DNA of 64,000 nucleotides, taken from an uncultured Enterobacterales bacterium. Its GTDB lineage: Bacteria; Myxococcota_A; UBA796; CAJQPC01. How positions within the stretch are numbered: position 1 is the stretch's first letter; each line of letters begins with the position of its first letter. Below the pieces are notes generated by a model that worked only from the letters and a program-made list of their open reading frames with translations, had not been told where the DNA came from and ran no database searches. The stretch spans positions 3,408-67,407 of the forward strand of contig CAZRYF010000013.1 in the NCBI GenBank assembly GCA_964604165.1, given 5' to 3'. Positions 1 to 64,000 of this stretch are shown piece after piece. The position numbers and the translations under genes are program-made.

Positions 1-346
1 CGGACAGGCGCTTCTCCAGGGTGGCGGTGTACTTGGGCAGGAGCAGAACCGGCGTGCCGTCTGCGGTGGTGAATCGGGCGTGTAGGCGCGGGAGGAAGGG
101 CCAGCGGGCATCCTCCAGCAGGCGTCCCTGCTCCAGGAGCGCGTCGCGGCAGGCCGCCAGCACATCGCCGGGGGCCGAGGTGTCCGCGGGGAAGTCTTCC
201 CGGTTCAGGGCGCTCTTCAAAACAAACTCGTCGCCTGCGGCCTCGTCACGCACCACGTAGCTCTTGCCCCACAGACCGCGGCCAAGGAGCTGCCCTACCT
301 GGTAGGAGCGGCCCTGTGAATCTCGAACGACATCTCCGGTCTTCAT
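1..346 (-). CDS. Ser/Thr protein kinase-like protein, N-terminal part only (gene continues beyond the window start)
   Basis: Hand translation of the minus strand from ATG (CAT at 344-346) gives MKTGDVVRDSQGRSYQVGQLLGRGLWGKSYVVRDEAAGDEFVLKSAL... The glycine-rich loop GRGLWGKSY followed by a VLK lysine matches Hanks-type kinases. It is absent from the ORF track because it has no stop inside the window. Confidence 0.55.
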   Translation of the reverse strand, partial: MKTGDVVRDSQGRSYQVGQLLGRGLWGKSYVVRDEAAGDEFVLKSALNREDFPADTSAPGDVLAACRDALLEQGRLLEDARWPFLPRLHARFTTADGTPVLLLPKYTATLEKRLS

Positions 347-430
347 GAGGGCGTGTGCATCTCAAGGCGGGGGGTTGGAATCGGGGTATCGGCTGCCTGG
401 ATCCCTGTCAACGCGTACACTCATCGCACC

Positions 431-2056
431 ATGAATCCCCTTCTCTTTCCACGCGACGGACATGGCCCCTACCGGGTGTTGCGAGGCTTCGCCGGGGGGG
501 TGGTGGACCGATTTCATGCCGCCTGTGCTGACCCGGAGACCGCGCAACAGGAACGGCTGGCGCGGATTCTGGGGGATGTGCAGGGATCGGCCTTTGGGTT
601 GGAGCACGGCCTGTCAGGACGGGAGGGGTTGCAGGCGCTCCGGGAGAAGGTGCCCATCCGGGGAGATGCCCAGTGGAGACCCTGGCTGAAGCGGATGGAA
701 GAGGGCGAGAAACAGGTCTTGACCCGGTCCCGGGTGCGGGCTTTCGTGCAGACCTCGGGCACCACGGGAGCCTCCAAGCTCCTGCCAGTTACGAGGCCCT
801 GGGCGAAGGCGGTGTCCGATGGACAGGCCTTGTGGCGATTGGGGTTGGTGCGGGACTGTGAGGCCATCACCCGGGGCGGCGCCCTGACGCTGGTTTCTCC
901 CGGGGTGGAAGGACGCCTTCCGTCGGGGCTGCCCTTTGGCTCAAACACGGGTCGCATGCAGCGGGCCCAGCCCTGGATTGTCCGGCTGCGGTACCCGGTG
1001 CCCCCCGCAGTTCATGCCCTGGAGGATCCGGATGCTCGAATGTATGCGCTTCTGCGGTTTGCTTTGCAGTCGGAGCTCTCGTCGATCACGACGGCAAATC
1101 CTTCGACCTTGCTGCTCTTGTGCCGAAAGCTGCTCGAGTTTCGGGAGGATTTGGCTGCGGATTTGGCGGAGGGCTGCCTCTCCCGGGGGCCGGCGGCTGC
1201 CATTCCCGACGCTCTTCGTGCACGCTGGAATCGGTCCATGAAGCGGGGGAGCCCTCCTGATGAGTGGAAGCCCACGAAGATCTGGCCCCTGCAGCGAATC
1301 CAGTGCTGGAAGGGCGGGGCAGCGCCGTTCTTTCTGGAGCGACTGGAGGCTGCCTTGGGGGGGGATTTGCCTGTGAGGGATGTGGGTGTCACGGCGAGTG
1401 AAGGCTATTTTGCGATTCCGCAGACCGATGGCGCCGAGGGAGGGGTGGCCTGGCTCGGAGGGCATGTACTGGAGTTCCTGGACGCTGCGGAGAGGCCCCA
1501 CTGGGCCTGGGAGCTGAGAGACGGCCAGCAGTATCGGCTGGTGATCACGACCTCTGCGGGGCTTGTGCGCTACGACCTGGACGACGTGGTGGAGGTGACG
1601 GGCCACGTGGGGCGGGCCCCGGTGTTTCGCTTCGTGCGGCGCGGGGCGGGGGTCCTGAACGTGACCGGGGAAAAGCTGACAGAAGACCAGGTGGTGCGCT
1701 CGGTGCGGGAGGTGCTCGGTGGAGGGGAGGTGGCTGGCTTCACGGCTGGCCATCGCATGGCCGAAGTACCCTGCATCGTGTTCCTGGTGGAAGGGGAGCG
1801 CCCCCGTGAAGGGGGGCTTGCCGAGCGGCTGGATGCGGCCTTGGCGCGTTCGAACGTGGAGTACGCCTCCAAGCGGAAGAATGGACGGCTGGGGCCGGTG
1901 CTTGTGGAGTGGCTGCCCCTCGGCACCTATGACCGGTACCGGGTGGCGCGGGTTCGGGACGGGGCTCCGGACGGACAGGTCAAGGACCCGATCCTGGCCC
2001 TGGATGAGGCGGCCCTGGAGCGGGTGCGGGCTGCGGCTAGAGCGGCCGGTTCCTGA
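431..2056 (+). CDS. GH3-family acyl-acid amido synthetase-like adenylating enzyme (paralogue 1)
   Basis: ORF 353-2056, with preferred start ATG 431 (MNPLLF...). GH3 motifs are present: QTSGTTGASKLLP, TASEGY and LVRYDLDDVVEV. The C-terminal part (VITTSAGLVRYDLDDVVEVTGHVGRAPVFRFVRRGAGVLNVTGEKLTEDQ) is collinear with ORF 37291-38955. Confidence 0.8.
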   Translation: MNPLLFPRDGHGPYRVLRGFAGGVVDRFHAACADPETAQQERLARILGDVQGSAFGLEHGLSGREGLQALREKVPIRGDAQWRPWLKRMEEGEKQVLTRSRVRAFVQTSGTTGASKLLPVTRPWAKAVSDGQALWRLGLVRDCEAITRGGALTLVSPGVEGRLPSGLPFGSNTGRMQRAQPWIVRLRYPVPPAVHALEDPDARMYALLRFALQSELSSITTANPSTLLLLCRKLLEFREDLAADLAEGCLSRGPAAAIPDALRARWNRSMKRGSPPDEWKPTKIWPLQRIQCWKGGAAPFFLERLEAALGGDLPVRDVGVTASEGYFAIPQTDGAEGGVAWLGGHVLEFLDAAERPHWAWELRDGQQYRLVITTSAGLVRYDLDDVVEVTGHVGRAPVFRFVRRGAGVLNVTGEKLTEDQVVRSVREVLGGGEVAGFTAGHRMAEVPCIVFLVEGERPREGGLAERLDAALARSNVEYASKRKNGRLGPVLVEWLPLGTYDRYRVARVRDGAPDGQVKDPILALDEAALERVRAAARAAGS

Positions 2057-2645
2057 GGATCAACGGGCCTCGAATGGCCCAGCGCTGCTCGTCGCCGCTG
2101 TTCCAGAGGAGGTCAGGTCCGGCGGAGGTGCAGGCGAGGTTCAGGTTCAGCTCCATTCGGGTCCAGCTCTGTAGCTGGGCCAGGTCCTCGTCCATGCGTG
2201 CCTGGCGTTGAAGCTGAATGTCTCCGTCGCAGGGAATGGGGGGGAGTCCCATGCCGTCTTCCCGGCTTACGAGCCGCTCCGTGTAGGAGGCTGCCCAACC
2301 CTTTCCTCCGCCTGTTCCCTCGAAGAACTCTCGGTCCATTGCCAAGGAAAGACCCGCCTCAAAGGGAACGGCCTCCCAGGGGTAGACGGCCTGCCGTAGC
2401 CGGGCTGCTCCGTTGAGCTTCATGGGGTCGCCCGTATTGGTGTGGTCTTTGGGGGTGGGTTGTGCCGCCAACACGATGGACAAGGTCATGGGGGCCTGCT
2501 CTTCCAGGATCACCTCCAGATCTCCCCCCAACCACTGCTGGCGATCCGGAGTACGCTGAACCACCAGCTGCACGAGATAGAGGAAGGGCAGGAGGAGCCC
2601 GATGAAGACTCCAAACGCCACGGGAACCCTGGACCTTTTTTCCAT
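2037..2645 (-). CDS. hypothetical membrane-anchored protein
   Basis: C-terminal 202 codons of ORF 2037-2999. The start is ATG at 2645 (MEKRSRVPVAFGVFIGLLLPFLYLVQLVV), giving one N-terminal hydrophobic helix followed by a non-repetitive soluble domain. I recognised no family. The 3' end overlaps GH3 gene 1 convergently by 20 nt. Confidence 0.5.
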   Translation of the reverse strand: MEKRSRVPVAFGVFIGLLLPFLYLVQLVVQRTPDRQQWLGGDLEVILEEQAPMTLSIVLAAQPTPKDHTNTGDPMKLNGAARLRQAVYPWEAVPFEAGLSLAMDREFFEGTGGGKGWAASYTERLVSREDGMGLPPIPCDGDIQLQRQARMDEDLAQLQSWTRMELNLNLACTSAGPDLLWNSGDEQRWAIRGPLILRNRPL

Positions 2646-2681
2646 GGGGCACGACGCTACCACGCCCGGGGGAGGCCGGAT

Positions 2682-3827
2682 TTGATCTGGGCAATCCGGG
2701 TTCTTTTGGGGTTGGCCGTCTTGGGGTGGGTGGCGGGTCTTGTGAAGATAGAGCGCCGGCGGCGCCACCCGGTATGGACCCTGGGTCCGTCGGATCCTCC
2801 TGTGGAGCCCGGGGTGGGTGTGAGCGTGGTGGTGCCGGCGCGAAACGAAGTAGACAACCTGGGGGCCTGCCTGAATGCAATCTTGGCATCGGACCATCCC
2901 AGCCTGCAGGTGGTGGTGCTGGATGATGCCTCCACCGATGGAACCACCGAGCTGCTTCGAGAGCGGGCAGGCGGGGATGACCGGATTCTGGCTCTGCACG
3001 GATCAGAGGAGCCTCCGGAGGGTTGGTATGGAAAGCCGTGGGCCCTTGAGCGGGCGCAGCGTGAGGCCACGGGGGACTGGTTGGTTTTTGTGGATGCAGA
3101 CGTGCGGCTGCACCCCACGGCGTTGTCTCGCATCGTGGGGTACGGGGAGCGAGAAGGGGTGGGGATGGTCTCCGGCATTGGGCGCCTGGAGAACCAGACT
3201 TTCTGGGAGAAGGTGCTCCAACCTGCGGTGGCGGGGCTCATTCTTGCGGGCAACGACATGGACGACGTCAACGACCCGGATCAGCCGGACAAGATCATGG
3301 CGAACGGCCAGCTCATCGCCGTGAAGCGAGACGCCTACGAGTCCCTGGGCCGGCATGCGGCGGTGGCGGGGGCGGTCATCGAGGACGTGGCCATCGCACG
3401 GGCGGCCGCGGAGGCGGAGGTCGGGTACCGCTTTCTGCTGCTCAAAGACCTGTTTGACTGCCGCATGTATACGTCGTTCTCGGAGATCTGGCAGGGGTGG
3501 AGCAAGAACCTCTTTGCGGGCATGCACTATTCGTGGGGGATTCTGCTTGCGGTGCTCGTTTGGCTGTTCATCCAGGTGCTGGCTGGGCCGCTGTTGCTGG
3601 GGTTGGGGGTGGTGGGTTGTGTAGAGGGGGAGTGGCTGTTTTGGGGAGCGGTGCTGACGGTTTGCATGCAGGTGGTGCGGCTGCGCATGGATTTGATTTG
3701 GGGGTTGTCGCCGTTGTACGGGTTGACGCATGCACCGGCGACGTTGGGGGTGATGGGGATTTTGGTGAATTCGGGGGTGCAGCACTTGAGGGGGGGGGTG
3801 AAATGGAAGGGGAGGAGGGTGCGGTAG
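2682..3827 (+). CDS. family 2 glycosyltransferase with C-terminal membrane helices
   Basis: Frame of ORF 2442-3827. The 5' part of that ORF overlaps the divergent gene, so I place the start at TTG 2682, 7 nt after GGGGAGG (2668-2674). GT-A signatures are present: VSVVVPARNE, VVVLDDASTDGT and FVDADV (DxD). The C-terminal third is hydrophobic. Confidence 0.8.
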   Translation: MIWAIRVLLGLAVLGWVAGLVKIERRRRHPVWTLGPSDPPVEPGVGVSVVVPARNEVDNLGACLNAILASDHPSLQVVVLDDASTDGTTELLRERAGGDDRILALHGSEEPPEGWYGKPWALERAQREATGDWLVFVDADVRLHPTALSRIVGYGEREGVGMVSGIGRLENQTFWEKVLQPAVAGLILAGNDMDDVNDPDQPDKIMANGQLIAVKRDAYESLGRHAAVAGAVIEDVAIARAAAEAEVGYRFLLLKDLFDCRMYTSFSEIWQGWSKNLFAGMHYSWGILLAVLVWLFIQVLAGPLLLGLGVVGCVEGEWLFWGAVLTVCMQVVRLRMDLIWGLSPLYGLTHAPATLGVMGILVNSGVQHLRGGVKWKGRRVR

Positions 3828-3892
3828 GAGGGGAGAAGGAGGGAGGGGGGGCGTGGGGTGCGTACCCTCGAACCTCGAGAGGAGTTCTGGAG

Positions 3893-4120
3893 GAGTTCTG
3901 GGGACACAATACTAAACTCTGCGCCTGAAGAATTCCGCGGCAGCTACCGGGGCGAGTTCTGAACGACCAGGAGTTCTTCTGGAACGAGTTCTGGGGACAC
4001 AATACTAAACTCTGCGCCCGAGTTCTGGGGACACAATACTAAACTCTGCGCCTGAAGAATTCCGCGGCAGCTACCGGAGAAAAGGAAAGTTCAATGGAGT
4101 TAAGTATTCTGTCCCCAGAA
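3893..4120. repeat. Intergenic repeat family: three direct 33-bp copies, two of them extended to an identical 58-bp unit, plus one inverted 24-bp copy
   Basis: GAGTTCTGGGGACACAATACTAAACTCTGCGCC occurs at 3893-3925, 3986-4018 and 4020-4052. The 58-bp unit (the 33-mer plus TGAAGAATTCCGCGGCAGCTACCGG) is identical at 3893-3950 and 4020-4077. The inverted copy GAGTTAAGTATTCTGTCCCCAGAA at 4097-4120 matches 22 of 24 nt as reverse complement of 4023-4046. The short seed GAGTTCT also occurs at 3882, 3954 and 3971. Confidence 0.9.
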
Positions 4121-4284
4121 TGCACCCGGCTGTGGCGTCGGAGCTTGCGCACCATCCTGGTGACCGCCCGGTCCTTGTTTTAGAGGCTCCACTCAATCGG
4201 GCGACCGCCCTTTGAGGTGAAAAGTGCGACCTGAATCGTGGCTTTGTGGACGTCGAGACCGACGTAGCTGCTATCCTTGTTCAT
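4121..4284 (-). pseudogene. IS110-family transposase relic (N-terminal about 50 codons, in-frame stop, 3' truncated)
   Basis: Minus-strand translation from ATG at 4284 gives MNKDSSYVGLDVHKATIQVALFTSKGGRPIEWSL*NKDRAVTRMVRKLRRH... YVGLDVHK..I.VA is the typical IS110/IS116/IS902 N-terminus. There is an in-frame TAA at 4180-4182. The reading frame dissolves where the inverted repeat copy (4097-4120) begins. Confidence 0.6.
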
Positions 4285-4516
4285 GACCGGCTCCGCTCGT
4301 ATGCGGCTCTGGCGCCTTCCGGCGACAACCCGCGGGTTTATGAAACACCAGCGTCCCATTCCGGGATGATGACATTTGCGAATCGGAGCTGGTCACTCCA
4401 AATGGTCTAGCTGATACGAACTCGACGTTCACCTGACCCGACATGCAACTGAAGTTGGTGTTCCCTGTCACTCAGATTCCGTTGAGAATCGGATCTGTTC
4501 AATTCGTCATCGTCAC

Positions 4517-4560
4517 CCCCCGTGTCTCCATCCCCCGTGTCTCCATCCCCGGTGTCTCCT
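4517..4560. repeat. Short tandem repeat (15-bp unit, about 3 copies)
   Basis: CCCCCGTGTCTCCAT occurs at 4517-4531 and 4532-4546, followed by the degenerate CCCCGGTGTCTCCT at 4547-4560. Related GTGTCTTC and GCGTCTCC cores lie at 4566-4573 and 4604-4611. Confidence 0.8.
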
Positions 4561-4618
4561 CCAGAGGTGTCTTCTGTGCCCGCCCTCGGGAATGTCTTGG
4601 GGTGCGTCTCCTGTGCGC

Positions 4619-5938
4619 TTACTGGGGTGCCGGCGCTCCCGTGTCCGTCGGCTCGTCGTCGACTGGCTCGGCGGGGATCTCCCCCGTCAGCAGGTAGTTC
4701 ACCAGCTCGGTGGACCGACCGAAATCCCCGTTGCTGAACACATGCGCCGACTCCCCTGTGTTCTGGACCCAGGCCCCCTCCACCGTCGACAGGGACTGCG
4801 CCAGGGAGTCGTAGTGGGTCTCTGGCAGGGGAATTCGCGGATCCGCGTCCGAGTAGATCACCGCCGTGCGCATGCCGGTGAAACCCCCGGTGCTGGCCAG
4901 CTGGCTCAGGGAGGTCTGGCTCCAGGTGGGCTCGGGACGCTCCGGGTCTTCCCCATCAAAGTTGTAGACCCGCTGCAGTCCGACCCGCTCCGCGGAAAAG
5001 CTGTCGAGGGTCGCCCAGGAGGTCAGGTCCTCCACGGGCGCATCCAGCAGGACGCCGGCGACCGGGGGCATGTCCGCTCGGCGCAGCAGATCCGCCACAC
5101 CCCGCGCCCCGTCCCCGAGTCCCACCAGATACAGCTGCTCCAAGTCCAGGTTCAGGGCCACCTGGCTGTCGTGGGACACGGCGAACTCCAGGTCCTGGAG
5201 GAAGCGAATCATCCACCAGGCAAAGGTGTGGCCGTTTCGGATGACTCCCAGGTCGGCCGCCAGGTCGTTGGGGCTGTCCTCGACGCCGTTGTGCCACAGG
5301 TCTCCCCAGCAGTTGATGGGGTAGACACCCACCATTCCAGCCTCCACCATCGCGGCGGGCAGGCTGCCGGTGTTGTTCTCCGTGGGGTCTACTGAGTCGC
5401 CCTGGCCCAGGGTCTCCCAGACCTTCTTGATGCCCCAGTCCCGGTGAAGACGTGTCACCGAACCGACGCCGCCCCGGTAGTGCTCGCCGGCGAGGGGATC
5501 GGCTGGGTCAGGGGCGAGCACGTAGTCAAATGCCGAGGAGTGCAGAACGACTGCCACGGGGGAACTGGTGGAACCCATGGGTTCACCCTCTCCGCTGTCC
5601 ACTGTGCCTGTGTCGGCTGTGTCCGGGAGAGGCGGCGGCGTGGTGCCGGTGTCTTCCCCCGAGTCTTCCCCGCTGTCACTTCCGCTGTCCTCCACCGGAT
5701 CCTCGACCACAATGGGTTCGGTCTCCTCGGTCTTTTCGCTGTTGTACACCACGTAGAACCGGGCGGGCTGGCCATCGGGGCACAACAGGGCCGGCTGCGG
5801 TTCATAGGACAGAATCGCACCGCTCTGGGTGGCGAGATCCGGATGCCGGAAGGGCACCGCGCTGAGCTCGCTCGTGGAGGGGGTACGCCAGCAGCCGGCG
5901 AGGAGAGGCAAGACGGCAAGAAAGGAAAGGCGTGGCAC
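4619..5938 (-). CDS. lipoprotein of unknown function with an acidic Asp/Glu/Ser/Gly/Thr linker
   Basis: Frame of ORF 4619-6055. The start is placed at GTG 5938, 6 nt after GGAGAA, giving MPRLSFLAVLPLLAGCW with lipobox LLAGC. Low-complexity linker EDPVEDSGSDSGEDSGEDTGTTPPPLPDTADTGTVDSGEGEP is followed by a globular domain of about 300 aa. Confidence 0.65.
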   Translation of the reverse strand: MPRLSFLAVLPLLAGCWRTPSTSELSAVPFRHPDLATQSGAILSYEPQPALLCPDGQPARFYVVYNSEKTEETEPIVVEDPVEDSGSDSGEDSGEDTGTTPPPLPDTADTGTVDSGEGEPMGSTSSPVAVVLHSSAFDYVLAPDPADPLAGEHYRGGVGSVTRLHRDWGIKKVWETLGQGDSVDPTENNTGSLPAAMVEAGMVGVYPINCWGDLWHNGVEDSPNDLAADLGVIRNGHTFAWWMIRFLQDLEFAVSHDSQVALNLDLEQLYLVGLGDGARGVADLLRRADMPPVAGVLLDAPVEDLTSWATLDSFSAERVGLQRVYNFDGEDPERPEPTWSQTSLSQLASTGGFTGMRTAVIYSDADPRIPLPETHYDSLAQSLSTVEGAWVQNTGESAHVFSNGDFGRSTELVNYLLTGEIPAEPVDDEPTDTGAPAPQ

Positions 5939-5964
5939 TCGGTTTCTCCAGCCAGGGCAGGGTA

Positions 5965-6687
5965 TCAGGGGTCGACGACGCAGCGAAAGCCCACGGGGCC
6001 CGTGGGGGTTGCAGCAGGATGGCCAAAACAAGCAGATCCGTCCACCACGCCGCATCCAAGTCGCCCTTCAGCATCCAGGTGCCAGAGCCATGCCCCCAGG
6101 TCGAAGAGGCCCTGTACAGGGGGGTGCATGCCCACCTCGAATAGATCCCCCATGCGTGGGTACCGGGTCCGCCCCAAGCGGTCGTCTGCGTGCTCCCCCC
6201 AAGGCCATCGGGCGGTTCCCCACAGGGACTTCAACTCCTCCCGGGTGGGCAGTCGCTTGCCCAGGGAGTGGGCAAACGCTGATGCCTCAGCCAGATCGGC
6301 TCCCGTCTTTGGGCAGAGGGGGTCGACTCCGTCGGGCAAGACAGTGTTCGACCTGGTTTCCCCTGCCGGTACCCGAAGCCATGCATCCCAGGTGACGGGA
6401 AACACGTCGACAAAAAGCGGGTTGTCCAGGCGGACGAGGGCCATTTGCGGGTGGGCACCATCCGGGTTGACCCAACCGGAGACCTCGTGGGGCTCCCACT
6501 GGGTCAAGGGACGGGGGGGACGGATGCGCAGTGTGACCTCAGCGCGGCGCACTCGACGGGTCGAGGACAGGGTGACCCGGGCGGTCAGCACCTGGTAGGT
6601 GGCTTCCTGGGGTCGCAGGTTGTTGGTGGCCAGCGCACGGCTCACCGCGTGGCGAACATGAACTCCGGTGGCGTGGGTGCTCGGCAC
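5965..6687 (-). CDS. FGE-sulfatase (SUMF1) domain protein
   Basis: Frame of ORF 5965-6897. The start is uncertain; GTG 6687 was chosen because the 5' extension is Pro/Arg-rich and runs into the divergent fabZ-like promoter region. The C-terminal half carries SUMF1-type blocks: VTWDAWL, EASAFAHSLGKRLPTREELKSLWG, GLFDLGAWLWH and GFRCVVDP. Confidence 0.6.
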   Translation of the reverse strand: MPSTHATGVHVRHAVSRALATNNLRPQEATYQVLTARVTLSSTRRVRRAEVTLRIRPPRPLTQWEPHEVSGWVNPDGAHPQMALVRLDNPLFVDVFPVTWDAWLRVPAGETRSNTVLPDGVDPLCPKTGADLAEASAFAHSLGKRLPTREELKSLWGTARWPWGEHADDRLGRTRYPRMGDLFEVGMHPPVQGLFDLGAWLWHLDAEGRLGCGVVDGSACFGHPAATPTGPVGFRCVVDP

Positions 6688-6749
6688 TTTGTCGCGGTCC
6701 TTGGGAGGGTCGGCTACTAGGATAGCGCGCTCCACAAGGGGAGGAGAAC

Positions 6750-7232
6750 GTGCGCTGGCACATGCTGGACCGAATTGACGAAATGGTGCAGGGCGAGCAA
6801 GCCCGCGGCACAAAGAGCTGGCCGGAAGACCTGGAGTTTTTCCAGGATCACTTCCCGGGGTTTCCCGTGGTGCCCGGTGTCCTTTTGTTGGAAGCAATGG
6901 CCCAGCTCGCAGGAAAGCTCATCGGCTACACCGTGCGCCTGGAGCGGGGAGACTGGCCCTTTCCAGTGTTCAGCATGGCGGAGAAGGTGAAGTTTCGTCG
7001 GTTTGTTCGCCCTGGTGACGAGGTGGAGCTGGTGGCCCGCTTTTTGGCCCTTCGGGAGGAGAGCGCGGTCATGCGCGTGGAGGCACGAGTGGACGGCCGG
7101 CGACATGCCCAGGCGGAGCAGACCTTTGTCTTCAATGCGGTGCCTTTTGAGAACGCCGCCGAGAGCGAGAACGTGGAGCGTCTGGAGCGCGCGGAGATGA
7201 AGCGCCTGTGGGCGGAGTGCCCGGACGAATGA
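6750..7232 (+). CDS. FabZ/FabA-like beta-hydroxyacyl-ACP dehydratase (hotdog fold)
   Basis: FFQDHFPGFPVVPGVLLLEAMAQLAG matches the FabZ active-site block HFPxxPxxPGVLxxEAxAQ. It is the first gene of a plus-strand run with stop/start overlaps. Confidence 0.85.
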   Translation: MRWHMLDRIDEMVQGEQARGTKSWPEDLEFFQDHFPGFPVVPGVLLLEAMAQLAGKLIGYTVRLERGDWPFPVFSMAEKVKFRRFVRPGDEVELVARFLALREESAVMRVEARVDGRRHAQAEQTFVFNAVPFENAAESENVERLERAEMKRLWAECPDE

Positions 7233-8425
7233 CGCGGGAGAGAGTGGTCGTCACCGGCATGGGGGTCGTGACTCCCTTGGGGGAGGATCTGCCCTCCACG
7301 TGGAAGGCTCTGGTAGCGGGTCGCTCGGGGATAGGGCCCATTCGCCGCTTTGATGCCTCCGGATTCGATGTGACCTTCGCCGCAGAGGTGGACTCACTCC
7401 CGGAGGAAGACCCCGCTTCCCTGAAGGAGCGGCTGGTCTGCGTGGCGCTGGAGGAGGCGATGCGCGGGGCCGGTCCCCTCACCATGGATCCGGCGCGGAT
7501 TGGGGTCTGCCTGGGGTCCGAGTCGGCCCGCCCCTCCCTCTCCGTGGTGGCCCGACGCTATCGAACCGGTGCGCTTCCAACCCTGGCAGATCTGATGCGA
7601 AATGCCGCCTCTGCCCCGACCCAGGCCGTTGCGGAGCGTGTCGGTGCAAAGGGAATAATGTCCACAATATCCACCGCTTGCACGTCTTCCTCCCAGGCTG
7701 TGGGTGAGGGGGCTCTTCGCCTTCGCCGAGAAGAAGCTGACGTGATGATTGTCGGGGGAGTGGACGTGCTGGTGGGGCCCCTGATGTTGACAGGCTTCTC
7801 CTTGCTGGGGGCGCTGTCAACCCGAAACCACGATCCAAGCGGCGCCTCTCGTCCCTTTGATCGGGATCGGGATGGGTTCGTGCTGGGAGAGGGGGCCGGA
7901 ATCCTGGTCTTGGAGAGGGAGTCGGTGGCACGGTCCCGTGGGGCCGAGATCCTGGCTGAAGTCAGTGGATACGGCTGCTCCAGCAATGCCTGGCGCATCA
8001 CCGATTCACCCCCGGACGGGCGCGGCGCAGCGCAGGCCATGGCGCTAGCCCTGCAGGATGCCGGTCTCGCCCCTGAGGATGTGGGGTACATCAACGCGCA
8101 TGGCACCTCGACCCCCATGAACGATCCTTCTGAGACCCGGGGAATCCAGCGGGTCTTCAAGGGGGCCCAGCCATGGGTGTCCTCCACCAAGTCCATGATG
8201 GGGCACCTGGTGGCAGCATGTGGAGCTGTCGAAGCCATTGTTTGTGCCCAGGCAATTCGCACCGGTGTTCTCCCTCCCACCATCAACCTGGACCATCCGG
8301 ACCCCGGCTGTGAGATGCGGCATGTCTCCCCGGGGGCGGTGGAGGAGGCCGTGGACCATGCGCTCACGAATGCCTTTGGATTCGGGGGTTCCAATGGCAG
8401 CCTGGTGATTTCGAGGGCGCCATGA
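7229..8425 (+). CDS. beta-ketoacyl-ACP synthase (FabF/FabB-type KS, catalytic Cys-His-His intact)
   Basis: ATG 7229 overlaps the upstream TGA (ATGA at 7229-7232). The sequence shows RVVVTGMGVVTPLG, active-site STACTSSSQAVG, NAHGTSTPMND and MMGHLVAACG. Confidence 0.9.
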   Translation: MTRERVVVTGMGVVTPLGEDLPSTWKALVAGRSGIGPIRRFDASGFDVTFAAEVDSLPEEDPASLKERLVCVALEEAMRGAGPLTMDPARIGVCLGSESARPSLSVVARRYRTGALPTLADLMRNAASAPTQAVAERVGAKGIMSTISTACTSSSQAVGEGALRLRREEADVMIVGGVDVLVGPLMLTGFSLLGALSTRNHDPSGASRPFDRDRDGFVLGEGAGILVLERESVARSRGAEILAEVSGYGCSSNAWRITDSPPDGRGAAQAMALALQDAGLAPEDVGYINAHGTSTPMNDPSETRGIQRVFKGAQPWVSSTKSMMGHLVAACGAVEAIVCAQAIRTGVLPPTINLDHPDPGCEMRHVSPGAVEEAVDHALTNAFGFGGSNGSLVISRAP

Positions 8426-9303
8426 GCCTCCGGGCACGGGTCACCGCTGTCGAGTTGGTGTGTGCTCTGGGGATGGGTCCGAGGGAGGTGCGGGCCCGCT
8501 TGGTTGCAGGCGAGACCGGGGTGGTGCCCTGCGAGGTGCCTGGATCGCCGGTATCCCACGTGGCGCCCGTTCAGGGACCCTGCCGACCGAACCTCACCCG
8601 TCGGCGGGATCGAAAGCTCTTTTCCCGTTCAGCCACCCTCCTGCTCATGGCGGCGCAGCGGTCCCTGGAAGGTTGGGAAGGAGACCTGGAGACCCTGGGG
8701 CTCTTTGTGGGTGTGCGCCGGGAACCCCCCGACACCGGAGAGGCGGATGCCGCCATCCTTGCCTCTGCAAGCAACGGTCGCCTCTCCAGCTCGCTCCTGG
8801 CCACCGCTGGGCGAGACCTGTACCCGCCTTTGCAGCCACTTCGCACCCTGCCCAACATGGCCCTGGCACACGTGGCGATTCAGCTGGGGATTCGCGGTGA
8901 GTCTGGCGTGTCCGCCGGGGGACCGGCGGCGGGGGTCATGGCGCTGCGGGAGGGAATCGCAGCGGTGGCGGAAGGAAGGTGCTCAGCGGCACTGGTGGGA
9001 GCTGCAGATTCTTGGTTGGAGGAAGGAAGTCTACGAGACTGGGCTCGCCTGGGGCGCACGCCTCCGCCTGGAGAAGCTGCAGTGGTGTTTCGAATTGAGG
9101 CGGGGGATGGCCCGGCGCCCTTGGGCTGGCTGACTCGGGGAGAGGCCGGGGGGGGAGGGGCGGTTGCACCCGCAACACACTGGGACCGGCTGGGACATTG
9201 TGGCGTGGCAGATGCCCTGGTGGGGGCGGTCCTCGGAACGGCTGGAATTCGAGGTGTGGAGACGACCGGCGCCTGGGCGGAAGCACTGTGGCAGAAGGAG
9301 TGA
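8422..9303 (+). CDS. KS-like chain-length-factor-type partner protein (no catalytic Cys)
   Basis: ATGA overlap with the KS stop (8422-8425). It is 293 aa with a KS-N-terminal-like layout (ARVTAVELVCALG..., NMALAHVAIQLGIRGESGVSAGGPAAGVMAL, ALVGAADS), but the Cys position reads SAGGPAAG and there is no HGT or GH block. Confidence 0.65.
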   Translation: MSLRARVTAVELVCALGMGPREVRARLVAGETGVVPCEVPGSPVSHVAPVQGPCRPNLTRRRDRKLFSRSATLLLMAAQRSLEGWEGDLETLGLFVGVRREPPDTGEADAAILASASNGRLSSSLLATAGRDLYPPLQPLRTLPNMALAHVAIQLGIRGESGVSAGGPAAGVMALREGIAAVAEGRCSAALVGAADSWLEEGSLRDWARLGRTPPPGEAAVVFRIEAGDGPAPLGWLTRGEAGGGGAVAPATHWDRLGHCGVADALVGAVLGTAGIRGVETTGAWAEALWQKE

Positions 9304-9316
9304 TAGGCTTTCTCAC

Positions 9317-11725
9317 TTGTTGGAGCCCGGATTGGCCAACCCTGAGATTGTGAGGCAGTTCGAATTTCTGCGCGAGATCGCCTCGGGCGGGTTTGGAAGC
9401 GTGTATCTCACCAAGGTTGTGCATCCGGATGGATTCTCCCGCATCGCTGCGGTGAAGCTCCTGCACCGGCGATGGAGCGAGAACGAGGAGATTGCCCGGA
9501 GAATGCGGGACGAAGCCCGTCTTCTGGGCTGGCTGCGCCACCGGAACATCGTGGACGTCGTGGACCTCACCTCCCTGGATGGAAGGGCGGCCATCATCAT
9601 GGAGTACCTGGAGGCGGTGGACCTCAAGGCTCTTGTGCAGGGCCTCGGTGGGACTGAGAATGCCATGGGCCCGCAGGTCTGCCTGCAGGTCATTGCAGCG
9701 GTTTCTTCCGCCCTGGATGCTGCGTTCAACCGCCCTCCCTTCCCCGGTGAGAAACCTCTTCGTGTCATTCACAGGGACATCAAGCCATCGAACATCATGA
9801 TTGATGACTCGGGGCTGGTGAAGGTGCTGGACTTTGGGGTGGCCCGGGCCGAATTCGACGCCCGGGAGTCGGACACCCGAGAGCTTCAATTCGGCTCGAT
9901 TGACTACATGCCTCCGGAACGGCTGCTGTTTGAACCGGAGAGCCCCCGCTCCGACGTCTACTCCCTGGGCGCGACCTTGTTTGAGATGATCACCACGGAA
10001 AAGCTCGGCAAGGCCAAGGGATCCCCGACCAAGCACGCCGCTTTTCTCGCGGATCGGCTCTCTTTTTTGCGGGCAACCACCGCCGTGTCCGGGCCCGCCG
10101 CGACGGAGCTTGAGGCGATGCTGGTGGAGTGCCTTGCCTATGAAGCGACGGACCGACCCGCTGCGGCCTCCCTCGGCGTTCGCTGCCGTGAGTTGGCTCG
10201 GAAATTTGGTGGGCTCTCGTTGCAGGAGTGGTCGGAGAACAACATTCCACCCCTTTTGGTCATAAGCGCCGAGTCCGGGGACAAGTACAACCCCATGACC
10301 GGCCGGGTGCTCACGGAGGATCGGGTCTCCCTGGGAGGAGACGGCCGCGTGGTGGGACGGGAACAGCCAGAGGCTCGTGTTGGCCAAACCGAAACGCTGC
10401 CCGAATTGTCCAGTGGAGGCCCCCCCACGCTGGCTGAGCTTCGTTCCATTGAGGTGACGGACCTTGGCGGGGCGGTTCTGGGCGACGGTCCCGGCGGGGA
10501 AGACCTGGAAGAGCCCACCCGACTGGATGACCCTGCGGGCCCCAAAGTCGAGGCTGACGAGGCCACGCGGATCGAGCCAGCCGGGTCGGCACCGGAAGAG
10601 GATTGGGAGGATGCAGCCACACGCCTGGAGGACCCAGCAGAGCTCAAGGCGCGCCTGATGGCGGAAATGGGGGACGAGTCGGGCCCAGATTCCACGGAAG
10701 CCGCGGAGCAGGAAACAGAACCCGAGCTCGGGGGCGTCGACGAGCTGCAAATTGTGGAGACAGACAAAGAGGTCAGCGGGCCTGTCTCCAACGTCATGTC
10801 GGAGATCTCTGTTCCCAGGAGTCTGCCGACCCGGCCGGTTGGTTTGGATCCCTCTTTGCCCCTGGCAGTGCCCGGGACTGGCTTGCTTGGACCTGGAATC
10901 GTTGATGGTGCCACTCTGACCGAGGATTCCGACGGAGCAGACGGAGTGGGGGATGGACCCACCCAGATGATGCCGGAGGAGGAGATTCTCGGGCACATTC
11001 CGGAACCTGGAGGAAGCGACCCGACCCGGCTTATGCCCGCTGGGTCGGGTTCGCCCTTGCCCTCCGCACCCGCTCTGCCGTCTGCGCCGCCATCAGCCTC
11101 TCCGCCGCGTTTGGACAAAAGCCCCAGCGAGGCCGGGGGACTGGCCTCCGCGCCGCCCATGCCAGAAGAATCCGCCGCGGGTCTGGGCAGCGAGACCGTG
11201 TTTACGAGCGTTGGGGGAGATGGTCTGACGGATGATGGAACCGACACCACTGTGGTGCACCGTGTGGCAGCTTCCTTTCTGGTGTTTGGCCTCGCCCTGG
11301 CGGTGGGCCTGGGGGCGGGGTCGCTTCTGTTCAAGGAGGAGTTGTTTGGAGCGTCTGGCGTGGTGACGTCCTTGTTCGGGGGCGGGGAAGCCGCGAACGA
11401 GCCGCCTCCACCCGAGGTGGTGGCGCCTCCCGTCGTGCCTCCCCCCGTGGAGGAACCAGTGGAAGAAGACCCCCTCGCGGGCTTCAATGGCACCACGGTG
11501 GCGTTTGAATCCCTGATGGAAGGAACTCGTCGGCTGACCGTGTCCTGTGAGGGCGGCATTCGCGAAAGTGGTCGCACCACGGTGGTGCTTTCTACACCCA
11601 CGGTGACCAGGTGTGTGATCACGGCGCTGGGGGAGGGGGGCGCACGAAAGACTGTAGTGGTGCAAGACATCCGTGCCGGTCTCACCCAGTGCTTCGAGGG
11701 CGGAAAGGCCGCCTGTAGCAGCTGA
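9317..11725 (+). CDS. Hanks-type Ser/Thr protein kinase with long acidic linker, one TM helix and a small Cys-containing extracytoplasmic domain
   Basis: Frame of ORF 9164-11725. The start must lie after the upstream stop at 9303 (TTG 9317 or GTG 9350). Kinase signatures: IASGGFGSVY, AAVKLL, VIHRDIKPSNIM, LDFGVA, DYMPPE. The TM segment AASFLVFGLALAVGLGAGSLLF lies at about 11263-11332. Confidence 0.9.
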   Translation: MLEPGLANPEIVRQFEFLREIASGGFGSVYLTKVVHPDGFSRIAAVKLLHRRWSENEEIARRMRDEARLLGWLRHRNIVDVVDLTSLDGRAAIIMEYLEAVDLKALVQGLGGTENAMGPQVCLQVIAAVSSALDAAFNRPPFPGEKPLRVIHRDIKPSNIMIDDSGLVKVLDFGVARAEFDARESDTRELQFGSIDYMPPERLLFEPESPRSDVYSLGATLFEMITTEKLGKAKGSPTKHAAFLADRLSFLRATTAVSGPAATELEAMLVECLAYEATDRPAAASLGVRCRELARKFGGLSLQEWSENNIPPLLVISAESGDKYNPMTGRVLTEDRVSLGGDGRVVGREQPEARVGQTETLPELSSGGPPTLAELRSIEVTDLGGAVLGDGPGGEDLEEPTRLDDPAGPKVEADEATRIEPAGSAPEEDWEDAATRLEDPAELKARLMAEMGDESGPDSTEAAEQETEPELGGVDELQIVETDKEVSGPVSNVMSEISVPRSLPTRPVGLDPSLPLAVPGTGLLGPGIVDGATLTEDSDGADGVGDGPTQMMPEEEILGHIPEPGGSDPTRLMPAGSGSPLPSAPALPSAPPSASPPRLDKSPSEAGGLASAPPMPEESAAGLGSETVFTSVGGDGLTDDGTDTTVVHRVAASFLVFGLALAVGLGAGSLLFKEELFGASGVVTSLFGGGEAANEPPPPEVVAPPVVPPPVEEPVEEDPLAGFNGTTVAFESLMEGTRRLTVSCEGGIRESGRTTVVLSTPTVTRCVITALGEGGARKTVVVQDIRAGLTQCFEGGKAACSS

Positions 11726-11730
11726 ATCAC

Positions 11731-12942
11731 TTGGACGGCCGGGATGTGGTCGTCACCGGCGTGGGCTCGATCTGCGCGTACGGACGTGGACTGGAGGCTT
11801 TGGCCCAGGGATTGAGAGGCCATCGAACCGGCCTGGGGCCGCTGACAGCGTTTGACCCAGGGGGGCTGCCCATTGCTTGTGCTGCCCAGGTCAACGTGCC
11901 CCTGGAGGGCCACCCGGATCTGCGAGACGATCGAAAGGGCCAGCTGGCACTGGCTGCAGCCCGGGATGCGCTGAAGTCCGCGGGGCTTGAGGAGGCACAG
12001 GGGGCCGGGGTGTGGCTGGGCACCGGGCTTTCGTCTGTCACGCCGGGGGAGCTGGAGGAGGACGTCTTTCCGCACCTTTCGGATCGGGGGTTGGATCGGG
12101 AGGCGGTCTTGGGAGACCTGGCACGGGATCGCGCGGCGCCCTGGCGACACCTGCCCGAGCGGGTCACCGAGTGGGTGGCAGAGGAGTCCGGGGCCCAGGG
12201 GCCGCGGTACACCTCCTTCTCCGCTTGCGCTGCGGGTGCCCAGGCCATCGCTGAGGCATGGAGGGCCGTGCGGCGCGGAGAGGTCGAGGTGGCGCTTTGC
12301 GGAGGACATGACTCCATGATCCACCCCCTCGGGGTGCTTTCCTTCGTGGTGCTGGGTGCGCTCTCCTCTGGGGAGTGCCGACCTTTTGATGTAGGGCGAG
12401 ACGGGTTTGTGATCGGCGAAGGAGCCGCGGTTTTGGTTCTGGAGACCGCACGGCGGGCCCAGGCCCGGGGGGCAAGACCCCTCGCGAGGATTCTCGGGGC
12501 GGGTACGTCGGTGGATGCCTACCAACCCACCGCCCCCCATCCGGAAGGCCGCGGTGCCATCCTGGCTATGGAGCGGGCACTGGCAGATGCCTCCATGGCT
12601 CCCGAGGATGTGGACCACGTGAATGCCCACGGGACGGGCACCCCCCTGGGAGATGGCATCGAGGCCCACGCAGTGTCCCAGGTTCTGGGAAGCGAGGTGC
12701 CAGTCTCTTCCATCAAGGGCGGTCTGGGCCACTGCATTGCCGCGGCCGGGGCCGTGGAGGCGGCGGCCTGCGTGGCAGCCTTGGAAGGGGGTTGGACTCC
12801 CGGAACCCTGGGTCTGAAGTCGCTCGAAGATCTTCCAATTACCGTGCAGGAAGAGCCCAGGGACGACGCCCCCAGGGTCATCCTGTCCAACAGCTTTGGA
12901 TTTGGCGGGCAGAACTGCGCCCTGATCTTGGGTCGGGCCTGA
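11731..12942 (+). CDS. beta-ketoacyl-ACP synthase (second KS, Cys-His-His intact)
   Basis: It starts 5 nt after the kinase stop. The sequence shows [40 protein letters not shown] and [10 protein letters not shown]. Confidence 0.9.
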
Positions 12943-13061
12943 CATACGTGTCGCGCCCCAGGCGCTTTTCACGTTGTGTTACGGGGTGGTTTGGCGTGAT
13001 TCCAGGTATTTGAGCGGGGGCGCGACCTTTGCGTTGGGTGTTTACAACCCCAGGAGATCCT

Positions 13062-13525
13062 ATGTCCCGCGCTCATTCTCTCTCCACCCTTCCCGTTCTC
13101 GCGTTGCTGCTCGGCTTCACATCAACGGGTGGGTGTCAGAGGAGACCCATGAGAAGATCCCGGACCTGATCCCCGCCGGCATCATCAATGAGCTGACCCG
13201 CCTGGAGATGCGCACCAAGTCGCTGTTGAGTGAGCCCTTGCAGGCTTTGGGCATGGTGGATGCGTTTGACCCCAGCGCGGCTGACTTCGCTGGGATCAGC
13301 GCCGAGCCGGACCTGGTCCTCACGGCGGCGATCCACGAGGCCTTCGTGAAGATCGACGAGGAAGGCACGGAAGCCGCGGCTGCCACCGCCGTGGTGGTGG
13401 GTGCGACCTCCGCTCCCATGATGGAGGAGGTGGTCGTGGACCATCCGTTCCTGTTTCTGGTGAGGGACCGCATCACGGACTCGGTGATCTTCATCGGTCG
13501 CGTGGCCGACCCCAGCGCTGGATAG
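13062..13525 (+). pseudogene. serpin relic (lipoprotein signal peptide out of frame with internally deleted serpin core)
   Basis: ATG 13062 follows AGGAG (13052-13056) and encodes MSRAHSLSTLPVLALLLGFTSTGGC, then stops after 35 codons. A different frame (ORF 12974-13525) carries serpin blocks INGWVSEETHEKIPDLIP and, directly after TRL, the C-terminal part LGMVDAF...IHEAFVKIDEEGTEAAAATAVVVGA...VVVDHPFLFLVRDRITDSVIFIGRVADP. Only about 155 of the expected roughly 400 residues are present. Confidence 0.6.
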
Positions 13526-13595
13526 GTCCCAAAGGGGACCCGGATCTCGCCCCGCCCGCTCCTCTCGGATACCCACCCGGGAGGAGCGGTTGCGT

Positions 13596-14510
13596 ATGTC
13601 AGACGGCTTTGTCTTTTCTGGCCAGGGGAGCCAGTACGTGGGCATGGGGGTCCAGCTGGATCATCCGGCGGCCCGCGAGGCCTTCGCAGAGGCAGACGAC
13701 GCCCTGGGGGAGGACTTGTCCACGCTGTTGCGCGAAGGGCCGATGGAGGCGTTGACATTGACCGAGAACGCCCAGCCGGCAATTCTTGCCCACTCGGTGG
13801 CCTTGTTGCGGGTGCTCGCGGACCTGCACCCCAAGATTCAGCCAACGGTGGCCGCGGGCCACTCCCTGGGGGAGTACTCGGCCCTGGTGGCCGCGGGGGC
13901 CCTGCAATTCCAGGATGCGGTGCGGCTTGTGCGGCTTCGGGGACAAGCCATGCAGGCGGCTGTGCCCGCGGGAATCGGCGGCATGGCCGCCATCATGGGG
14001 TTGGATGCACCTGCCCTGGAGGCCCTGTGCAAGGTGGCCGCCGAGGACGAGGTGGTGGAGGTGGCTGGCCACAACTCTCGGGTCCAGGTGGTGGTGGCAG
14101 GACACCTGGGGGCCCTGGAGCGGTTGATGAAGGCAGCGCGGGAAGCGGGGGCCCGGCGGTGCGCCCCACTGCAGGTCTCGGCACCTTTTCACTGCTCGCT
14201 GCTCGCCCCTGCGGGAGAGGTGCTCTCTGAAGCGCTGGAGAATGTGGAAATTCAACCTCCCCGCTTTCCCGTGTTTCAGAATGCAACAGCCGCCGCAAGC
14301 GATGATCCTGTGGCCATTCGCAAGGCCCTCGTGGACCAGGTCAGCTCACCGGTGCGGTGGGTGGAGTGCGTGGAGGCCATGCAGTCTTTGGGGGTAAGGC
14401 GTTTTCTGGAGCTTGGACCCGGCCGCACCCTGACCGGACTGATCAAGCGGGTGGATCGATCCCTGGAAGCTCTGGCGCTGGATCGCACAGGCACCCTGGA
14501 GGCCCTCTGA
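13596..14510 (+). CDS. fabD: malonyl CoA-ACP transacylase
   Basis: ATG 13596 lies 8 nt after GGAGGAG. The sequence shows FVFSGQGSQYVGMG, GHSLGEYSALVAAG, VRLRGQAMQ and VSAPFHCSLL. Confidence 0.9.
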   Translation: MSDGFVFSGQGSQYVGMGVQLDHPAAREAFAEADDALGEDLSTLLREGPMEALTLTENAQPAILAHSVALLRVLADLHPKIQPTVAAGHSLGEYSALVAAGALQFQDAVRLVRLRGQAMQAAVPAGIGGMAAIMGLDAPALEALCKVAAEDEVVEVAGHNSRVQVVVAGHLGALERLMKAAREAGARRCAPLQVSAPFHCSLLAPAGEVLSEALENVEIQPPRFPVFQNATAAASDDPVAIRKALVDQVSSPVRWVECVEAMQSLGVRRFLELGPGRTLTGLIKRVDRSLEALALDRTGTLEAL

Positions 14511-15334
14511 TGCGCCGGGTCTCCGTGGCGGGTTTGGGTCTGCTTTGTCCGGCGGGCGTGGGACAAGAAGGGGTCGAGGGGGGCCGGCCGGGGGAGGTTC
14601 CCGGCTTTCGGGCGCGTGCCTACATTGAGGACCGAAAGTCTCTCAAGCTCATGAGTCGCGCGGTCAAGCTTGGGGTCAGCGGCGTGCGTCTTGCCCTCGC
14701 AGAGACGCCGGGGTGGGAAGCCGTCCCACCGGAGCGCAGAGCCATGTACGTGGGCATGACGCCGCTGGGGGGGGAAAGTGACGATCTGTTGCCGGCCCTG
14801 GATGCCAGCACGTCGGAAGACGGCACGCTGGACATGTCCCGGTTTGCAGCAGAAGGTGTGCCTTTGATTCACCCCCTCTGGCTGGTCAAGGGTCTGTCCA
14901 ACAACATCCTTGGATTTGCCTGTGCGAACCATGACTTTCAGGGGACCAATGCCTGCTACTGTCAGGGAATCGAGTCGGGCCTTGTGGCGGTGTACGAGGG
15001 CTATCGAGCCGTGGCCGAGAACCGGGCGGACCTTGCGGTAGTGGGGGGCGCCGACTCCTTTCTGGATGCCCAGCCCTTGTTTGCTGGACGACGCATGGGA
15101 GAGGGGGCGGGTTTTCTGGTGTTCCGGGCTGCGCAGGCCGGGGACCGCTGGCAGGTGGAGAATGGGCCCCATGAGAACCCGCCGGTGGAGGAACACCTCT
15201 TGGGGGTGCTGGGAGCAGCCCGCGTGCCGGTGGGGTTGGTGCGTGGCCTCTTGCGTGGCCAGAATACCGGTCTCACCTTGTCAAGGGATTGTGGTCTTTC
15301 AATCTCACAAGCAGACCCGGGTCATTCTCGGTAG
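14510..15334 (+). CDS. KS-N-terminal-like protein (second CLF-type partner, no canonical active site)
   Basis: Frame of ORF 14357-15334. ATG 14510 shares its A with the fabD TGA. It encodes 274 aa: RVSVAGLGLLCPAGVG, IHPLWLVKGLSNNILGFACANHDFQGTNACYCQGIESG, AVVGGADS. There is no HGT or GH block. Confidence 0.6.
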   Translation: MRRVSVAGLGLLCPAGVGQEGVEGGRPGEVPGFRARAYIEDRKSLKLMSRAVKLGVSGVRLALAETPGWEAVPPERRAMYVGMTPLGGESDDLLPALDASTSEDGTLDMSRFAAEGVPLIHPLWLVKGLSNNILGFACANHDFQGTNACYCQGIESGLVAVYEGYRAVAENRADLAVVGGADSFLDAQPLFAGRRMGEGAGFLVFRAAQAGDRWQVENGPHENPPVEEHLLGVLGAARVPVGLVRGLLRGQNTGLTLSRDCGLSISQADPGHSR

Positions 15335-15361
15335 AATCTGCCACTGCACCGCAACAAGGAC

Positions 15362-15835
15362 ATGTACGCAACTGCCCTGTCGCAATCGAAACCAATGACC
15401 GATCCCCAAGACCCTGAAATTTTTCGCGGGGTCCGCGCTGCTTTTGCCGAGGCCTTGGGCCTTGACGATGACGAAGTGGAGTACGACGCCACCATCATCG
15501 AAGAGCTGGGCGCGGAGTCCCTGGACCTCCTGGACATCGTGTTCCGCCTGGAGCGCACCTTCGACATCCGCATACCCCGGGGAGGCGTCGAGGAGGCGGT
15601 GCGTGCTGCCCTGGAGGAAGGGGAGACCCTGGAGACGCATGGCATTCTCACGGAGGTGGGCTTGCGCCGTCTTCGCCTGGCCATGCCCGAGGTACCAGAT
15701 GAGTTCTTCAAGGAGGGACTGAAAACCAGCGAGATTCCGCTGCTCTTTCGGGTCTCGACCTTCTGCCGTCTGGTGGCCGAGCTTCTGGAGGCCAAGCGGG
15801 CCGAGGAGCCCGAAGGTGGTCCTCACCTGGTCTGA
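15362..15835 (+). CDS. acyl carrier protein with a roughly 70-aa C-terminal extension
   Basis: EELGAESLDLLDIVFRLERTF is the phosphopantetheine attachment block (the Ser in ESLD). An alternative start is ATG 15395. The total of 146-157 aa compares with about 80 for ordinary ACPs. Confidence 0.75.
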   Translation: MYATALSQSKPMTDPQDPEIFRGVRAAFAEALGLDDDEVEYDATIIEELGAESLDLLDIVFRLERTFDIRIPRGGVEEAVRAALEEGETLETHGILTEVGLRRLRLAMPEVPDEFFKEGLKTSEIPLLFRVSTFCRLVAELLEAKRAEEPEGGPHLV

Positions 15836-16830
15836 TGCCTGATCCGCGGCAGTTTGCATTCCTGGTGCATCCTCTCTCCCCATTCCAGCGAAGGGTGATG
15901 GGGGTACGCCGCGGCCACTTGGGTGCGGCTGTTGGCATGAAGGCCCCAGACCTGGCGTCAGGAGAGCTGTGCCGGTTTGGCGTGGGGGAGGCCCTGGAGG
16001 GCCGGGTGATCGCGCTCCCTCTTCTTCCGGGGACGCTGTTGGAAGATCAGGCCGGGGCGGTGAGTGCCATGAGACAGGTCACCGAGAGCCTGGAAGGGGT
16101 ACAAGCCGTGGGGCTGGGCTCCCTCTTGGCTGTGGTGGGCGGGCGAGGAGAGGAGCTGGCCCGTCGGGTGGACGTTCCCATTACCACCGGGGCAGCGGCC
16201 ACCGCATGGGCGGCCGCTGGCAATGCCCTGGAGGTGGCCCGCGCTGTGGGAGAGGAGCGGGTGGCTGTGTTGGGTTTCGGGGGAGCGGTGGGAGAGGCGG
16301 TGGCGAGACTCCTGGTGCGAAATGGGCTGCAGGTGCTTGCGGTCGGAAAGGGCAAAGCGCCCACGCGGCGAGCGGAAGAGGTTGGAGTTTCCCTGCGTTC
16401 CGTGGAGGAAGCGCTCGGGGCCACTCGGGTCGTCGTTGGGGCCGCCACGAGCGGCGGGGCTCTTGCGCCGGAGATCCTCCAGACGGAGACAGTCCTTGTG
16501 GACGTGGCGCTGCCGTCGACGCTTGCGCCGGGGCCTGTGCCAAGGGGGGTCCAGGTTCTTGCCGGAGAGGCCATGGAGCTTCCGCCGGGTTGGAGGCGTG
16601 GATTCTGGGGTTGGCTTTACCACTTCATCTCCGGCTACGGGCCGGGACAGATCTATGCCTGCCTTGCAGAGCCGCTGGTGATGGCCGCCCAGGGCCGGAC
16701 ACGGCCCTACGCCCAGGGCCGCGCGGTGGTACCGGAGGATCTGGAGGCGTTCTGCCGAGATGCAGAGGCCCTGGGCTTGAAGCATCGGTTGGCGACGGGT
16801 TGGCGACGGGTTGCTACCCTCGGAGGGTGA
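15835..16830 (+). CDS. long-chain acyl-ACP reductase (AAR)-like NAD(P)-dependent oxidoreductase
   Basis: ATG 15835 shares its A with the ACP TGA. The protein is collinear, from my recollection of cyanobacterial AAR, over the whole 331 aa: FAFLVHPLS (FGLIGHLTS), GRVIALPLLPGTLL, AVGLGSLLAVVG, ITTGAAATAW (FTTGNTHTAY), RVAVLGFGGAVGEAVARLL (Rossmann), VLVDVALP, GQIYACLAEPLVMAAQG (MFACFAEAMLLEFEG, catalytic Cys conserved). Confidence 0.6.
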   Translation: MPDPRQFAFLVHPLSPFQRRVMGVRRGHLGAAVGMKAPDLASGELCRFGVGEALEGRVIALPLLPGTLLEDQAGAVSAMRQVTESLEGVQAVGLGSLLAVVGGRGEELARRVDVPITTGAAATAWAAAGNALEVARAVGEERVAVLGFGGAVGEAVARLLVRNGLQVLAVGKGKAPTRRAEEVGVSLRSVEEALGATRVVVGAATSGGALAPEILQTETVLVDVALPSTLAPGPVPRGVQVLAGEAMELPPGWRRGFWGWLYHFISGYGPGQIYACLAEPLVMAAQGRTRPYAQGRAVVPEDLEAFCRDAEALGLKHRLATGWRRVATLGG

Positions 16831-18464
16831 AGCCCTCCCTCTTTCACCGGATTGCGTCCCGCAAGGCCCTGGTCGCCGAGGCGGTTCTCCTGGCCGTGCT
16901 CCTCTGGCTCGGGTGGCGGGTCTGGCCCATGGGGGGCGGCGAGGGAATGCCTTTCTGGGCCACCCGCCATGACCAGATGATCTCTGGTCCCGATGCTGGG
17001 GCCTGGGCGGCGGGTGCGCGGGCGCTTGCAGAGGGCCGGCTTGGAGACCTGGATGCCCACCGGATGCCCACCTGGATTGTGTTGACGGTTCTGGCCCATG
17101 TGGGGTACCCCCTGCTCTTGGCGGGACACCTGGTGAACCACCTGTTGCAATTCCTATTGCCGGTGGTGGTGTACGGGGTGGGACGAGCTGCCGGAGGCAT
17201 GTGGGTCGGATTTGGCGCAGGGGCACTGGTGGCGGCCAATCCGGTGTTGGTCGCCGCTTCCCGGCGCTTTGGGGTGGATCCCGCGGTGACCTTTGGGGTG
17301 CCGGCGCTGGTCGCGGTCTGCTTGTGGGGGGCTCGATCACCCAAACGATCTGTCTTGGCCGGCGGGGTTGCAGCGGCTGTGGGGGCAACACACTTCACGA
17401 CGCTGGGCTTTCCCTTGGCTGGCCTCCTGGGCATGGGTCTCTTGGCGCGGCGGGGAAAGAGGGTGCTGGTGCTCGTGGGGTACGGCGTGGGTTTGGGGCT
17501 TGCCTGGGGGGCTCTTTTTTCGGTGTTCCCCTGGGCGGGTTTCAGGGGGCTTCTTCTCGCGGTCCCCGAGGGCATCACTCCCGGGGAGTTTCCCCTTCAA
17601 GGCAGCCCCACCGCTGTCTGGGGGCCGGCCCTGGAGATCATGCGATCGGGCGCCTCCACCGCAGTGGAGGATGCGGTCACCGGAATGGCCCGGCTCCTGC
17701 GTCCAGGTTGGCTTCCCTGGGGGGCTTCTGTGACTTTTCTCTGGCTGGGGGTGCCGGGGTTGGCTCTGAAACCCCGCCGGGAAGACCTGTCGGGTTGGCG
17801 CCGCTGGCGGGGGGAGTCGTGCTGGAAGAGCGGCCTGCTTCTGGTGGTCTGCCTCGCCCCCCTGCCGCTGTTCGCCGCTGCGGATGCGGAGCCCCGGTAC
17901 AGCCACAACCTGCTTCCCGTCGCTGCGCTGCTCATGGTGCGCGGGTGCGTGAGCGGCGCATCTCTGGTGGAACGCGTGGTGCTGGAACGGGTCCCTTTGG
18001 AGCGCTGGCCCCGTGGGCTTCTGGGGGCAGTGTGCGGTGTCGGGCTCGCCTTGGGCTACATCCAGAGCTCCGGGGTCAGTCGGAATCAACAACCTCCCCC
18101 CTTGTTCGGCGTGGTCGCCATGGAGATCGGGGAGGCGGTCACCTCCCACTTTCCTGGACAGGGGGGGCTCGTGTGCGATCTAAGGGAAGTAGAGGCCTAC
18201 ACGGCCCGCCGCACTTGCCCCGGCACGGTCTGCCCCCCGGTGGCCAATGCCGGCGCCTTTGACTTCTGCCTGTCGATTCTGCGGGCGGAGTGTGATGGAG
18301 ACGGACCCATTCCGTATGTGGCGCTGAACCGGGGACCCATGGACGAGCGGACCGACGCCAAGGCCGCATTCGATGCCTGGATCGTGGAGTCGTTCGGGAC
18401 CGTCCAGCGGGTTCGCATCGGACCCTTCGATGCGCAGCTGGTGGAAATTCCACGCTCGCCCTAG
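16827..18464 (+). CDS. polytopic membrane protein, GT-C-like (ArnT/PMT-type) glycosyltransferase candidate
   Basis: Frame of ORF 15969-18464. The start is GTG 16827, overlapping the upstream TGA (GTGA). It has about 12 hydrophobic segments followed by a soluble Cys-containing C-terminal domain. The family call rests on architecture only. Confidence 0.45.
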   Translation: MKPSLFHRIASRKALVAEAVLLAVLLWLGWRVWPMGGGEGMPFWATRHDQMISGPDAGAWAAGARALAEGRLGDLDAHRMPTWIVLTVLAHVGYPLLLAGHLVNHLLQFLLPVVVYGVGRAAGGMWVGFGAGALVAANPVLVAASRRFGVDPAVTFGVPALVAVCLWGARSPKRSVLAGGVAAAVGATHFTTLGFPLAGLLGMGLLARRGKRVLVLVGYGVGLGLAWGALFSVFPWAGFRGLLLAVPEGITPGEFPLQGSPTAVWGPALEIMRSGASTAVEDAVTGMARLLRPGWLPWGASVTFLWLGVPGLALKPRREDLSGWRRWRGESCWKSGLLLVVCLAPLPLFAAADAEPRYSHNLLPVAALLMVRGCVSGASLVERVVLERVPLERWPRGLLGAVCGVGLALGYIQSSGVSRNQQPPPLFGVVAMEIGEAVTSHFPGQGGLVCDLREVEAYTARRTCPGTVCPPVANAGAFDFCLSILRAECDGDGPIPYVALNRGPMDERTDAKAAFDAWIVESFGTVQRVRIGPFDAQLVEIPRSP

Positions 18465-18512
18465 GGCTGCGGATGGCATAGAACGCGGCCAACCTCAAGA
18501 GGGAGCGGTGGT

Positions 18513-19865
18513 TTGTCCGAGCGTGTGCCCGAGCCAAAGAAGGTCTTCATCAAGACCTTTGGCTGCCAGATGAATGTCTACGACAGCGGCAAGATGCAGG
18601 CGCTGTTGGGGAAGGACGGGTACGAGCCGGTGGACAGCCCGGAAGAGGCAGATCTGGTGCTTGTGAACACGTGCTCTGTGCGGGACAAGCCGGAGCAGAA
18701 GCTCTACTCCTTTATCGGTGAGGTCAAGCATCTTCGCAGCCAGGGAACCACCATCGGCATCGCGGGCTGCATGGCCCAGCATGATGGGGAGCGTCTCTTC
18801 AAGAAGTACAAGAAGGACGTGGACCTGGTGTTTGGTCCCGATCAGGTGCCGCGCATCCAGGATCTCGTGGAGCGGGCCGGTTCTGAGCGGGTGCTGGACA
18901 ACCGATTCATGGACGTGGACCACTACCCCTTCGTGCGAGAGCTCGCCCCCAAGCACGCTGCCGGGGTGGGGGCGTTTGTCACCATTCAGAAGGGTTGCGA
19001 CAACCGGTGTACCTTCTGCATTGTCCCCGCGACCCGGGGGGTCGAGGTCTCCCGTCCGTCCGGGGAGATCCTGGAGGAGGTGCAGGCGCTGGCGGAGCGG
19101 GGCAGCAGGGAGATCACTCTGATCGGCCAGAACGTGAACTCCTATGGACTCAAGGTGGATGGGGAGATCACCTTTGCCCAGCTGCTATACGCCGTGGCCA
19201 AGGTGCCCGGTGTGGAGCGCATTCGATACACCACCTCCCACCCCCGGGACATGGGGCCGGACGTGGTGCAAGCCTACCGGGACCTTCCGGAGCTCACCTC
19301 CCACCTCCATCTGCCCGTCCAGTCCGGGTCCAACCGGGTCCTGCGCCGCATGAAGCGCTTTTACTCCCGGGAGCACTACCTGCAGGTGGTGGCGGACCTG
19401 CTGGAGGCCCGCCCGGACCTGTCCCTGAGCACGGACGTCATTGTGGGATTCCCCGGGGAAACCGACGCCGACTTTGCGCAGACCATGACGCTGCTGGAAG
19501 AAGTGCGGTTCGACGGATCCTTCTCCTTCAAGTACTCTCCGCGCCCGGGCACACCGGCTCTGCGCATGGAGTCGGAGGCCGTGCCAAACGAGGTCGCTTC
19601 GGCGCGGCTCCAGTGCTTTCAGGATCGCCAGCGAGAGCTGCAGATGGAGTCGAACCGGGCCATGGAGGGACAGGTCCACGAGATCCTTGTGGAAGGCCGA
19701 AGTAAGTGGGAAGAAGACGTGGCCTGCGGCCGCACCGGTACCTTCAAGATGGTGAACTTTCCCGGCACCCCCGACCTGGTGGGGCGCACGGTGCCGGTGA
19801 GAATTCTGCGGGGCTTCTCCAATTCCCTTCGAGGGGAGCTGTTGGCCTTGCCCGACGGCCCTTGA
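18513..19865 (+). CDS. miaB: tRNA-2-methylthio-N6-dimethylallyladenosine synthase
   Basis: KVFIKTFGCQMNVYDSGKM (UPF0004 domain), the radical-SAM motif CDNRCTFCIVP, and a C-terminal TRAM-like region. Confidence 0.9.
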   Translation: MSERVPEPKKVFIKTFGCQMNVYDSGKMQALLGKDGYEPVDSPEEADLVLVNTCSVRDKPEQKLYSFIGEVKHLRSQGTTIGIAGCMAQHDGERLFKKYKKDVDLVFGPDQVPRIQDLVERAGSERVLDNRFMDVDHYPFVRELAPKHAAGVGAFVTIQKGCDNRCTFCIVPATRGVEVSRPSGEILEEVQALAERGSREITLIGQNVNSYGLKVDGEITFAQLLYAVAKVPGVERIRYTTSHPRDMGPDVVQAYRDLPELTSHLHLPVQSGSNRVLRRMKRFYSREHYLQVVADLLEARPDLSLSTDVIVGFPGETDADFAQTMTLLEEVRFDGSFSFKYSPRPGTPALRMESEAVPNEVASARLQCFQDRQRELQMESNRAMEGQVHEILVEGRSKWEEDVACGRTGTFKMVNFPGTPDLVGRTVPVRILRGFSNSLRGELLALPDGP

Positions 19866-19934
19866 AAGAGAGCCCACGACGTCTTAATCGGCGGCGCAGG
19901 TCGTTCAGGAAGAACGGCTCCAGGAGCAATTGCA

Positions 19935-20954
19935 ATGCATTTGCAGTCAAACCGCCCGCTTCCGACGGGGCTTTTGGCGGGGGAGAGGCGCACGCTCGTC
20001 GCGCCTGCAGAGCAGGCGGTGTCCCTGGTGAGCGCGGAGTTGGCCGAGGCTGAGAGGCTTCTCCATGATCTGTTGCGCTCGGATGTAGAGGCGGTCAGTG
20101 AGATCGGTCAGTACCTGGCGGAGTCTGGGGGCAAGCGGATTCGGCCGCTGCTGACGGCCCTGGGGGCGCGGGCTGCCGGCAACCTTCGGCCTGTGGCACG
20201 CCTCATGTGTGTGGGGGAGCTCTTGCACCTGGGTTCCCTGCTTCATGACGACGTGGTGGACGATGGGCATGAGCGCCGCGGCCGGCCGGCCGCTCAGAGG
20301 GTCTTTGGCAATCCAGCAGTGATTCTGACCGGGGACCACTGCGTCTCCACGGGCATCCTGATCGCTGCGGAAGAAGCCGGGCTGGATGCGGTGACGGAGT
20401 TGGCCCGGGTGGTGGCTTCCATGTCCGAGGGAGAGGTGACCCAGCTGCTGAACACCGGGAATCTGGCTCTCGAGCTCGACACCTACTTCGAGGTCATCGA
20501 CAAGAAGTCCGCCTCCCTGATCTCCTGGTGTGCAGCAGCGGGGGCCTGGGCGGTGGAGGATCAAGAGGCTGCCCGTGCGCTGGCCCAGTTCGGACGCCAC
20601 GTGGGGCTGGCCTTTCAGATTACGGATGACGTCCTTGATTACACCGGCGAGAAGAGCTTGACCGGCAAGAGGCAGGGCCAGGACCTGGCCCAGTGCAAGC
20701 TCACCCTCCCCCTGTTGCTCGCCATGGAGCGGGTGCCGAGCTTGGGGGCCGAGCTGTCGGCCGGGGCTCCCTCCCCGGACCGGATTCCGAGCCTCATGGC
20801 GTCTGTGCATGCCTGTGGTGCAACCCAGGATGCCTTGCAGCGAGCCCATGGCCACGTGTCAAGTGGACTGGAGGCCCTGGGGCGCCTGCCGAGCAGCCCG
20901 GCCCGTCACTCCCTGGAGCTTCTGGCGCACCACCTGGTGGAGCGGGTCAGCTGA
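19935..20954 (+). CDS. long-chain polyprenyl diphosphate synthase (IspB/HepT-like)
   Basis: Two Asp-rich motifs are present: LLHLGSLLHDDVVDDGHERRGRP and FQITDDVLDY. Confidence 0.9.
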   Translation: MHLQSNRPLPTGLLAGERRTLVAPAEQAVSLVSAELAEAERLLHDLLRSDVEAVSEIGQYLAESGGKRIRPLLTALGARAAGNLRPVARLMCVGELLHLGSLLHDDVVDDGHERRGRPAAQRVFGNPAVILTGDHCVSTGILIAAEEAGLDAVTELARVVASMSEGEVTQLLNTGNLALELDTYFEVIDKKSASLISWCAAAGAWAVEDQEAARALAQFGRHVGLAFQITDDVLDYTGEKSLTGKRQGQDLAQCKLTLPLLLAMERVPSLGAELSAGAPSPDRIPSLMASVHACGATQDALQRAHGHVSSGLEALGRLPSSPARHSLELLAHHLVERVS

Positions 20955-21688
20955 TGTCCTTGCAGGTCGAATCCACACCCACCGCGGGATCTTCGGAGCG
21001 AGCACCGGAGGTCCAGGCCATGTTTGACCGGATTGCCGAACGCTATGACCTGGCCAACCGGGTGTTGAGCCTGGGAATGGACCCGGGGTGGCGACGGGAG
21101 GCCGTGGAGGCCCTTGGGCCCGCGGCTTCTGGTGAGGTGCTGGACCTGTGCGCAGGGACGCTGGACTTCACCGTGATGCTGCTTGAGAACGGTGTGAAGC
21201 AGGTCACGGCGGTGGACTTCTCCCAGGGCATGTTGGATCAGGGACGGACCAAGCTGGCTGGGGATGCTCCGGTGGAGGTGGTGGCAGCGGATGCGCGGAA
21301 GCTGCCGCTGCCAGACAACAGCGTGGACGGCATCTTGTGCGGTTTTGGCTTGCGCAACGTGCCGGAGGTCGAGCGTGCCTTGGGCGAGTGCAAGCGGGTT
21401 CTTCGTGAAGGAGGGTGCCTGGTGGTGTTGGACTTTTTCCAGCCCTCGGGGGCGGTGTCCCGTTTTCTGCAAGACAGCTACAACCGCTGGGTGGTGCCGG
21501 TGGTTGGCGGCCTGATCACGGGGAGCCCGGAGAGCTATCGCTACCTTGCGGACTCCATCGACGCTTTTTCCACGCGGGAAGAATTTGAGCGGGCGCTCTC
21601 GGCCCTGGGCTTTCAATGTGATGGAAGGGAGGTCTTCCCTCCGGTCGCCTCGCTCATTGTCGCCACACTCAGGAGTGACGATGCTTGA
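20954..21688 (+). CDS. ubiE: demethylmenaquinone / ubiquinone C-methyltransferase
   Basis: Frame of ORF 20693-21688. ATG 20954 shares its A with the upstream TGA. The sequence shows FDRIAERYDLANRVLSLGMDPGWRR, the SAM motif VLDLCAGT, and FGLRNV. Confidence 0.85.
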   Translation: MSLQVESTPTAGSSERAPEVQAMFDRIAERYDLANRVLSLGMDPGWRREAVEALGPAASGEVLDLCAGTLDFTVMLLENGVKQVTAVDFSQGMLDQGRTKLAGDAPVEVVAADARKLPLPDNSVDGILCGFGLRNVPEVERALGECKRVLREGGCLVVLDFFQPSGAVSRFLQDSYNRWVVPVVGGLITGSPESYRYLADSIDAFSTREEFERALSALGFQCDGREVFPPVASLIVATLRSDDA

Positions 21689-23054
21689 GGGTCTCCCGGT
21701 CGAAGGGGACGGAAGCACCGGCTCCGCGCTGGTCCGGGTGCACCTGGATCTGGGAGAGGAAGATCCCTTCACCCTGTTGCGGGGACGGGCGCCGGCGCCC
21801 GAGGTCTTTGCGTGGAGTGACCCCCGGGAGGACCGCTGCTTTGTGGCAATGGGTCTTGCAGACGCGGCCTTGCTCGAAGGCCCAAGGCGGTTTCAACAGG
21901 CGGCGACCGCCTGGGGTGAGTGGTCTGCAGCCCTGCGCATCCTGGAGGCGGACGACACCCCTTTGGCACTGGGAGGGTTTGCCTTTGCTGCCAGGCCTCG
22001 TGGGGAGACCTGGTCAGGGTGGCCCGATGGTTTTCTTTGGGTTCCGCGCTTGCTGGTTCAGCGGCGAAAAAGCCGAACCACGGCGGTTTTTACCGCGCGC
22101 GTTGATCGGGGCGACACCCGTCCCATCCTGGAGAACTTCGAGGACTGTCTCCTGTGGCTTGGGGCGCTGTCCAACAAGGTCCGGATTGAGAAGACTCTCT
22201 GTCTTCCCTCGGAGGATGCTGGAGGGATCGATCACCTGGATCGCTGGCAAAAGCAGGTGGGGGACGCGCTGCGCTCCGTGGCAGATGGCGTCTTGCAGAA
22301 GGTGGTGCTGGCTCGCCAGGTGGACTGGAGAGCGCCGGCGGGGACCCGCTTTGACGCAGGGGCCACGGCCATTGCCTTGAGGGACCAGCAGCCGGACTGT
22401 ACGGTGTTCCTGGTGGAGGGGCCGGGAGAAGGGGCCTTTGTGGGAGCTTCTCCCGAGGAGCTTGTGCGGCTCTCCGGGGGAGCGGTTCGGACGGTGGCCC
22501 TTGCGGGTACGGCGCGACGACTGGCGGGAGAGGCGGAGGATGCCCTGGCACGCAAGACGCTGCTCTCCAGCGAGAAGGATCGGGAAGAACATCGGCTGGT
22601 GGCCCAGGCCCTCCGGGAGTCGCTGGCCCCGCTTTCTTCGGAGCTCTCAGAAGACGAGACACCCGAGCTGGCGAGCTTTGCAGATGTTCACCACCTGCGC
22701 ACTGGATTCCAGGCCAGCCTCAAGGAGGGGGCGTGCTTGTTTGACCTGGTGGAGGGACTTCACCCGACGCCGGCGGTGGGGGGGCTGCCAAGCCGCGCGG
22801 CGCTCGCGTGGATCGAGTCCCACGAAGTCCGGGATCGGGGCTGGTATGCCGCGCCGGTGGGGTGGTTGAATGCCCAGGGGGAAGGGGTGTTCATGGTGGC
22901 GATCCGGTCGGCGCTCTTGCAGGGGGAGAGCGCCACGGCGTTTGCGGGCTGTGGTCTCGTGTCGGCCTCGGACCCGGACCAGGAGTGGAACGAGTCCCTG
23001 GCCAAGTTCCACACGGTTCGCCAGGGGATCGTGCACCGTACGGACGAGGCGTGA
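21681..23054 (+). CDS. menF: isochorismate synthase
   Basis: ATG 21681 follows AGGAG (21671-21675). Chorismate-binding blocks are present: KVVLARQ, GASPEELV, EHRLV, LHPTPAVGG, RGWYAAPVGW, AIRSAL. Confidence 0.85.
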   Translation: MLEGLPVEGDGSTGSALVRVHLDLGEEDPFTLLRGRAPAPEVFAWSDPREDRCFVAMGLADAALLEGPRRFQQAATAWGEWSAALRILEADDTPLALGGFAFAARPRGETWSGWPDGFLWVPRLLVQRRKSRTTAVFTARVDRGDTRPILENFEDCLLWLGALSNKVRIEKTLCLPSEDAGGIDHLDRWQKQVGDALRSVADGVLQKVVLARQVDWRAPAGTRFDAGATAIALRDQQPDCTVFLVEGPGEGAFVGASPEELVRLSGGAVRTVALAGTARRLAGEAEDALARKTLLSSEKDREEHRLVAQALRESLAPLSSELSEDETPELASFADVHHLRTGFQASLKEGACLFDLVEGLHPTPAVGGLPSRAALAWIESHEVRDRGWYAAPVGWLNAQGEGVFMVAIRSALLQGESATAFAGCGLVSASDPDQEWNESLAKFHTVRQGIVHRTDEA

Positions 23055-24802
23055 CCACCGCGGCTGGGAACGCGCGCCATGCGAACGCTCTGGTGGAGGC
23101 GCTCGTGGGGCTGGGGGTGCGCCATGCGGTGCTCTCACCTGGAGCCCGGAACACCCCCCTGGTGATGGCCTTCCACGCCCTGCGGGAGAAGGTCCAGCTG
23201 CATTCGGTCCTGGATGAACGATCCGCTGGGTTTGTGGGCCTGGGCCTGGCACGGGCCAGCGGAGCGCCGGTGGCCTTGTCCTGTACCTCCGGGACGGCGG
23301 GGGCCCACTGGTTGCCTGCGATGATCGAGGCTTCCGAGTCCGGTCTTCCCCTGGTGGCCATTACGGCAGATCGCCCCACTGAGCTTCACGACTGCGGGGC
23401 TCCCCAGACCCTGAACCAAGCTCGGTTCTTTGGCGACCACGTACGGGCTTTTCATGACCTTGGAGAGCCGGCTCCAGAGATCACCCCCCGCTGGTTGGCC
23501 CGCATCGCAGCTCAGGCGGTGGATGCCGCCACGGGCGCTGCACCGGGTCCCGTGCACCTGAATGTGCGCTTTCGCAAGCCTTTGTGGGAGCCCGGCTTGG
23601 AGTCGGTGGTGCACCTGGATGGCGCCCCAGGGACCCCGCGGGTGGTTCGATCGAGGCCTCGCCTCGCCGATGCGGAGCTGGATTCCCTGGCAGAAGAATT
23701 CTCGTCCGTGGAACGCGGCGTGATCGTCTGCGGCGTGCGGGATGGGGTGGGGGTGCTGGAAAGCGATGGCTTTGCCTCGGCCCTGGCTCGCCTCTCCCGG
23801 AAGCTTGGGTGGCCCGTGTTCGCGGAGCCGGGCTCGAACGTGCGCTTTGGACCTCTCGAGAGCACCTGTCGTGTGGAGGGGGGGGACGCCCTGCTGCGAA
23901 ATCCGGAAGCGGCGGCTGCTCTCCAGCCGGAGAGGGTGCTTCGTTTCGGGCGCAGTCCGGTCTCAAGCGTTCTGTCCGGTTGGTTGACGCGCCAGGCTCC
24001 GGATCGGGTGATCGCGGTCAATGAGACCGGCGCCTGGTTGGATGCGGAGCGAAACCTTGGTCGACTCTTTGTGGCGGAAGATGCGAGTTTCTGCGACAGC
24101 CTCGCAGGCCGGCTGCCGCAGCGGTCCAGCCACTGGTGGCAGGAGTGGAGCGACCTCTCTGAGCGGGTTGGATCTGTGGTTGAACGGTCCACCCGGGAGC
24201 CTGGTTGGGCGGGGCACGTGGTGCGGAGTCTCGTGGAAGGACTCCCGGGGGGCTCCTTGCTCCATGTGGCAAGCAGCATGGCGGTGCGGGATCTGGACTC
24301 CTTTGGCCCCCCCACGGACAAGAGATTATTTGTGTCATGTAATCGGGGGGCAAATGGGATTGATGGGACCCTCTCCACGGCGCTCGGACAGGGGCTTGCA
24401 TGGAAGCAGGGACCGGTGGGGGTGCTCCTTGGAGACCTGGCCTTTCTCCACGATGCAGGTGCGTTGCGCTCCTTGAAAAACGCATCCGTCTCCATGCCCA
24501 TTGTGGTGGTTGACAATGGTGGCGGGGGCATCTTCGAGTACCTCCCCATGGAGGCCTCGGAGGCGTTTGAGCCCTGGTTCTTGACGCCCCAGAATGCGGA
24601 TATCCCCGCGCTTGTGAAGGCCGCTGGCCTCCCGTGCACAAGCTACCCCCGGGGCGAGGGGCTGTCGGATGCGTTGTCCTCCATGGGCCCTGGTCCCCAG
24701 GTGCTATACGTGCCGGTGGATCGCGCGCTGGATCGAGCGCGGCATGTGCAGTTCTGGAGCGATGTGGCGGCCTTGGCGATGCCTATGATCGCCAAGGGGT
24801 AG
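23051..24802 (+). CDS. menD: 2-succinyl-5-enolpyruvyl-6-hydroxy-3-cyclohexene-1-carboxylate (SEPHCHC) synthase
   Basis: GTG 23051 overlaps the menF TGA. The sequence shows [41 protein letters not shown] and [11 protein letters not shown] (ThDP enzyme). Confidence 0.85.
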
Positions 24803-24808
24803 AGACAG

Positions 24809-25693
24809 GTGGAACGCCCCTCTCCTGCCCGTGCCTGGTGGTTGGCCCTACGTCCCGCCACACTCTGGGCCGGGGCGGTGCCGGTGGGGGTGGGGGCTGC
24901 CGTGGCCGTGCAAGCGGGCGTGTTTGCCTTGTGGCCGGCCCTGGCCGCGCTCCTGGGGGCCCTGTTGATCCAAGTGGGCTGCAACCTCGCCAATGACACC
25001 TTCGACTTTGCCCGGGGGGCTGACACGCCGGACAGGCTGGGGCCGGCCCGGGCCACGCAGAAGGGCTGGCTCACCCCGGCGCAGGTGGCCAGGGGGGCGG
25101 GCGTTTCCCTGTTCCTGGCCCTGCTTGTGGGCGTGTACCTGGTGGCGGTGGGGGGATGGCCCATTCTGTGGGTGGGGGTGGCCAGCTTGATCTCGGCGGT
25201 GGCGTACACAGGTGGACCCTTTCCACTGGGGTACCACGGCTTGGGGGACCTCTTCGTGCTGGTGTTTTTCGGGTTTGTGGCGGTGTGTGGGACGGTCTGG
25301 GTCCAAGGCCTGGTGGTTCCCCAGGCTGCCCTCTACGCGGCACTGCCGGTGGGGTCGCTGGCCACGGCGATCTTGGTGGTGAACAACCTTCGTGATCGGC
25401 ACACGGATGCGGTGGCGGGCAAGAGAACGCTAGCGGTGCGCCTGGGTGTGCGAGCCACCCGGCTGGAGTACGTTCTTTTACTGGCGGCTGCCTTTGCCTC
25501 GTTGCCGCTTGGGTGGGCCCTTGGAGACCTTCATCCGGGCTGGATGCTGCCACTTCTGTGTCTCCCCCTGGCCCGGCGGGAAATTCGTGGGGTCCTTGGA
25601 CGAGATGGGGCAGCGCTGAACGCGCACCTGGCAGGGACCGCCAGGTTGGAGCTTGTGTTCGGGCTTCTTCTCGCCCTGGGGATGAACCTGTGA
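24809..25693 (+). CDS. menA: 1,4-dihydroxy-2-naphthoate polyprenyltransferase (UbiA family)
   Basis: Polytopic membrane protein with [14 protein letters not shown] and [19 protein letters not shown] motifs. Confidence 0.8.
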
Positions 25694-26712
25694 GCGGATT
25701 GAGCGTCGCTCTTCGCCACTGGTCCTCTCCGTTGGTCCATCCGCTAAAGACCGGGTGGGGGACGGTGTCCCATCGAGAAGGGTGGTGGGTCACCCTCCGG
25801 GACCCAGAGGGACGCGCGGGGGTTGGGGAGCTGGCGCCCCTGCCCGGTTTCTCAAGAGAGCGCCCCGAGGAGGCTCGACAGGCGGTGGAATGTGTCGATT
25901 CAGCCCGGCTGGATCTCGCCTCTCCCGTGGAGTCTCTGATTGGCCTGGACTTGCCGGCTGCTGCTTCCCACGGAATCGAGCAGGCGCTGTGGGATCTCCT
26001 GGGGCAACAGGAGGGACACACGGTCTGCGCACTTTTGGGGGGTGAAGAGGCGTCGAGTATCTCCGTTTCTCGTCTTGTTCGGGATGCCCAAGAGGCAGCG
26101 TCGGCGGTGAAGGCCGGATGCGGCTGCCTGAAGCTCAAGGTGGGTGCAGCTCCCTTGGGGGAGGACGTGGAGAGAGCTGCAGGGGTGCGCCAGGCGGTGG
26201 GGGGCGGGGTTGCCATTCGCCTGGATGCAAATGGCGCCTGGTCGCTGGAACAGGCAAGAGAGGCGCTGGATGGGTTTGCCTTTCTGGACATTGAGCTGGT
26301 GGAGCAGCCCCTCGCTACGTTGGCATCCCCTGGGGATTGGGCCTTGTTGCGGGGGGCGAGGATTCCATTGGCGGTGGACGAGTCCTTGCCGGTGACCCCG
26401 GACCTGGATGGGCTCTTGGATGTGGTGGATGTGGTGGTACTCAAGCCCATGTTGCTGGGGGGGCTCCTGCCGACCGTGCAGCTGGGACGGCGTGCCATGG
26501 CGGCCGGGTGCAAGGTGGTGGTGACCTCTTTGTTGGAGTCCGGCGTGGGACGTCACGGGGCTCTTCATGTGGCGGCAGCCTTGAAGGGGGAGAAGCTGCT
26601 GGCCTGCGGGTTGGACACTGGCGGCTTGCTCCAGCGGGATCCTTGTAGGGGTCCCGTGGTGAGAGAGGGGAAGATGACCGTATCGGGGCCGGGTTTGGGG
26701 TTGCCGAGATGA
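25690..26712 (+). CDS. menC: o-succinylbenzoate synthase (enolase superfamily)
   Basis: GTG 25690 overlaps the menA TGA. The sequence shows CLKLKVG, IRLDANGAWS, IELVEQP and AVDESL. Confidence 0.75.
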   Translation: MSGLSVALRHWSSPLVHPLKTGWGTVSHREGWWVTLRDPEGRAGVGELAPLPGFSRERPEEARQAVECVDSARLDLASPVESLIGLDLPAAASHGIEQALWDLLGQQEGHTVCALLGGEEASSISVSRLVRDAQEAASAVKAGCGCLKLKVGAAPLGEDVERAAGVRQAVGGGVAIRLDANGAWSLEQAREALDGFAFLDIELVEQPLATLASPGDWALLRGARIPLAVDESLPVTPDLDGLLDVVDVVVLKPMLLGGLLPTVQLGRRAMAAGCKVVVTSLLESGVGRHGALHVAAALKGEKLLACGLDTGGLLQRDPCRGPVVREGKMTVSGPGLGLPR

Positions 26713-28049
26713 GCGCTCTTCTTCCTCCCCTGGTGGCAGCGGCTCGCGCCCGTCCGGAGGCCTTGGCTCTTCGCTTTGGTGGAGAGACGCTGACCTACGA
26801 GGAGCTTCGAGCGGCTGCCGCTGAGGGAGCGGGGACCCTGGCGTCCATGGGGCTAGGGCCGGGCAGTCGCGTGGCCCTTGTGGGGGCGCCCTCCCTGGAG
26901 TGGGTCAAGACCTTCCATGCGGTGGGGTGGTTGGGCGCCATTGCGCAGCCTGTGTCCCACAAGCTTCCAAAGCCGGCGTTGGACGACTTGCTGAGCCGGT
27001 TTGCACCGGATCGGGTGTTGGTGGGGGAGGCGTTGGCCTTGGCGCCCAGCGATCCGCAGCCGGTGCGGCTGTGGCCGGCCTCAGAGACGCGCATCGAGCT
27101 GGCAAGCTCTGGCACGGGCGGACAGCCAAAGCGGGTCTCTCTGGACGGTCGGCAGATCTTTTTCAGCGCTGTGGCCTCCGCCTTGCGCTTGGGACACTCT
27201 CCTGGCGATGTCTGGCTCGACTGCCTTCCGCTGCACCATGTCGGCGGCCTCTCCATTCTCTTGCGGTGTGCCTGGTATGGCACATGCGTGGCCTTGCACG
27301 ATGGGTTTGATGTGACACAGGTTCGGGATGGAATTCACTCGGGTGGTGTGTCCCAGGTTTCTCTCGTGCCGACCCAGCTGGAGCGGCTCCTGGAACATGG
27401 GCTGCAGACCCACGAGAACCTCCGCTTTCTCCTGGTGGGAGGGGCGCCCCCGTCCAGGTCTCTCCTGGAGAACTGCGCAACCCGCGATCTGCCGGTGGCG
27501 ATATCCTGGGGCATGACCGAGACCGCCTCCCAAGTGGCCACTCGACTTCCTGGGGATCTCGCCCCCTTGTCGGCAGGCTGTCCACCCTTGTCCTTTGTGG
27601 AGTTGGAGGTGGAGGGGGGGGCGCTGGTGGTGAGCGGCCCACTGGCACCGGGAGGCAGGATTCGCACCTCGGATGCGGGCTGGGTTCGCGGGGGTCGGGT
27701 GGGGGTGACGGGGCGTGTGGATGACATCATCCTCTCCGGGGGGGAGAACGTGGATCCCCTCTCCATCGAACAGGCCCTGAGCGCCCACCCGGGGGTGCGG
27801 GAGGTGTTGGTGGTGGGACGAGACGATGCCCAGTGGGGCCAGAGGCCTGTGGCCTGGCTGGTGGCGGCTGGGGATCTGCAGCCGGGTTCCTCCGAGCTGA
27901 CGGAATGGTGTCGGGAGAGGCTGCCGGCCTTTGCGGTTCCGGATGCTTTTCGCTGGTGTGATGCTCTGCCCAGAACCGATCTGGGCAAGCCGTCACGTGC
28001 CCGGGTCCGAGAACTCGAGGCCAGCCTTTCGAAGAGCGGGTGCGAATGA
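26709..28049 (+). CDS. menE: o-succinylbenzoate-CoA ligase
   Basis: ATGA overlap with menC. Adenylate-forming motifs are present: SSGTGGQPKRV, WGMTETAS and GRVDDIILSGGENV. Confidence 0.8.
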   Translation: MSALLPPLVAAARARPEALALRFGGETLTYEELRAAAAEGAGTLASMGLGPGSRVALVGAPSLEWVKTFHAVGWLGAIAQPVSHKLPKPALDDLLSRFAPDRVLVGEALALAPSDPQPVRLWPASETRIELASSGTGGQPKRVSLDGRQIFFSAVASALRLGHSPGDVWLDCLPLHHVGGLSILLRCAWYGTCVALHDGFDVTQVRDGIHSGGVSQVSLVPTQLERLLEHGLQTHENLRFLLVGGAPPSRSLLENCATRDLPVAISWGMTETASQVATRLPGDLAPLSAGCPPLSFVELEVEGGALVVSGPLAPGGRIRTSDAGWVRGGRVGVTGRVDDIILSGGENVDPLSIEQALSAHPGVREVLVVGRDDAQWGQRPVAWLVAAGDLQPGSSELTEWCRERLPAFAVPDAFRWCDALPRTDLGKPSRARVRELEASLSKSGCE

Positions 28050-28421
28050 CGCCGGAACCGAGCGTGCACGAAAGGTGGTTGTGTCCAGGAACGCATGGGT
28101 CAGGCGCACAAGGACCCGGTGGACGCCGTCTTCCCCGTCCACTGAGTAGGAGAAGGTTACCGAGCTGTTTCCGAGTCGCGCTACCGTCACGGTGATCAAC
28201 ACGGTCTCCCCCAGCCTCAAAGGGGCTGCGTAGTCGGCTTCCGACCGCACCACTGGCATGCCCCACCCTTCCTCGTTGATGACAAATCCAAGGGGAATTC
28301 CTCCGGTCGCCAGCAGAACCTCAAAGGCTTCGTGGCACATTTCGTAGACCCGGGAGAAAAATGCAATCCCGGCGCTGTCCACGTGGGCGAAACGGATGGT
28401 GTAGGGGTGTTGAAAGCTCAT
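27993..28421 (-). CDS. 4HBT/YbgC-type hotdog acyl-CoA (or acyl-ACP) thioesterase
   Basis: MSFQHPYTIRFAHVDSAGIAFFSRVYEMCHEAFE is the typical 4HBT N-terminus. ATGA overlap with the upstream PPTase (28418-28421). The 3' end overlaps menE convergently by 57 nt. Confidence 0.8.
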   Translation of the reverse strand: MSFQHPYTIRFAHVDSAGIAFFSRVYEMCHEAFEVLLATGGIPLGFVINEEGWGMPVVRSEADYAAPLRLGETVLITVTVARLGNSSVTFSYSVDGEDGVHRVLVRLTHAFLDTTTFRARSVPASFAPALRKAGLEFSDPGT

Positions 28422-29095
28422 GGGGTTGGGGTAACCCAGCGGACGTTGGGCACCACCTTGCCCGCGTGCGTTTCTTGAGCAGGCATGGCGAGGGTTGTCA
28501 CCTGGTCCTCAGGGCTGGCCACCCGCTCTACGTCCCAGGACCTGCCCGAGGGAGAGACGAGCCGCCACGGCCCTGGGCCGGCCAGGACGGCGGAGGCATC
28601 CAGGGCAGCCAGTTCGGCGGCGATCCCACACCCTTCCGCCTTGAGTACGGCCTCCTTTGCGGTCCAAAGAGCCAGGAACGTGCGAGGGTCTGCCCACGAG
28701 CTATCCTGCTCATTTGGGTGAAAAAAACGTCTCGCCAGGGCCTCCCCATCGGGAATCTCTCGGACACGCTCCACGTCAATTCCCAAGGCGCTCACCGCTG
28801 CACTTGCCATCCACCAGGCGTTGCCGCAGTGGGAGGTGCTGAAGGCCCTTGTGGAGTCGGGCATCTGTGGTTGACCGGTCAGGGAGTGGGTCCAGTGGAC
28901 TTTGTCTGGCGGGCAACCCAGGAGAGGAGCCAACAAGCCCCGGGTCAGGCGCCTTCGACGCTTCAGGCGTTCTGCCAGAAGAGGGGTGACCATGGCGGCT
29001 GCCTCGGGCAAGTCTGTGGGTCGTGACCAGGCTGTGGGAAGAGGGGTGTCCTCATCCAGATTCGCTGACCAAATCCGGACCGCATCTCCCGTCAC
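28418..29095 (-). CDS. Sfp-type 4'-phosphopantetheinyl transferase
   Basis: Frame of ORF 28418-29422. The start is GTG 29095, 5 nt after GGAGGAG, overlapping the upstream stop (GTGA). The sequence shows FSTSHCG, LGIDVERV and WTAKEAVLKAEG. Confidence 0.8.
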   Translation of the reverse strand: MTGDAVRIWSANLDEDTPLPTAWSRPTDLPEAAAMVTPLLAERLKRRRRLTRGLLAPLLGCPPDKVHWTHSLTGQPQMPDSTRAFSTSHCGNAWWMASAAVSALGIDVERVREIPDGEALARRFFHPNEQDSSWADPRTFLALWTAKEAVLKAEGCGIAAELAALDASAVLAGPGPWRLVSPSGRSWDVERVASPEDQVTTLAMPAQETHAGKVVPNVRWVTPTP

Positions 29096-29877
29096 GGGTT
29101 CTCCTCCTGCAGCAGCTCGCCGCTCTCCACCCACCGCTGAAGAGTACGTGCGGCCGAGAGCATCTCCTGTCCATCTACGATGAAGTGATCGCAGATCATT
29201 CCTACCCCCAGGAGGCGGCGGATCTCTACTTTGCCGTGTCGAGCGACTGGTTTTCGCTCCACGAACCCAGGAAAAAATGCGACAGCCGTGTTGGCGTAGG
29301 CGTGAAAGCTGATCGGTCCTTTTCCGACACCTGCCACTGGAGAAATGCCGTAGGTTCCGTAGAGGTTTGAGTAAAAGGAGGGGCTGCTTCGGGTGCGCCA
29401 GCTGACGAGGCGGAGGATCCACGGGGGCAAGGAACGAAGTCGATCCACCCGTTGAAAGTCAGGCAGGTCCGACAGGGGCGCCGTGCGGGCATGCCGTAGG
29501 GTTCTCTGAATCTGCTCCATTGTGAGGTTGTTTACGTGTCTAAGCAGAAGGGGGTACAACGCCTTCTCTCCCTGGTCGTTCCTTCGTTGGACAATGACCG
29601 TGCAATGGATGGAGTTGAACTGCACAAGTCGTTTTCGGAACCCACTGTGGAAGAGGTGGCGATTCAGGCCTGGGTACTCCTCAAGAAGTCTTGCTGTGGC
29701 CAGAATCAGGTAGGCAGTGAGACCTACCCGGCGACCGCCTCGGCGTGCAGATCGCAAAGCCTCCAAAGTGTCGGTGACGTCGTACTCCCAGCCGGTGGAA
29801 ACCGGTGCATGGAAGCGCTGGGATCGACGCACAAGGGAGTAGATGATCTCCCGTTCGCCAAACCTGGTCTCCTTCAT
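29092..29877 (-). CDS. stand-alone 2-oxoacid dehydrogenase E2-type acyltransferase catalytic domain protein
   Basis: 261 aa with no lipoyl or subunit-binding domain. The sequence shows GLTAYLILATARLLEEYPGLNRHL and the catalytic block MICDHFIVDGQEM (DHxxxDG). Confidence 0.7.
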   Translation of the reverse strand: MKETRFGEREIIYSLVRRSQRFHAPVSTGWEYDVTDTLEALRSARRGGRRVGLTAYLILATARLLEEYPGLNRHLFHSGFRKRLVQFNSIHCTVIVQRRNDQGEKALYPLLLRHVNNLTMEQIQRTLRHARTAPLSDLPDFQRVDRLRSLPPWILRLVSWRTRSSPSFYSNLYGTYGISPVAGVGKGPISFHAYANTAVAFFPGFVERKPVARHGKVEIRRLLGVGMICDHFIVDGQEMLSAARTLQRWVESGELLQEENP

Positions 29878-31019
29878 GCGCCCCCCTCGCCGTACGTGGC
29901 CAGCAGCTCTCGAAACATGCGTCGTTCCAGTACCTCGGTGCTTCCCTCGTAGATCGTGGTCTGACGCGCATCCCGGAACCGCTTCTGAATGGGGTAGTCC
30001 CCGCGAATTCCGCGCCAGCCCATGAGTTGCACCACCGTGTGGGTGGCGTCCTCGGCGAGTTTGGAGGAGAGCAGCTTGGCGATAATGGCTTGGCGGGAAA
30101 ACGGTTGGCCAGCATCCAGCCGGCGGGTCGCATCATGAAGCACCGCGCGGGCGGCCTCCAGGCGGGCAAAAAGCGCCCCCAGTTGCATTTGCACATGGGA
30201 GAGCTCGAACAGGCGCCCCCCGTGCACCTCCCTTTCCTGGATCCAGGGCAGGGCCACGTTCAACGCCCCTTGCACCAGCCCGAGAATGATCGCCCCGCCC
30301 CCCACACGCATGGTGTCCAGAGAGGGAAGCAGCAGGTCAATGCCGGACCCAAGGGCGCCGATCCGGTTCTCGTCTCCCACCTCCACTTGAAAGGAGATGG
30401 GCGGCGTGGGAAGGGCTCGGAACCCCAGCTTGTCCGGGTTTTCTCCCACCTTGACGCCGTCGCCTCGAGGCACGGCAAAGAACGTGGGTCCCAGGGAGCG
30501 CCCTCCATCAAGCGCCTGGGCCAGCACCAGGTACAGGGTGGCGTGGGTGCCGTTTCCCACCATGCACTTCTCTCCCTCCAGTACCCATCCGCTTTCTGTG
30601 CGCCGTGCGGTGGTTTGAATCTCCAACAGGTTGGAACCACTGGAGTCTGGCTCTGTCATGCAGAGAGAAGCCTGTTTCCCGTCCTGGATGGTTGTCGCAA
30701 CAAGTCGCTCCATCTGTTCCGTTGTCCCCCCCCGGAGAAGCGGCACCAGGGAGCCGTGGTTGAAACCGAGACTAAAGGCAATGGGGGCACAGGTCGCGGC
30801 CAGGATCTCCCCTGCCTCCACCAGCTCCATAAAGGGCTGCCCCTGACCTCCAAGGTGCTCTGGCAGGCTTCGGTTCACCAGTCCCTGTCGGAAAGCGGCT
30901 GCGTGGACAGACTCGGCAAACCGGTTCTCCCGATCGTAACGGTCCGTCTCGGGGGCCATGACTTCTCGGGCAAAGCGCTGGCATCTTGTCTTGAAGTCTT
31001 TGGGTTCCACTCGGGTCAT
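29874..31019 (-). CDS. acyl-CoA dehydrogenase family flavoprotein
   Basis: 381 aa. ATGA overlaps at both ends (31016-31019 and 29874-29877). ACAD layout with LCMTEPDSGSN and C-terminal IYEGSTEVLERR (catalytic Glu block). Confidence 0.85.
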   Translation of the reverse strand: MTRVEPKDFKTRCQRFAREVMAPETDRYDRENRFAESVHAAAFRQGLVNRSLPEHLGGQGQPFMELVEAGEILAATCAPIAFSLGFNHGSLVPLLRGGTTEQMERLVATTIQDGKQASLCMTEPDSSGSNLLEIQTTARRTESGWVLEGEKCMVGNGTHATLYLVLAQALDGGRSLGPTFFAVPRGDGVKVGENPDKLGFRALPTPPISFQVEVGDENRIGALGSGIDLLLPSLDTMRVGGGAIILGLVQGALNVALPWIQEREVHGGRLFELSHVQMQLGALFARLEAARAVLHDATRRLDAGQPFSRQAIIAKLLSSKLAEDATHTVVQLMGWRGIRGDYPIQKRFRDARQTTIYEGSTEVLERRMFRELLATYGEGGA

Positions 31020-34000
31020 CCTTTAACGTCTGCTCGGCTTTCCTGGGCGAGCGCAGCCACCAGCGCAGCCAGCGTGGGGTGCTCAAACAAGAGCGTGGGG
31101 GGCAAATCCATTTCGAGCGCCTCTCCGAGGGCACGGGCGACCCGAACGGCCTGCAGAGAATCCATTCCGTACCGGGCAAATCGAATGTGTGATGCAACCG
31201 ACCCCGCCGGGCGGGAGAGAGCCTTGGCTACCATGGCGCGTACGGTCTGCTCCATAGGGTCGCTCATGGATGGGTCCTGGCAAGCCTCCGCAACCAGAGG
31301 AGCGGTGTCCTGCACCTCTTCCCGCTTGGCGGAGAAGTCTTGGACTTGGATGCGCAAGTGGCCACTTGCATCGAAGAGAGAGACATTCGCGCGCAGGGAT
31401 GTGGAGTCCGCGCGAAGGGGGGTGGCCAGGCGCGCGTGGGCCATGCAGGGGCCCTCCAAGGGGCCGAACACGTCCAGGCTGCCCATGGAGAACCCTAAGA
31501 AGGGGCTTGCGGTGGCGTCCCCGACCGCCAGGGTGAAGGCCGCCAGAGATTGGAAGGCGCCATCCAGCAGGCCGGGATCCAAGAGGTGGTGTCGGGCCTT
31601 CTCTCTCGGCTCCAGGTGTGCCAGGAGCTCCCACTTGCCCAGGTACACCCGGGTCAGGGTTTGCAAGCGGGGCCCATGGACCATCCCTGTTCGCTCCAGG
31701 CGTTGAAGGATTTCCTCCACGGGAATCTGTGAGGTGCAGTTCCGTCGAATCCCATCCAGATCCTGGACGGGCGCTACCCGCACCTGGGTGACCCGTTTCG
31801 CACTCAGGTGGGCCACCCACTCGCCCGTCCTTTCCCGGCTCTCCAGAGTCCACTGACCGTCCTCTCCTTCTACGGCCCGAAGTCGCTTCAAGTCCCCCTC
31901 CTGAAGCTGGAAGGACCGCATGATCCACACGTCTTGAAAACGGGCGGTGTCCGGGCGCCCCGCAAGCTTGGCCAGGCGGTCCAGCATCCAGGACCCGGGG
32001 GCGATGCTGCGACCCTGGGCCCGGTGATCCCGAATCAGGGGGTCGGTCTCGAGGGAGACCAGTTGGCCGCCAGTGGACCGCTGCGGTGCGGCGGCCTGGG
32101 GTGCTGTGAGGTTGAAGTGCAGTCCGGCGGGTCGCAGATCCCGGCGTTGGTGGGGATAGGGAGAACGAACGGTCGGCAGCAAGGGGTCCACTGGCTGAAC
32201 GCGGTGCCAGTTCGGATTTGCTCCCTGCTCGTAGAGGTCCGCCAGCGCCTGCAGAAGGGGGCTGGATTCACCCTCGCGCAGCAAGGGAATCGCTTGTTCT
32301 CCCGCGCTCTCAATGGCGCTGGAGAGCACCGCTCGTGCGCCCAGTTCCACGAACACGGTGGCGCCCTCGCGGCCCAGGCGGGAGATGGTGCGTCCGAAGT
32401 CGACGGTGCCGGTGACCTGGTCCTGCCAGTACGCGGTCGGGATTTCCTCCATGGGACGGGCATGCAGGGACGACCAGAAAGCCAGGTGGGGTCGGAGGGG
32501 GGCTCGATCCAAAAGGGCAGCGGACAGGGCTGCCTTCACCGGGGCCATCCAGCGTGAATGGGCGGCGCAGCCCACCGGAAGGGGACGACACACAAGTCCG
32601 TTCTCAGAGAGGAGCCTGGTGGCGTATTTGATGGGCTGGGCGGGGCCGGAAAAGACGCATTGATCCGGGGCGTTTCGGGCTGCGAGATCCAGGTCGATTC
32701 CTGCTCCTTCAAGCAGAGCCCGCGCTCTCTCTTCCGCACCCAGTACTGCCACCATTCCGCCAGGCGAACAGGCCGCCATGGCCTCTCCTCGCAGTACCGA
32801 GAGCGCCATCCCCTGGGCTGGATCCAGGGCGCCGCTTACACAGGCGGCCACCAGCTCACCGGCGCTGTGACCCACGACGGCGTCGGGCTGGATTCCCAAT
32901 CGTTCCAGCGTTTTTGAAAGAGCGAGTCCTGTCGCAAAAACAAGTGGCTGCGCATGGGCGATGGTGTGGTTTTTCTGTTGCAACAATTCTATCAGGTCAA
33001 AAGGAAGCCCTTTGCTCAAGGAACCGAACTCTTCGCGAAAGACCGGGGAGGACTCCAGGAGGCGGAGTACGCGCTGGGGGTGTTCTGAACCGGGGCCCGG
33101 AAAGGCGAAGACCACCCTCCTCGCCTGGGATCGTGCGTTTCGTTGTCCAGAGGAGAGAGCGACCAAGGCCTCTTCCAAGCCTGCCCGCGACTCCACCACG
33201 GTGGCACTTCTCCACCCGTGGCGGGGTGCCCCGCGTGCCCAGGAAGCAACGAGGTGGTGCAGGGGAAGAGAGTCGCCTCTCTTCAACTCAGCGAGCCGCG
33301 CCGTGGCCACCTGTCGCATGGCAGCAGGGGAGGGGGCTGAGAGGGCGAGGACCTGTCCTGAGAGGGACGCCTCTGGGGCCATGGAGGTCTGAGGTGCGTC
33401 GGCCAGGACCAGGTGGCAGTTCGTACCGCCGACCCCAAAGGCGCTGATTCCTACCCGCCGGGGTTCGGTCGTGCGAGGCCAGGCCAAGGGAGCGAGCACA
33501 GGCTGGAGAAGGGGGCTGGGAAGACGATCGGAGCGGGCGGTTGCGCCGGCGATGGGGGGAATCTGCTCGTGTTGGAAGGCAAGCAGCACCTTCCAGAGAG
33601 ATGCGGCGCCCGCTGCTCGCTGCAGGTGGCCCACGTTGGACTTGGCGCTGCCAAGGGGCAAAGGGCGGTCTCGGTTGTCCAGCCACCGGGTCAGCACCGA
33701 GGCCTCCACCGCATCCCCGATGGGGGTGCCGGTGCCGTGGCATTCGATCCAGTCGGCTTCACCCGGGTGACGGCCTGCCTGTGCCCAGGCCGCTGACAGA
33801 ACCGCCTCTTGTCCCGCGGGGTTGGGGGAGAGGCGGCTGGCGGCGCCTCCATCATTGTTGACCGCGCTTCCCGCCACAACGGCCAACACCCGGTCGCCTT
33901 CCGCCAGGGCTCGCTCCAGGGGCTTGAGCATCACCAACCCTCCACCTTCTCCCGGCACGAAGCCATCGGCCCCAGCTGAAAACGGAGTGCAGGCACCGGT

Positions 34001-37000
34001 CTTGGAGAGGACCCCCGCCCTCCCGAGAAGAATGTGGCTGATAGGAGTAAACAGAAGCTCCACCCCCCCGGCGATGGCGGCCTCACACTCGCCCTGCACC
34101 AAGGCCCTGCAGGCCAGGTGAATGGCCACAAGAGAGGAGGCGCATGCAGCCTGAATGACCACAGCGGGGCCTTCCATGCCCAAGGTGCTGGCGAGGCGTG
34201 CGGCTGCCATGTTGTCGGTGACGCTGCTCAAGGTCTCAGAGAGATCCAGGGAGCCGGAGTTCAAGCCTTCCAGAAGCTGGCGGCGATCGAGAAAGGTATC
34301 GCCCTGGCACACGTAGACGCCCAACTTCTTGGGGGAGCAACCGGTGTGATCCAGGAGATCAGTGGCCAGCTCCAGCAGAAGACGCTGGTGTGGATCAATG
34401 CTGCGGGCCTCTCTCTCTGAGGCTCCAAACGGCTCGGGATCAAAATGGAAGGGGCGGGGGAGCCAGGCGCCAAAGGTGGTCTCGTCGCCTGGGTGCAGGC
34501 CGGGGTCCCAGCGGTCAGAGGGGAGCGGGCCAAAGCTGGCGTGGCCTCCTGAGAGAAGCTGCCAGAAGGCGTCGCCGTCTTCTGCGCCCGGCAAGCGACC
34601 TGCCACACCCACAATGGCAATGGCCCCTCCAGGAGACGGCATCTGTACCGTCGAGGTCGTGGGCGCAGTGGGGGCAGCAACCGACTCCGCCTCCTCCCGA
34701 ATGCGCTCGACCATGTCCAAGGGGGTCTGCACCCCCTCCACCACCCGGTGAGAGAGGTTTCGTTGGAGCGCGGCCTCCAGCAGGGCGTGGATTCGCGCGG
34801 CCTGGATAGACCGACCCCCCAGGGATCGAAAGGTGCTCTGCGGGTGGATCACGCCGGCGGGCAGGGCCAGCACCTCTTGCCAAGCACTGAGAACTTGCTG
34901 GAGAAGGTCGTCGGGTTGAGTGGGCTCCGGATCTGTTCGCCGCGAGGCGACTCCTTCCAAGCGCTGCCGCAGCTTGTGGCGCTGGGTCTTTCCGCTGGAG
35001 GTTCGGGGTATTTCTCTTCTGTGGACTTGTTCCAGGGAGGCAATGCGAAGCCCGAATGTCTGGCCGATCCGTTCTCGCAATGCTTGTTCCCCGGCGGCGT
35101 CCAGGCGTGCAGGCTGGACGACGAAAAGCGCCAGGCAATCCCGGCCATCCCGGTGAAAACCCGTCGCCACAACGCTTCTGGGTCCAAGTCCGGGCAGCGA
35201 TGCTGCCACCCGTTCCACGTCTTCCATCCACAGGTTCTCCCCTTCCAGGCAGATCCGGTCCGCACGCCGTCCCACGACAAACAGGTGTCCCTCGGCCATG
35301 CATCCGTCATCCCCGGTGTTGATCCAGTCTGGGGATCCCAGGCAACGCCCTGGGGATCTCACTTGGATTTGCCCTCGAATGGTCTCGGAAACCTCGGCTC
35401 CATCGGCATCCACCACGCGGACTTCCACCCCCTCCAGGGGGGCTCCCAAGTCCACCAGCTCCATTCCCTCCTCGAATTCCCGCCATGCAGGGATCTCTCC
35501 GGGCCGGGACAACGTGACACACAGAGTCGCTTCGGCCAGGCCGTACCCCGGGCACAGGGCCTCCGGTCGGAATCCCGCGGGCTCGAACCGATCAAGAAAC
35601 GCCCTTAGGGTGGCGCTGGAGATGGGCTCCGCCCCATTGAGCAAGCAGCGCACACCTGAGAGGTCCAGGCCCGTGACGTCTGGGATCATTTTTGTGACAT
35701 GTGCCAGGCCAAAGTCAGGGCTTGCAGTGCAGCTTATTTTATGTTTCGAGATCCGGGAGAGCCACTCTCTGGGTCGTCGCACAAAATGCCCGGGCTCCAT
35801 CAGCACCTGGTTTGCACCCGTGGCCAGTGGGAGAAGGTGGTAGCCGATGAGCCCCATGTCGTGATGAAGAGGCAACCAGCTTAAGAACTGCGCTTCGGGC
35901 CCTTCTGTTCGGGCAGCGACAATGGAGTCGATGTTGTGGAGAATGCCCCGGTGGGTAAGGCCAAGTCCCTTGGGGCGGCCGGTTGTGCCCGAGCTGAACT
36001 GCACCAGGGCTGCGGCTTTCGGGTTGCCCTCCCAAGGTGGGCCGGGCTCTCCTTTTTGTAGAGATTGCAAGGAGTCCCCGCGGATCACCATGGGGTTGTC
36101 CAGGGAAGATCGAAGGATGGAAGCGTCCTTGACGATGGAGGGTAGCGCACCCTCCAGGAGACAGGCCCAGAAAACCCCCACCGTGTCGGGAAGCCCCATC
36201 CCCTCCAGCAGCACGCTCCTCCTGGGGGCCAGGCCGTTCTGCTGGAGGTGGGCCCGAATGGACTGGGCTCGTTCAAACAACGCCGGGTAGCTCTCCAACC
36301 GGTCCGGAGCCCCGACGGTGAGGTACCGAATTCCCTTGTTCGGGTGGTCTCTCATCGTCTGACGGAAGCGAGAAACCAAGGTCTCCCCCCCAGCGATTGA
36401 CGTGCTTTCTGCAAACCCGGGTGCCCAGATGCGGGTGTGGCGGAACGAGGTGTCCGTCGCAAGCTCCTGTCCGTGGGGGAGATGCCAAAGGCCCGGTGCT
36501 TCCAGGAGCTGGCTTTGGCCGGGGAAGACCTGATCCAGGAGGTTCCGTGTGGTGTGCAGGCCCCATGCGTGGGGCAGGGCCCGCTCCACGTGCAGTCGAA
36601 AGGCCTGGGCCAGGAGGGATCGCTCGTCCGAGTCGAGGTCCAGTGCCTTGAGGTGGGCCAGGTCCGTGGGAATGTGCTGTGCCTCTTCCCGGGCGTGGAG
36701 CCGGTGGGCCGCTGCCCAGGTGGGCTGGATAGGGACGGACTCCTCCTGAAGCGCCCGGTGAAAAAAGAGCGTCCACTCCTCAAAGAACAGGGTCGCAGTC
36801 CAGAACAGGTGGTGCTGCTGCCCTGCGGACTCGTAGCCCTCCAGGGAGAAAGGAGCCTTTAGAACGGCGCGGCTCTCGTCTGCGCAGTCGTCAAAGGACT
36901 CGGACCATCCGGGGAACCGGCATCGCAGACGCCTCGCCAGCTCCTGAAACATCGCGATGTGCCGGGTTTCCTCCAGGCAGAGGTCCGTCACGCAGGCCTG

Positions 37001-37282
37001 GTTCAGCCCCTCTTCTCTTGTGAACGCCAGAATGTGCTCCTCAAAGGAGCAGAAGGCCTCGCAAATGGAGAGAGCCACCGAACCTTGCACGCAGGTTCGG
37101 GCCTCCGGGGTGAGCCTCTCCAAGTGGATTCCCAGTCGTTGGGCGAGCTTTGGTCCCAGGAAATCTCCGGGATCCTCCCACTGGTCCCAAGGAACATCCG
37201 ACTCCACATCAAAGCGGTAGTGGAGGGACCGTCCGTGCAGGGGAGCACAGAGTGCTTTCAGGTTCTTGTACGGGTCGGCCAC
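31016..37282 (-). CDS. 2088-aa hybrid megasynthase: di-iron oxygenase-like domain, FAAL, ACP, KS, AT, DH, ACP
   Basis: Single uninterrupted ORF. Domain motifs are listed in the sub-features below. I recognised no KR, ER, TE, R or C domain. Confidence 0.9.
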   Translation of the reverse strand: MADPYKNLKALCAPLHGRSLHYRFDVESDVPWDQWEDPGDFLGPKLAQRLGIHLERLTPEARTCVQGSVALSICEAFCSFEEHILAFTREEGLNQACVTDLCLEETRHIAMFQELARRLRCRFPGWSESFDDCADESRAVLKAPFSLEGYESAGQQHHLFWTATLFFEEWTLFFHRALQEESVPIQPTWAAAHRLHAREEAQHIPTDLAHLKALDLDSDERSLLAQAFRLHVERALPHAWGLHTTRNLLDQVFPGQSQLLEAPGLWHLPHGQELATDTSFRHTRIWAPGFAESTSIAGGETLVSRFRQTMRDHPNKGIRYLTVGAPDRLESYPALFERAQSIRAHLQQNGLAPRRSVLLEGMGLPDTVGVFWACLLEGALPSIVKDASILRSSLDNPMVIRGDSLQSLQKGEPGPPWEGNPKAAALVQFSSGTTGRPKGLGLTHRGILHNIDSIVAARTEGPEAQFLSWLPLHHDMGLIGYHLLPLATGANQVLMEPGHFVRRPREWLSRISKHKISCTASPDFGLAHVTKMIPDVTGLDLSGVRCLLNGAEPISSATLRAFLDRFEPAGFRPEALCPGYGLAEATLCVTLSRPGEIPAWREFEEGMELVDLGAPLEGVEVRVVDADGAEVSETIRGQIQVRSPGRCLGSPDWINTGDDGCMAEGHLFVVGRRADRICLEGENLWMEDVERVAASLPGLGPRSVVATGFHRDGRDCLALFVVQPARLDAAGEQALRERIGQTFGLRIASLEQVHRREIPRTSSGKTQRHKLRQRLEGVASRRTDPEPTQPDDLLQQVLSAWQEVLALPAGVIHPQSTFRSLGGRSIQAARIHALLEAALQRNLSHRVVEGVQTPLDMVERIREEAESVAAPTAPTTSTVQMPSPGGAIAIVGVAGRLPGAEDGDAFWQLLSGGHASFGPLPSDRWDPGLHPGDETTFGAWLPRPFHFDPEPFGASEREARSIDPHQRLLLELATDLLDHTGCSPKKLGVYVCQGDTFLDRRQLLEGLNSGSLDLSETLSSVTDNMAAARLASTLGMEGPAVVIQAACASSLVAIHLACRALVQGECEAAIAGGVELLFTPISHILLGRAGVLSKTGACTPFSAGADGFVPGEGGGLVMLKPLERALAEGDRVLAVVAGSAVNNDGGAASRLSPNPAGQEAVLSAAWAQAGRHPGEADWIECHGTGTPIGDAVEASVLTRWLDNRDRPLPLGSAKSNVGHLQRAAGAASLWKVLLAFQHEQIPPIAGATARSDRLPSPLLQPVLAPLAWPRTTEPRRVGISAFGVGGTNCHLVLADAPQTSMAPEASLSGQVLALSAPSPAAMRQVATARLAELKRGDSLPLHHLVASWARGAPRHGWRSATVVESRAGLEEALVALSSGQRNARSQARRVVFAFPGPGSEHPQRVLRLLESSPVFREEFGSLSKGLPFDLIELLQQKNHTIAHAQPLVFATGLALSKTLERLGIQPDAVVGHSAGELVAACVSGALDPAQGMALSVLRGEAMAACSPGGMVAVLGAEERARALLEGAGIDLDLAARNAPDQCVFSGPAQPIKYATRLLSENGLVCRPLPVGCAAHSRWMAPVKAALSAALLDRAPLRPHLAFWSSLHARPMEEIPTAYWQDQVTGTVDFGRTISRLGREGATVFVELGARAVLSSAIESAGEQAIPLLREGESSPLLQALADLYEQGANPNWHRVQPVDPLLPTVRSPYPHQRRDLRPAGLHFNLTAPQAAAPQRSTGGQLVSLETDPLIRDHRAQGRSIAPGSWMLDRLAKLAGRPDTARFQDVWIMRSFQLQEGDLKRLRAVEGEDGQWTLESRERTGEWVAHLSAKRVTQVRVAPVQDLDGIRRNCTSQIPVEEILQRLERTGMVHGPRLQTLTRVYLGKWELLAHLEPREKARHHLLDPGLLDGAFQSLAAFTLAVGDATASPFLGFSMGSLDVFGPLEGPCMAHARLATPLRADSTSLRANVSLFDASGHLRIQVQDFSAKREEVQDTAPLVAEACQDPSMSDPMEQTVRAMVAKALSRPAGSVASHIRFARYGMDSLQAVRVARALGEALEMDLPPTLLFEHPTLAALVAALAQESRADVKG
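31019..31270 (-). other. megasynthase domain 7 (aa ~2005-2088): carrier protein 2
   Basis: FARYGMDSLQAVRVARAL, with Ser2042 as the attachment site. Confidence 0.85.
31328..32080 (-). other. megasynthase domain 6 (aa ~1735-1985): PKS-type dehydratase
   Basis: HxxxGxxxxP motif = H1753RAQGRSIAP, and DxxxQ motif = D1907GAFQ. Confidence 0.8.
32213..33121 (-). other. megasynthase domain 5 (aa ~1388-1690): acyltransferase
   Basis: VVFAFPGPGSE, GHSAGELVAA (Ser1473) and PVGCAAHSRWM (His1575, with a non-canonical CAAH specificity motif). Confidence 0.85.
33383..34630 (-). other. megasynthase domain 4 (aa ~885-1300): ketosynthase
   Basis: IAIVGVAGRLPGA, QAACASSLVAIHLA (Cys1047), ECHGTGTPIGD (His1182), SNVGHLQRAAG (His1219) and GVGGTNCHLVL. 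Confidence 0.9.
34688..34915 (-). other. megasynthase domain 3 (aa ~790-865): carrier protein 1
   Basis: FRSLGGRSIQAARIHALLE, with Ser825 as the attachment site. Confidence 0.8.
34958..36385 (-). other. megasynthase domain 2 (aa ~300-775): fatty acyl-AMP ligase (FAAL)
   Basis: VQFSSGTTGRPKGLGLTHRGIL, WLPLHHDMGLIG, LNGAEPI, GYGLAEATL and TSSGKTQR. Confidence 0.85.
36413..37225 (-). other. megasynthase domain 1 (aa ~20-290): ferritin-like non-haem di-iron carboxylate domain, AurF-like ligand pattern
   Basis: Candidate ligands are E75 (SICEAF), E105xxH108 (LEETRHI), E168/E169 (FFEEW) and H196xxxE200xxH203 (HAREEAQH, codons at 36674-36697). The spacing 30/63/31 compares with about 35/60/31 recalled for AurF E101, E136xxH139, E196, H223xxxE227xxH230. 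Confidence 0.6.
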
Positions 37283-37290
37283 GAGCGAAC

Positions 37291-38955
37291 CTACCTCGCC
37301 TGGATGGTGTCTGGGGAGATCTCCAGGCCTGTGCTTTCCCAGAGCATCTTGGCAAGGGGAAGAAGCTTGAACTGGGACTCCCAGGCCCGCTGGTCCACAT
37401 CGGAAGTCTCCACTGTCTGGGGATCCAGGGCCCTGGCCACGGTCTCGTAAGGAAGCTGCACCGCGCGAAATCCGTTCAGTCGATCGCTCGCACGCTTGGC
37501 CTTGTACTCAGCGTTGAGTGTGAGCAGCGACCGATCAAAGTCCAGTGCAAGGGCCTCCAGGTCCATGGTGGGCGGCGGCTTCTTTGTCGTGGCAACGATC
37601 AGGACGTAGCCCGGATTTGGAAACAGTCCCTCTACCGCGGGGGGCCGAGAGGGCAGTACGGTGAATTGCAATTCCCGAAGGTCGTGGCGCCTACAGCAGG
37701 CGTCCCAGGCCAATTCAAGTTGTTCTCCCGTGAGCTTTTCCCCCGTAAAGGAAAAGGCGAGGCCCCGGCGTCGGACAAACCGCAGGTCGGGAAGCCCATC
37801 CACAAACCGATGGCAGCGAAAGACGTCCTGGGTGTCGTAGCGAACCAGACCGACGGAGTCGCTGATCACCATGGTGTAGAGCCCGTTTGGGGAGAGCTCC
37901 CAGGGGAGAAGAAGCTTGTCCGGCGCGTCCCCCTCAAAGAACTCATACAGAGTGCCCGGGTAGGCGGGTAGAAAGGCGAGGCCGTGCTGAAAGTGGTGGA
38001 CCGTCTCGATGGCTTCCGTGGACATGGAGTACATGGGGACCAGCTGAAAGCGGTTCTTGGGCAGGTGCCGGTGGAGTCGGTCCAGAAACGGCGCAACGTA
38101 TCCTCCATCCCAGCAGGTGTAGATTCGTAGAGAAGGGGCGATTTCGGAGAGGGCAAGTGGGTCGGTAGAGTGGGCGATTCGTTGAAGACGCTCTCTCCAT
38201 CCGGTGGCAAGAACCCGTCTTGCCGCTCGGGCAGCGTTCGGGTCCAGGTTTCCCGTTGCGTGGGCGCGAATGAGGGAGGTGGACTCTTCCCAGTGCTGGT
38301 CCACCTCCTCCAGAAACACCGCCAGAGTGGAGGGGTTGGTGGCATAGAGCATGCCCGGGTTCGTGAGCGCCAGCAGCCACAGCCGAGCCGCTGTGGCCCC
38401 ATGGGCCTCGACAGTGGGGGCAAGGGCGGAGGACTGAAGGAGCAGGGCCGGGGTGAGCAGGGTCATGAGCCGCGGCGGTGGGTCCTTTCCAGCCGCCAAG
38501 ATGAAGCGCGTCAGGGACGTGTCGTCCTTCAGGCTCGCGAGAATCAGCAGTCCGGCCCTCTTCAGGCCGTAGGCGCGGCTCATTCGGCAGATTGCGCTGG
38601 CATTTGCTCTTTTGATTCGGCGCACCCGGTCGGGGCTCCAGGCGATTCGCTTGGGGTCGCGTGTGGAGCCAGAGGTCTCCGCGAGCACTCCTTCCCCTTG
38701 TGCTTCCATGCGGGCACGTGTGGCTGCGTCGTATCCCTTGACCGGTACGTCAGCCCCGATCCCCAAGCGCACTGCCAGGGCTTCCTGGTCGATCCGATAC
38801 CGCGACAGGCTGGCTTGAAACTGCCATTCCAGCAGGCTCGCCAGGACTCGTCCCCCCAGGCTGCACCACCACCGAACGGACTCGTTCCAGGCAAGTGAAA
38901 CAGCATCCGCGATGCGGTCGGTGAGCGGATGTGCCATGGGGGGGGAGGGTAGCAC
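37291..38955 (-). CDS. GH3-family adenylating enzyme-like protein (paralogue 2)
   Basis: The stop lies 9 nt upstream of the megasynthase start. The start is 38955 or ATG 38937 (MAHPLTD). Motifs: ETSGSTRDPKRIAW, MYSMSTEAIE, VISDSVGLVRYDTQDVFRCHRFVDGLPDLRFVRRRGLAFSFTGEKLTGEQ (collinear with ORF 431-2056). Confidence 0.7.
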   Translation of the reverse strand: MLPSPPMAHPLTDRIADAVSLAWNESVRWWCSLGGRVLASLLEWQFQASLSRYRIDQEALAVRLGIGADVPVKGYDAATRARMEAQGEGVLAETSGSTRDPKRIAWSPDRVRRIKRANASAICRMSRAYGLKRAGLLILASLKDDTSLTRFILAAGKDPPPRLMTLLTPALLLQSSALAPTVEAHGATAARLWLLALTNPGMLYATNPSTLAVFLEEVDQHWEESTSLIRAHATGNLDPNAARAARRVLATGWRERLQRIAHSTDPLALSEIAPSLRIYTCWDGGYVAPFLDRLHRHLPKNRFQLVPMYSMSTEAIETVHHFQHGLAFLPAYPGTLYEFFEGDAPDKLLLPWELSPNGLYTMVISDSVGLVRYDTQDVFRCHRFVDGLPDLRFVRRRGLAFSFTGEKLTGEQLELAWDACCRRHDLRELQFTVLPSRPPAVEGLFPNPGYVLIVATTKKPPPTMDLEALALDFDRSLLTLNAEYKAKRASDRLNGFRAVQLPYETVARALDPQTVETSDVDQRAWESQFKLLPLAKMLWESTGLEISPDTIQAR

Positions 38956-39039
38956 CAGAGCGGCCCACCTAAAGTCCCGTAGAGGGCGATCCGTTGCGGG
39001 AGTTGGACGCTTGGAAACCTGGAGGTAGACTTAGCCAGC

Positions 39040-42000
39040 ATGTTGGCGCCGTACCACCTGGCCATGTGGAAGTGCTTTTTGCGCTCCGTGGGAGCGAGCG
39101 CACTGGTTTGCCTTGTCTCTGGATGCAGCGGGGACAACAAGGTGGGGCTGATCAACAACCCGCCGGAGGTGACCTTCACGTCTCCCTCGGAGATGGAGAT
39201 TTTCCTGTTGACGGAGCCGATTCTCCTGATGGCCCAGGTGGAGGACCCGGAGACTCCCAATGACAGGTTGGATCTCTCTTGGGGGTTCAGCCCCGAGGGA
39301 TCCGTCACCGGGGACAAGGAGATCGGAGAGGAGGAGGTCTCCATGTTCCTCCCGGATGGGCTGGAGGCGGGCACCTACACGGTGGGGCTGCTCGCCGTGG
39401 ACCCAACGGGCGCCCGGGACAGCGACAGCGTGTCCTTTACCGTCAAGGAAAACGAAGCCCCTGTGGTGACTATCCTGGACCCTGTGGAGGGGGGGGAGTT
39501 TGCGGAGGGAGAGGCCATAGAGGTGGTTCTGAACATCAGCGATCCGGACCAGCGAAACATCCATGAGCTGGAGTTGGGCTGGGGCGGCGTGGCAACGGGC
39601 AACCCGGATGCCCCGACGAATCCAAACTCGGACGGGAGCGTGAGCTTTTATCTGCAGGGGCTCGGGGTCGGACAGTACGTGCTCTCCGTGGAGGTCACGG
39701 ACAGCCTGGGGGCTGTGGACTCAGAGTCCAGCGTGTTCGACGTGGTCGACGGCGACCGGGATCGGGATGGCTTCAACGGGGCGGATCTGGGGGGGGACGA
39801 TTGTGATGACCGGGACGAGAACATTCATCCGGATGCAGACGAGGTCTGCGACGGGGTGGACAACAACTGCAACGGGGTGGTGGATGAGGACACCGCCGTG
39901 GACGCGCCTACCTGGTACGCGGATCTGGACATCGACACCTACGGCGACCCTCTCTCCATTGCCCGCGCGTGTGTTCAGCCCGCCGGGTACGTGGTGGACA
40001 ATACGGACTGCAACGACTCGGACGCGAACGCAAACCCGGGGGCCAACGAATACTGCGACGGCCACGACGACGACTGCGACGGCGTGGTGGATGAGGATGA
40101 CGCCCTGGATGTCGTCCCCTGGTTCCAGGATGCGGACTTTGACAGCTATGGCGATTTGAACGTCTATGTGCTGGCGTGCACGGCTCCGGCTGGGCATGTG
40201 AGCGACTCCACGGACTGTGATGACACCGACGCTTTGACGTCTCCCGGCGCCAACGAATACTGCGACGGGGTGGACAACAACTGCGATGGTTCCACGGATG
40301 AGGCCACCGCACTGGATGCCACGATCTGGTACATGGACGCGGATGCCGATGGGTACGGGGGCACCTCGTCCACGGTGGTCTCCTGCAGCGCCCCCAGCGG
40401 GTACATGGCCGACGCAAATGACTGCGATGACAGCAACGCCGCGATCTACCCCGCAGCCACAGAGATCTGTGATTCCGTGGACAACGACTGTGATGGTGCG
40501 GTGGATGAACCGGACGCCGTGGATGCCACCCAGTTCTATGCGGACACCGATGGCGACTCCTACGGCGACCTCTACAACCCGGCGAACGCCTGCTCCCTCC
40601 CGTCTGGGTACGCCGCCAACAGCCTTGACTGCGATGATTCGGACGCCACCGTGCATCCCGGGGGAGTTGAGGTCCCGTACGACGGCCTGGACAATGACTG
40701 TGTGGACGGGGACGCCTGCGATCTGGACGGCGATGGCCACGACGCCTCGATCTGCGGTGGCGGAGACTGCGATGACGCCGATCCGTCCCTGAATCCGTCT
40801 GTTGCAGAGATCTGCGACGGAGAGGACAACGACTGCGATGGCCTGGTGCAGCCAGAAGAGGAAGACCACGACTCCGACGGGTTCGTGGAGTGCACCATCG
40901 TGGCCACCGGATGGGTGGGGGTGGTCACCTCTGGCTTCCCGTCCATGGGGGGAGAGGATTGTGACGACACGGATGGGACGGTCTTTCCCGGCACATCAGA
41001 GCGTTGCGACGGCATCGACAACGACTGCGATGGGGTGACGGACGAGTCCGACGCCGTGGACGTGTCCACCTGGTATGACGATGAAGACGGGGACACTTAC
41101 GGCAACATCAACACCGCCGTGGACGCTTGTAGCGCCCCGTCCGGCATGGTGCTGGACGGAACCGACTGCGACGACGAGGAAGGGACGGTCTTTCCGGGCG
41201 CAACGGAGGTTCCCTATGACGGGATCGACAATGATTGCCTGAACGGGGATGAATGTGATGTGGATGGGGACGGCTTTGATGCGAGCGATGGCCTCTGTGG
41301 CGGAACCGACTGCGACGATACCGATGCGACGATCTTCGGGGGGGGCGTGGAGGTCTGTGACGGCATCGACAATGACTGCGACGGCCTTGCGGATGAGTCT
41401 GATGCCACCGATGCGGTGGATTGGTACGACGACGACGATGGGGACGGCTTCGGCAACCCGGACACTGCCATGCGGGAGTGCAACGCCCCGAGCGGCATGA
41501 TCGCCGATGGCACTGACTGCGACGATGAAGACCCCCTCGTTCATCCGAGCGCGGCGGAGATCTGCAATGGCGTTGACGACAACTGTGATGGTTCGGTCAG
41601 CTCTGCGGAAGGGGATGACGACGCCGATGGCTATGTGGAGTGCACCTTGGTGTCTACTGGCTGGGCTGGCTCGTTTACGTTCGGTTTCTCTTCCATGGGT
41701 GGAGGGGACTGCGACGACACAAATACCGCGGTGCACCCGGGCGCCGCTGAGGTGTGCGACGGCCTGGACAACGACTGCAACGGAGCAGTGGACGGCAGCG
41801 GCGCCCAGGGCACGGCCAGCTGGTACGCGGACTCGGACGGGGATGGCTACGGCAACCCGAACAACGTGACAAACACCTGCAGCCAACCCACGGGTTTTGT
41901 CACCGTGCTCAACGGGGACGACTGCAACGATGTCAACGCGGCGGTGAACCCGGCCGCCAGCGAGGTCTGCGACGGGTATGACAACGACTGCGATGGGGAT

Positions 42001-44784
42001 GTGGACGGGGCGGACTCCAACGTGACCGGGGCCAGTACCTGGTACACCGACAACGACGGCGACACCTATGGGTCGAACACAAGCGCACAGGTCGCCTGCA
42101 CCCAACCATCCAACACCCTCTCCACGGGCGGCGATTGCGACGACGCCAGTGCCGCCGTGAACCCGGCGGCCACGGAGGTTTGTGACGGGGTGGACAACGA
42201 CTGCGACGGCACCACCGACGGTGCCTCGGCCAGCGATGTCGGCACCTGGTACACGGATGGAGATGGGGATGGCTTTGGAGCGGGAACCGGCACCACTACC
42301 TGCAACGCTCCCAGCGGCACTGTGGCGATCTCCGGGGACTGCGACGATGCGACCGCGGCCACCCACCCGGACGCCGTAGAGACCTGTGACTCCGTGGACA
42401 ACGACTGTGACGGGACGGTCGACGAGGCCGACGCCTCCGACGCCAGCACCTGGTACGCCGATACCGATGGGGACAGCTACGGCGACGCGAACAGCTTGAC
42501 GGTTGCCTGCACCCAGCCCTCGGGGACCGCCACCAACTCGACCGACTGCGTGGACACGGACGCCACCGTGCGCCCGGGGGGCACCGAGGTCTGCGATGGC
42601 CAGGACAACGACTGCAGCGGCGCCCCCCTCTCCACCGAGTATGACGACGACTCGGACGGGCACGTGGAGTGTTCCGTGGACGCCGGGGGCTGGGACGGCA
42701 GCTTCACCACCGGGTTCACCTCCATGGGGGGCAACGACTGTGACGACAGCGAGAGCACGGTCTACCCCTCGGCCGCGGAGCTCTGTGACGGTCAGGACAA
42801 CAACTGCGACGGAACCACTCCCTCCAACGAGGTGGATTCAGATGGGGACGGCTACGTGTCCTGCACCCTGGATGCAGGCGGCTGGGATGGGGGCCTCACC
42901 TCAGGGCACACCAGCATGCAGGGAGGGGACTGCAACGATGGCCAGTCGGCGCAGAACCCAGGCGCCACCGAGGTCTGTGATGCCATTGACAACGACTGCG
43001 ATGGGGTGGTGGATGGCACCAACGCCGTAGACGCCAGCACCTGGTACACGGACAGCGATGGGGATGGCTACGGTGACACCACGAGCGGCGTGGTGAGCTG
43101 CAACACCTTTACCTCCCTCATCACTACAGGCGGTGACTGTGATGACACGAATTCCGCCATTCGTCCTGGGGCCAGTGAGGTCTGCGACGGGGTGGACAAC
43201 GACTGCAACGGCACGGTGGATGGCACGGATGTGGTGGATGGCACCACCTACTACGCAGACCTGGACAGCGACGGCTATGGCGACCCCAGCACTTTTCAAG
43301 AAGGCTGCACGAACCCCCAGGGTTTTGTGACCGACAACACGGACTGTGACGACACGGCCACGTTGATCAATCCGGGCGCCACGGAGATCTGCGGTGACTA
43401 CAAGGACAACGACTGCGACAACACCTCCAACACCTGCGGCTTGTACGGCACCCTCTCCGCCTCGACGCGAACAGCCCTGCTCAAGGGGGAGGGCGCCCAA
43501 GAGTACGCCGGGGCCGCCGTCTCTTCCGCGGGGGACATGAACGGGGACGGCAACGCCGACCTGCTCATCGGAGCCTATCGAAACAGCGACAACGGCCAGT
43601 ACGCGGGGGCGGCCTACGTGGTGTACGGTGCGCCCAGCGGCGAGGTGGATCTCGCCAACGCACCGATTGAGGTCTATGGAGAGTCTGCCTACAGCAAGCT
43701 TGGGTACGCCGTGAGCGCGGCGGGGGATGTGAACTACGACGGGTATGCTGACTTGTTGTTGGGGGCGAATGAAGACAGCGGCAGCTACTCCACCGCCGGG
43801 GCTGCCTACCTGATGCTCGGCCCCATCAGTGGGTCGACCGGGGCTGCCACGGGGACCAAGCTCTCGGGTGTTGCTGCCAGCAACGAGGCGGGAACCAGCG
43901 TGGTGGGTGGCGGCGACGTAAACAACGACAATTACTCGGATGTGATTGTGGGAGCCCACGGGAATTCCAACAACCGGGGCCAAGTCTATCTCTGGTATGG
44001 ACCCATCTCCAACAGCGCTTCTTTGGATGCAGGAGACGTGGTGATTTCCGGTGTGACCGCCAACGACCACGTGGGCTACGACATGGCGCTTGCCGGGGAT
44101 ACCAACGGGGATGGCTACTCAGATTTCATCGTCGGAGCCTATGGGGACGACGACGGCGGGAGCGGGGCAGGGGCGGCCTACCTCTTCCAGGGGCCTCTTT
44201 CGTCGGGTTCGATTCTGGTCAGTACAGCGGACGTAAAATATGTCGGAGAAGCCGCCGGCGATCATGCAGGCTGGTCTGTGGCCGGGGTGAACGACGTCAA
44301 CGGGGATGGCAACGAGGATGTGGTGGTGGGGTCCTACGGGTATGACGACTCCGGCAATTCGTCGGCGGGCGCGGCCTACCTCATGAATTCCAACGGCCAG
44401 TCTGGAAGCGTAGATTTATCTGTGGCCGACGCCAGGTTCATCGGGGAAGGCAACAACCACCGCGCTGGCTACACAGTGGCCGGAATGGGGGACATGGAGG
44501 GGGACGGATGGGCAGACATCCTGGTGGCTTCTCCCTGGGCCGACAACAAGGCGGGCCGCGTCTACCTCATCTACGGCAACGTGTCGGGTAGCATGTCGCT
44601 GTCTCAGGCAGATGCGCAATTTCAGGGGGAAACAAGCAAGGACTACCTCGGCCGCGCCATGGGCGGTGTGGGCGACACCAACGGCGACGGTTTCTACGAC
44701 TTCGTGCTCGGGGCCCGCGGGGAAGACACCAACGGCAGCGACTCAGGATCTGCCTACTTCTTTCTGGGGCAGTCCCGGCTGTAG
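39040..44784 (+). CDS. giant (1914 aa) cell-surface lipoprotein: Ig-like domains, MopE-type Cys/Asp repeat array, seven FG-GAP repeats
   Basis: Lipoprotein signal MWKCFLRSVGASALVCLVSGC (alternative start ATG 39064). Two Ig-like modules are followed by the repeat array and the FG-GAP region described in the sub-features below. Confidence 0.85.
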   Translation: MLAPYHLAMWKCFLRSVGASALVCLVSGCSGDNKVGLINNPPEVTFTSPSEMEIFLLTEPILLMAQVEDPETPNDRLDLSWGFSPEGSVTGDKEIGEEEVSMFLPDGLEAGTYTVGLLAVDPTGARDSDSVSFTVKENEAPVVTILDPVEGGEFAEGEAIEVVLNISDPDQRNIHELELGWGGVATGNPDAPTNPNSDGSVSFYLQGLGVGQYVLSVEVTDSLGAVDSESSVFDVVDGDRDRDGFNGADLGGDDCDDRDENIHPDADEVCDGVDNNCNGVVDEDTAVDAPTWYADLDIDTYGDPLSIARACVQPAGYVVDNTDCNDSDANANPGANEYCDGHDDDCDGVVDEDDALDVVPWFQDADFDSYGDLNVYVLACTAPAGHVSDSTDCDDTDALTSPGANEYCDGVDNNCDGSTDEATALDATIWYMDADADGYGGTSSTVVSCSAPSGYMADANDCDDSNAAIYPAATEICDSVDNDCDGAVDEPDAVDATQFYADTDGDSYGDLYNPANACSLPSGYAANSLDCDDSDATVHPGGVEVPYDGLDNDCVDGDACDLDGDGHDASICGGGDCDDADPSLNPSVAEICDGEDNDCDGLVQPEEEDHDSDGFVECTIVATGWVGVVTSGFPSMGGEDCDDTDGTVFPGTSERCDGIDNDCDGVTDESDAVDVSTWYDDEDGDTYGNINTAVDACSAPSGMVLDGTDCDDEEGTVFPGATEVPYDGIDNDCLNGDECDVDGDGFDASDGLCGGTDCDDTDATIFGGGVEVCDGIDNDCDGLADESDATDAVDWYDDDDGDGFGNPDTAMRECNAPSGMIADGTDCDDEDPLVHPSAAEICNGVDDNCDGSVSSAEGDDDADGYVECTLVSTGWAGSFTFGFSSMGGGDCDDTNTAVHPGAAEVCDGLDNDCNGAVDGSGAQGTASWYADSDGDGYGNPNNVTNTCSQPTGFVTVLNGDDCNDVNAAVNPAASEVCDGYDNDCDGDVDGADSNVTGASTWYTDNDGDTYGSNTSAQVACTQPSNTLSTGGDCDDASAAVNPAATEVCDGVDNDCDGTTDGASASDVGTWYTDGDGDGFGAGTGTTTCNAPSGTVAISGDCDDATAATHPDAVETCDSVDNDCDGTVDEADASDASTWYADTDGDSYGDANSLTVACTQPSGTATNSTDCVDTDATVRPGGTEVCDGQDNDCSGAPLSTEYDDDSDGHVECSVDAGGWDGSFTTGFTSMGGNDCDDSESTVYPSAAELCDGQDNNCDGTTPSNEVDSDGDGYVSCTLDAGGWDGGLTSGHTSMQGGDCNDGQSAQNPGATEVCDAIDNDCDGVVDGTNAVDASTWYTDSDGDGYGDTTSGVVSCNTFTSLITTGGDCDDTNSAIRPGASEVCDGVDNDCNGTVDGTDVVDGTTYYADLDSDGYGDPSTFQEGCTNPQGFVTDNTDCDDTATLINPGATEICGDYKDNDCDNTSNTCGLYGTLSASTRTALLKGEGAQEYAGAAVSSAGDMNGDGNADLLIGAYRNSDNGQYAGAAYVVYGAPSGEVDLANAPIEVYGESAYSKLGYAVSAAGDVNYDGYADLLLGANEDSGSYSTAGAAYLMLGPISGSTGAATGTKLSGVAASNEAGTSVVGGGDVNNDNYSDVIVGAHGNSNNRGQVYLWYGPISNSASLDAGDVVISGVTANDHVGYDMALAGDTNGDGYSDFIVGAYGDDDGGSGAGAAYLFQGPLSSGSILVSTADVKYVGEAAGDHAGWSVAGVNDVNGDGNEDVVVGSYGYDDSGNSSAGAAYLMNSNGQSGSVDLSVADARFIGEGNNHRAGYTVAGMGDMEGDGWADILVASPWADNKAGRVYLIYGNVSGSMSLSQADAQFQGETSKDYLGRAMGGVGDTNGDGFYDFVLGARGEDTNGSDSGSAYFFLGQSRL
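39751..43440 (+). repeat. coding repeat array: about 19 MopE-like 'putative metal-binding' modules
   Basis: By my count there are 19 cores of the type E[VI]CDGxDNDC[DN]G, alternating with W[YF]xDxDGDGYG...C..P.G...DC[DN]D. Examples are EVCDGVDNNCNG, EYCDGHDDDCDG and EICGDYKDNDCDN. Confidence 0.85.
43480..44760 (+). other. FG-GAP / integrin-alpha-like beta-propeller region (7 repeats)
   Basis: Seven Ca-binding loops: GDMNGDGNADLLIGA, GDVNYDGYADLLLGA, GDVNNDNYSDVIVGA, GDTNGDGYSDFIVGA, NDVNGDGNEDVVVGS, GDMEGDGWADILVAS and GDTNGDGFYDFVLGA. Confidence 0.8.
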
Positions 44785-44787
44785 GGC

Positions 44788-45399
44788 CTACTGGCGAAGC
44801 TGGTAGGAAACCGAGCGGCTGAAGAGCACGGTGGGAGTGGCTTGCCCGTCCGCGAGGCGGGACATGCGGATCACCAGGTCTCCTGCAGTGGAGGACACTG
44901 GAACCAGCATTTTGACAAAGGCCAGGGTGGGGCCGGCCTGCGCCAGGGAGTCTGCGCTCACCCAGGAGCGACTGGCGGCCACCACGACGCCTCCCTGGAG
45001 GGCTTCTCCCACCAGCCAGAAGTCACCGCCGCTGAAGTCCGCCGGGGAGCGGGCCACGAGCACGGGAAGCTCGATCACCACCGCATCGCGCTCGGCAAAG
45101 ACCACGGTGGCCTCGTAGTTGTCCCCCAGAGGGGCCTTTCCGGCCAGGCTGTAGGGAAGCCTTGGCGCAACTTTGGGGGCCTTGGGTCGGAGCTCGAAGT
45201 CCGCGAACTCCTCTTCCTCGTCATAGGCGGAGAAGTCGTCGGCGGAGGCGCCCTTCGTGGCTGCGATCCGCGCCGCGTTCTTCTCCCCTTCCACGAGAAA
45301 GTCGAATTCCTCCTCGTAATCGGAGTTTTCGGCGTCCTGCGCGAACCCGGACCCTGGGGCCACGAACGCGGTCAGGATGAGCACTGCGGGCCATCGCAT
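44788..45399 (-). CDS. secreted hypothetical protein
   Basis: Frame of ORF 44788-45420. ATG 45399 lies 6 nt after GGAGAG and gives the signal peptide MRWPAVLILTAFVAPGSGFAQ. An acidic N-terminal stretch follows. I recognised no family. Confidence 0.5.
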   Translation of the reverse strand: MRWPAVLILTAFVAPGSGFAQDAENSDYEEEFDFLVEGEKNAARIAATKGASADDFSAYDEEEEFADFELRPKAPKVAPRLPYSLAGKAPLGDNYEATVVFAERDAVVIELPVLVARSPADFSGGDFWLVGEALQGGVVVAASRSWVSADSLAQAGPTLAFVKMLVPVSSTAGDLVIRMSRLADGQATPTVLFSRSVSYQLRQ

Positions 45400-45472
45400 G
45401 AGCATCTCTCCAGAACACAAGAGTAGAGGCGGCGGACTTTAGCCGTCAATCTCTCAACTTCCAAGGGCACAT

Positions 45473-46846
45473 TTGCAACGAATTGTATTCCCTGCCTCCT
45501 GGTGCACAATAGGGGCCTTCAACCGAGGGCCACAGACACTGGCGAATCCCTACCTGAATGTGTGGAGGGCGCAGCAGCGCCAGCGACGGGCACTGGAGCC
45601 TGTATGGACCCGTCTCGCCTTCCTGCTTCCCCTTGCGGCCCTGGCTGTGGCGGGGGCGCTGGTGGAGCCAGTTCTGTTTGCGGTGGACACCTGGGAAGCG
45701 GCCAGTGGCCTCTACCTACGCCTTGGGTGGCTCTGTTGTGCAGCCATGTCCCTTCGAACCTATTCGATTCTCGTGAGAAGCCCTGAGCGGGCAGTTTTGG
45801 ATGCTCACCCGGTGGAGCCTCGGCTCTTGCTGAAGTACCTGGCGGTGCGAAGCGGCTGGGAAGGACTGCCATTTCTGGCTGGCTGCGTGGTGTTGACCTG
45901 GCCTGTGTGGGCGGCGGGGCACCCGGGCCTTGCCCGGGCGGGGGCACTCACCATCGCGACCGGTTGGGCGGCGGGGCTTTTTCTGGGCTTTCCGGTGCAC
46001 CTTGGGAGTGTCTGGGTCGCCGAGAGCCCTCGTCTGGCCGGACTGCTGGAGGCGATTCGGGGAGACAATCCGCGCCTGCAGGCGGCTTTGATCTACGCGC
46101 CAGGTGCGGTCCTGGCCCTGGGAGGGACCGTGACCTGGTTGGGGGCCCAGGGAGCGGCAGGCTGGGTACTGGGCGGGGCTGGGGGAGCTCTTCTGCTGGT
46201 CCCTGTGGCGTCCTTTGTTCTGGCCTGGGGCGTGACGCCGCTCCTGGCGCAAAAGTGGTACCTGCGCACCTCCTTGCTTCTGGCCGAGATCGATGCCCGG
46301 TACGCGGGGCTGGAAGACAGGGAGGAGGCGCGCTGGGTGTACCTGCAGTGGATGTTGCGGTGGATGCCGGTCGGAGCTCGGCCCACCATTTTGAGGGAGC
46401 TTCGTCAGGGCTGGCGGGACCACAGGGGATGGATCACCGGGACTTGGGCCCTGGGGGGACTGGCAGCGCTCGGGGCTCTGGGAGAGCAGGGAACAGCGGA
46501 TCGGGCCCTGGTCATGGCCAGTGCCGGTGCGGTGCTTGCGGGTGCGGTGGGGCTTCGATTGGAGATGGGCAACCCGGACTGGCTGGAGAGCTGGCTGGAT
46601 GTGCCCCGTCGCAGGGTGCTCCTGGCCCGGGGTTGGGTCTTAGCCTGCTGGCTTCAGGCCCTGGTTTGGCCGCCTGTTCTGGCATTGGGGCTTGCGCAGG
46701 GCTGGGGGGTGGCCTGGACTGTGGGGACGGCTCTGGAGGCCCTGGTGGTTGTGCTGGCGGCCCTGGGCGCTGTATGTGGTACCACCGGGTGGGTGTCCTA
46801 TGCACCCCTGGCCCTTGTGGTCTGGGCAGGGATTGTCAGCGGATGA
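45473..46846 (+). CDS. polytopic membrane protein, probable permease partner of the downstream ABC ATPase
   Basis: About 10 hydrophobic segments. The stop overlaps the ATG of the ABC ATPase (ATGA at 46843-46846). The start is uncertain. Confidence 0.5.
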   Translation: MQRIVFPASWCTIGAFNRGPQTLANPYLNVWRAQQRQRRALEPVWTRLAFLLPLAALAVAGALVEPVLFAVDTWEAASGLYLRLGWLCCAAMSLRTYSILVRSPERAVLDAHPVEPRLLLKYLAVRSGWEGLPFLAGCVVLTWPVWAAGHPGLARAGALTIATGWAAGLFLGFPVHLGSVWVAESPRLAGLLEAIRGDNPRLQAALIYAPGAVLALGGTVTWLGAQGAAGWVLGGAGGALLLVPVASFVLAWGVTPLLAQKWYLRTSLLLAEIDARYAGLEDREEARWVYLQWMLRWMPVGARPTILRELRQGWRDHRGWITGTWALGGLAALGALGEQGTADRALVMASAGAVLAGAVGLRLEMGNPDWLESWLDVPRRRVLLARGWVLACWLQALVWPPVLALGLAQGWGVAWTVGTALEALVVVLAALGAVCGTTGWVSYAPLALVVWAGIVSG

Positions 46847-47556
46847 GCGCAATTGAGATCAACGGTCTGAAGAAGCGCTATGGCGGGGTGGAGGCTCTGC
46901 GGGGGGTGGACCTAAGGGTGGAGCCAGGGGAGCTTGTGGGACTGATTGGCCCCAACGGCGCTGGAAAGACCACGACGTTGCGGGTACTGACGGGGCAGCT
47001 TTTGCCGACCTCTGGAACGGTGCGCGTGGCAGGTGTGGACGTGGTGGAGAACCCGGGGGAGGCCCGAAAGATGCTGGGCGTTGTCCCGGAAGAACCCGCG
47101 CTATTTGCCTATCTAAGCTGTCGGGAGTTTCTGGAGTTTGTGGTGCAGGTTCGGGGGGTTGGCGATGTGGACCGGGCTGTGGAGGAGTCCGGTCTCGGGG
47201 CCGATGCGGACCGCCTGATTCGGGAGTATTCCCAGGGCATGCGTCGCAAGGCTGCCCTGGCCGCCGCCCTTGTAGCCGGGCCTCCGGTGCTTGTACTGGA
47301 CGAGGCCCTCAATGGGTTGGACCCGCCTTCTGCAGCCCGGGTCAAGGAGACCCTGCGGGAACGGTGTGATGGAGGGGCGACGGTGTTGCTGTCGACCCAC
47401 GTGTTGGAGACCGTGGAGCGAGTGGCGGATCGTGTGGTCATGCTGGCGGAGGGGCGGGTGGTGGCCGACCTCGGTGCGGCCGAATTTGCGGGCCGGGACC
47501 TGGAGCAGCTGTTCTTGGAGCACGTCTCCTCTCTGGGCAACTACAGGTCACAGTGA
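46843..47556 (+). CDS. ABC transporter ATP-binding protein
   Basis: Frame of ORF 45907-47556, starting at MSAIEINGLKKRYG. Walker A GPNGAGKTT, signature YSQGMRRK and Walker B VLVLDEA are present. Confidence 0.9.
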   Translation: MSAIEINGLKKRYGGVEALRGVDLRVEPGELVGLIGPNGAGKTTTLRVLTGQLLPTSGTVRVAGVDVVENPGEARKMLGVVPEEPALFAYLSCREFLEFVVQVRGVGDVDRAVEESGLGADADRLIREYSQGMRRKAALAAALVAGPPVLVLDEALNGLDPPSAARVKETLRERCDGGATVLLSTHVLETVERVADRVVMLAEGRVVADLGAAEFAGRDLEQLFLEHVSSLGNYRSQ

Positions 47557-48725
47557 ACTCTCGCCGCTGGAACCGCGCATGGAGTCGCCTTCGGCGGTGG
47601 GGTCGGCGCTGTGCTCTCGGGGTAGCCAGCTTTGGATTGGTGCTGCTTTTTCTGGAGGGCACGGTGCGGCTGGTCTGGTCGCAACCGTCCCGCCTGGAGG
47701 CGGCGCTGTCCTCGGGCGCCACGCAGATCACCGCCCATCCGACCCGCATCTGGGGCATGGCGCAGGGGGTGGTGGCCACGCGGGATGTGGTGGCTGCCAT
47801 CGGTTCCAACGGGCTGCGCGTGGTGGAGGAGACCGGAGCGCCTCTTCGGGCACTGACGCTGGGCGACTCCAGCATCTTCGGACATGGAGTTGCTGATGCA
47901 GACACCCTTCACATGCGCTTGCGGGAGTCCCTTGGGAAACGCGGAGTGTTGGTGGATGTCTTTTGCGGTGGAATCGCAGGGTACAGCTCGGAGCAGACCC
48001 GGGTTCTCCTGGAAGAGGAAGGCTGGAACCTGCGCCCGGATCTGCTCATTCTGGGGCAGCTCTGGAGTGACAACAGCTACGAGCGTTTTGTAGATCGAGA
48101 GTGGATGGACCTTCTCGCGGGACCCGGTGGCGTCTGGGCGGGCCCCTTGAGAGTCAGTCGCGCCCTCCAGTGGCTGCACCAGCGGGTCAACCCACCGCCC
48201 CCCACGGACGCAAGCGACATTCCCCGGGTGGGGTGGGTGAAGAAGCCGTATGAGACCGGCCGCCGGCGCGTGCCCCTGGCGGACTATGCTGCGAACCTGG
48301 ATGCCATTCTCCTGCAAGCGGCCGCCCGGAACGTGGGCGTGATCGCCCTGCAGCCCGCAAACCGGGAGCGGCTGGGGAGGCCGTGGGGTTGGGGGTGGGA
48401 TCCCTACTTCGACGCCATGGAGCGGGTGGCCCGCCGCAGGGGGGTCCCGGTGGTGGACGCGGTGGAGACCCTGGCCGGCCTGTCGGTCGATGCGGCTTTC
48501 TTGGACCGAATGCACCCGACGGGAGAGGCCAATGGGCGCTATGCGGAGGCCTTGGCCGAGGCGCTGGTGGTCGCCGGCTGGCCGGAGAATCGCGGGGTGC
48601 CGGATGCCGGCCCTGCGCCCTTTGCCGTGCCCCTGGTGGACCCCTTTGCAGGGCAGAGGCCCCTGGTGAACGACCCGTCGGCCCCCCAGGGGGATGGCCC
48701 TCAGGAGCTACAACAAGGACAGTAG
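47553..48725 (+). CDS. SGNH/GDSL-family hydrolase with N-terminal membrane anchor
   Basis: Block I LTLGDSSIFG, block II CGGIAGYS and block V LDRMHPT. Confidence 0.7.
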   Translation: MNSRRWNRAWSRLRRWGRRCALGVASFGLVLLFLEGTVRLVWSQPSRLEAALSSGATQITAHPTRIWGMAQGVVATRDVVAAIGSNGLRVVEETGAPLRALTLGDSSIFGHGVADADTLHMRLRESLGKRGVLVDVFCGGIAGYSSEQTRVLLEEEGWNLRPDLLILGQLWSDNSYERFVDREWMDLLAGPGGVWAGPLRVSRALQWLHQRVNPPPPTDASDIPRVGWVKKPYETGRRRVPLADYAANLDAILLQAAARNVGVIALQPANRERLGRPWGWGWDPYFDAMERVARRRGVPVVDAVETLAGLSVDAAFLDRMHPTGEANGRYAEALAEALVVAGWPENRGVPDAGPAPFAVPLVDPFAGQRPLVNDPSAPQGDGPQELQQGQ

Positions 48726-49529
48726 GTAGTTCGGCTGCTGGATTTGCTGTGCCAGCACGGCGATGGCCGCCTGCTGCATGGTGAGCAGCTTGGAGTGCTC
48801 GGCGGTCTCCCTGGCGAAGTCCGCATCCCTGACGTTCGACCGGGACGTGATCAGGTTTTCCGAGTAGCTGGACAGGTAGTCCACGGCGGACTCAAACCGA
48901 TTGGTCGTGGCGCCGTATTTTGCACGGTGAGCATTGACCGAGTCGAGGGCCGTGTCGACCGTGGTGATCGCGGCGGCCGCCGTGGTGGTGGTGGCGATGC
49001 TCAGGCTGTTCACGCCGAGGGTGGAGCTCTGCAGGTCCCCGAGGGTGATCGAGATCCGATCGTTGGAAGTACCGTCCAACCCGACCTGAACTGACAAGGT
49101 GGTGGTGGTCCCGTTTGTAAGCTTGATGTCGTTGAACTCGGTGTTGGCTGCCACGCGCCCCACCTCGGTGATCAGCTCATTCATCTCACTGGTGAGGTTG
49201 GTCCGGTCCGCGCTGGAAATGGTAGACGAGGAAGCCTGCACGGCGATCTCCCGTACCCGCTTGAGCAGGTCGGAGACCGACTGGCTTGCATCGTCTGCCA
49301 CGTTGACCACGCTGATGCCGTCATTTGTGTTTCGAGTGGCTTGACCGGCCGACTGAATCAACGCGTCGAGGTTCTCGGAGATGGCGAATCCAGCAGGATC
49401 GTCCCCGGCGCGGTTGATTCGGTAGCCCGATGAGAGCCTCTCGGCCCGAACCGCCCTTGCGCGGTCGAGTCGCCCGATGTCCGCCAGAGTCCCGGCGGTG
49501 TGAAAGTTCGAACGTATACTGATTCCCAT
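48708..49529 (-). CDS. fliC: flagellin (short form, 273 aa, no hypervariable outer domain)
   Basis: ATG 49529 follows GGAGGG. N-terminal ERLSSGYRINRAGDDPAGFAISENL and C-terminal AHRAKYGATTNRFESAVDYL...AAIAVLAQQIQQPNYLLSLL are the conserved flagellin D0/D1 blocks. Confidence 0.85.
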   Translation of the reverse strand: MGISIRSNFHTAGTLADIGRLDRARAVRAERLSSGYRINRAGDDPAGFAISENLDALIQSAGQATRNTNDGISVVNVADDASQSVSDLLKRVREIAVQASSSTISSADRTNLTSEMNELITEVGRVAANTEFNDIKLTNGTTTTLSVQVGLDGTSNDRISITLGDLQSSTLGVNSLSIATTTTAAAAITTVDTALDSVNAHRAKYGATTNRFESAVDYLSSYSENLITSRSNVRDADFARETAEHSKLLTMQQAAIAVLAQQIQQPNYLLSLL

Positions 49530-49726
49530 GCTGCCCTCCGCTTGAGGGCCAGGCACGACCAAAAAGGGGAGGATCCCCGATTTAGCGATCTGCGCGCACG
49601 GGCAAGCCCGGTTGCTCAGAGATGTAGAAACGCGCCCAGCGTTGAATCCACCTTAGCATGAAGCCGCGCCCACGGCGGATTCGCATGCGTTGTTAATCCG
49701 GGGGAAACCAGGATTGAAAGGGCGAA

Positions 49727-50929
49727 TCAGAGGTAGTTCAGGCCCCTTGGGGTTCTCTCAACGGTCAGGGGATCAAACCTGGGGTCCGGTTCTTCAGGAT
49801 CCCACTCACGAAGCTCCACCGGCGAATCGGCCGGGACGCGCTTGAGCAGATTCTGCCGGGCCATGTTGTCGGCGTTGAGTGCCTCCGCCGCCAGGCGGCA
49901 GCTTTCTGCAAAGGGGGTTCCCTGATACCGCTGTTCTACGGCATAGATGGTTGGAATTACGGACGGATCTCCCAGGTGGGCCAGCTTTCTGACCACCAGC
50001 AAGAGCTCGTCCTTCTTCAAGGATCGGTTGGACTCAATGAGCTTTGCAAGGCTGGGAACAGAAGACTCATCCGCCAGGGCCACGGCAAGTTTCAAGGTGG
50101 CGGTCTGCCCCACCGGGTGGCGCTCTGCCACGACCCTCTCTTGCAAAAGGGGCAGCAGGCCCGGGTGGGCGTAATGGGCCAGGGCGCCCAGGGCGGCGGT
50201 TCGGACGTACCCTTCCGGATCCTTGCGCACGACCTCTTGGAGCAACGGGATGATCTGCGTGGCGGGCAGGCCAGGGCCCCCGAGTCCTTCAGCGCAGCGA
50301 ACACGCACCTTGGAGTCCCTGGCTTTCAGCAGGGCCATGTGGGCCTGGTGCAGCCGTGGAGGGGCGAAGTACTCGGCAGCGTCGAGGGCCGCGACACGGG
50401 GGGGCAGGGGCAATTGGTCGTCCGAGGCAATGAACACCATGGCGTCGGATAGTTGGCCTGCATCCAGTAGACGGGTGGCCACAAGGAGCTCCGTAAGCAG
50501 CGCCGGGTCCATGGGGCGATACCGGGCCAGGAGTTCCGGGAGCTCGTTCACCACTTGGGCTGGGTCCTTCTCGACGAGCACCGCCAGCGCTCTCCGTCGA
50601 CCCAGGGGAGGAGCCTTGTCCCGGACCAGGACCTCTCGCACCTGGTCCAGGGCCCCTGGGCTGCCCAGGGTCGCGAGGGCGTCCACTGCCGCAACACAGA
50701 CCGCCACCACCGGGTCCATTCCGCACCGGGCCCCCAGTCGCACCGTGGCCGATTGGACGCCGCGGTCACCTAGTACGGTGGCTGCCTGGGCTCTGCGCTC
50801 GGGGTCCTTGTCGTTCTCCAGGGCCGCCCGCACAGCGTCGTCGGTCATCTTGTCAATGCGCTTGGCGTGGGCCGCGCTGCTGCACGTCAGGGCTGCTGCG
50901 AAAGAAAGAAGAGTGAAGAATAGACGCAT
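49727..50929 (-). CDS. secreted HEAT/PBS-lyase-like repeat protein
   Basis: Frame of ORF 49727-51028. ATG 50929 gives the signal peptide MRLFFTLLSFAAALTCSSAAHA. Repeated D..VR..AA.ALG helical-pair units follow. Confidence 0.55.
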   Translation of the reverse strand: MRLFFTLLSFAAALTCSSAAHAKRIDKMTDDAVRAALENDKDPERRAQAATVLGDRGVQSATVRLGARCGMDPVVAVCVAAVDALATLGSPGALDQVREVLVRDKAPPLGRRRALAVLVEKDPAQVVNELPELLARYRPMDPALLTELLVATRLLDAGQLSDAMVFIASDDQLPLPPRVAALDAAEYFAPPRLHQAHMALLKARDSKVRVRCAEGLGGPGLPATQIIPLLQEVVRKDPEGYVRTAALGALAHYAHPGLLPLLQERVVAERHPVGQTATLKLAVALADESSVPSLAKLIESNRSLKKDELLLVVRKLAHLGDPSVIPTIYAVEQRYQGTPFAESCRLAAEALNADNMARQNLLKRVPADSPVELREWDPEEPDPRFDPLTVERTPRGLNYL

Positions 50930-51169
50930 GAAATTGCCTAACCCAGATTCTCCGCCCTCACCTGCTGCCTTCGGCCAAAGCCTGTGAGCAGGGAGAGCCG
51001 TGAAGACTCGCGTATTGACCACCCTCATGGCTTCGAGATAAGTTCAACGACCTCGCGCGACACTTGGAGAGGCTCGATCCGCGTTGGGAAACAGGTGGAT
51101 TTCCTGACACAAGGCCAAATCCTCTTGGACGTCAATTGGTGCCGGTAGTTTAGACAACCCTCCCTTCCA

Positions 51170-53071
51170 ATGATCCCTTTCGTACACCGCTTTCGCCGAA
51201 ACCTCGTGGACGGGCTCGTGCTCGTGTTGGCCTTCGTCACCGCTTTCATGGTGCGGTTTGACGGAGTGCTGCCAGAGCAGATGCTCAAGCGAATGGTGTT
51301 CTTGCTGCCCTACGTGGTGGTGTTTCGCTATCTGACCCTTTCAATGGTCGGTGTGCCGCGTTTCGCCTGGCGCTTCGTGGGGCTCCGTGAGAGCGGGCGA
51401 ATTCTCCAGGGGGTCTTTCTTTCCAGTCTGTTCTTTGTCTTTCTTCGCGTCGCTGGGGAACAGGCGCTCGATTTGACGGGACGGGCTCGGTACCTGCTCA
51501 TTCCCTATGGCGTGATCATCATCGATGCGCTGTTGGCCTTCTTGGGTATTGCCGGCGTTCGGGTCTTGGCGCGGTTGCGCAACGAGCGGCGCTCCCGATT
51601 GCGTCACCTGTCGCCGTCCGTGTCCGGCCCGCCTGTGCGCGTTCTCCTGGTGGGCGCTGGGTCTGCTGGGGCCCAGGTGGCCCGGGGAATCATCGCTCGG
51701 CCCGACATGGGGCTCTTCCCCGTGGGCTTTGTGGATGACGATAGCTTGAAGCACGGTAGTGATGTGCACGGTCTCCGGGTGTTGGGAAGTTGTAGCGATT
51801 TGGAGCGGCTGGTCGCTGCCCACGAGGTGAGCGAGGCAATCATCACCATTGCGAACGCCTCGACATCAGAGATTCGCCAAGTTGTTTCCCTTTGCGCCTT
51901 GGCGGGTGTAGACGCCAAGATCATTCCGGCTCTCCACGAGATTCTCGACGGGCGGGTGGAGATCTCCCGCATCCGAAAGGTATCGATTGATGATCTCCTG
52001 GGCCGAGACGTTGTGTCTCTGGATCTTGATTTGGTTGGAGGCTTTGTCGAAGGCCGCTCGATAATGGTCACGGGCGCGGGTGGCTCCATCGGCAGCGAGC
52101 TGTGCCGACAAGTTGCCCGCCTTCGGCCGGCGCTGCTTGTCCTTGTGGAGCGGGCCGAGCCGTCGCTTTTCTCGATCCACCGTGAGCTGTCTGCCCTGGT
52201 GCCAGATCTGGAGATCGTTGCCGCTGTTGCGGATGTCGGTGACGGCCCTCGGGTGGCCACGCTCATGACCCGCCACGAGCCCGACGTGATCTTCCACGCT
52301 GCAGCGCACAAGCACGTGCCTCTCATGGAGACCAACGCAGGGGAAGCCATCAAGAACAATGTATTTGGGACCCGAACTCTGGCCACTGCGGCATGTGCTC
52401 ATGGGGTGGAGACCTTTGTGCTCATCAGCACGGACAAGGCAGTGAACCCTACCTCGATCATGGGGGCGACCAAGCGTGTGGCAGAGGTGCTCGCCCGTTC
52501 TATTGGCCAAGAGTCGAGCACACGCTTTGTCGCAGTTCGCTTTGGCAACGTGCTGGGTTCGGCGGGATCCGTGATCCCCATCTTCGAGAACCAGATTGCC
52601 GCTGGCGGACCTGTCACCGTCACCCACCCGGACATGCAGCGGTACTTTATGACCATCCCCGAGGCGAGCCAATTGGTCATCCAGGCGGGAGCCATGGGCC
52701 AGGGTGGGGAGATCTACACGCTTGACATGGGGCAGCCAGTGCGCATCGTGGACCTGGCGCGGGACATGATTCGCCTCTCGGGTCTTAAGCCAGACGAGGA
52801 CATCGAGATCGTCTTTTCAGGGATTCGGCCCGGCGAAAAGCTCTTCGAGGAACTCAGGCTCCAAGCAGAGGCCATGGACGACACGGATCATCCCAAGATC
52901 TTCGGGGGGCGGCTTGGTCCAGTGGCCGCCCAAGAAGTGGCAGAGGGGCTTGAGCGTCTCGGGGCCTGCTGCCAGAGTGAGGAGCGCCAGGAGGTAATGG
53001 AGGCGCTCAGGGGCCTTGTGCCCGAGTTGCAGGAGGATGCACGGAAGGGGAACCTGCAGCCGCAGCCTTGA
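51170..53071 (+). CDS. membrane-anchored NDP-sugar 4,6-dehydratase/epimerase (CapD/WbpM/PglF-like)
   Basis: N-terminal TM helices are followed by IMVTGAGGSIGSELCRQV, FHAAAHKHVPLME, STDKAVNPTSIMGATKR and FGNVLGSAGSVIP. Confidence 0.85.
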   Translation: MIPFVHRFRRNLVDGLVLVLAFVTAFMVRFDGVLPEQMLKRMVFLLPYVVVFRYLTLSMVGVPRFAWRFVGLRESGRILQGVFLSSLFFVFLRVAGEQALDLTGRARYLLIPYGVIIIDALLAFLGIAGVRVLARLRNERRSRLRHLSPSVSGPPVRVLLVGAGSAGAQVARGIIARPDMGLFPVGFVDDDSLKHGSDVHGLRVLGSCSDLERLVAAHEVSEAIITIANASTSEIRQVVSLCALAGVDAKIIPALHEILDGRVEISRIRKVSIDDLLGRDVVSLDLDLVGGFVEGRSIMVTGAGGSIGSELCRQVARLRPALLVLVERAEPSLFSIHRELSALVPDLEIVAAVADVGDGPRVATLMTRHEPDVIFHAAAHKHVPLMETNAGEAIKNNVFGTRTLATAACAHGVETFVLISTDKAVNPTSIMGATKRVAEVLARSIGQESSTRFVAVRFGNVLGSAGSVIPIFENQIAAGGPVTVTHPDMQRYFMTIPEASQLVIQAGAMGQGGEIYTLDMGQPVRIVDLARDMIRLSGLKPDEDIEIVFSGIRPGEKLFEELRLQAEAMDDTDHPKIFGGRLGPVAAQEVAEGLERLGACCQSEERQEVMEALRGLVPELQEDARKGNLQPQP

Positions 53072-53240
53072 ATCTTCGGATTCTACTGAGTGCGTACGGT
53101 GCGCCGGTTTTGCTTCCCTTGCGCCGGTTCATGGAGGCCGCGGTGCGACACTCTTGGCTGGAGCCGGAGCGCGGAAGGAGACTTGTCGCCTGGGCGAGGG
53201 AATCGGGTGGCCCCCGATGGGTCGCCTGGGAGGAGATGGT

Positions 53241-54092
53241 CTACTTCTTGGTTCCCACGGCGCACCAGAATGGCAGATTCTCTGAGAACTCGATGTTTTC
53301 AAGGTCTGCGTCCACCATCATGTCGTGAATCTGCTCCCGCGTGAAGCGCTGCTCGAGCCTTGTACCGAGCCGGTCGAGGGCATTGTTCCGAATCATGTAG
53401 AACGTGCGATGTCGGAAGTCGCTCAGGGGAAAATTGGAAACGTCCATTCCCAGCGATTCTGCAAGCAGGGCCGACTTTGTCAGTGGCAGGAAAACGGTCG
53501 CTGCAAGCACCTGGCTCGCAGCGAAGCGTGGCCCCGGTGGGAGCCTTGACACGCTGCCCCGGAGCAATTCGCTGGCTTTCCAGACCCCTCGGTACCAGAG
53601 CGGACGGTTCTCCATGGCGTAGTAGAGGTACACCAGGAAGGGGGCGCCCGGCTTGAGTTTTGAGGTGCAGGAAGCGAGAGCCGCCCCTGTATCGGGGATG
53701 TGGTGGAGCACCCCGAGCGAGTACCCAAAGTCCATGCTCCCGTCCTTGAGCGGAATCGAGTCGACGCTGGCCTTGTGGAACGCACAATTTGGCTGGTCGG
53801 CGAGATTTCGCCTGGCGACCTCGATGGCGCCGCTGGGGTCGATGCAATGCAGTTTCCCCACTCTCCTGGCGCAGATCTTCGCCCAGCGTCCGCTTCCGCA
53901 TCCCAGGTCAAATCCCTCAGCGTTGGCGGGCAGGGTGTCCCATGGAAAGACCGCAAAATAGGCCTCAAAGATGCGTTGGTGCTCTTTGCGTTCCCAATCT
54001 GTCAGGTTTGACTGGTCAAACCGCTCCCACTCGTCGCCGAATCCTCGTACGGTAGACTCGTCTGCATTCCTCATTGTTCGGAATCCTCTCAA
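53241..54092 (-). CDS. class I SAM-dependent methyltransferase
   Basis: Motif I FDLGCGSGRW and motif post-II MDFGYSLGVLHHIPD. An alternative start is 54074. Confidence 0.8.
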   Translation of the reverse strand: MRGFRTMRNADESTVRGFGDEWERFDQSNLTDWERKEHQRIFEAYFAVFPWDTLPANAEGFDLGCGSGRWAKICARRVGKLHCIDPSGAIEVARRNLADQPNCAFHKASVDSIPLKDGSMDFGYSLGVLHHIPDTGAALASCTSKLKPGAPFLVYLYYAMENRPLWYRGVWKASELLRGSVSRLPPGPRFAASQVLAATVFLPLTKSALLAESLGMDVSNFPLSDFRHRTFYMIRNNALDRLGTRLEQRFTREQIHDMMVDADLENIEFSENLPFWCAVGTKK

Positions 54093-54368
54093 GGCTACCG
54101 GGAGAGTCTGCAGTGGCCGTGACCACTGGTTGTTCAGTTGGAGCGGAGGGTAATTGGTTCAGTCTCGTGCCGCCGGCTCCATTTCTTTCTTCCGGTTGGG
54201 GCCAGGAGGATTCAGGTAAGTGTTGAAACGGAACGTGTGGGGCTGTCACTCAGGTCCGCTGCGCTCGATTCCTGCCCACAGTCCCCCCGTCGGCCGGGGG
54301 GAGTCCCAGAGGGGACCGTCCTACAATCTTGAGTCTATTTCCGCTCACTCGCTCGATTGCTCGATTGC

Positions 54369-55253
54369 TCAGCTTTGTGCTTGGGGCCCCTGGGGCCTGC
54401 CACTCGCCTCCGCCTCGTTCCAGAAACCGTGGATGCCGGTCTCGTCCACTTTGCACCAACTCATAGAGGCGGTGGTGCGCCGGGCCACCCAGTGTCCGGT
54501 CTTGTCCACCGCTATGAAACCGGCCCGCCAGTCCCATTCCTGCATCTCGCTGATCAGGTCCAATGCGGCAGCGTTCAGGTCCGCTCCTCGCCGGCTTGCT
54601 TCAGTGAGTCGCACCGCCAGGGCGCAGTCCACGATGTGCTCTCCGACCCCGGTGGTCGTGACCGCACAGTGGGCGTTTGCGTGGTTGCCGGCCACCGTGC
54701 ACGAGTCGCTGACCCTTCCAACCCGCTCCATACCGCGGCCCCCGGTGCTGCTCGCGGCGCAAAGGTCACCGCGATCGTCCAGCGCCACTGCGCCCACGGT
54801 TCCTGTTTCCCCTTCCAAGGCTGCCTGCCAGGCGCGAAGGGCAGCCTCGCTGCGCACATCCCCCAAGGGCAGTCCCAGCTCTTGGGCTCGCTGCACTGCA
54901 CCACCTCCAGCAAGCACCCGATCCTTCTCGCCCAAGAGGTGGTGACAGAGCAGGATTGGATTCGGCAACTTCTCCGCGTTGATCACGCCGGAAAAGCGGC
55001 GTGTCGATCCATCGCAGAGGCTCGCGGAGAGGCGGGCTGCCCCATCCTGCTGGAGCTTGCTTCCAAGTCCCGCGTTGAAGAGGGGGTTGTCCTCCAGCAG
55101 CCTCGTGGCCTCGATCACCGCGAGCAGCGCCCCGGACTTCTGTAGGGTGGCGAAGGCAGCGGCAGCCACTTCTTCCAGGGCAGCTTGAATGGCTCCCCGG
55201 GTCTTTTCATCTCGTGCTTTGCCTGCGCCGCCATGGAGGAGAAGAATGGACAT
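54369..55253 (-). CDS. isoaspartyl peptidase / L-asparaginase (Ntn hydrolase, asparaginase-2 family)
   Basis: ILLLHGGAG, the autoprocessing site GETGTVGAVALD, and SSTGG. Confidence 0.85.
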   Translation of the reverse strand: MSILLLHGGAGKARDEKTRGAIQAALEEVAAAAFATLQKSGALLAVIEATRLLEDNPLFNAGLGSKLQQDGAARLSASLCDGSTRRFSGVINAEKLPNPILLCHHLLGEKDRVLAGGGAVQRAQELGLPLGDVRSEAALRAWQAALEGETGTVGAVALDDRGDLCAASSTGGRGMERVGRVSDSCTVAGNHANAHCAVTTTGVGEHIVDCALAVRLTEASRRGADLNAAALDLISEMQEWDWRAGFIAVDKTGHWVARRTTASMSWCKVDETGIHGFWNEAEASGRPQGPQAQS

Positions 55254-55262
55254 GGTGGGAGC

Positions 55263-56996
55263 CTATCCCGCGGCACCCAACCCTTTGCGGACCAGGTCTG
55301 CGTAGCGGCCATTTTGGGCCAGAAGATGGTCGTGGTTCCCTTGTTCGATCACCCGGCCACCATCGAGCACCACAATGCGATCCGCTTTGGCGATGGTGGA
55401 GAGACGGTGGGCGATCACCAGCACGGTCTTCTTCTCCAGGATCTTTGAAACCGCATCCTGCACCATGGCCTCTGTGACCGAGTCCACCGATGCGGTGGCT
55501 TCATCCAGAATCACCACCACCGGGTCGTAGGCCATGGTGCGGGCAAAGGTCAAGAGCTGCCCCTGGCCCGAGGAGAGGTTGGCTCCACGCTCCCGGAGCA
55601 CATGGTTCCAGCCTTCCGCCAGGCCCTCCACCAGGGAGTCCGCGTGCACCAGTGCTGCGGCGGCGTTCAGGCGGGCATCGTCCAGCCCCTCTGCGCCCAG
55701 GCCCACGTTGAAGGCGATGGTGTCCCCAAAGAGGTGCACGTCCTGGTGCACGGCCGCCACGTGTCGCCGAAGCACCGAGGGGCGAATCTCGGAGATCTCC
55801 ACCCCATCCAGGGTGATCGAGCCCTGGTAGCCGTCATAGGCCCGGGTAAGCAGCCTGGAGAGCGTGGTTTTGCCGCACCCGGTGTGTCCCACAAGCGCCA
55901 CCACCTCTCCCGGCTCCACCTCCAGGTCAATGCCATGGAGCACCTCTTGTCCGGGCTCATAGGCAAACCGGACCTTTCGAAGCTGGATCTTCCCCTCAAT
56001 TTCGGTCGGTTCGATGCCTGCATCCTCGATGCGGGTGCCGTTGTCCAGCAGGGTGAAGATCTTCTCCAACGCTGCGGTGGCGCGCTGAATGACAGCCACC
56101 TTGCCGGAAAACTGCTGAAGAGGCCGAAAGAGGCGGTCCAGGTAGTCGATGAAGGCCACAAGGAGTCCTGCGGTCACTGTGCCCGAGAGCCAGCCAGAGC
56201 TTCCGTACCAAAGCAGCAGCGCGATGCAGATTCGTCCGGTGGAGTCCACCACGGCAAACATGAGGGCATCCCAGACGTTGGAGCGAATGGACGTGTCACG
56301 GTAGGCTCGGTTTCGCCGCTTGAACTCAGCCAGGGATGCCTCTTCATGGGAGTAGAGTTGCACCACCTCGACCCCCGCGAGCCGCTCCGCAAGAAAGGCG
56401 TTGACCTGGGCCAGTTGTTCCCGGACCAGCAAGAAACAGTCCCGTAGGCGCAGCCGACACACCTGGAGCGCAAACAGAAGGGGGGGGGCCACGAGAAGCA
56501 GGAGGAGGGTCAGGCGCCAGTCCATCATGAACATCACCGTGAGCACCCCGAGCACCACGAGCACGTCGAGTACGATGGTGACCACACCAGCGGTGAGGGC
56601 CTCTCCCAGGGACTCCACGTCCGAGATCGCCCGGGTGAGAAGGGCGCCGGCAGGCCGCTTGTCGAAAAAGGCCGGGGCCAGGGACAAGAGCTGCTGGTAG
56701 ACGGAGTCTCGCAGGCGCACGATGGTGCGCTGGCCCGCGTGGGCCAGGGCCAGCATGTACGCCCCCTCCACCAGGTAGGTCAGCAGGGCCACCAGGGCAT
56801 ACGCCACGGCCAGCCGATCCAGGTCCGCAAGCTCCCCAGGCACGATGTGCTCATCCAGGGCCTGCTTCAGCATCAAGGGCTGCACCAGGGCCCCGGCCAT
56901 GGCCAAGGGGGTCAGCACCAGCGCCAAGAGGAACAGGTGGCGATCCGGCCGGGCGTGGGGCCATAGGCGTCCCAGGAGCTCTCGATCGGTCTTCAT
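55263..56996 (-). CDS. ABC exporter, fused permease/ATPase (half transporter B)
   Basis: Six-helix TMD, then Walker A GHTGCGKTTL, signature LSSGQGQLL and Walker B VVILDEATASVD. Confidence 0.9.
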   Translation of the reverse strand: MKTDRELLGRLWPHARPDRHLFLLALVLTPLAMAGALVQPLMLKQALDEHIVPGELADLDRLAVAYALVALLTYLVEGAYMLALAHAGQRTIVRLRDSVYQQLLSLAPAFFDKRPAGALLTRAISDVESLGEALTAGVVTIVLDVLVVLGVLTVMFMMDWRLTLLLLLVAPPLLFALQVCRLRLRDCFLLVREQLAQVNAFLAERLAGVEVVQLYSHEEASLAEFKRRNRAYRDTSIRSNVWDALMFAVVDSTGRICIALLLWYGSSGWLSGTVTAGLLVAFIDYLDRLFRPLQQFSGKVAVIQRATAALEKIFTLLDNGTRIEDAGIEPTEIEGKIQLRKVRFAYEPGQEVLHGIDLEVEPGEVVALVGHTGCGKTTLSRLLTRAYDGYQGSITLDGVEISEIRPSVLRRHVAAVHQDVHLFGDTIAFNVGLGAEGLDDARLNAAAALVHADSLVEGLAEGWNHVLRERGANLSSGQGQLLTFARTMAYDPVVVILDEATASVDSVTEAMVQDAVSKILEKKTVLVIAHRLSTIAKADRIVVLDGGRVIEQGNHDHLLAQNGRYADLVRKGLGAAG

Positions 56997-58756
56997 GGGC
57001 TCACAACCTGGGGTCGTTGTTTCTGGGATTGTTGCAGCCAGGCGTCGCGGTAGGGGCCCGTCCGGGCCACAAGATCTTCGTGGGTTCCACTGTCCACGAG
57101 CCGGCCTTCGTCCAGGACCAGGATGCGATCCGCGTGAAGCATGGCCGATACACGGTGGGACACCAGGAGCGTGGTCGGACGCCCTCGGCCTTCACGGGTA
57201 GCCTGGGACCGGGCTCGGAGGGCGGCGATCAGGCGCTGCTCCGTGTCGTGATCCACGGCGGACAAGACGTCGTCCAGGAGCAGCAGGTCAAAGTCCCGGT
57301 ACAGCCCCCTTGCCAGGGCGACTCGCTGGCGCTGGCCTCCTGAGAGCATGATTCCCCGCTCCCCCACAAGCGTGTTCAGGCCGTCTTGGAGGGCGGCAAG
57401 GTCCGTGCCCAGGGCTGCATCCTCCACAGCCTCTTTCAGGCGCTCTGGTTGGGGGTCTCCCAGGGCCACGTTCTCGGCGATGGTGTTGGAAAACAAGAAC
57501 GGCGCCTGGGGCACCACGGAGAGCTGGCGCCTCCAATCGTCCAGGTCCAGGTCCAACAGGTCGGTTCCCTCGACGGAGATGCTGCCAGATGGGGCGTTGT
57601 AGCAGCGTGCGATCAGGCGCAGGAGCGTGGTCTTTCCCGAACCGGTGCGGCCAAAAAGTCCGACCATGGAGCCGCCGGGGATGTCCACACTGATGTCCTT
57701 CAACACGGGGTTGGGGTCGTCTGGGTAGGAGAACACAAGATTCTTCAGGGAAATCCCGGGGCCTCCTGATCCTTCTCTGCGGTGACCGTTGGCCCCTTCA
57801 GGCCGCTCGGGGATTGCGTGCAGGATTTCTTCAATTCGAACCAGGCTGGCGAGACCTCGCTGGAAGACGCTCAAGAGCCACCCGAGGGAGCGCAAGGGCA
57901 TCAGGAGAATCCCTACATAGGTGGTGAATGCCACCAGTTGTCCGATGCTGATGGTACCGGCAGCCGTCAGTCGGCCTCCCAGGAGGAGCAGGACCGCAAG
58001 GGAGAGGCTGCCGGCCAGTTTGAGCAAGGGCATGTGAAGGGACCGGACCCAGGCGAGATCCAGGTTCACCTTGAGGTAGACCTCGTTGCGCTCCAGGAAA
58101 CGGTCACGAAAGGCACTCTCTGCGTTGAATCCTTGGATGGTGTGAATGCCCTGGAGGCTGGAGAGCACGTTTTCTGAGAGGGCAGAGAGAGCTTCCTGGC
58201 TCTCCCGCACCAGGGTAAAGAGGCGCCGCATGCCCAGCTGCACCACGCAGATGGCCAGAAGGATGGGGGCCAGGGCCAGCAACGTGAGCATGGGGGAGAT
58301 GCGCACCATTTCTGCCCCGGCCAGGGAGATGGCGGCGGTGACATTGAAGATCTGCAGTCCCCCAAACCCCACAAGCGCCCGAAGCATGGTCACGTCGTTG
58401 CTGACCCGTGACACAATGTCCCCCACCTTCCAGCGGGCGTAGAAGTCGGGCTGTAGAAGCAGCAGCTTGTGGAACAGGTTGTTCTTGAGGCGGTACTCCA
58501 ACATGCGCCCAGGGGTGAAGAACAGCACCCGGGACAAGGTCCGCACCACCAGAATGGCTGCGCCCATCACGGCGATCCGCACCATGGCCCGGCGAATCAT
58601 CGCCGGATCCCCCCCCAGGGCATCCACGGCTACGGCAAGCTCCAGGGGAATCTGGACGGTGATCCAGTTGGTGGCCAGCAGAAAGACCGTGCCCGCTGCG
58701 TACCAGTGCCAGTAGCGCAGCGCGTAGCGCCGCAGAAACGAAATCAATCGCCTCAA
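56993..58756 (-). CDS. ABC exporter, fused permease/ATPase (half transporter A)
   Basis: Six-helix TMD, then Walker A GRTGSGKTTL, signature LSGGQRQRV and Walker B LLLLDDVLSAVD. It has a 4-nt overlap with the downstream paralogue. Confidence 0.9.
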   Translation of the reverse strand: MRRLISFLRRYALRYWHWYAAGTVFLLATNWITVQIPLELAVAVDALGGDPAMIRRAMVRIAVMGAAILVVRTLSRVLFFTPGRMLEYRLKNNLFHKLLLLQPDFYARWKVGDIVSRVSNDVTMLRALVGFGGLQIFNVTAAISLAGAEMVRISPMLTLLALAPILLAICVVQLGMRRLFTLVRESQEALSALSENVLSSLQGIHTIQGFNAESAFRDRFLERNEVYLKVNLDLAWVRSLHMPLLKLAGSLSLAVLLLLGGRLTAAGTISIGQLVAFTTYVGILLMPLRSLGWLLSVFQRGLASLVRIEEILHAIPERPEGANGHRREGSGGPGISLKNLVFSYPDDPNPVLKDISVDIPGGSMVGLFGRTGSGKTTLLRLIARCYNAPSGSISVEGTDLLDLDLDDWRRQLSVVPQAPFLFSNTIAENVALGDPQPERLKEAVEDAALGTDLAALQDGLNTLVGERGIMLSGGQRQRVALARGLYRDFDLLLLDDVLSAVDHDTEQRLIAALRARSQATREGRGRPTTLLVSHRVSAMLHADRILVLDEGRLVDSGTHEDLVARTGPYRDAWLQQSQKQRPQVVSP

Positions 58757-59211
58757 TTCGAGCTACCCACCCAACTCCGGGAAGGGTCCACCAGAAAGCG
58801 GCCCGCAAGTGCATCGCGGCCCAACACCAGGTGAGGTGGGCCAGAGGTGGCGACAAGAGTCAGCTTGGCGGAAAAACGAGCGCCCGCCAGGAGCACCACC
58901 AACTCCACCTCCAACTCCTCACTGTCCGGGACCAACGGCAGGTCCAATTCGCTCTTGCCCAGGGAGAGCGAAATGCGTCCGGGGGCCACCTGGCGCATCT
59001 CCCCGTGCAGTGACGAGGTCTCCCGACCCGTGGCGCACCAGGTCTTCAGGTCCTTCACACCCCACTCCGGGAACGCCACGCGCTCCATCCATCCCACAGT
59101 GACAAGCTCCATCCAAAGGGAATCACTGATCTCATCGCTCTCGTCTTCCAGGGCCCACTGCTCTTCTTCAGGCGGGGGATTGGTGTCGGATTCGTCTTTT
59201 TGGGAGGACAT
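58753..59211 (-). CDS. RimB/DUF785-like (retropepsin-like 'ATP-dependent zinc protease' family) protein, possibly inactive
   Basis: GWMERVAFPEWGVKDLKTWCATGRETSSLHG resembles the family block GW.E.V.LP.LG...KAK.DTGA.TSSLHA as I recall it. The Asp of DTG reads Ala here. It has a 4-nt overlap with the downstream ABC gene. Confidence 0.45.
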   Translation of the reverse strand: MSSQKDESDTNPPPEEEQWALEDESDEISDSLWMELVTVGWMERVAFPEWGVKDLKTWCATGRETSSLHGEMRQVAPGRISLSLGKSELDLPLVPDSEELEVELVVLLAGARFSAKLTLVATSGPPHLVLGRDALAGRFLVDPSRSWVGSSN

Positions 59212-59260
59212 CGGGCCCTACTCTACCCCGCGACCTGTGCGCTGTGGATATGCTCCCCCT

Positions 59261-60742
59261 GTGATTTCCGCACTTCTCTGGGTGGGCATGGTTCTCGCGG
59301 GTCCGATGCAGGATGCCCAGGAGTTGGTGCGTCTGGGGCCCAGGGTGGCGGGGACCGAGGGTGGAGACAGGGCCCAAGCCTGGGTGTTGGGGGAGCTGGC
59401 AGAGGCTGGATACCCTGCGCGGCGCTTGGGTGGTCCTCCCGGTGCAGGTGTGGTGGTGGGGTGCCAACCGGGGGACGGCCCGGCCTTCTGGGTGTTGGCG
59501 CACACCGATGTTGTTCACCAGAACAGTCCAGGTGCGGTGGACAACGCGGCGGCTGTGGGGGTGGCGCTGGAAGTGGCGCGCCAGGTGCGGAGAGAAGGTC
59601 TGCCGGTGCGGGCCTGTTTTGGTTTCCCCGATGGGGAGGAGCTCGGACTCTACGGATCCCGGGTGCTTCAGGCTCGACTGGATCATGCCCCGGCTATGGT
59701 GGTGGCCCTCGATTTGCTGGGGCAGGGGGAGCTCACGGCCATGGGGCTGGGCCGAGACTGGGGTGAGCGCAGGCTTCGGTGGCTCCTGGGTGCTGCCCGG
59801 GTTCAGGTGCCTTACGCCTACCGCACTTTTTCCCGCATTTTTCCGGGACGAGAGCGTTCGGACCACGCGCCGTTTGCAGCGGCCGGTGTGCCAGCCCTGT
59901 TGTTGCTGGGTCGAGGCGAGGCCGGTGTCTATTGGTCGTACCACACGGAACACGATGGGCTGGATCGGTTGGAGCCCGATGCGGTGAGCGCAGCCACCGC
60001 CGCTCTGGTCTCCCTCTTGAGATCGGGACCTCCCCCTGTGGCTGAGGGTGGCGTTGCGGTGGTGGTTCCGGGGACTGACAAGGTGCTGGGAGATCTCTGG
60101 GTGTGGGTGCTCGTGGCCATGGGAGTCGGCGGAGGGATTGTCACGGGTCTCCGCTGGTGGCGGGAGGCGCTCTTGGGTTTTGGGTGGTGTCTTCTGGCCA
60201 CACTCGGGGGATGGGTCGCCTGGGAAGTGGCGGCATGGGGGCGGCCGGCCCACGGGTCCCTGGCGGAGCCTCTGACCTCCTTGTGGTGGGTTGGGGCCCT
60301 GGGGGTGCTGGGGTTTGCTCCCCACCGGGAGCGGGGCATTGCGGGGGGGGCTCTGGCCAGCGCCTGGCTGGCCCTTGGATTCCTGGCCCTGGATGCGACC
60401 CTCGCGTTGCCTTGGGCGGTGGTGGCCCTTGCCCTGGCCATGGGGAGCCGCGCCTGGCCCTTGATGATCTTGGCCTTGCCTATTCCCCTGTACGTGGCAG
60501 GGTCGGATCTCTGGCGCGAGCTGGTCTTTCACCAGGTGATTCCGGAGGGGGGAGCCTGGTGGATGCCAGTACGGGCCCTGGTGTTGTGGCCCCTGTGCTG
60601 CGTGGCTCTTTCGGTTCGAAGGGCGCCGCCGCTCTTCTGGGCCATCGGATTGGGGCTTGCATTGCTCGGCTTGGGGTACCGGGTGGCCTTGTTGGAGCCC
60701 TTTGAACCTCCCTTTGCGCCTCGGCATGCGCTGGTGCCTTAG
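59261..60742 (+). CDS. M28-family metallopeptidase fused to a C-terminal polytopic membrane domain
   Basis: Frame of ORF 58847-60742. The start is GTG 59261 (or 59237), after the divergent gene. The sequence shows WVLAHTDVV, GAVDNAAAVGVALE, FPDGEELGLYGS and SDHAPF, followed by about 7 hydrophobic helices. Confidence 0.7.
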   Translation: MISALLWVGMVLAGPMQDAQELVRLGPRVAGTEGGDRAQAWVLGELAEAGYPARRLGGPPGAGVVVGCQPGDGPAFWVLAHTDVVHQNSPGAVDNAAAVGVALEVARQVRREGLPVRACFGFPDGEELGLYGSRVLQARLDHAPAMVVALDLLGQGELTAMGLGRDWGERRLRWLLGAARVQVPYAYRTFSRIFPGRERSDHAPFAAAGVPALLLLGRGEAGVYWSYHTEHDGLDRLEPDAVSAATAALVSLLRSGPPPVAEGGVAVVVPGTDKVLGDLWVWVLVAMGVGGGIVTGLRWWREALLGFGWCLLATLGGWVAWEVAAWGRPAHGSLAEPLTSLWWVGALGVLGFAPHRERGIAGGALASAWLALGFLALDATLALPWAVVALALAMGSRAWPLMILALPIPLYVAGSDLWRELVFHQVIPEGGAWWMPVRALVLWPLCCVALSVRRAPPLFWAIGLGLALLGLGYRVALLEPFEPPFAPRHALVP

Positions 60743-60803
60743 CTCGTCAACCCGGCTGCCATTCGGATACAACGGAGGGCACAAGCAGATTGGAGACTGG
60801 ACC

Positions 60804-62795
60804 ATGGTAAAGAAACGGACCCTCTTGTTGAGCATGCTTCTGCTGGGCGGGGGCAGCGCCTGTCTGCCGACCCCCGACAAGGTCGATACGGGCTCGGGGG
60901 ACACAGTCGACAGCACGGTGAAGTCCGGAGATCTGGACGGCGACGGCTATATCTCTGAAGCTGATTGTGACGATGAAAACGCGGAGATCCACCCGGGGAT
61001 GGAGGAGATCTGCAACGGGTTGGACGACAATTGCAATGGGGTGGTGGACGAGGGATTCGGGGATGTGGACGAGGACGGCATCTCGGACTGTGTAGATGCG
61101 GAAGACTGCGATGGGCTGGACAACGATGGGGATGGGGAGATCGATGAGGACTTCGGCGATGTAGATGGCGATGGGGTTGCAGACTGCCTGGATGGAGAGG
61201 AATGCGACGGCGTGGACAACAACGGTGATGGGGCCGTGGACGAAGGCTACGACGCCGATGGCGATGGATATACGTCCTGCGGCACTGAGGCCGTGGCGGC
61301 GGACTGCGACGACCTGGATGCCTCGATCCACCCGGGTGCCGCCGAGGTGGATGGAAACTCGGTGGATGAAGACTGCGACCTGCTCGTGGACGAGGGAAAC
61401 TGGCAAGTGGGGGACCTGGTGATCACCGAGGTGCTGGTAAATCCGGGGCATGTCTCCGATCCAAAGGGCGAGTGGGTTGAGCTGTACAACGCGAGTGGTG
61501 GCACCTTGAACCTCAACGGGGTGCAGCTGGTCTCGGGAACCGAGATTTACGCGCTCGATTCGGAGACGTTGATCTCCTTGGACCCCGAGAGTGTCTATGT
61601 CGTGGGTGCCAGCACCTTGACCCAGGAGAACGGGCGGGCTGCCGTTGACCATGCGTGGTCTTCAATTCAACTGGGCAATGAGACCGACAGCATCGCCCTG
61701 CACGTGGAAGGCCTGGTCATCGATCGGGTGGACTGGGATGATGGCGCCACAATGCTGGACCCAAACGGGGCGAGTCTGCACCTGGACCCCTGGTATTTCA
61801 ACGACACGGACAACGATCTGCCAGCCAGCTGGTGTGTGGGCTTTGAAGCTTGGAGCGTGGGATCGGACCTCGGCTCACCGGGTGTGGTGAACGATTATTG
61901 CCCCGAGTTTGACCGGGACCTGGATGGCTTCAACCCCTCCACCGGGGACTGCGACGAGGACGATGCGACGGTGTATCCAGGTGCCACCGAGACCTGGTAC
62001 GACGGCGTCGACCAGAACTGCGACGGGTTGGATGACTTTGATGCCGACCAGGACGGGCAGGGTTCCGATGCCCATGGCGGCACGGATTGCAACGATGCAG
62101 ATGCCGCCATCCACCCCGGGGCCACGGAAGTCTGCGACGGCGTGGACAACGACTGTGACGGCACGGTGGATGGGGCCACCGCTGCGGATGCCTTTACCTG
62201 GTTCCCGGATGTGGATGGAGACTCCTACGGCGATCCGAACAGCGGCGTCGTGGATTGCTCGGCTCCCAGCGGCTACATCGCGACAGGCCAGGACTGTGAT
62301 GACTCGGACGCCACCATCCATCCAGCCGCCGCAGAAGACTGTGATGATGCCATCGATCATGACTGCAACGGCTTTTCCACCTGCTCCTCCTGCGGAGACG
62401 GTGTGCTGGACCTGGACGAGGAATACGAACCACCCCCGGGTCCGTTCACCCACCTGCTTGTGGACAGCCAGACCTGCCGGTGGGACTTCTCTGGCGTGAG
62501 CCAGCTGTACTGCAACGGAAGCTGCTCCTGGGCGGGAGGGAGCGACTGCGACCAGGACGACGCCGACCTTTTCTGCCAGCTGATCATGGACAACGAAAAC
62601 TCCACAGCGACCAGCTACTCCATGCTCACCGCGCTGGCCGAGCCGGGGATTCCCTGCAACCACAGCACCTATGGCGCAGCCATCAGCGGCGTGGATCGGG
62701 GAGTGGGGATCACGATGACCTGGCAGGACTCTTCCATTCTCGCGAACCATGGCCCGGGCACGGTGATCACGGACCCTGTCTGCACGAACCCCTAG
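60804..62795 (+). CDS. lipoprotein with TSP3-like Ca-binding repeats, MopE-like repeats, a lamin-tail domain (LTD) and a Cys-rich C-terminal domain
   Basis: ATG 60804 follows GGAG and gives the signal MVKKRTLLLSMLLLGGGSAC. The LTD block LVITEVLVNPGHVSDPKGEWVELYNASGGTLNLNGVQL lies at about 61398-61885. MopE cores EICNGLDDNCNG and EVCDGVDNDCDG are present, and the C-terminus contains CSSCGDGVLDLDEEYE. Confidence 0.8.
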   Translation: MVKKRTLLLSMLLLGGGSACLPTPDKVDTGSGDTVDSTVKSGDLDGDGYISEADCDDENAEIHPGMEEICNGLDDNCNGVVDEGFGDVDEDGISDCVDAEDCDGLDNDGDGEIDEDFGDVDGDGVADCLDGEECDGVDNNGDGAVDEGYDADGDGYTSCGTEAVAADCDDLDASIHPGAAEVDGNSVDEDCDLLVDEGNWQVGDLVITEVLVNPGHVSDPKGEWVELYNASGGTLNLNGVQLVSGTEIYALDSETLISLDPESVYVVGASTLTQENGRAAVDHAWSSIQLGNETDSIALHVEGLVIDRVDWDDGATMLDPNGASLHLDPWYFNDTDNDLPASWCVGFEAWSVGSDLGSPGVVNDYCPEFDRDLDGFNPSTGDCDEDDATVYPGATETWYDGVDQNCDGLDDFDADQDGQGSDAHGGTDCNDADAAIHPGATEVCDGVDNDCDGTVDGATAADAFTWFPDVDGDSYGDPNSGVVDCSAPSGYIATGQDCDDSDATIHPAAAEDCDDAIDHDCNGFSTCSSCGDGVLDLDEEYEPPPGPFTHLLVDSQTCRWDFSGVSQLYCNGSCSWAGGSDCDQDDADLFCQLIMDNENSTATSYSMLTALAEPGIPCNHSTYGAAISGVDRGVGITMTWQDSSILANHGPGTVITDPVCTNP

Positions 62796-64000
62796 GTGGC
62801 TTGGGCGCCCGCCGATGGATCCCCCCCTCGGCTGTCTCAGCTGGTGGCACTGCTCGCCGTCTCTGGCTTTGCGTCCCTGGTCTATGAGCTGCTTTGGATG
62901 CGGCGTTTTTCCCTGGTGTTCGGCAGCGGTGCCTTGTCGGTCACCTTGACGGTGGCCACGCTCTTTGGAGGCATGGGCCTCGGTGGGCTCCTGGCCGGCA
63001 CGGCTGGGGGGAGCGGGCCCTTGCGGCGGTATGCGGTGCTAGAGGCCCTGGCGGCTCTGTGGGCCCTGGCCTTGCCCGGTGCCTTGGGCGTGCTCTCGGT
63101 TGGGGTGCGAGAACATCCTGGGTTGGGCATGCAGGCGGCCTTGGTGATCGCCCTGGCTGGGCCGCCTGCCCTGGCCTTGGGCGCCACGCTGCCTGTGGTG
63201 GCGGGGGGCTCTCCCGATCCCGGGATGTGGCCACGGCCTACGCGGCCAACACCGCGGGTGCCGTAGCGGGGGTGGTGGCGCTGCCTTTGGTGCTGCTGCC
63301 CCATTTGGGGGTGCGGGGGTCGGAGCTTCTTGCGGTGGCGTTGGCCCTTCTGGTGTCGGCGGTGGCGTGGCGTCTGCCCTGGCCGGAGCCGGTGCAGGCT
63401 TCGGTGCCCTCGGGCCATCCCAGGGGGCTGCATCACGGGTCGGCGTTGTGGGCGGTCGGAATCTCAGGTGCGGTGGCCATGTCTTTGCAGGTGGCTTGGA
63501 CTCGTCTGGCAGCGGTCTTGTTGGGACCATCCATTTACGCCTTTGCAGCGGTCCTGGCCGTCTTCTTGTCCTTTGTGGCGGCGGGGGCGGCCCTTGGGCG
63601 ACGCTGGACCCGTCCCGAGGCTATGGGGACCGCGCTGGCCGCCCTCGGGCTTCTGTCCCTGTTGGGGGCGTTGCTCTACGGGCAACTTCCGGTGTTGCTC
63701 GGCGTGGGGTTCGGCAATGTGGGTCCCGCAGGCATGATGTGGGTGTCGCTATACCTGTTGCTTTTTGCCATGGCAGGCGCACCGCTTGCTTCCGGAGTGG
63801 TCTTTTCCTGCGCTCTTTCTCTGGCCCAGGGGAGCGAGCAGCAAGCCACAGCAAGGGTCTACGGGGTGAACACCCTGGCCGGGGTGGTGGGGTCGGCTGC
63901 CACGGGCCTGTGGTTGGTTCCAAGGTTGGGGGTGCAGGGGTGTGTGACCCTGGCGGCGTGCGTGGCGTTTGTGGGGGCGGCTGTGTTGCTTCGCCGCTCT
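62796..64000 (+). pseudogene. fused MFS / spermidine-synthase-like membrane protein, reading frame broken at a G6 tract (true frameshift or sequence error); 3' end outside the window
   Basis: ORF 62796-63266 (LVALLAVSGFASLVYELLWMRRFSLVFG...) terminates at 63266. The family-typical continuation DVATAYAANTAGAVAGVVALPLVLLP... runs stop-free in another frame from 63224 to 64000 by hand translation. The switch point is compatible with the G6 run at 63203-63208. Confidence 0.55.

Follow-up and report, generated by a model that had tools for sequence, protein, structure and literature searches.

A conserved ketosynthase/chain-length-factor operon with an embedded kinase in uncultured Myxococcota probably makes a specialised lipid that is released as an aldehyde

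The operon described here is best explained as a dedicated acyl-chain assembly line of the type-II FAS/PKS kind, distinct from the housekeeping machinery and ending in aldehyde release, a reading that we hold with moderate confidence; its lipid product is probably a specialised one that leaves the carrier as an aldehyde. A preliminary description of the window (the whole 64 kb stretch of DNA analysed), made from the sequence alone, had proposed a specialised type-II ketosynthase (KS)/chain-length factor (CLF) system that is neither housekeeping FAS II nor a canonical aryl-polyene pathway. KS profile scores, a neighbour-joining (NJ) tree and comparison with ApeO/ApeR support this proposal. The reductive release that it also put forward is supported by the AAR fold and the invariant Cys276 of the terminal reductase, from which an aldehyde product would follow by homology.

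Every gene named in that description from FabZ to the reductase was recovered in Pfam and NCBIfam profile searches (Table 1), and direct reading of the sequence bore out the stop/start overlaps at all five junctions (ATGA at 7229-7232 and 8422-8425, TGATG at 14510 and 15835, GTGA at 16827-16830). The same genes with the same lengths are present in independent public gene calls on a contig of the same organism. The conserved unit begins at FabZ, position 6750, and may reach upstream to 431, through g04, g03, GT2, a small transmembrane protein and GH3; the operon end at 18464 takes in a gene that is not conserved, that of the 545-aa membrane protein.

Table 1. Features of the operon and of the genes upstream of it (positions in the window)
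Feature	Position	Strand	Details
FabZ-like dehydratase paralogue	6750..7232	+	160 aa; Pfam FabA 5e-20
KS1, FabF-like ketosynthase with active-site residues	7229..8425	+	398 aa; Cys151, His291, Lys321, His326
CLF1, half-size dead KS-like partner	8422..9303	+	293 aa; KS N-terminal domain, 1.6e-9
Hanks-type Ser/Thr kinase	9332..11725	+	797 aa; Pkinase 3.2e-35
KS2, second FabF-like ketosynthase with active-site residues	11731/11746..12942	+	398-403 aa
Serpin pseudogene remnant, C-terminal third only	12974..13525	+	Serpin 9.8e-37
FabD malonyl-CoA:ACP transacylase	13596..14510	+	304 aa; TIGR00128 320 bits
CLF2, second half-size dead KS-like partner	14510..15334	+	274 aa; weak KS N-terminal match only
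Acyl carrier protein, C-terminally extended	15362..15835	+	157 aa; PP-binding 1.2e-9
AAR-fold acyl-ACP (thioester) reductase	15835..16830	+	331 aa; catalytic Cys276
Polytopic membrane protein	16827..18464	+	545 aa; about nine hydrophobic segments
GH3-family acyl-acid amido synthetase	431..2056	+	541 aa; Pfam GH3 N, M, C domains
Small protein between GH3 and GT2	2037..2621	-	194 aa; N-terminal hydrophobic segment
Membrane GT2 glycosyltransferase, HpnB/CruG-like	2682..3827	+	381 aa; Pfam Glycos_transf_2, Glyco_transf_21
g03, predicted lipoprotein with alpha/beta-hydrolase fold	4619..5938	-	LAGC lipobox; structure model
g04, partial FGE-sulfatase-like domain	5965..6735	-	256 aa; Pfam FGE-sulfatase 24.6 bits

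Gene-neighbourhood analysis, which the preliminary description had suggested as a check, found the core order FabZ-KS1-CLF1-kinase-KS2-CLF2-ACP-reductase again in about 80 loci, all of them in metagenome-assembled genomes (MAGs) of uncultured Myxococcota type from aquatic habitats, marine and freshwater; homologue searches found no cultured organism carrying the cluster. Counts per gene refer to the loci informative for that gene, and the denominators therefore differ: the kinase is present in 62 of 70, KS2 in 43 of 44, CLF2 in 34 of 41, ACP in 29 of 41 and the reductase in 26 of 37. Wherever they could be aligned, the catalytic residues are invariant (Cys of KS1 and KS2, His/Glu of FabZ, Ser of ACP, Cys of the reductase, Lys/HRD/DFG of the kinase). 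Eight rearranged loci keep the KS/CLF genes and the kinase, with ACP and reductase absent within 10 kb, and the parts that vary across loci are FabD, the serpin relic and the 545-aa membrane protein. GC content of the operon is uniform with the remaining window. A true MiaB and an M17 peptidase adjoin the locus, where a second kinase is conserved too, and because of this flanking synteny the locus is taken to be native and old. Within this clade of uncultured Myxococcota from sea and fresh water, the operon is passed on vertically.

Both ketosynthases possess the Cys-His-His residues previously pointed out, together with Lys, in the alignment, and the active-site Cys is invariant in KS1 (65/65 loci) and KS2 (49/49 loci). 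Pfam detected both KS domains in KS1 (2.6e-41 and 4.8e-36). Against the FabF equivalog cut-off of 493.75, KS1 and KS2 scored below it at 402.6 and 311.4, and KS1 exceeded the cut-off of the broad 'KAS II' subfamily (399.5 vs 387). In the NJ tree both were placed outside the clade of three bona fide FabFs (Thermus, E. coli, Pseudomonas), with which they share 35-45% identity (KS1 43-45%), compared to 54-67% among the FabFs themselves; KS1 and KS2 are 39% identical to each other. Their best similarity is nevertheless to FabF (320 bits for KS1, 251 bits for KS2), against about 150-190 bits for ApeO/ApeR or Iga11. By these comparisons, KS1 and KS2 are FabF-like paralogues that are not orthologous to FabF.

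The other chain-building proteins were examined in the same way. FabZ scored 91.6 bits against TIGR01750 (cut-off 155), and its catalytic His34 and Glu48 are invariant in 63/63 loci. The ACP has its PP-binding domain at residues 23-72, an invariant Ser53 (32/32 loci) and a C-terminal extension of about 80 aa that is kept to residue ~145 in relatives; it falls below every AcpP cut-off. KS1, KS2, FabZ and ACP are thus all below the equivalog cut-offs of the housekeeping families. FabD exceeds its own cut-off of 261 and has a GHSLG Ser that is invariant in 14/14 loci. The view that the cluster has its own FabD holds for the window and not as a general trait, since FabD is in the cluster in only 11 of 41 informative loci.

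The alignment also confirmed that the two CLF-like proteins lack the Cys, as described, its position being Gly/Pro in CLF1 and Gly/Ile in CLF2. Both consist of the first thiolase half only; CLF1 has the KS N-terminal domain alone, and its family profile covers FabF residues ~1-210. CLF1 is presumed to pair with KS1 and CLF2 with KS2 as heterodimers. Distant relatives of the cluster differ here: the CLF2 counterparts in L071, L075, L076 and L077 are full length (~430 aa) with both His kept, and it is apparently from such full-length CLFs of their own family that the half-size forms arose.

The preliminary description had found no KR, ER or TE, and indeed no such Pfam domain is present in any gene scanned across the window, nor does a homology search find there an SDR homologue of the KR of related clusters. 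Relatives without the kinase carry a FabG-like KR instead: in L069, L071, L075, L076 and L077 the KR is present (1e-67 in L075 and L076, the two scanned against Pfam), ER and kinase are absent, and the CLFs are full-length where readable. L071, L075, L076 and L077 encode KS, CLF, ACP, KR and DH without ER, which is the minimal set of a polyene-forming highly reducing type-II PKS. These five clusters are ancestral-looking relatives, and because they carry the KR and full-length CLFs, the lack of KR in the window is a derived state. The ishigamide system (Iga10-13/16), a highly reducing type-II PKS, resembles the operon in that the CLF1 profile finds Iga12 in the PDB at 1.6e-9, as well as the actinorhodin CLF. 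It differs in that similarity to Iga11 is only ~190 bits, in that in the clade of the window the KR is gone, both CLFs are halved and a kinase and a reductase have been gained, and in its host, actinobacteria rather than Myxococcota.

If the KR is borrowed from the housekeeping set, the ER may be borrowed too. The operon could then be an elongase for very-long-chain saturated fatty aldehydes or alcohols resembling mycobacterial FAS-II, in which a ready-made acyl primer would be lengthened by two KS systems in turn, each over its own chain-length range, with housekeeping FabG and FabI performing both reductions, the kinase throttling flux and the aldehyde entering a wax, ether lipid or alkyl-glycoside. 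The mycobacterial fabD-acpM-kasA-kasB system has a parallel parts list of two FabF-like KS, a C-terminally extended ACP, FabD and control by STPKs, with KR, ER and DH encoded elsewhere; KS1 and KS2, nearest to FabF, also give good matches to KasA/KasB (207 and 194-199 bits), and AAR acts on saturated C16-C18 acyl-ACP. However, mycobacterial kinases are encoded elsewhere and the KS are homodimers without CLFs, whereas here the kinase is encoded within the operon and the pathway closes with a reductase. The pairing of a KS with a dead CLF is usual for PKS-type chain-length control and not for FAS elongation, the relatives that keep the KR still have no ER, and in about 80 loci no SDR-type protein lies within 10 kb of a kinase-type cluster except one in L044, which is unrelated. 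We therefore regard a saturated elongase as possible but rather unlikely.

The reductase was confirmed as AAR-like both in sequence and in fold. It matches the PigE N-terminal domain at 3.5e-19 and AAR at 4.7e-4 with the Cys aligned, and scores 29.9 against TIGR04058 (cut-off 449.7). Its structure model (pLDDT 94.4) matched AAR 6jzu in Foldseek (E 1.3e-20, TM 0.78), and Cys276 is invariant in 31/31 relatives. The two-domain fold is that of cyanobacterial AAR, which works with ADO, and of the PigE N-terminal domain in prodigiosin biosynthesis; the catalytic Cys aligns (YACLAE vs FACFAE), and the PigE domain is reported to convert a carrier-bound thioester into an aldehyde (PMC8341465). The operon enzyme differs in its ~21% identity to AAR, in having neither an ADO nor an aminotransferase partner and in being coupled to a KS/CLF system and an ACP of its own, the latter fused to it in one relative (P0237 in L079). 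The gene 3' of the reductase varies between loci, and no conserved aldehyde-consuming partner was seen.

Off-loading without an aldehyde is conceivable because the putative terminal amidation domain of carmabin (TAD; 9e56) has the AAR fold in common (Foldseek E 2.3e-14, TM 0.75), including the catalytic Cys, and is believed to release no aldehyde (bioRxiv 10.1101/2024.10.28.620694). With an amide-forming GH3 ligase nearby, the enzyme might then amidate the chain or transfer it to an acceptor, giving an amide or ester lipid that is possibly GH3-linked. Yet the protein lies nearer to AAR in fold (TM 0.78, E 1e-20) and, by sequence, to the reductase domain of PigE (3.5e-19) than to TAD, it stands alone as AAR does, and the AVGKGK after its GxGxxG motif lacks the acidic residue that would be expected of the NAD-specific TAD kind. 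Non-reductive release is accordingly improbable.

Several features recall the aryl-polyene (APE) pathway (ApeO-ApeC, ApeR, ApeI/ApeP, ApeQ, ApeE/F), and a divergent APE, xanthomonadin or flexirubin member would make a polyene pigment from a GH3-activated aromatic acid starter and join it to a glycolipid. The half-size CLFs have the first thiolase fold only, as described for ApeC (PMC8358021), the FabZ/ApeI-type dehydratase has precomputed ApeI-like Pfam hits in public annotations, the ACP is dedicated, there is no ER, and a GT2 and an adenylating enzyme lie in the neighbourhood. On the other hand, APE has one KS/CLF pair plus a homodimeric KS rather than two pairs, and lacks the AAR-fold release and embedded kinase; against ApeR/ApeO structures KS1 reaches 185 bits and KS2 154-160 bits, far below FabF; a PDB search with the CLF1 profile missed ApeC at E<=0.01; and FabZ falls below the gathering score of the ApeI-like family (17.8 vs 28.5). 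The operon has no KR, second DH or TE, and ApeQ, ApeP, ApeK, LolA, MMPL and acyltransferase genes are absent among the genes scanned. Because full-length CLFs occur in distant relatives of the same cluster, the halving of the CLFs probably arose independently of ApeC. GH3 enzymes are known to form amides and not thioesters (PMC12493201). Taken with these points, membership of the APE group is quite improbable.

It is highly improbable that the operon serves, wholly or in part, as the organism's housekeeping FAS II condensing system, with the reductase diverting ordinary acyl-ACP to aldehydes. Although KS1 passes the 'KAS II' cut-off, FabD its equivalog cut-off and the locus is ancient, vertically inherited and adjoins core genes, KS1, KS2, FabZ and ACP all fail theirs, both KS fall outside a group of FabFs drawn from two phyla, dead CLF partners are not known to have a role in FAS II, and FabH, FabG and FabI are absent from the operon. 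In addition, 30 of 41 loci lack FabD, whose genomes must therefore encode one at another place.

Unusually for such machinery, a receptor protein kinase is built into the operon; its gene is conserved there, translationally coupled to its neighbours and no interloper. It is the best-conserved operon protein (median identity 65.6%), with its Lys, HRD, Asn and DFG invariant in 66/66 loci. Its N-terminal kinase domain is followed by a low-complexity linker, a single TM helix and a small C-terminal domain with Cys residues that is predicted to lie outside the cytoplasm. Mycobacterial STPKs phosphorylate KasA, KasB and FabD. By analogy, this membrane-anchored Hanks kinase most likely phosphorylates the KS, CLF and ACP proteins and so links an envelope signal to their activity.

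The serpin fragment, recognised as a relic in the preliminary description, matches profile positions 265-370 of 370, and in L004, a close relative, precisely this place is taken by a complete lipoprotein serpin of 447 aa. The 545-aa membrane protein, labelled GT-C-like in the preliminary description, has no Pfam or NCBIfam match that would confirm the label and sits between the reductase and MiaB in L004, L005 and contigs of the same organism only; it and the serpin are lineage-specific extras.

Upstream of FabZ, GT2 and the GH3 ligase, which lie outside the cluster first delimited, may belong to the pathway. GT2 (Glycos_transf_2 5.8e-24, Glyco_transf_21 8.1e-11) matched HpnB at 156 bits and CruG at 139 bits, both under cut-off, and is by sequence a candidate lipid glycosyltransferase; it is upstream in 20/42 informative loci and adjoins L076, the most divergent cluster, as well. 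GH3 (1.4e-42 for the N, 4.6e-15 for the M and 9.1e-14 for the C domain) is upstream in 12/37 informative loci and is a possible tailoring or starter-activating enzyme. It has the three-domain architecture and lipid-related context of OlsH, the planctomycete ornithine-lipid GH3 (PMC12493201), but matches it weakly (57 bits against the 620 equivalog cut-off), has no OlsI partner and is not universally associated with the KS/CLF operon. This adjacency of GH3 and GT2 in a third to half of the loci could reflect general synteny, as the second kinase and M17 peptidase are conserved too. The 194-aa protein has no informative Pfam match; it is conserved in L002, L004, L010 and L041 and called as a gene in L082. 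The g03 product lacks Pfam or NCBIfam matches and has 97 homologues, all hypothetical and from this lineage; its model (pLDDT 90.1) matches esterases and S9 peptidases (E ~1e-6 to 1e-7), with a GLGDG elbow lacking the canonical nucleophile Ser, and it is present in 42/54 informative loci. The g04 gene, just above the FGE-sulfatase cut-off of 23.3, runs divergently from FabZ, 14 bp separating the two start codons, and is present in 22/61 informative loci. A plus-strand ORF overlapping it (5444-6598) was rejected as an antisense artefact; tblastn scored it lower over the same DNA.

In the dedicated assembly line that we favour, FabD would load malonyl units on the long ACP, being supplied from the cluster here and by housekeeping FAS II in most relatives. 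The two FabF-derived KS, each presumably a heterodimer with its co-translated dead half-size CLF, would extend the chain, and the two pairs most likely serve different chain-length stages. Because the in-cluster KR of distant relatives has been lost, beta-keto reduction is assigned to housekeeping FabG in trans, on which the substrate of the dehydratase, the FabZ paralogue, would then depend. The chain is probably unsaturated or polyenic, because none of the clusters includes an ER gene; with an ER acting in trans, which is just as conceivable, it would be saturated. The acyl chain would pass from ACP to Cys276 and be reduced with NAD(P)H by the AAR-fold reductase to the free aldehyde, which cellular reductases may convert to an alcohol and the HpnB/CruG-like GT2 might, more speculatively, glycosylate. 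These Myxococcota would thus make an aldehyde or alcohol with an unsaturated or polyene chain, which may also be glycosylated.

Profile searches bore out the plus-strand gene run that the preliminary description had named, and the stop/start overlaps reported between its genes were found as ATGA twice, TGATG twice and GTGA once. GC3-based gene calling is ambiguous at 65% GC, and genes were set by homology and public gene calls; the public calls for the same organism, on an ocean-metagenome contig of 136 kb, show identical genes. GC stays at ~65% across the whole window with no compositional break at the KS/CLF locus. KS1 and KS2, the two active FabF-like ketosynthases, carry Cys-His-His-Lys, in keeping with the Cys-His-His read earlier, and the CLFs, said to lack the cysteine, have Gly/Pro (CLF1) or Gly/Ile (CLF2) at this position. 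The absence of KR, ER and TE holds throughout the 64-kb window. For the last protein of the run, labelled GT-C-like, neither a Pfam nor an NCBIfam match was obtained even at E<=5. The serpin fragment is a remnant of 183 aa with an internal deletion, and the close relative L004 has, at the same spot between KS2 and FabD, an intact serpin (12589-13932, 447 aa) that carries a lipoprotein signal; the window copy is therefore a true relic, as had been proposed, which shows that a protease inhibitor was recently gained and has decayed within a biosynthetic operon. A scan of 3800-20200 yielded no site resembling a promoter and, between genes, none resembling a terminator. Only 14 bp (6735-6750) separate the start codons of g04 (minus) and FabZ (plus), so both promoters must lie within the coding sequence of the neighbour; no sigma-70-like site was found. 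A plus-strand ORF at 5444-6598 was rejected as an antisense shadow of g03 and g04.

Genes of the KS/CLF locus and its upstream neighbours, with presence among related loci that reach far enough to be informative
Gene	Coordinates	Strand	Features	Present/informative loci
GH3 acyl-acid amido synthetase	431-2056		distant from OlsH (PMC12493201)	12/37 (adjoining operon)
Small TM protein	2037-2621	minus		
Membrane GT2	2682-3827		closest to HpnB and carotenoid glycosyltransferase CruG	20/42 (adjoining operon)
g03 lipoprotein	4619-5938	minus	alpha/beta-hydrolase fold, no canonical nucleophile	42/54 (adjoining operon)
g04, FGE-sulfatase-like	5965-6735	minus		
FabZ-type dehydratase	6750-7232	plus	FabA 5e-20	63/66
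KS1	7229-8425	plus	both KS domains	64/67
CLF1	8422-9303	plus	293 aa, KS N-terminal domain only	
Hanks Ser/Thr kinase	9332-11725	plus	Pkinase 3.2e-35	62/70
KS2	11731-12942	plus	both KS domains	43/44
Serpin fragment	12974-13525	plus	Serpin 9.8e-37, C-terminal third only	
FabD	13596-14510	plus	TIGR00128 320 bits, above cut-off	11/41
CLF2	14510-15334	plus	274 aa, weak KS N-terminal match	34/41
ACP	15362-15835	plus	157 aa, PP-binding 1.2e-9	29/41
Reductase	15835-16830	plus	331 aa	26/37
Polytopic membrane protein	16827-18464	plus	545 aa, no family match	

The gene-neighbourhood conservation that had been put forward as a check was examined by tblastn of all window proteins against the related loci. 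One order recurs, FabZ-KS1-CLF1-kinase-KS2-(FabD)-CLF2-ACP-reductase, often with MiaB next. About 176 CLF1 relatives are present in the protein collection, and the few named ones are all MAG proteins, most of them labelled Myxococcota. A CLF1 profile scan of one genome per GTDB species gave 75 loci, all from uncultured MAGs with no cultured host among them; many bear the label Myxococcota or 'Deltaproteobacteria', and in some cases the label is clearly wrong. Metagenome contigs supplied further loci. Within the operon, median identity is highest for the kinase domain (65.6%, versus 60.7% for KS1 and 45.4% for the reductase). The Lys, HRD, Asn and DFG of the kinase are invariant in 66/66 loci; its Gly-rich loop departs once, by a Gly-to-Thr change in a single locus. 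Equally invariant are the cysteines of KS1 (65/65 loci) and KS2 (49/49), the His and Glu of FabZ (63/63), the Ser of the ACP (32/32), the Cys of the reductase (31/31) and the Ser of FabD (14/14). The serpin fragment and the 545-aa membrane protein are confined to the closest relatives. MiaB was considered as a radical-SAM enzyme of the pathway and rejected, being a true MiaB equivalog (483 bits versus a cut-off of 355); it is a marker of conserved core-genome synteny outside the pathway.

Loci from freshwater MAGs (L044, L058, L062, L067 and L073) have a rearranged form, KS2-CLF2-FabZ-KS1-CLF1, with the kinase on the opposite strand and no ACP or reductase within 10 kb; L058 and L067 were inspected and none was found. 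A lipoprotein of 260-330 aa with conserved Cys pairs lies directly upstream of FabZ in 18/62 informative loci (among them L001 7454-8320, L002 7544-8329, L060 7250-8242); neither the window nor its closest relatives have it.

Placing the ketosynthases against FabF, as the preliminary description had advised, separated them from housekeeping FAS II. Both miss the FabF equivalog TIGR03150 (402.6 bits for KS1 and 311.4 for KS2, cut-off 493.75), as do FabZ (91.6 versus 155) and the ACP (at most 50.1 versus 71) their own equivalog levels; FabD alone among the FAS-like proteins of the operon passes (320.4 versus 260.9). In a neighbor-joining tree rooted on the KS of the type-I PKS of the window, FabFs of Thermus, E. 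coli and Pseudomonas, 54-67% identical to one another, group together, and KS1 and KS2 fall outside. KS1 orthologues form the sister clade to the FabFs (43-46% identity to them), KS2 orthologues form a separate clade (35-44%) and the CLFs their own group; this tree has no bootstraps, and its three FabFs come from two phyla, with no Myxococcota FabF. No FabH, FabG or FabI (or FabK/L/V) was found in the window, nor in the neighbourhoods of eight loci that carry Pfam annotation (L001, L002, L079-L084). The FabD described as the cluster's own is present in the window, and the statement does not extend to the family; since FabD is absent from 30/41 loci, it must be encoded elsewhere in those genomes.

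The best solved-structure matches are also FabFs (320 bits for KS1, 251 for KS2), ahead of actinorhodin KS-alpha (229 and 170 bits) and Iga11 (~190). Against the aryl-polyene (APE) ketosynthase structures 7f27, 7f28 and 6qsp (ApeR/ApeO) the two score only 148-185 bits, which agrees with the view of a specialised type-II system set apart from APE clusters. The APE genes reported as missing are indeed not found in the window or the annotated related loci: ApeQ KR, the second dehydratase ApeP, the thioesterase ApeK, acyltransferases and LolA/MMPL export genes. What CLF1 and CLF2 do share with ApeC is half size with the first thiolase fold alone. The CLF1 family profile covers FabF residues ~1-210 only, and it gave no sequence match to ApeC itself, for which this 'one thiolase fold' architecture has been described (PMC8358021). 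Cispentacin-type chemistry (AmcE/AmcF) was rejected; the NCBIfam matches of 246, 222 and 30 bits fall below their own cut-offs and below the FabF/FabZ scores. In aromatic type-II PKS (KS-alpha/KS-beta), Gln replaces the active-site Cys of the CLF, and cyclases or aromatases are present; the window CLFs have Gly/Pro and Gly/Ile instead, and no cyclase or aromatase domain was found in the scanned window genes. Judged by its sequences, the operon belongs neither to housekeeping FAS II nor to the APE clusters, and the system is a variant of the highly reducing type-II PKS/APE-like kind. A literature search found no description of a Myxococcota KS/CLF system, of GH3 with KS/ACP/GT, or of a type-II PKS with an acyl-ACP reductase.

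Divergent loci differ in KR, kinase and CLF length. L069, L071, L075, L076 and L077 lack the kinase and have a FabG-like SDR directly after CLF2; the five SDRs are 54-58% identical to one another, and the two scanned against Pfam (L075 and L076) match adh_short_C2 at 1e-67. An SDR of L044 was rejected as a cluster KR (33% identical, 7 kb away). In L071, L075 and L077 both CLFs are full length (~390-430 aa), and CLF2 keeps both His with Cys replaced by Gly. L076 has a halved CLF1 and a full-length CLF2, together with KR, ACP, reductase and GT2. The window clade has the kinase, has lost the KR and carries both CLFs in halved form. Kinase and KR orthologues never occur in the same locus, a pattern that may stem from one evolutionary event, so that the counts are not independent. 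These observations suggest that the ApeC-type half CLF evolved more than once. None of the loci encodes an ER, which makes an unsaturated or polyenic chain probable. The main rival is a saturated very-long-chain product made with a borrowed FabI.

Upstream of the operon, the GT2 also adjoins the most divergent cluster, L076, and we consider the GT2 a plausible and the GH3 a possible member of the pathway. The alternative is that their adjacency reflects general conservation of synteny, and an unrelated kinase and an M17 peptidase are likewise conserved beside the GH3/GT2 region. The window itself starts (2-361, minus) inside a second Ser/Thr kinase gene, of 613 aa in the same-organism contig L082 and 607 aa in L002, which is conserved beside GH3 and an M17 peptidase. 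By coordinate offsets, the intergenic region between GT2 and g03 (3827 to 4619) is 127 bp longer in L082, which may be a strain-level indel or an assembly difference.

Further along the window, a second lipid/polyketide locus (29092-38955, minus) encodes a 2088-aa synthase with AurF-like di-iron, AMP-binding, KS, AT and PS-DH domains and two PP-binding matches, then an acyl-CoA dehydrogenase and a 2-oxoacid_dh-like acyltransferase. Its GH3-like gene (37291-38955), 29% identical to the GH3 at 431-2056, adjoins the synthase, so GH3 stands beside chain-building enzymes twice in this genome. Directly downstream of MiaB is a complete-looking menaquinone set (19935-28049, plus; polyprenyl synthase, UbiE/MenG, MenF, MenD, UbiA/MenA, MenC, MenE), which is not kept beside the KS/CLF operon in other loci. 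Two giant secreted-type proteins carry 19 Cu-binding_MopE repeats with FG-GAP (39040-44784) and five such repeats with a lamin-tail domain (60657-62795); the clusters of L001 and L076 have similar MopE/TSP3, LTD or PKD proteins at their flanks. A flagellin gene (48708-49562, minus; Flagellin_N 3.3e-29, Flagellin_C 1.8e-18) was also present in this Myxococcota-type genome; classical myxobacteria glide without flagella.

The reductase had been called AAR-like, and both its aligned cysteine and its fold bear this out. The Cys of its YACLAE motif aligns with AAR Cys294; this catalytic Cys276, equivalent also to PigE Cys296, does not vary across 43 aligned sequences. The AlphaFold model (43 input sequences, pLDDT 94.4) has the two-domain AAR fold, and the GFGGAVG motif was read as its Rossmann NAD(P)H site. 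The top Foldseek matches are AAR entries (6jzu, E 1.3e-20, TM 0.78). The protein scores 29.9 bits against the cyanobacterial AAR equivalog TIGR04058 (cut-off 449.7), and no ADO-like gene lies near it. PigE's N-terminal domain, modelled on AAR with Cys296 conserved, converts a thioester to an aldehyde in lysates (PMC8341465). The L079 locus, otherwise syntenic, encodes a fusion of the long ACP to the AAR-fold reductase (P0237, 4487-5980, 497 aa), which supports direct hand-over from ACP to reductase. Non-reductive off-loading instead of aldehyde release is a minority reading, raised by the next Foldseek match, the AAR-like 'terminal amidation domain' (TAD) of carmabin (E 2e-14). As a missing thioesterase, g03 was rejected, since it starts with the signal peptide of a lipoprotein and its nucleophile elbow lacks a Ser.

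The embedded kinase is of Hanks type, with the Gly-rich loop, VAIK Lys, HRD and DFG all present. It has a single TM helix, and its small C-terminal domain, which contains Cys, is predicted to be extracytoplasmic. In L081 its gene overlaps both neighbours. Our literature search turned up no published case of a highly conserved receptor kinase embedded in a type-II FAS/PKS operon. By analogy with mycobacteria, where KasA, KasB and FabD are under kinase phosphorylation control, it most likely regulates the pathway enzymes by phosphorylation. In the mechanism that we propose, FabD, in-cluster or housekeeping, would load malonyl onto the long ACP, and KS1-CLF1 and KS2-CLF2 would extend the chain, probably over different length ranges; they are taken as heterodimers because the genes are coupled and ApeO-ApeC and Iga11-12 offer precedents. 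A trans-acting FabG would carry out beta-keto reduction, the FabZ paralogue would dehydrate, and the acyl group would pass to Cys276 of the reductase and be released as an aldehyde. More speculatively, the aldehyde could be converted to an alcohol and glycosylated by GT2 to a polyene or alkyl glycoside. We regard the general mechanism as moderately probable, and hold the polyene product specifically with less confidence. The central interpretation of the preliminary description, a specialised KS/CLF acyl system, is supported with corrections such as the limited in-cluster occurrence of FabD.

We would suggest only tentatively, as possible rather than probable, that the product is an envelope lipid (a PKS-built polyene or very-long-chain alcohol, possibly glycosylated) which defines a lineage of uncultured aquatic Myxococcota and has a carotenoid/aryl-polyene role. 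A receptor Ser/Thr kinase, now an obligate co-translated member of a type-II KS/CLF machine, would directly gate the synthesis of this lipid; the kinase would have arrived as the in-cluster KR was lost and as both CLFs were halved, independently and by convergence. The relatives form a natural series, from both CLFs full through one halved to both halved, that could be used to ask how much CLF a ketosynthase needs. The embedded kinase would open kinase control of lipid chain synthesis, a theme familiar from mycobacteria, to direct testing in a compact system. There is demand for AAR-fold reductases in aldehyde, alcohol and alkane production, to which this family contributes about 170 new sequences linked with a private ACP. 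Myxococcota is a phylum prized for natural products, and the cluster gives a defined object for expression in heterologous hosts and for lipidomic work on samples from oceans and lakes. An AAR-fold releasing enzyme, two KS/half-CLF pairs and a long private ACP are here joined in a new wiring in uncultured lineages.

Follow-up and report, generated by a model that had tools for sequence, protein, structure and literature searches.

The closest described precedent for the GH3-like enzyme considered here is OlsH, a GH3-like N-acyl-ornithine synthase, which forms N-acyl-ornithine from a free fatty acid with ATP and Mg and needs neither CoA nor ACP; in vivo, the enzyme fails if free fatty acid is scarce (PMC12493201). 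CylC and NocO, which are di-iron enzymes whose substrate is an acyl-ACP (PMC12101540), are distantly related to the di-iron domain encoded at this locus and are among its closest precedents. The pattern published for the halogenases comprises the motifs QExxH and HxxDExxH and the lack of one carboxylate, the equivalent of AurF E196 (PMC12101540). A comparison with the published literature revealed no characterised cluster with the same gene set as the one described below.

Organization of the Locus

The locus lies in a 64-kb window (that is, the whole stretch of 64,000 nucleotides analyzed) from an uncultured marine bacterium, and consists of six genes on the minus strand at positions 27993-38955:

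37291-38955, minus strand: GH3-like acyl-acid amido synthetase, 554 aa (Pfam GH3_M 40.1, cut-off 23.6); an alternative ATG start at 38937 is possible
31016-37282, minus strand: megasynthase, 2088 aa, with the seven domains that follow
36398-37282, minus strand: ferritin-like di-iron (AurF-like) domain, residues 1-295 (Pfam AurF 34.0, cut-off 29.6)
34973-36397, minus strand: FAAL, residues ~296-770 (Pfam AMP-binding, 139 bits)
34673-34942, minus strand: ACP1, residues ~781-870 (PP-binding, first of two; LGGRS serine read)
33533-34642, minus strand: ketosynthase (KS), residues ~881-1250 (ketoacyl-synt 222 bits, Ketoacyl-synt_C 110 bits)
32273-33127, minus strand: acyltransferase (AT), residues ~1386-1670 (Acyl_transf_1, 125 bits)
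31298-32182, minus strand: dehydratase-fold (DH) domain of the KR-less subtype, residues ~1701-1995 (PS-DH, 66.5 bits)
31019-31267, minus strand: ACP2, C-terminal, residues ~2006-2088 (PP-binding at 2012-2078; GMDSL motif read)
29874-31019, minus strand: acyl-CoA/acyl-ACP dehydrogenase (ACAD), 381 aa (Pfam N, M and C domains all found)
29092-29877, minus strand: free-standing E2-type acyltransferase, 261 aa (Pfam 2-oxoacid_dh 39.3, cut-off 23)
28418-29095, minus strand: Sfp-type 4'-phosphopantetheinyl transferase (PPTase), 225 aa, with its true start at the GTG at 29095 of an open reading frame spanning 28418-29422 (Pfam ACPS, 54 bits)
27993-28421, minus strand: hot-dog (4HBT/YbgC-type) thioesterase, 142 aa (4HBT_2 38.5 bits, 4HBT 36.4 bits)

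The original prediction of a single translationally coupled unit is borne out by the junctions, which can be read directly: there are three ATGA overlaps (31016-31019, 29874-29877 and 28418-28421, the first coupling the ACAD to the megasynthase and the last the thioesterase to the PPTase) and one GTGA overlap (29092-29095). The GH3/megasynthase junction reads TAG-gttcgctc-GTG, and its gap (37283-37290) counts 8 nt rather than the 9 nt claimed earlier. These six products, ends included, recur as gene calls in the NCBI, ENA, JGI and Logan assemblies. The six-gene span yielded no promoter-like site, and its 14 terminator-like hairpins are not clearly above the expectation from shuffled sequences (8.4 ± 3.0). 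On the whole, the arrangement indicates that the six genes form one real operon. The domain calls made at the outset also pass the Pfam cut-offs, with one exception within the GH3-like protein that is given below.

The Megasynthase and Its Di-Iron Domain

The megasynthase has the order AurF-like di-iron, FAAL, ACP, KS, AT, DH, ACP, and its catalytic residues are intact (the Cys-His-His triad of the KS, the GHSxG of the AT, the serines of both ACPs, and the His and Asp of the DH). The best NCBIfam matches of the FAAL are FAAL families (PRK09192, MbtM and FadD32), all under the cut-off, and its adenylation core motifs can be read (SSGTTGRPKG, GYGLAE, TGD and SSGK), as can those of the KS (AACASS, HGTGT and SNVGH). 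The AT, carrying GHSAGE and a FabD-like AAHS, is probably malonyl-specific.

Motif reading and Pfam uphold the earlier statement that the DH keeps both of its motifs (HRAQGRSIAP for HxxxGxxxxP, LLDGAFQ for DxxxQ) and that the protein, whose last domain is ACP2, lacks KR, TE, R and C domains. Between the end of the DH, near residue 1995, and the start of ACP2, at 2006, there is no space for a KR. The YGP motif of the DH reads MVHGP, its Tyr being replaced; the same residue is replaced in all nine KR-less relatives examined, which keep the His and Asp, vs none of five KR-containing ones. Since KR-less megasynthases recur (at least nine representative clusters, together with L020 and L027-L029), always with this replacement and with the His/Asp pair retained, the domain looks re-purposed rather than decayed.

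The AF2 model of the di-iron domain is a helical bundle of low confidence (pLDDT 59), and its weak fold matches are all ferritin-like (R2, CmlI, R2lox and stearoyl-ACP desaturase). An exhaustive search of 1.84 billion proteins returned 158 representatives of the family; about half of the 150 relatives listed are fused in cis to FAAL/ACP/PKS modules, and members are almost always so fused or of a size to sit beside such modules. This context implies an acyl-ACP substrate. Seven ligand positions (E81, E105, H108, E168, H196, E200 and H203) are at least 97% conserved among 127 relatives.

It might be supposed that this domain is a dimetal halogenase of the CylC/NocO type, chlorinating the ACP1-bound chain before its extension to give a halogenated lipid. 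CylC-type enzymes are related to AurF, act on fatty acyl chains activated by FAAL/ACP and include a few homologues from deltaproteobacteria (PMC8406957, PMC12101540); moreover, the source is marine according to the sample names, and hence chloride-rich. However, the three His and four Glu ligands of the family, set in EExxH and HxxEExxH, are AurF-like and depart from QExxH, HxxDExxH and the loss of the E196 equivalent when motifs are compared with the published descriptions rather than through an alignment with CylC; Glu168 is kept in 123 of the 127 relatives. We thus regard halogenation as highly improbable, hydroxylation or desaturation being more likely.

The GH3-like Ligase and the Thioesterase

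The exception mentioned above concerns the C-terminal part of the GH3-like protein, where GH3_C scores 19.5 bits, below its Pfam cut-off of 23.6, and the N-terminal match is borderline (23.9 bits, cut-off 23.6). The three nucleotide-binding motifs were found (TSGSTRDPK, PMYSMSTE and GLVRYDTQD) and are conserved, or nearly so, in five cluster-linked homologues of 36-46% identity; a profile built from the six sequences matches plant GH3 structures (E=2e-13). These data indicate that the protein is a member of a divergent, PKS-associated GH3 subfamily. Its gene occurs at six loci among the Myxococcota-type clusters, and no GH3 gene lies near the ACAD-E2 pair of the Planctomycetota loci, which places GH3 outside the invariant core. 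The amidation proposed for this enzyme from the beginning gains a direct bacterial precedent in OlsH (PMC12493201), the chemical step in the operon itself being inferred. The dependence of OlsH on a supply of free fatty acid fits the presence of a dedicated thioesterase.

The thioesterase, in which the N-terminal HVD Asp motif can be read, matches only generic YbgC/FadM-type acyl-CoA thioesterase models in NCBIfam, all far under their cut-offs. Its 3' end overlaps that of menE by 57 nt, tail-to-tail on opposite strands, at the end of an adjoining men operon (polyprenyl synthase, UbiE, MenF, MenD, MenA, MenC and MenE). The PPTase, with the motifs GIDVE and WTAKEAVLK, has HetI as its best NCBIfam match, under the cut-off. 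Neither of the two was detected at any other locus of the family, the contig of the closest relative stopping short of their position. Their confinement to the window operon and the abutting of the thioesterase on the men operon count against the pathway that we prefer (see below).

The thioesterases known to act on DHNA-CoA are hot-dog proteins of the 4HBT type, and no other candidate for this function was seen in the window; the thioesterase might then serve menaquinone synthesis and be merely co-transcribed with the PKS operon. The tail-to-tail contact with menE would suit such a role, as would the lack of any thioesterase homologue detected at the other loci of the PKS family. Nevertheless, the gene lies on the strand opposite to the men genes and is bound to the PPTase stop codon by its ATGA overlap, the generic NCBIfam matches lend this function no help, and MenB is absent from the window too, so that the men genes are scattered anyway. 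In our opinion, this assignment is improbable.

The ACAD/E2-like Pair

The ACAD has its catalytic Glu within TIYEGSTE and belongs to an orthologue group of ~95 clusters sharing 44-55% identity, beyond which identity falls sharply to 33%. Its gene lies directly 3' of the PKS gene in 10 loci. The E2-like protein has neither a lipoyl domain nor an E1/E3-binding domain; eight homologues all share DHxxxDG and GTYG(I/L)S without change, the family profile matches E2 cores (E=6e-18), and a Foldseek search with a low-confidence AF2 model (pLDDT 62) has E2 catalytic cores for each of its best 50 matches (best E=6.5e-11). Of the 15 distinct loci having both genes, 14 have them side by side (the exception being L028); they are the tightest conserved pair of the family, a pairing that was not foreseen at the outset.

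The pair might work as a shuttle, the E2-like protein moving the chain between the PKS pantetheine and CoA and the ACAD acting on acyl-CoA, with the modified acyl-CoA entering general lipid synthesis, to the benefit of membrane-lipid metabolism, and the GH3-like enzyme being optional. Thiol-to-thiol transfer is the ancestral chemistry of a fold and motifs that are kept here, the adjacency extends to Planctomycetota loci devoid of GH3, and the ACAD is nearest in sequence to genuine short/branched-chain acyl-CoA dehydrogenases, not to known acyl-ACP dehydrogenases. We nonetheless consider this shuttle unlikely: most loci have the ACAD gene overlapping the stop codon of the PKS, which suggests that the enzyme acts while the chain is PKS-bound, six loci of the Myxococcota-type clusters carry GH3, and the operon encodes no CoA-dependent downstream enzyme.

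Proposed Pathway

The chemistry of the pathway that we prefer is inferred throughout from sequence features. The PPTase would activate ACP1 and ACP2, after which a free fatty acid would be adenylated by the FAAL and loaded on ACP1, where the fused AurF-like domain may oxidise the tethered chain with O2 (hydroxylation/desaturation). Extension by one malonyl unit through the KS and AT would then leave a 3-oxoacyl chain on ACP2; the ACAD would put a C=C adjacent to the thioester, and the Tyr-less DH-fold domain might isomerise or hydrate this enoyl intermediate, as opposed to dehydrating a KR product. As the PKS has no release domain, release should occur in trans, through the E2-like acyltransferase (passing the acyl group of the pantetheine thiol to CoA or another acceptor), the 4HBT thioesterase (yielding a free acid), or both. 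Finally, the GH3-like enzyme would adenylate the free acid and, like OlsH, couple an amine or amino acid to it, giving an N-acyl amino-acid-type lipid.

A free 3-oxo acid is prone to decarboxylation, which makes a KR-less route to the GH3 substrate chemically awkward, barring a housekeeping reductase. A search for SDR homologues in the 64-kb window gave none.

A Conserved Cluster Family

The operon had been described as self-contained, a view that does not hold: it belongs to a family with a recurrent core and with extra genes elsewhere. The PKS-ACAD-E2-like core was found in at least 10 other loci, from Myxococcota, Planctomycetota and unclassified metagenomes, and the gene order, in some cases including GH3, is shared with L013, L016, L020, L027, L028 and L029 and with the Planctomycetota L023-L025. 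Such synteny in other organisms makes the arrangement more than chance. The companions of the core vary; other members have a KR, either in cis or in the form of an SDR encoded nearby, and GH3-like, Mpo1-like, methyltransferase and hydrolase genes, those for an alpha/beta-hydrolase and a methyltransferase being recurrent (L006, L008, L013, L023-L025 and L027-L029). Release domains in cis are lacking throughout the PKS family, and at nearly every locus the PKS comes with the E2-like gene.

The latter two features would also suit an acyloxyacyl, ornithine-lipid-like aminolipid, for which the GH3-like enzyme would make a lyso-aminolipid by joining an amino acid to an ordinary 3-hydroxy fatty acid, and the E2-like protein, as the PKS release enzyme and in the role of OlsA/OlsI, would move the tailored acyl chain made by the PKS from ACP2 to its hydroxyl or amine, the thioesterase being an editing or unrelated enzyme. 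The HxxxDG histidine of the E2/CAT superfamily serves both O- and N-acyl transfer, although the known activity of E2 catalytic domains is thiol-to-thiol transfer and not ester formation. The recurrent hydrolase and methyltransferase genes echo the published OlsH-OlsG-OlsI operon (PMC12493201), but both are missing from the window operon. An aminolipid of this kind is possible, if rather unlikely.

The reading that we prefer, and to which we give about an even chance, is that these are FAAL-primed, single-module type I PKS clusters tailoring a fatty acid. The comparison of genes and domains indicates that the window operon is a compact, trimmed member of a conserved cluster family without prior study. 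From an ordinary fatty acid, the operon would most likely produce a modified, amino-acid-linked lipid.

Organization of the operon

Inspection of the ORF list confirmed that six consecutive genes are located on the minus strand, and they code, in this order, for a GH3-like ligase, a megasynthase, an ACAD, an E2-like acyltransferase, a PPTase, and a 4HBT thioesterase:

27993-38955, minus strand, the complete six-gene operon
27993-28421, minus strand, the thioesterase gene
31298-32182, minus strand, the region encoding the DH domain of the megasynthase

The overlaps reported in the original prediction, i.e., ATGA at 31016-31019, 29874-29877, and 28418-28421 and GTGA at 29092-29095, were found when the junctions were read directly. 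The only error in that description concerns the gap separating the GH3-like gene from the megasynthase gene, which was said to be 9 nt long and is actually 8 nt (37283-37290), the GH3 stop codon being connected to the megasynthase start codon as TAG-gttcgctc-GTG. The PPTase gene starts from the GTG at 29095 (225 aa), which is not the most upstream GTG of the ORF. The same six products were obtained by independent gene callers in the NCBI, ENA, JGI, and Logan assemblies, and the assemblies carrying the operon are marine metagenomes, the longest of their contigs measuring 136 kb. No sigma-70-like promoter was seen within 27993-38955, and the number of terminator-like hairpins in the operon span (14 vs. 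8.4 ± 3.0 in shuffled sequences) does not represent a clear excess. The operon is real and its anatomy had been correctly described. The domain calls were also supported by the Pfam analysis, with a reservation for the GH3-like protein, in which GH3_M passes the cut-off (40.1 vs. 23.6 bits), the GH3 N-terminal domain is borderline (23.9 vs. 23.6), and GH3_C fails (19.5 vs. 23.6).

As for base composition, the GC content is 0.58 in the E2-like gene and 0.61 in the thioesterase gene, 0.63-0.65 in the other genes of the operon, and 0.67 in the adjoining menaquinone (men) genes; the lower values of the first two genes give a weak hint that they might have been acquired separately. On the other side of the operon, and diverging from it, there is a gene encoding a large MopE protein, separated by an 84-nt gap, and a second protein of this kind is encoded farther away:

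39040-44784, plus strand, 1914-aa protein with 19 MopE metal-binding repeats and FG-GAP repeats
60657-62795, plus strand, second MopE/lamin-tail-domain protein

The operon belongs to a family of related clusters

The operon had been regarded as a self-contained unit, an idea that does not agree with the existence of relatives sharing the same core genes in other loci. The conservation of the neighbourhood in other genomes, which the original prediction had suggested checking, was indeed found, with the PKS-ACAD-E2-like core recurring. The loci, listed in the table below, were retrieved through context look-ups of the ACAD orthologues plus a scan of metagenomes and another of genomes. Word-index searches had yielded one or two relatives each for the E2-like protein and for the N-terminal AurF-like di-iron domain of the megasynthase (hereinafter DI). 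On the basis of an exhaustive HMMER search, which retrieved 158 representatives of the DI relatives among 1.84 billion proteins, and of the ACAD-anchored contexts, this apparent near-uniqueness was discarded as a sensitivity artefact. The profile scan of genome contigs gave no match with a two-sequence alignment; with a four-sequence alignment, it retrieved five loci from Planctomycetota MAGs and one from a Kofleriaceae MAG.

Table. Loci compared with the six-gene operon (locus; source; gene content)
L020; unclassified, ACAD 85% identical; KR-less PKS, ACAD, E2, contig end
L013; Deltaproteobacteria MAG; DI-PKS with KR, ACAD, E2, GH3, DSPc phosphatase, alpha/beta-hydrolase
L016; unclassified; DI-PKS with KR and ER, ACAD, E2, GH3, HAD
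L027; Myxococcales MAG; KR-less DI-PKS, ACAD, E2, SDR, with convergent GH3, Mpo1-like, methyltransferase
L028; unclassified; methyltransferase, KR-less DI-PKS, ACAD, Mpo1-like, GH3, SDR, E2, HAD, START
L029; unclassified; KR-less DI-PKS, ACAD, E2, Mpo1-like, GH3, and methyltransferase
L023-L025; Planctomycetota MAGs; PKS C-terminus (DH-KR-ER), ACAD, E2, Mpo1-like, alpha/beta-hydrolase
L018/L022, L019/L021; Planctomycetota; ACAD, E2, then Mpo1-like or PhoD
L006, L008; unclassified; ACAD, E2, methyltransferase
L015; Frankia; FAAL, PKS with KR, ACAD, P450, no E2 or GH3

The gene orders across these loci reveal that the conserved core consists of the PKS, the ACAD, and the E2-like genes, with the ACAD gene usually overlapping the PKS stop codon. 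This core is surrounded by a variable shell of GH3-like, Mpo1-like, methyltransferase, SDR, and hydrolase or phosphatase genes, and the Planctomycetota loci lack GH3. A tblastn search of the 64-kb window for the SDR, Mpo1-like, methyltransferase, HAD, and alpha/beta-hydrolase genes revealed no homologue. Among the loci of the family, only the operon studied here was seen to include the PPTase and 4HBT thioesterase genes, the contig of its closest relative, L020, stopping before the corresponding position. The operon is a reduced representative of a family of orphan clusters rather than an isolated case. Our literature searches found no paper describing this gene combination.

Some side observations concern the composition of the family. 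The Mpo1-like gene (DUF962, PF06127) is present in L018, L022-L025, and L027-L029 and not in the window; yeast Mpo1 is a 2-hydroxy fatty acid dioxygenase. In L019, from a Planctomycetota MAG, the ACAD-E2 pair (10001-11999) is located about 10 kb downstream of the gene for a 3171-aa protein with an ER-like end (1-221), with three Ser/Thr kinase genes in between. One further candidate locus (L012) was discarded, since it harbors a genuine BCKDH-type E2 together with E1 genes, and two others were left out of the family, L009 as a different E2-like context without a PKS and L026 as a presumable one.

The megasynthase and the missing ketoreductase

The megasynthase shows the order DI-FAAL-ACP1-KS-AT-DH-ACP2, with Pfam scores of 34.0 (cut-off 29.6) for AurF, 139 for AMP-binding, 222 and 110 for the KS, 125 for the AT, and 66.5 for PS-DH, plus two PP-binding domains. 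The hallmarks of a modular type I PKS are present: the KS motifs are intact (AACASS, HGTGT, and SNVGH, i.e., Cys-His-His), as is the GHSxG motif of the AT (GHSAGE); both ACPs retain their serine (LGGRS in ACP1 and GMDSL in ACP2), and the DH contains both catalytic motifs (HRAQGRSIAP for HxxxGxxxxP and LLDGAFQ for DxxxQ), the Tyr of its YGP motif being missing. The predicted FAAL domain has intact core adenylation motifs and is directly followed by an ACP; its best NCBIfam matches are FAAL families, all below their cut-offs (e.g., PRK09192, 224 vs. 600). The predicted lack of a KR and of a release domain was also verified: the stretch from the end of the DH, near residue 1995, to the start of ACP2, at 2006, is too short for a KR, and ACP2 is the last domain of the protein.

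The same KR-less DI-FAAL-ACP-KS-AT-DH-ACP architecture was detected in about nine representative clusters (among the 150 of 158 DI relatives listed), as well as in L020 and L027-L029. A stand-alone SDR adjoins the cluster in two KR-less loci, while L029 and the window have none. To these data we added an alignment of 14 DH domains, embedding those of the window, L013, L015, L016, L020, L027-L029, and six relatives (P0130, P0136, P0142, P0160, P0173, and P0180). All 14 members retain the catalytic His and Asp. The YGP Tyr is present in each of the five members containing a KR and replaced in each of the nine KR-less ones by H, L, I, M, or V (MVHGP in the window). The recurrence of the KR-less architecture and the maintenance of the catalytic residues led us to reject the idea of a recent deletion or decay. 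The loss of the Tyr across the KR-less DHs may have been a single evolutionary event; even so, it argues that their DH-fold domain is still functional and has been re-purposed rather than being on its way to decay. The missing Tyr could mark a KR-independent function of the DH fold.

Among the known FAAL-primed systems, the cyanobacterial olefin synthase Ols ends with KR-ACP-ST-TE, and mycobacterial Pks13 possesses a C-terminal TE and no DH. The megasynthase shares with Ols and with FadD32/Pks13 the FAAL-ACP priming of one KS-AT module and the single extension or condensation of a long fatty acid. Unlike them, it harbors an N-terminal DI, a DH without a KR, and no release domain, and it is associated with obligatory ACAD and E2-like partners. 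The possibility of an Ols-like or Pks13-like cluster was discarded, given that the domain sets differ (no KR, ST, or TE; DH present).

Other genes of this type are located elsewhere in the window (7208-14510) and could represent a second fatty-acid or polyketide set:

7208-8425, plus strand, stand-alone KS
8422-9303, plus strand, short KS-like ORF overlapping the previous one
9164-11725, plus strand, Ser/Thr kinase
11731-12942, plus strand, further KS
13590-14510, plus strand, FabD-like AT

The di-iron domain

The DI domain matches AurF (PF11583, 34.0 bits vs. 29.6) and exhibits the set of three His and four carboxylate ligands, arranged in EExxH and HxxEExxH motifs (3 His/4 Glu) as published for AurF. 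In 127 relatives, each of the ligands E81, E105, H108, E168, H196, E200, and H203 is at least 97% conserved. A PDB sequence search with DI, either as a single sequence or as a 25-sequence profile, gave nothing significant, the family profile showed no sequence match to AurF or CmlI, and NCBIfam contains no model matching the di-iron, E2-like, or GH3-like proteins. The structural model of DI, which is of low confidence (pLDDT 59), has weak fold matches, all with ferritin-like proteins (R2, CmlI with E = 0.035, R2lox, and stearoyl-ACP desaturase), and the fold search with this low-confidence model does not distinguish among oxygenases, desaturases, and halogenases. According to domain parsing, DI is a stand-alone protein, mostly of about 300 aa, in 74 of the 150 relatives listed (158 in total); the others of these 150 are organized as FAAL-DI(-ACP), DI-FAAL-ACP, or DI-FAAL-ACP-KS-AT-DH-(KR)-ACP-(ER). 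The context of the family is FAAL/ACP/PKS and not aminoarene biosynthesis.

It is known that CylC and NocO are AurF-related di-iron enzymes whose substrates are fatty acyl chains loaded by a FAAL and tethered to an ACP (PMC8406957, PMC12101540), and DI resembles them in being ferritin-like and AurF-related and in its presumable FAAL-loaded, ACP-tethered substrate. Indeed, the partnership with FAAL and ACP is found in DI too. Differently from CylC and NocO, DI forms one polypeptide with FAAL-ACP, both in the window and in the majority of the long relatives, and possesses a fourth conserved Glu. This likeness raises the possibility that DI is itself a halogenase. The published signature of these halogenases consists of QExxH and HxxDExxH, the absence of the carboxylate equivalent to AurF E196, and a 3 His/3 Glu open site (PMC12101540). 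Set against these descriptions, the DI family lacks the halogenase motifs and the carboxylate loss, having EExxH and HxxEExxH and keeping Glu168; a halogenase, hence, appears very unlikely. On the basis of these published motifs, oxygenase or desaturase chemistry is favoured over halogenation for DI.

The ACAD and the E2-like acyltransferase

The ACAD possesses all three Pfam domains (N, M, and C) and the catalytic Glu (in TIYEGSTE), as expected for a member of this family, and its nearest structure is a short/branched-chain ACAD (E = 4.5e-56). Its orthologue group is sharply bounded, with about 95 clusters at 44-55% identity and then a drop to 33%, and the nearest named relatives come from MAGs labelled as "Myxococcota", "Myxococcales", and "Deltaproteobacteria". 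Together with the MopE/FG-GAP protein encoded next to the operon, these relatives suggest that the DNA probably derives from an uncultured member of Myxococcota. MbtN (mycobactin) and TcsD (the allylmalonyl unit of FK506) are acyl-ACP dehydrogenases. Like the ACAD of the operon, they are ACAD-fold flavoenzymes located beside FAAL/ACP or PKS genes, and they desaturate a carrier-bound acyl chain; the ACAD of the operon is, in contrast, closer to short/branched-chain acyl-CoA dehydrogenases, and its match to the MbtN model is weak (46 bits against a 700-bit cut-off). One might also imagine the E2-like enzyme as a shuttle serving the ACAD by carrying the chain between ACP and CoA, an explanation that we consider improbable.

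The assignment of the E2-like protein is supported by Pfam (2-oxoacid_dh, PF00198, 39.3 bits vs. 23), by the match of an eight-homologue profile with E2 catalytic cores in the PDB (E = 6e-18), and by an AF2 model (pLDDT 62, two sequences), whose top 50 Foldseek matches are all E2 cores (best E = 6.5e-11). The DHxxxDG motif and the serine of GTYG(I/L)S are invariant in the homologues. Thus, the fold, DHxxxDG, and the catalytic Ser of E2 cores are retained. Differently from the E2 of 2-oxoacid dehydrogenases, the protein (261 aa) corresponds to the catalytic domain alone, without lipoyl or subunit-binding domains, and no E1 or E3 genes are present in the flanks of the operon; for these reasons, we rejected its belonging to a 2-oxoacid dehydrogenase complex and refer to it as E2-like and not as an E2 subunit. 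We know of no E2-type enzyme acting as a PKS partner. The protein could free the PKS-bound chain by acyl transfer, in analogy with PapA5, an off-loading acyltransferase working in trans, which belongs to the condensation-domain branch and not to the E2 one.

E2-like homologues also occur without a PKS or an ACAD. One of them (36% identity) is located at 5259-6080 of the metagenome contig L009, close to Coq4-like and carboxymuconolactone-decarboxylase-family genes and to an ABC/HlyD exporter, and an equally similar copy (36%) is found at 669-1379 of L026, a contig from a Kofleriaceae MAG.

The GH3-like enzyme and the thioesterase

In spite of its divergent Pfam profile, the GH3-like protein contains the nucleotide-binding motifs TSGSTRDPK, (P)MYSMSTE, and GLVRYDTQD, which correspond to the motifs defined as SSGTSxGxxK, YGSSE, and GLYRYRLGD (PMC12493201). 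Five cluster-linked homologues (36-46% identity) carry these motifs in a conserved or almost conserved form, the core residues of the motifs are invariant across six homologues, and a profile of six cluster-linked sequences matches plant GH3 structures (E = 2e-13).

The closest precedent is OlsH from Singulisphaera acidiphila, a GH3-like enzyme converting a free fatty acid, with ATP and Mg, into N-acyl-ornithine without CoA or ACP; its operon also encodes a methyltransferase, OlsG, and an O-acyltransferase of the alpha/beta-hydrolase type, OlsI (PMC12493201). OlsH orthologues are recognized by at least 30% identity and at least 70% coverage to L0DAW6 and by an operon with OlsI (PMC12971839, PMC12493201), and no alpha/beta-hydrolase gene was found in our operon (tblastn, 64-kb window). 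The likeness lies in the ATP-driven reaction by which OlsH joins free fatty acids to an amino acid, and which is proposed for the protein of the operon, in the three nucleotide-binding motifs that the latter keeps, and in the recurrence of hydrolase and methyltransferase genes in the wider cluster family. Differently from our system, the substrates of OlsH are ordinary fatty acids, and it is not accompanied by a PKS, an ACAD, an E2-like protein, or a di-iron enzyme; moreover, the protein of the operon falls in a divergent subfamily (GH3 N-domain, 23.9 bits). By extending the OlsH/OlsI scheme, the E2-like enzyme might O-acylate a lyso-aminolipid made by the GH3-like enzyme, giving a product resembling ornithine lipids, which we regard as unlikely.

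The failure of OlsH in living E. coli was attributed by its authors to the scarcity of free fatty acid (PMC12493201), so that a dedicated thioesterase close to a GH3-like gene makes sense. The thioesterase of the operon is recognized by Pfam as 4HBT_2 (38.5 vs. 25.5), with the Asp motif HVD, and the PPTase as ACPS (54.2 vs. 25), with the motifs GIDVE and WTAKEAVLK. The operon converges on the following one:

19935-28049, plus strand, men operon (polyprenyl synthase, UbiE/MenG, MenF, MenD, MenA, MenC, and MenE)

The thioesterase gene overlaps menE tail-to-tail by 57 nt at the 3' ends, and neither MenB nor a DHNA-CoA thioesterase was seen in the window. The overlap and the lack of another DHNA-CoA thioesterase speak in favor of the thioesterase being the DHNA-CoA thioesterase of the menaquinone pathway, a reading to which we nevertheless assign a low probability; we prefer to consider it a candidate participant in the PKS pathway.

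The window also harbors a second, canonical GH3 gene, 29% identical to the operon one, with a glycosyltransferase gene downstream; this pair may constitute a separate aminolipid or glycolipid route:

353-2056, plus strand, canonical GH3 (GH3 N-terminal domain, 146 bits)
2442-3827, plus strand, family-2 glycosyltransferase

Proposed pathway

We propose, with moderate confidence, that the six genes code for a FAAL-primed, single-module PKS route that tailors a fatty acid, which is then amidated. The PPTase would prime both ACPs, and the FAAL would put a fatty acid on ACP1, where the chain would be oxidised in cis by DI. One malonyl unit would then be added by the KS and the AT, on ACP2; the PKS-coupled ACAD would introduce a double bond adjacent to the thioester, and the Tyr-less DH might isomerise or hydrate it. 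The release would occur in trans, through the E2-like acyltransferase and/or the 4HBT thioesterase, and the GH3-like enzyme would finally join the free acid to an amino acid or an amine. The function originally suggested, i.e., the activation, single extension, desaturation, off-loading, and amidation of a fatty acid, was reasonable, and the example of OlsH and the conserved synteny now give it a firmer footing.

Significance of the cluster family

The cluster family is a variant of the lipid pathways based on a FAAL-primed, single-module PKS, and three of its partners are unusual. The operon is one of many orphan clusters and contradicts no established principle. The trio formed by the cis DI, the ACAD with the Tyr-less DH, and the E2-type acyltransferase is so far undescribed, and we tentatively suggest, well aware that it may prove otherwise, that it embodies a new PKS logic, in which starter functionalisation by a cis DI, a KR-free ACAD/Tyr-less DH pair, and E2-type release give a new class of N-acyl amino-acid lipids. 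If this idea is correct, then a ferritin-like di-iron oxygenase placed in the loading module would functionalise the ACP-tethered starter in cis, a Tyr-less DH fold and a dedicated ACAD would place unsaturation or hydroxylation without a ketoreductase, and a lipoyl-less E2-type acyltransferase would be a chain-release enzyme. The PKS toolbox would accordingly gain an in-cis domain for C-H functionalisation, a pair formed by an ACAD and a re-purposed DH, and an off-loading acyltransferase of the E2 type, and the recently discovered bacterial GH3 amide ligases would be tied to polyketide-tailored fatty acids. The version found in the window, just 11 kb long and provided with its own PPTase and thioesterase, is a convenient candidate for heterologous expression.

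Since the family is harbored by marine Myxococcota and Planctomycetota that are uncultured, and little is known about the lipids of these bacteria, its product could be a new membrane or signalling aminolipid; if so, these bacteria would possess a previously unknown class of lipids.

Follow-up and report, generated by a model that had tools for sequence, protein, structure and literature searches.

An AurF-like di-iron domain recurrently joined to FAAL/ACP loading modules, predicted to oxidize the carrier-bound acyl starter of a polyketide synthase

The window, that is, the whole stretch of 64,000 nucleotides that was analyzed, carries on its minus strand a six-gene operon built around a polyketide synthase (PKS). 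In order of transcription, its genes are as follows:

37291 to 38955, minus strand: GH3-like adenylating/amide-forming enzyme, at the head of the operon (Pfam GH3_M and GH3)
31016 to 37282, minus strand: PKS, a single open reading frame of 2088 aa (6267 bp) with an unbroken frame
29874 to 31019, minus strand: acyl-CoA/ACP dehydrogenase (ACAD), with four Pfam ACAD domains and a start that overlaps the PKS stop
29092 to 29877, minus strand: 2-oxoacid_dh-like (CAT-fold) acyltransferase, AcT (Pfam PF00198, 6.4e-10)
28418 to 29095, minus strand: 4'-phosphopantetheinyl transferase (225-aa gene call; Pfam ACPS)
27993 to 28421, minus strand: 4HBT-family thioesterase, at the end of the operon (Pfam 4HBT and 4HBT_2 match the gene called in locus L010, whose sequence is 100% identical to the window)

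The GTG start codon of the PKS lies 8 nt past the stop of the GH3-like gene, and the operon encodes no ferredoxin or reductase that could serve a di-iron site. Several of these neighbors recur at the loci of relatives. A GH3-like gene is shared with L006, L008, and L012/L013; an ACAD gene lies alongside in L006 and L012/L013, and P0020 and P0147 carry a fused ACAD; and AcT homologues adjoin genes containing the di-iron domain in L002, L006, L007, and L014. The PKS itself was resolved into seven domains, the first of which is hereafter called DIFE:

36413 to 37282, minus strand: AurF-like ferritin-type di-iron domain, DIFE (aa 1-290; identified from PF11583, AF2, Foldseek, and family representatives)
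34913 to 36385, minus strand: FAAL domain (aa ~300-790; A3 motif SSGTTGRPK at aa 430)
34673 to 34900, minus strand: loading ACP, ACP1 (aa ~795-870; Ser825 in an unusual GGRS motif; Pfam PP-binding)
33548 to 34621, minus strand: ketosynthase, KS (aa 888-1245; Cys1047 in ACASS, HGTGT at 1182)
32291 to 33112, minus strand: acyltransferase, AT (aa 1391-1664; GHSAG at 1471; Pfam Acyl_transf_1, 7.4e-36)
31313 to 32059, minus strand: dehydratase, DH (aa 1742-1990; HRAQGRSIAP at 1753; Pfam PS-DH, 2.7e-18)
31049 to 31249, minus strand: terminal ACP, ACP2 (aa 2012-2078; Ser2042 in GMDS; Pfam PP-binding, 2e-25)

The order is thus DIFE-FAAL-ACP-KS-AT-DH-ACP, and from the FAAL onwards the protein has the features of a FAAL-primed type I PKS, namely, a FAAL, an ACP, a KS with its Cys/His/His residues, an AT with GHSxG, and a terminal ACP. 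The FAAL was matched by Pfam AMP-binding (1.8e-40) and by the NCBIfam FAAL models PRK09192 (223 bits) and PRK07768 (241 bits), the KS by ketoacyl-synt (9.6e-66) and Ketoacyl-synt_C (1.3e-31), and Pfam PP-binding matched two separate stretches. Over the whole protein, neither a Pfam match nor a Rossmann motif for a KR was found, although the DH motif is intact.

The initial annotation of this DNA had read the first 290 residues as continuing into the FAAL without any stop or frame change, and the open reading frame and its translation agree with that reading. The ENA and Logan assemblies contain the 6267-bp gene in identical form, and three relatives at 33-35% identity (L006, P0021, and P0110) are collinear with it from about aa 15 to near the C-terminus. 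Furthermore, in a split operon with the order GH3, stand-alone DIFE, FAAL-PKS, ACAD, the gene boundary falls at window residue 291/301. Two assemblies, divergent collinear relatives, and a split form with the same breakpoint thus indicate that the fusion in cis is real.

Residues 1-290 matched the Pfam AurF family (PF11583) with 38.6 bits (E=9e-10) and the full protein with 34.0 bits, the curated gathering threshold being 29.6 bits. No other Pfam family matched this region at E<=1, including the aldehyde-deformylating oxygenase (ADO, PF11266) and acyl-ACP desaturase (PF03405) families with which the initial annotation had proposed to compare it. Similarly, PF11583 was matched at E<=0.01 by 21 of 30 relatives and other families by none of the 30. 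The AlphaFold2 model of the domain is all-helical and very confident (pLDDT 94.9, pTM 0.92), and its best PDB matches in Foldseek were CmlI (5hyh) and AurF (2jcd/3chh), which are remote (13-16% identity, TM about 0.5). All of the top 50 PDB matches are di-metal carboxylate proteins, with RNR-R2, R2lox, and acyl-ACP desaturases ranking below CmlI and AurF. Sequence searches of the PDB were less sensitive to this relationship: the domain alone returned chance ACP matches and not AurF, and the family profile reached R2lox sequences alone (4HR0; E about 0.005, over ~30 residues of the ExxH helix), so that AurF and CmlI were recovered by fold only. The site of R2lox contains two His, and its fold match is weaker than that of AurF/CmlI. 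R2lox proteins hold a long-chain fatty acid at their metal site. The AurF-like identity first proposed for this region is therefore backed by Pfam, family conservation, the structure model, and the fold search: aa 1-290 form a real, well-folded AurF-like domain of the ferritin-type di-iron fold. Its metal is presumably iron, bound in an active di-iron site.

We then aligned 119 relatives to evaluate the conservation of the putative metal ligands. The residues named in the initial annotation (E75, E105/H108, E168/E169, and H196/E200/H203) are all present at those positions, and the codons for HAREEAQH do lie at 36674-36697. The assignment of E75 as the first ligand is probably mistaken, however. 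This position is variable (E in 40 of the 119 relatives, R in 24, and D in 14), whereas E81 is nearly invariant (E in 117), and the first carboxylate ligand is for this reason probably E81. The relevant segments are listed below:

37040 to 37042, minus strand: codon of E81, on helix 59-90, proposed first carboxylate ligand
36959 to 36973, minus strand: E104-E105-T-R107-H108, motif EEx[KR]H, on helix 96-122
36776 to 36781, minus strand: E168-E169, on helix 153-179, with E168 as the proposed third carboxylate ligand
36662 to 36706, minus strand: H193-xx-H196-xx-E199-E200-x-Q202-H203-xx-T206-D207, the family signature, on helix 187-213 (codons checked)

In the EEx[KR]H motif, which aligns with DEAKH, the metal-binding motif in the 4hr0 family of R2-like ligand-binding oxidases, H108 is invariant, and E104 (D in the other three) and E105 are each found in 116 of 119 relatives. 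E168 is present in 117 and E169 in 100. The signature helix, with the family motif HxxHxxEExQHxxTD, is also strongly conserved (H193 in 112, H196 in 118, E199 in 119, E200 in 117, and H203 in 118). E104, K/R107, H193, E199, Q202, T206, and D207 had gone unmentioned in the initial annotation, as had a conserved N-terminal RxxxYxFDxxxDxxW element. The 3-His/4-carboxylate sequence pattern (E, ExxH, E, HxxxExxH) can thus be traced through E81, E105/H108, E168, and H196/E200/H203, each conserved in 116 to 119 of the 119 relatives, and these seven residues constitute the predicted ligand set. At several conserved positions the window protein carries a non-consensus residue: C97 where the family has S, R107 where it has K, E114 where it has R, and G67 where it has W.

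The same pattern, one Glu, ExxH, one Glu, and HxxxExxH, is found in AurF, with which DIFE shares its Pfam family as it does with CmlI (PDB 3CHH, 2JCD, and 5HYH), the best structural matches. The spacing is also close: the distance from ExxH to the glutamate of the last motif is 95 residues in DIFE and 91 in AurF, and E168 to E200 spans 32 residues against 31 from E196 to E227 in AurF (numbering from PMC12101540). In contrast, the second-sphere aspartates of the AurF motifs DExxH and HxxDExxH (D135 and D226; PMC12101540) are replaced by Glu in DIFE (E104 and E199), which also has the additional conserved H193 and TD motif. Moreover, AurF and CmlI are free-standing enzymes, whereas DIFE is fused to a FAAL/ACP with no arylamine substrate in sight.

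An exhaustive HMMER (phmmer) scan of 1.84 billion representatives retrieved 136 proteins at E<=1e-10, and clustering at 50% identity divides the domain family into at least 158 clusters, roughly half of which are fused. A word-index homologue search, seeded with either the single domain or a 30-sequence profile, returned only one relative (P0001); this index evidently misses family members, and it was the exhaustive representative search that recovered the family. A profile search of genome contigs with a narrow alignment yielded nine loci; the genome of the window is not included among the GTDB representatives. Among the 151 relatives retrieved, the domain is fused at the N-terminus in about 34 (DIFE-FAAL-ACP-KS...) and lies internally in about 36, as in FAAL-DIFE-ACP-C/R/TE, FAAL-ACP-DIFE-KS/R, and DIFE-ACP-R. 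In all of these roughly 70 fused representatives, whatever the domain order, DIFE sits next to a FAAL or an ACP. Stand-alone DIFE genes adjoin ACP or FAAL-PKS genes as well, with one member directly following an ACP gene. A sulfotransferase domain is fused beside DIFE or the ACP in P0099, P0087, P0055, P0066, and P0027 and lies in the downstream module in L003; the small sulfotransferase fusions (FAAL-DIFE-ST-ACP-R) contain no KS or KR as a hydroxyl source. Nearly all members are metagenomic, from assembled genomes of Myxococcota-type lineages, Pseudomonadota, SAR324, and Planctomycetota, and their database names are generic domain names or "hypothetical protein" only.

According to the initial annotation, no characterized example of such a fusion was known, and our literature searches likewise found no paper on an AurF-like, di-iron, or ferritin-like domain fused to a FAAL or loading module. 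It had also allowed that the architecture might prove to be common and already assigned. The fusion is indeed recurrent, in a family of which about half is fused, while no assigned function was found.

The repeated fusion or adjacency of DIFE to FAAL/ACP modules makes it most likely that the domain oxidizes a carrier-bound fatty acyl starter, with acyl-S-ACP1 as the presumed substrate. Action on a FAAL/ACP-bound substrate, as originally suggested, thus has circumstantial but uniform support from domain order. We consider it probable that DIFE is a catalytically competent di-iron oxidase/oxygenase of the FAAL-PKS loading module that tailors the acyl chain on ACP1. Under this model, the FAAL would adenylate a fatty acid and load it onto ACP1 at Ser825, after which the di-iron domain, with O2 and an external electron donor, would functionalize the tethered chain. 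The KS would then add one malonyl unit to the modified chain, on ACP2, and the ACAD, CAT-fold acyltransferase, GH3-like ligase, and 4HBT thioesterase would process and release the product. C-H hydroxylation is the outcome that we favor, since several relatives have fused sulfotransferase domains; this argument is nevertheless ambiguous, as the sulfotransferase could instead act on the primary alcohol formed when the R domain releases the chain. A further hint is the DH that the window PKS carries without a KR. Counting against the model as a whole are the remote similarity to the solved AurF and CmlI structures, the absence of AurF from the PDB sequence and profile matches, the operon's lack of a ferredoxin or reductase gene, and the departures of the window protein from the family consensus.

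A different oxidation of the chain, a desaturation or another C-H/C-C reaction that leaves a double or triple bond, an epoxide, a decarboxylated or a cleaved chain and no stable hydroxyl, is unlikely but the strongest competitor. The domain-order evidence fits it equally well. Ferritin-like di-iron enzymes perform all of these reactions on acyl-ACP/CoA; desaturases are among the fold matches of DIFE, and the di-iron oxygenase BioE oxidizes and cleaves acyl-ACP/CoA (PMC12704756). Acyl-ACP desaturases, ADO, and BioE share the superfold with DIFE, and their substrates are long acyl chains on ACP or CoA, the kind presumed for DIFE, or aldehydes. However, they rely on a 2-His/4-carboxylate site that lacks the extra His of DIFE, and the Pfam desaturase and ADO models did not match the domain. 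The recurring ACAD partner would already supply alpha,beta-desaturation, and the sulfotransferase fusions suggest that the chain bears an oxygen nucleophile.

In terms of pathway logic, the closest known systems are the di-iron (dimetal-carboxylate) halogenases CylC, NocO, and BrtJ, AurF-like enzymes that act on FAAL-loaded acyl-ACP before PKS extension (PMC12101540, PMC8406957). This precedent was missing from the initial annotation. DIFE might accordingly be imagined as a di-iron halogenase that places Cl or Br on an unactivated carbon of the FAAL-loaded acyl-ACP, the halide serving as a later handle. CylA (FAAL), CylB (ACP), and CylC feed a PKS by the same logic, CylC is AurF-like with three His ligands (PMC12101540), and a few CylC homologues are reported from deltaproteobacteria (PMC8406957). 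Yet the sequence hallmarks of this group, QExxH and HxxDExxH (PMC12101540), are replaced in DIFE by EEx[KR]H and HxxEExQH, with Q at position 104 in none of the 119 relatives and E199 in all of them. The 95-residue spacing between motifs, close to that of AurF, differs from the value of about 154 for NocO, derived from residue numbers in PMC12101540; the whole comparison with CylC draws on published motifs and residue numbers. Enzymes of the CylC type are also free-standing and larger (about 450 aa, or about 51 kDa for NocO, against about 290 aa for the DIFE domain) and mostly cyanobacterial, unlike the DIFE family. Finally, no CylC-sized protein with the longer motif spacing was found among the phmmer matches. 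Altogether, we regard halogenation as improbable.

A strict N-oxygenase in the manner of AurF, CmlI, or PvfB, converting an amine on a tethered or released intermediate into a hydroxylamine, nitroso, or nitro group, is more doubtful still and in our view very improbable. Membership in Pfam AurF, best structural matches that are arylamine N-oxygenases, and a 3-His/4-carboxylate pattern described as largely specific to N-oxygenases (PMC12101540) all speak for it. So do PvfB and HamC, AurF homologues that act on a carrier-tethered assembly-line substrate (PMC11659414). Through fusion or gene adjacency, DIFE is coupled to a ligase and a carrier protein, in line with a carrier-protein-dependent AurF-like enzyme, for which PvfB/HamC and CylC are the precedents. 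PvfB and HamC, however, act in trans on NRPS-loaded valine, whereas DIFE lies in cis to a partner that scores as a fatty acyl-AMP ligase and not as an amino-acid A domain. Furthermore, the window operon encodes no aminotransferase, D135 and D226 of AurF are Glu in DIFE, and no protein named N-oxygenase was reached by phmmer from the domain. The lipothrenin cluster, which combines FAAL and ACP genes with those of an RNR-R2-like protein and the AurF-like LitN (PMC10616846), was considered as a possible characterized relative and retained as a lead only, the effects of LitE deletion being minor (PMC10616846).

That there is no functional fusion at all, through an assembly or frameshift artefact or decay into a non-catalytic docking domain, is hardly credible: a few conserved positions of the window sequence are indeed non-consensus, but the gene is the same in two assemblies, the N-terminal fusion recurs in about 34 independent representative clusters, the seven putative ligands and both second-sphere Glu are intact, and the structure model is very confident.

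Oxidation of the ACP1-bound acyl chain by DIFE remains our preferred reading. Chemistry that selectively oxidizes unactivated carbons of a fatty acyl chain attached to a carrier is both rare and valuable, and the known AurF-like enzymes that act on tethered substrates (CylC/NocO and PvfB) are free-standing and hard to handle. The fused protein unites catalyst, loader, and carrier on one polypeptide, which would offer a self-contained model of how a di-iron enzyme engages acyl-ACP and a tailoring module that could be moved into engineered pathways for lipopeptides and polyketides.

More tentatively, these domains could represent assembly-line acyl-ACP hydroxylases, a third AurF-like branch beside the N-oxygenases and the CylC halogenases, with downstream steps that exploit the new hydroxyl. 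If so, beta-hydroxylation of the starter would place an OH beta to the KS-made ketone, and the DH of this KR-less PKS could dehydrate without ketoreduction, while in relatives the hydroxyl would be sulfated by the fused sulfotransferase. The conserved GH3/DIFE-FAAL-PKS/ACAD/CAT-fold operon would then specify a hitherto unknown class of oxidized amide- or ester-linked lipids from uncultured Myxococcota, Pseudomonadota, SAR324, and Planctomycetota. Independently of this reading, DIFE, with at least 158 clusters, nearly all metagenomic and generically named, points to a sizeable unexplored enzyme family and to a conserved six-gene lipid pathway.

The polyketide synthase (PKS) of the window is encoded by a single open reading frame of 2,088 codons, which starts with a GTG located 8 nt past the TAG of the upstream gene and runs from residues 1 to 290 into the remainder of the protein in one continuous frame, without a stop. 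Its Pfam matches are as follows.

Pfam matches of the window PKS
31016..37282, minus strand: AurF (PF11583), AMP-binding, PP-binding (two stretches), KS, AT, PS-DH, and terminal PP-binding

No KR domain was found by Pfam in this protein, and its adenylating part scored as a fatty acyl-AMP ligase (FAAL) with NCBIfam. Given these matches and the intact catalytic motifs of KS, AT, DH, and FAAL, the domain order is di-iron domain (hereafter DIFE, 36413-37282), FAAL, loading ACP (ACP1), KS, AT, DH, and terminal ACP (ACP2). The extension module is KS-AT-DH-ACP, with an intact HRAQGRSIAP motif in the DH (31313-32059, minus strand) and no space where a KR could fit; some 8 to 10 relatives share this KR-less layout, and others carry DH-KR. 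In ACP1 (34673-34900, minus strand, residues 795-870), the presumed phosphopantetheine Ser825 lies in GGRS versus the usual GxDS, and ACP2 has a canonical GMDS. Compared with relatives that begin with the FAAL, the FAAL N-terminus (36385-35990, minus strand, residues ~300-430) lacks ~45 residues (A3 motif at residue 430, versus residue 179 in the related protein P0029), its Pfam match covers profile positions 153-378 only, and the shortening may reflect accommodation of the domain fused upstream.

The excised 290 residues matched PF11583 at 38.6 bits (E=9e-10; curated cut-off, 29.6 bits), and no second Pfam family was found at E<=1, the aldehyde-deformylating oxygenase and acyl-ACP desaturase models included; NCBIfam offers no model for DIFE. 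An AlphaFold2 model based on a 30-sequence family alignment was very confident (pLDDT 94.9, pTM 0.92) and places the conserved Glu and His residues on long helices 59-90, 96-122, 153-179, and 187-213. With Foldseek against the PDB, the best hits were CmlI (5hyh, E=4.5e-4, TM 0.54) and AurF (2jcd, 3chh, 3chu), followed by RNR-R2, R2-like ligand-binding oxidases, and acyl-ACP desaturases. The relationship to AurF and CmlI is remote (13-16% identity): PDB sequence and profile searches did not reach AurF from DIFE, getting only to the ExxH helix of R2lox.

An exhaustive HMMER search for relatives, covering 1.84 billion representative proteins, returned 158 at E<=1e-3 (136 of them at E<=1e-10), none above ~40% identity to the window DIFE. 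In an alignment of 119 of the 158, near-invariant query positions were R18, Y22, D25, D29, W32, and G39 towards the N-terminus, E81, E104, E105, K/R107, H108, W161, and E168 in the middle, and W189, H193, H196, E199, E200, Q202, H203, T206, and D207 late in the domain. These positions define a sequence-derived family signature, EEx[KR]H + HxxHxxEExQHxxTD. All residues named in the initial annotation are present, with the HAREEAQH codons at 36674-36697, and its structural interpretation as an AurF-like domain is correct except for E75. Proposed as the counterpart of AurF E101, E75 was rejected, since only 40 of the 119 aligned relatives have Glu there and 24 have Arg, whereas position 81 is Glu in 117; the first carboxylate ligand is therefore probably E81. 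The inferred ligand set, E81, E105, H108, E168, H196, E200, and H203, would reproduce the 3-His/4-carboxylate pattern of AurF with similar spacing, although DIFE has Glu at both positions where AurF has a second-sphere Asp.

To assess the fusion, we compared assemblies and related loci. An ENA metagenome scaffold (SUTE22-1, ERZ23498905) and a Logan contig assembled from SRR9166051 both match the window at 100% identity, and each carries this 6267-bp gene, called with a product of 2088 residues. Four full-length relatives (L006, P0021, P0110, and MSQ04281.1, the last from a Myxococcales MAG) are collinear with the window PKS from ~residue 15 almost to its C-terminus, at just 33-35% identity. 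In two other metagenomes (L012 and L013), the same operon carries DIFE as a separate 308-residue gene, whose TAA is followed after 2 nt by the GTG of a FAAL-ACP-KS-AT-DH-KR PKS. Window residues 1-291 align to the stand-alone protein and residues 301-1989 to the PKS, starting at PKS residue 20. Found in two assemblies, in collinear relatives, and in a split form parting at the same point, the fusion in cis described initially is genuine: the fusion point coincides with a gene boundary in L012/L013, as would be expected if two genes had truly fused and not if the join were an artefact. The PKS of L012 (ENA contig, 8930-16927) is split into many short gene calls and that of L013 (Logan contig) is one 2116-aa ORF, a difference probably reflecting frameshift errors in the L012 assembly, not biology.

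The 151 retrieved relatives comprised ~77 short or stand-alone proteins, ~34 N-terminal fusions, and ~36 internal ones, their domains being labelled with local seeds and checked with Pfam for 24 proteins.

Architectures of fused DIFE (R and C, domain labels in relatives)
DIFE N-terminal: DIFE-FAAL-ACP-KS-AT-DH-(KR)-ACP-(ER); DIFE-ACP-R; DIFE-ACP-C
DIFE after FAAL: FAAL-DIFE-ACP-C; FAAL-DIFE-ACP-R; FAAL-DIFE-ACP-TE
DIFE after ACP: FAAL-ACP-DIFE-KS...; FAAL-ACP-DIFE-R

The order varies, yet a FAAL or an ACP invariably adjoins fused DIFE, and one stand-alone member directly follows an 82-residue ACP gene. This constant neighbourhood is the chief evidence, circumstantial yet consistent, that the substrate would be the acyl chain carried by the loading ACP. 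Nearly all relatives are metagenomic, the sole one from a cultured organism being WP_437534494.1 of Sorangium sp. So ce726 (FAAL-DIFE-ACP-R), and related loci in GTDB representative genomes all come from MAGs (Nannocystaceae, Methylobacter, SAR324, Planctomycetota, and others). The initial annotation had allowed that the architecture might be common and already assigned; it is indeed recurrent, but database names read "hypothetical protein" or follow other domains, and neither the fusion nor an assigned function was found in full-text literature, a coverage outside which most subscription journals fall.

The genetic context is also conserved. The operon of the window encodes, in order, a GH3-like ligase, the PKS, an acyl-CoA/ACP dehydrogenase (ACAD), a CAT-fold acyltransferase, a PPTase, and a 4HBT thioesterase, with gene ends that overlap or nearly overlap. 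GH3, ACAD, and acyltransferase genes accompany the fused PKS of L006, GH3 and ACAD recur in L012/L013, and GH3 in L008; ACAD is fused into the protein itself in P0020 and P0147. In L002 and L007 the acyltransferase gene immediately precedes FAAL-DIFE-ACP-C genes, and in L014 it adjoins a stand-alone DIFE member.

CAT-fold (2-oxoacid_dh-like) acyltransferases, ~260-300 aa
Window 29092-29877, minus strand
Homologues: L002 7483-8295; L007 7386-8282; L006 8099-8905; L014 5886-6662

This small acyltransferase keeps adjoining DIFE genes whose architectures otherwise differ. The GH3-like gene (37291-38955, minus strand), a bacterial member of the plant auxin/jasmonate-amido-synthetase type for which NCBIfam has no model, consistently opens the operon (window, L006, L008, L012/L013). 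Divergent from it across an 84-bp gap, 39040-44784 (plus strand) encodes a protein of 1914 aa that carries FG-GAP repeats and 19 Cu-binding_MopE repeats, the latter a type typical of Myxococcota and hence a hint at the lineage of origin. Past the operon, unrelated genes on the opposite strand form a complete-looking menaquinone set (19935-28049, plus strand: polyprenyl synthase, UbiE/MenG, MenF, MenD, MenA (UbiA), MenC, MenE), which abuts the thioesterase end and probably marks the cluster border. In L002, from a Methylobacter MAG, the region just upstream of the acyltransferase and FAAL-DIFE-ACP-C genes (4328-7109) encodes an enzyme of the aromatic amino-acid ammonia-lyase/aminomutase type (549 bits) together with a class-V aminotransferase, and the substrate of the "FAAL" at this locus may be an aryl acid instead of a fatty acid.

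Hydroxylation is the favoured reading of the DIFE reaction, the best hint being sulfotransferase (ST, PF13469) domains in FAAL-DIFE-ST-ACP-R-type proteins. ST is fused beside DIFE or ACP in P0099, P0087, P0055, P0066, and P0027 and also occurs in a module downstream of the L003 PKS (L003 17333-20806), which suggests sulfated or sulfate-activated lipid products. Because the small FAAL-DIFE-ST-ACP-R proteins have neither KS nor KR, DIFE would be their only possible source of a hydroxyl on the tethered chain; alternatively, the ST might sulfate the alcohol that the R domain releases. In the window module, where the DH is apparently active by motif and a KR is missing, hydroxylation could speculatively place a hydroxyl on the beta carbon of the starter, hence beta to the KS-made ketone, for elimination by the DH. 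In second place is desaturation or another oxidation. Halogenation ranks third, sharing the pathway logic of CylA/B/C without the matching motifs: the QExxH and HxxDExxH motifs that define CylC/NocO halogenases, and the far longer gap between these motifs (PMC12101540), are all absent from DIFE, and Gln occurs at position 104 in none of the relatives. N-oxygenation is the least likely, since the adenylating partner is a FAAL and no aminotransferase is among the operon genes.

Taken together, we rate DIFE, from its sequence and predicted fold, as an AurF-like putative di-iron enzyme, probably dependent on a carrier protein, that has a motif signature of its own and is built in cis into assembly lines. 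As it belongs to a family and to a conserved operon, the finding is more general than first described.
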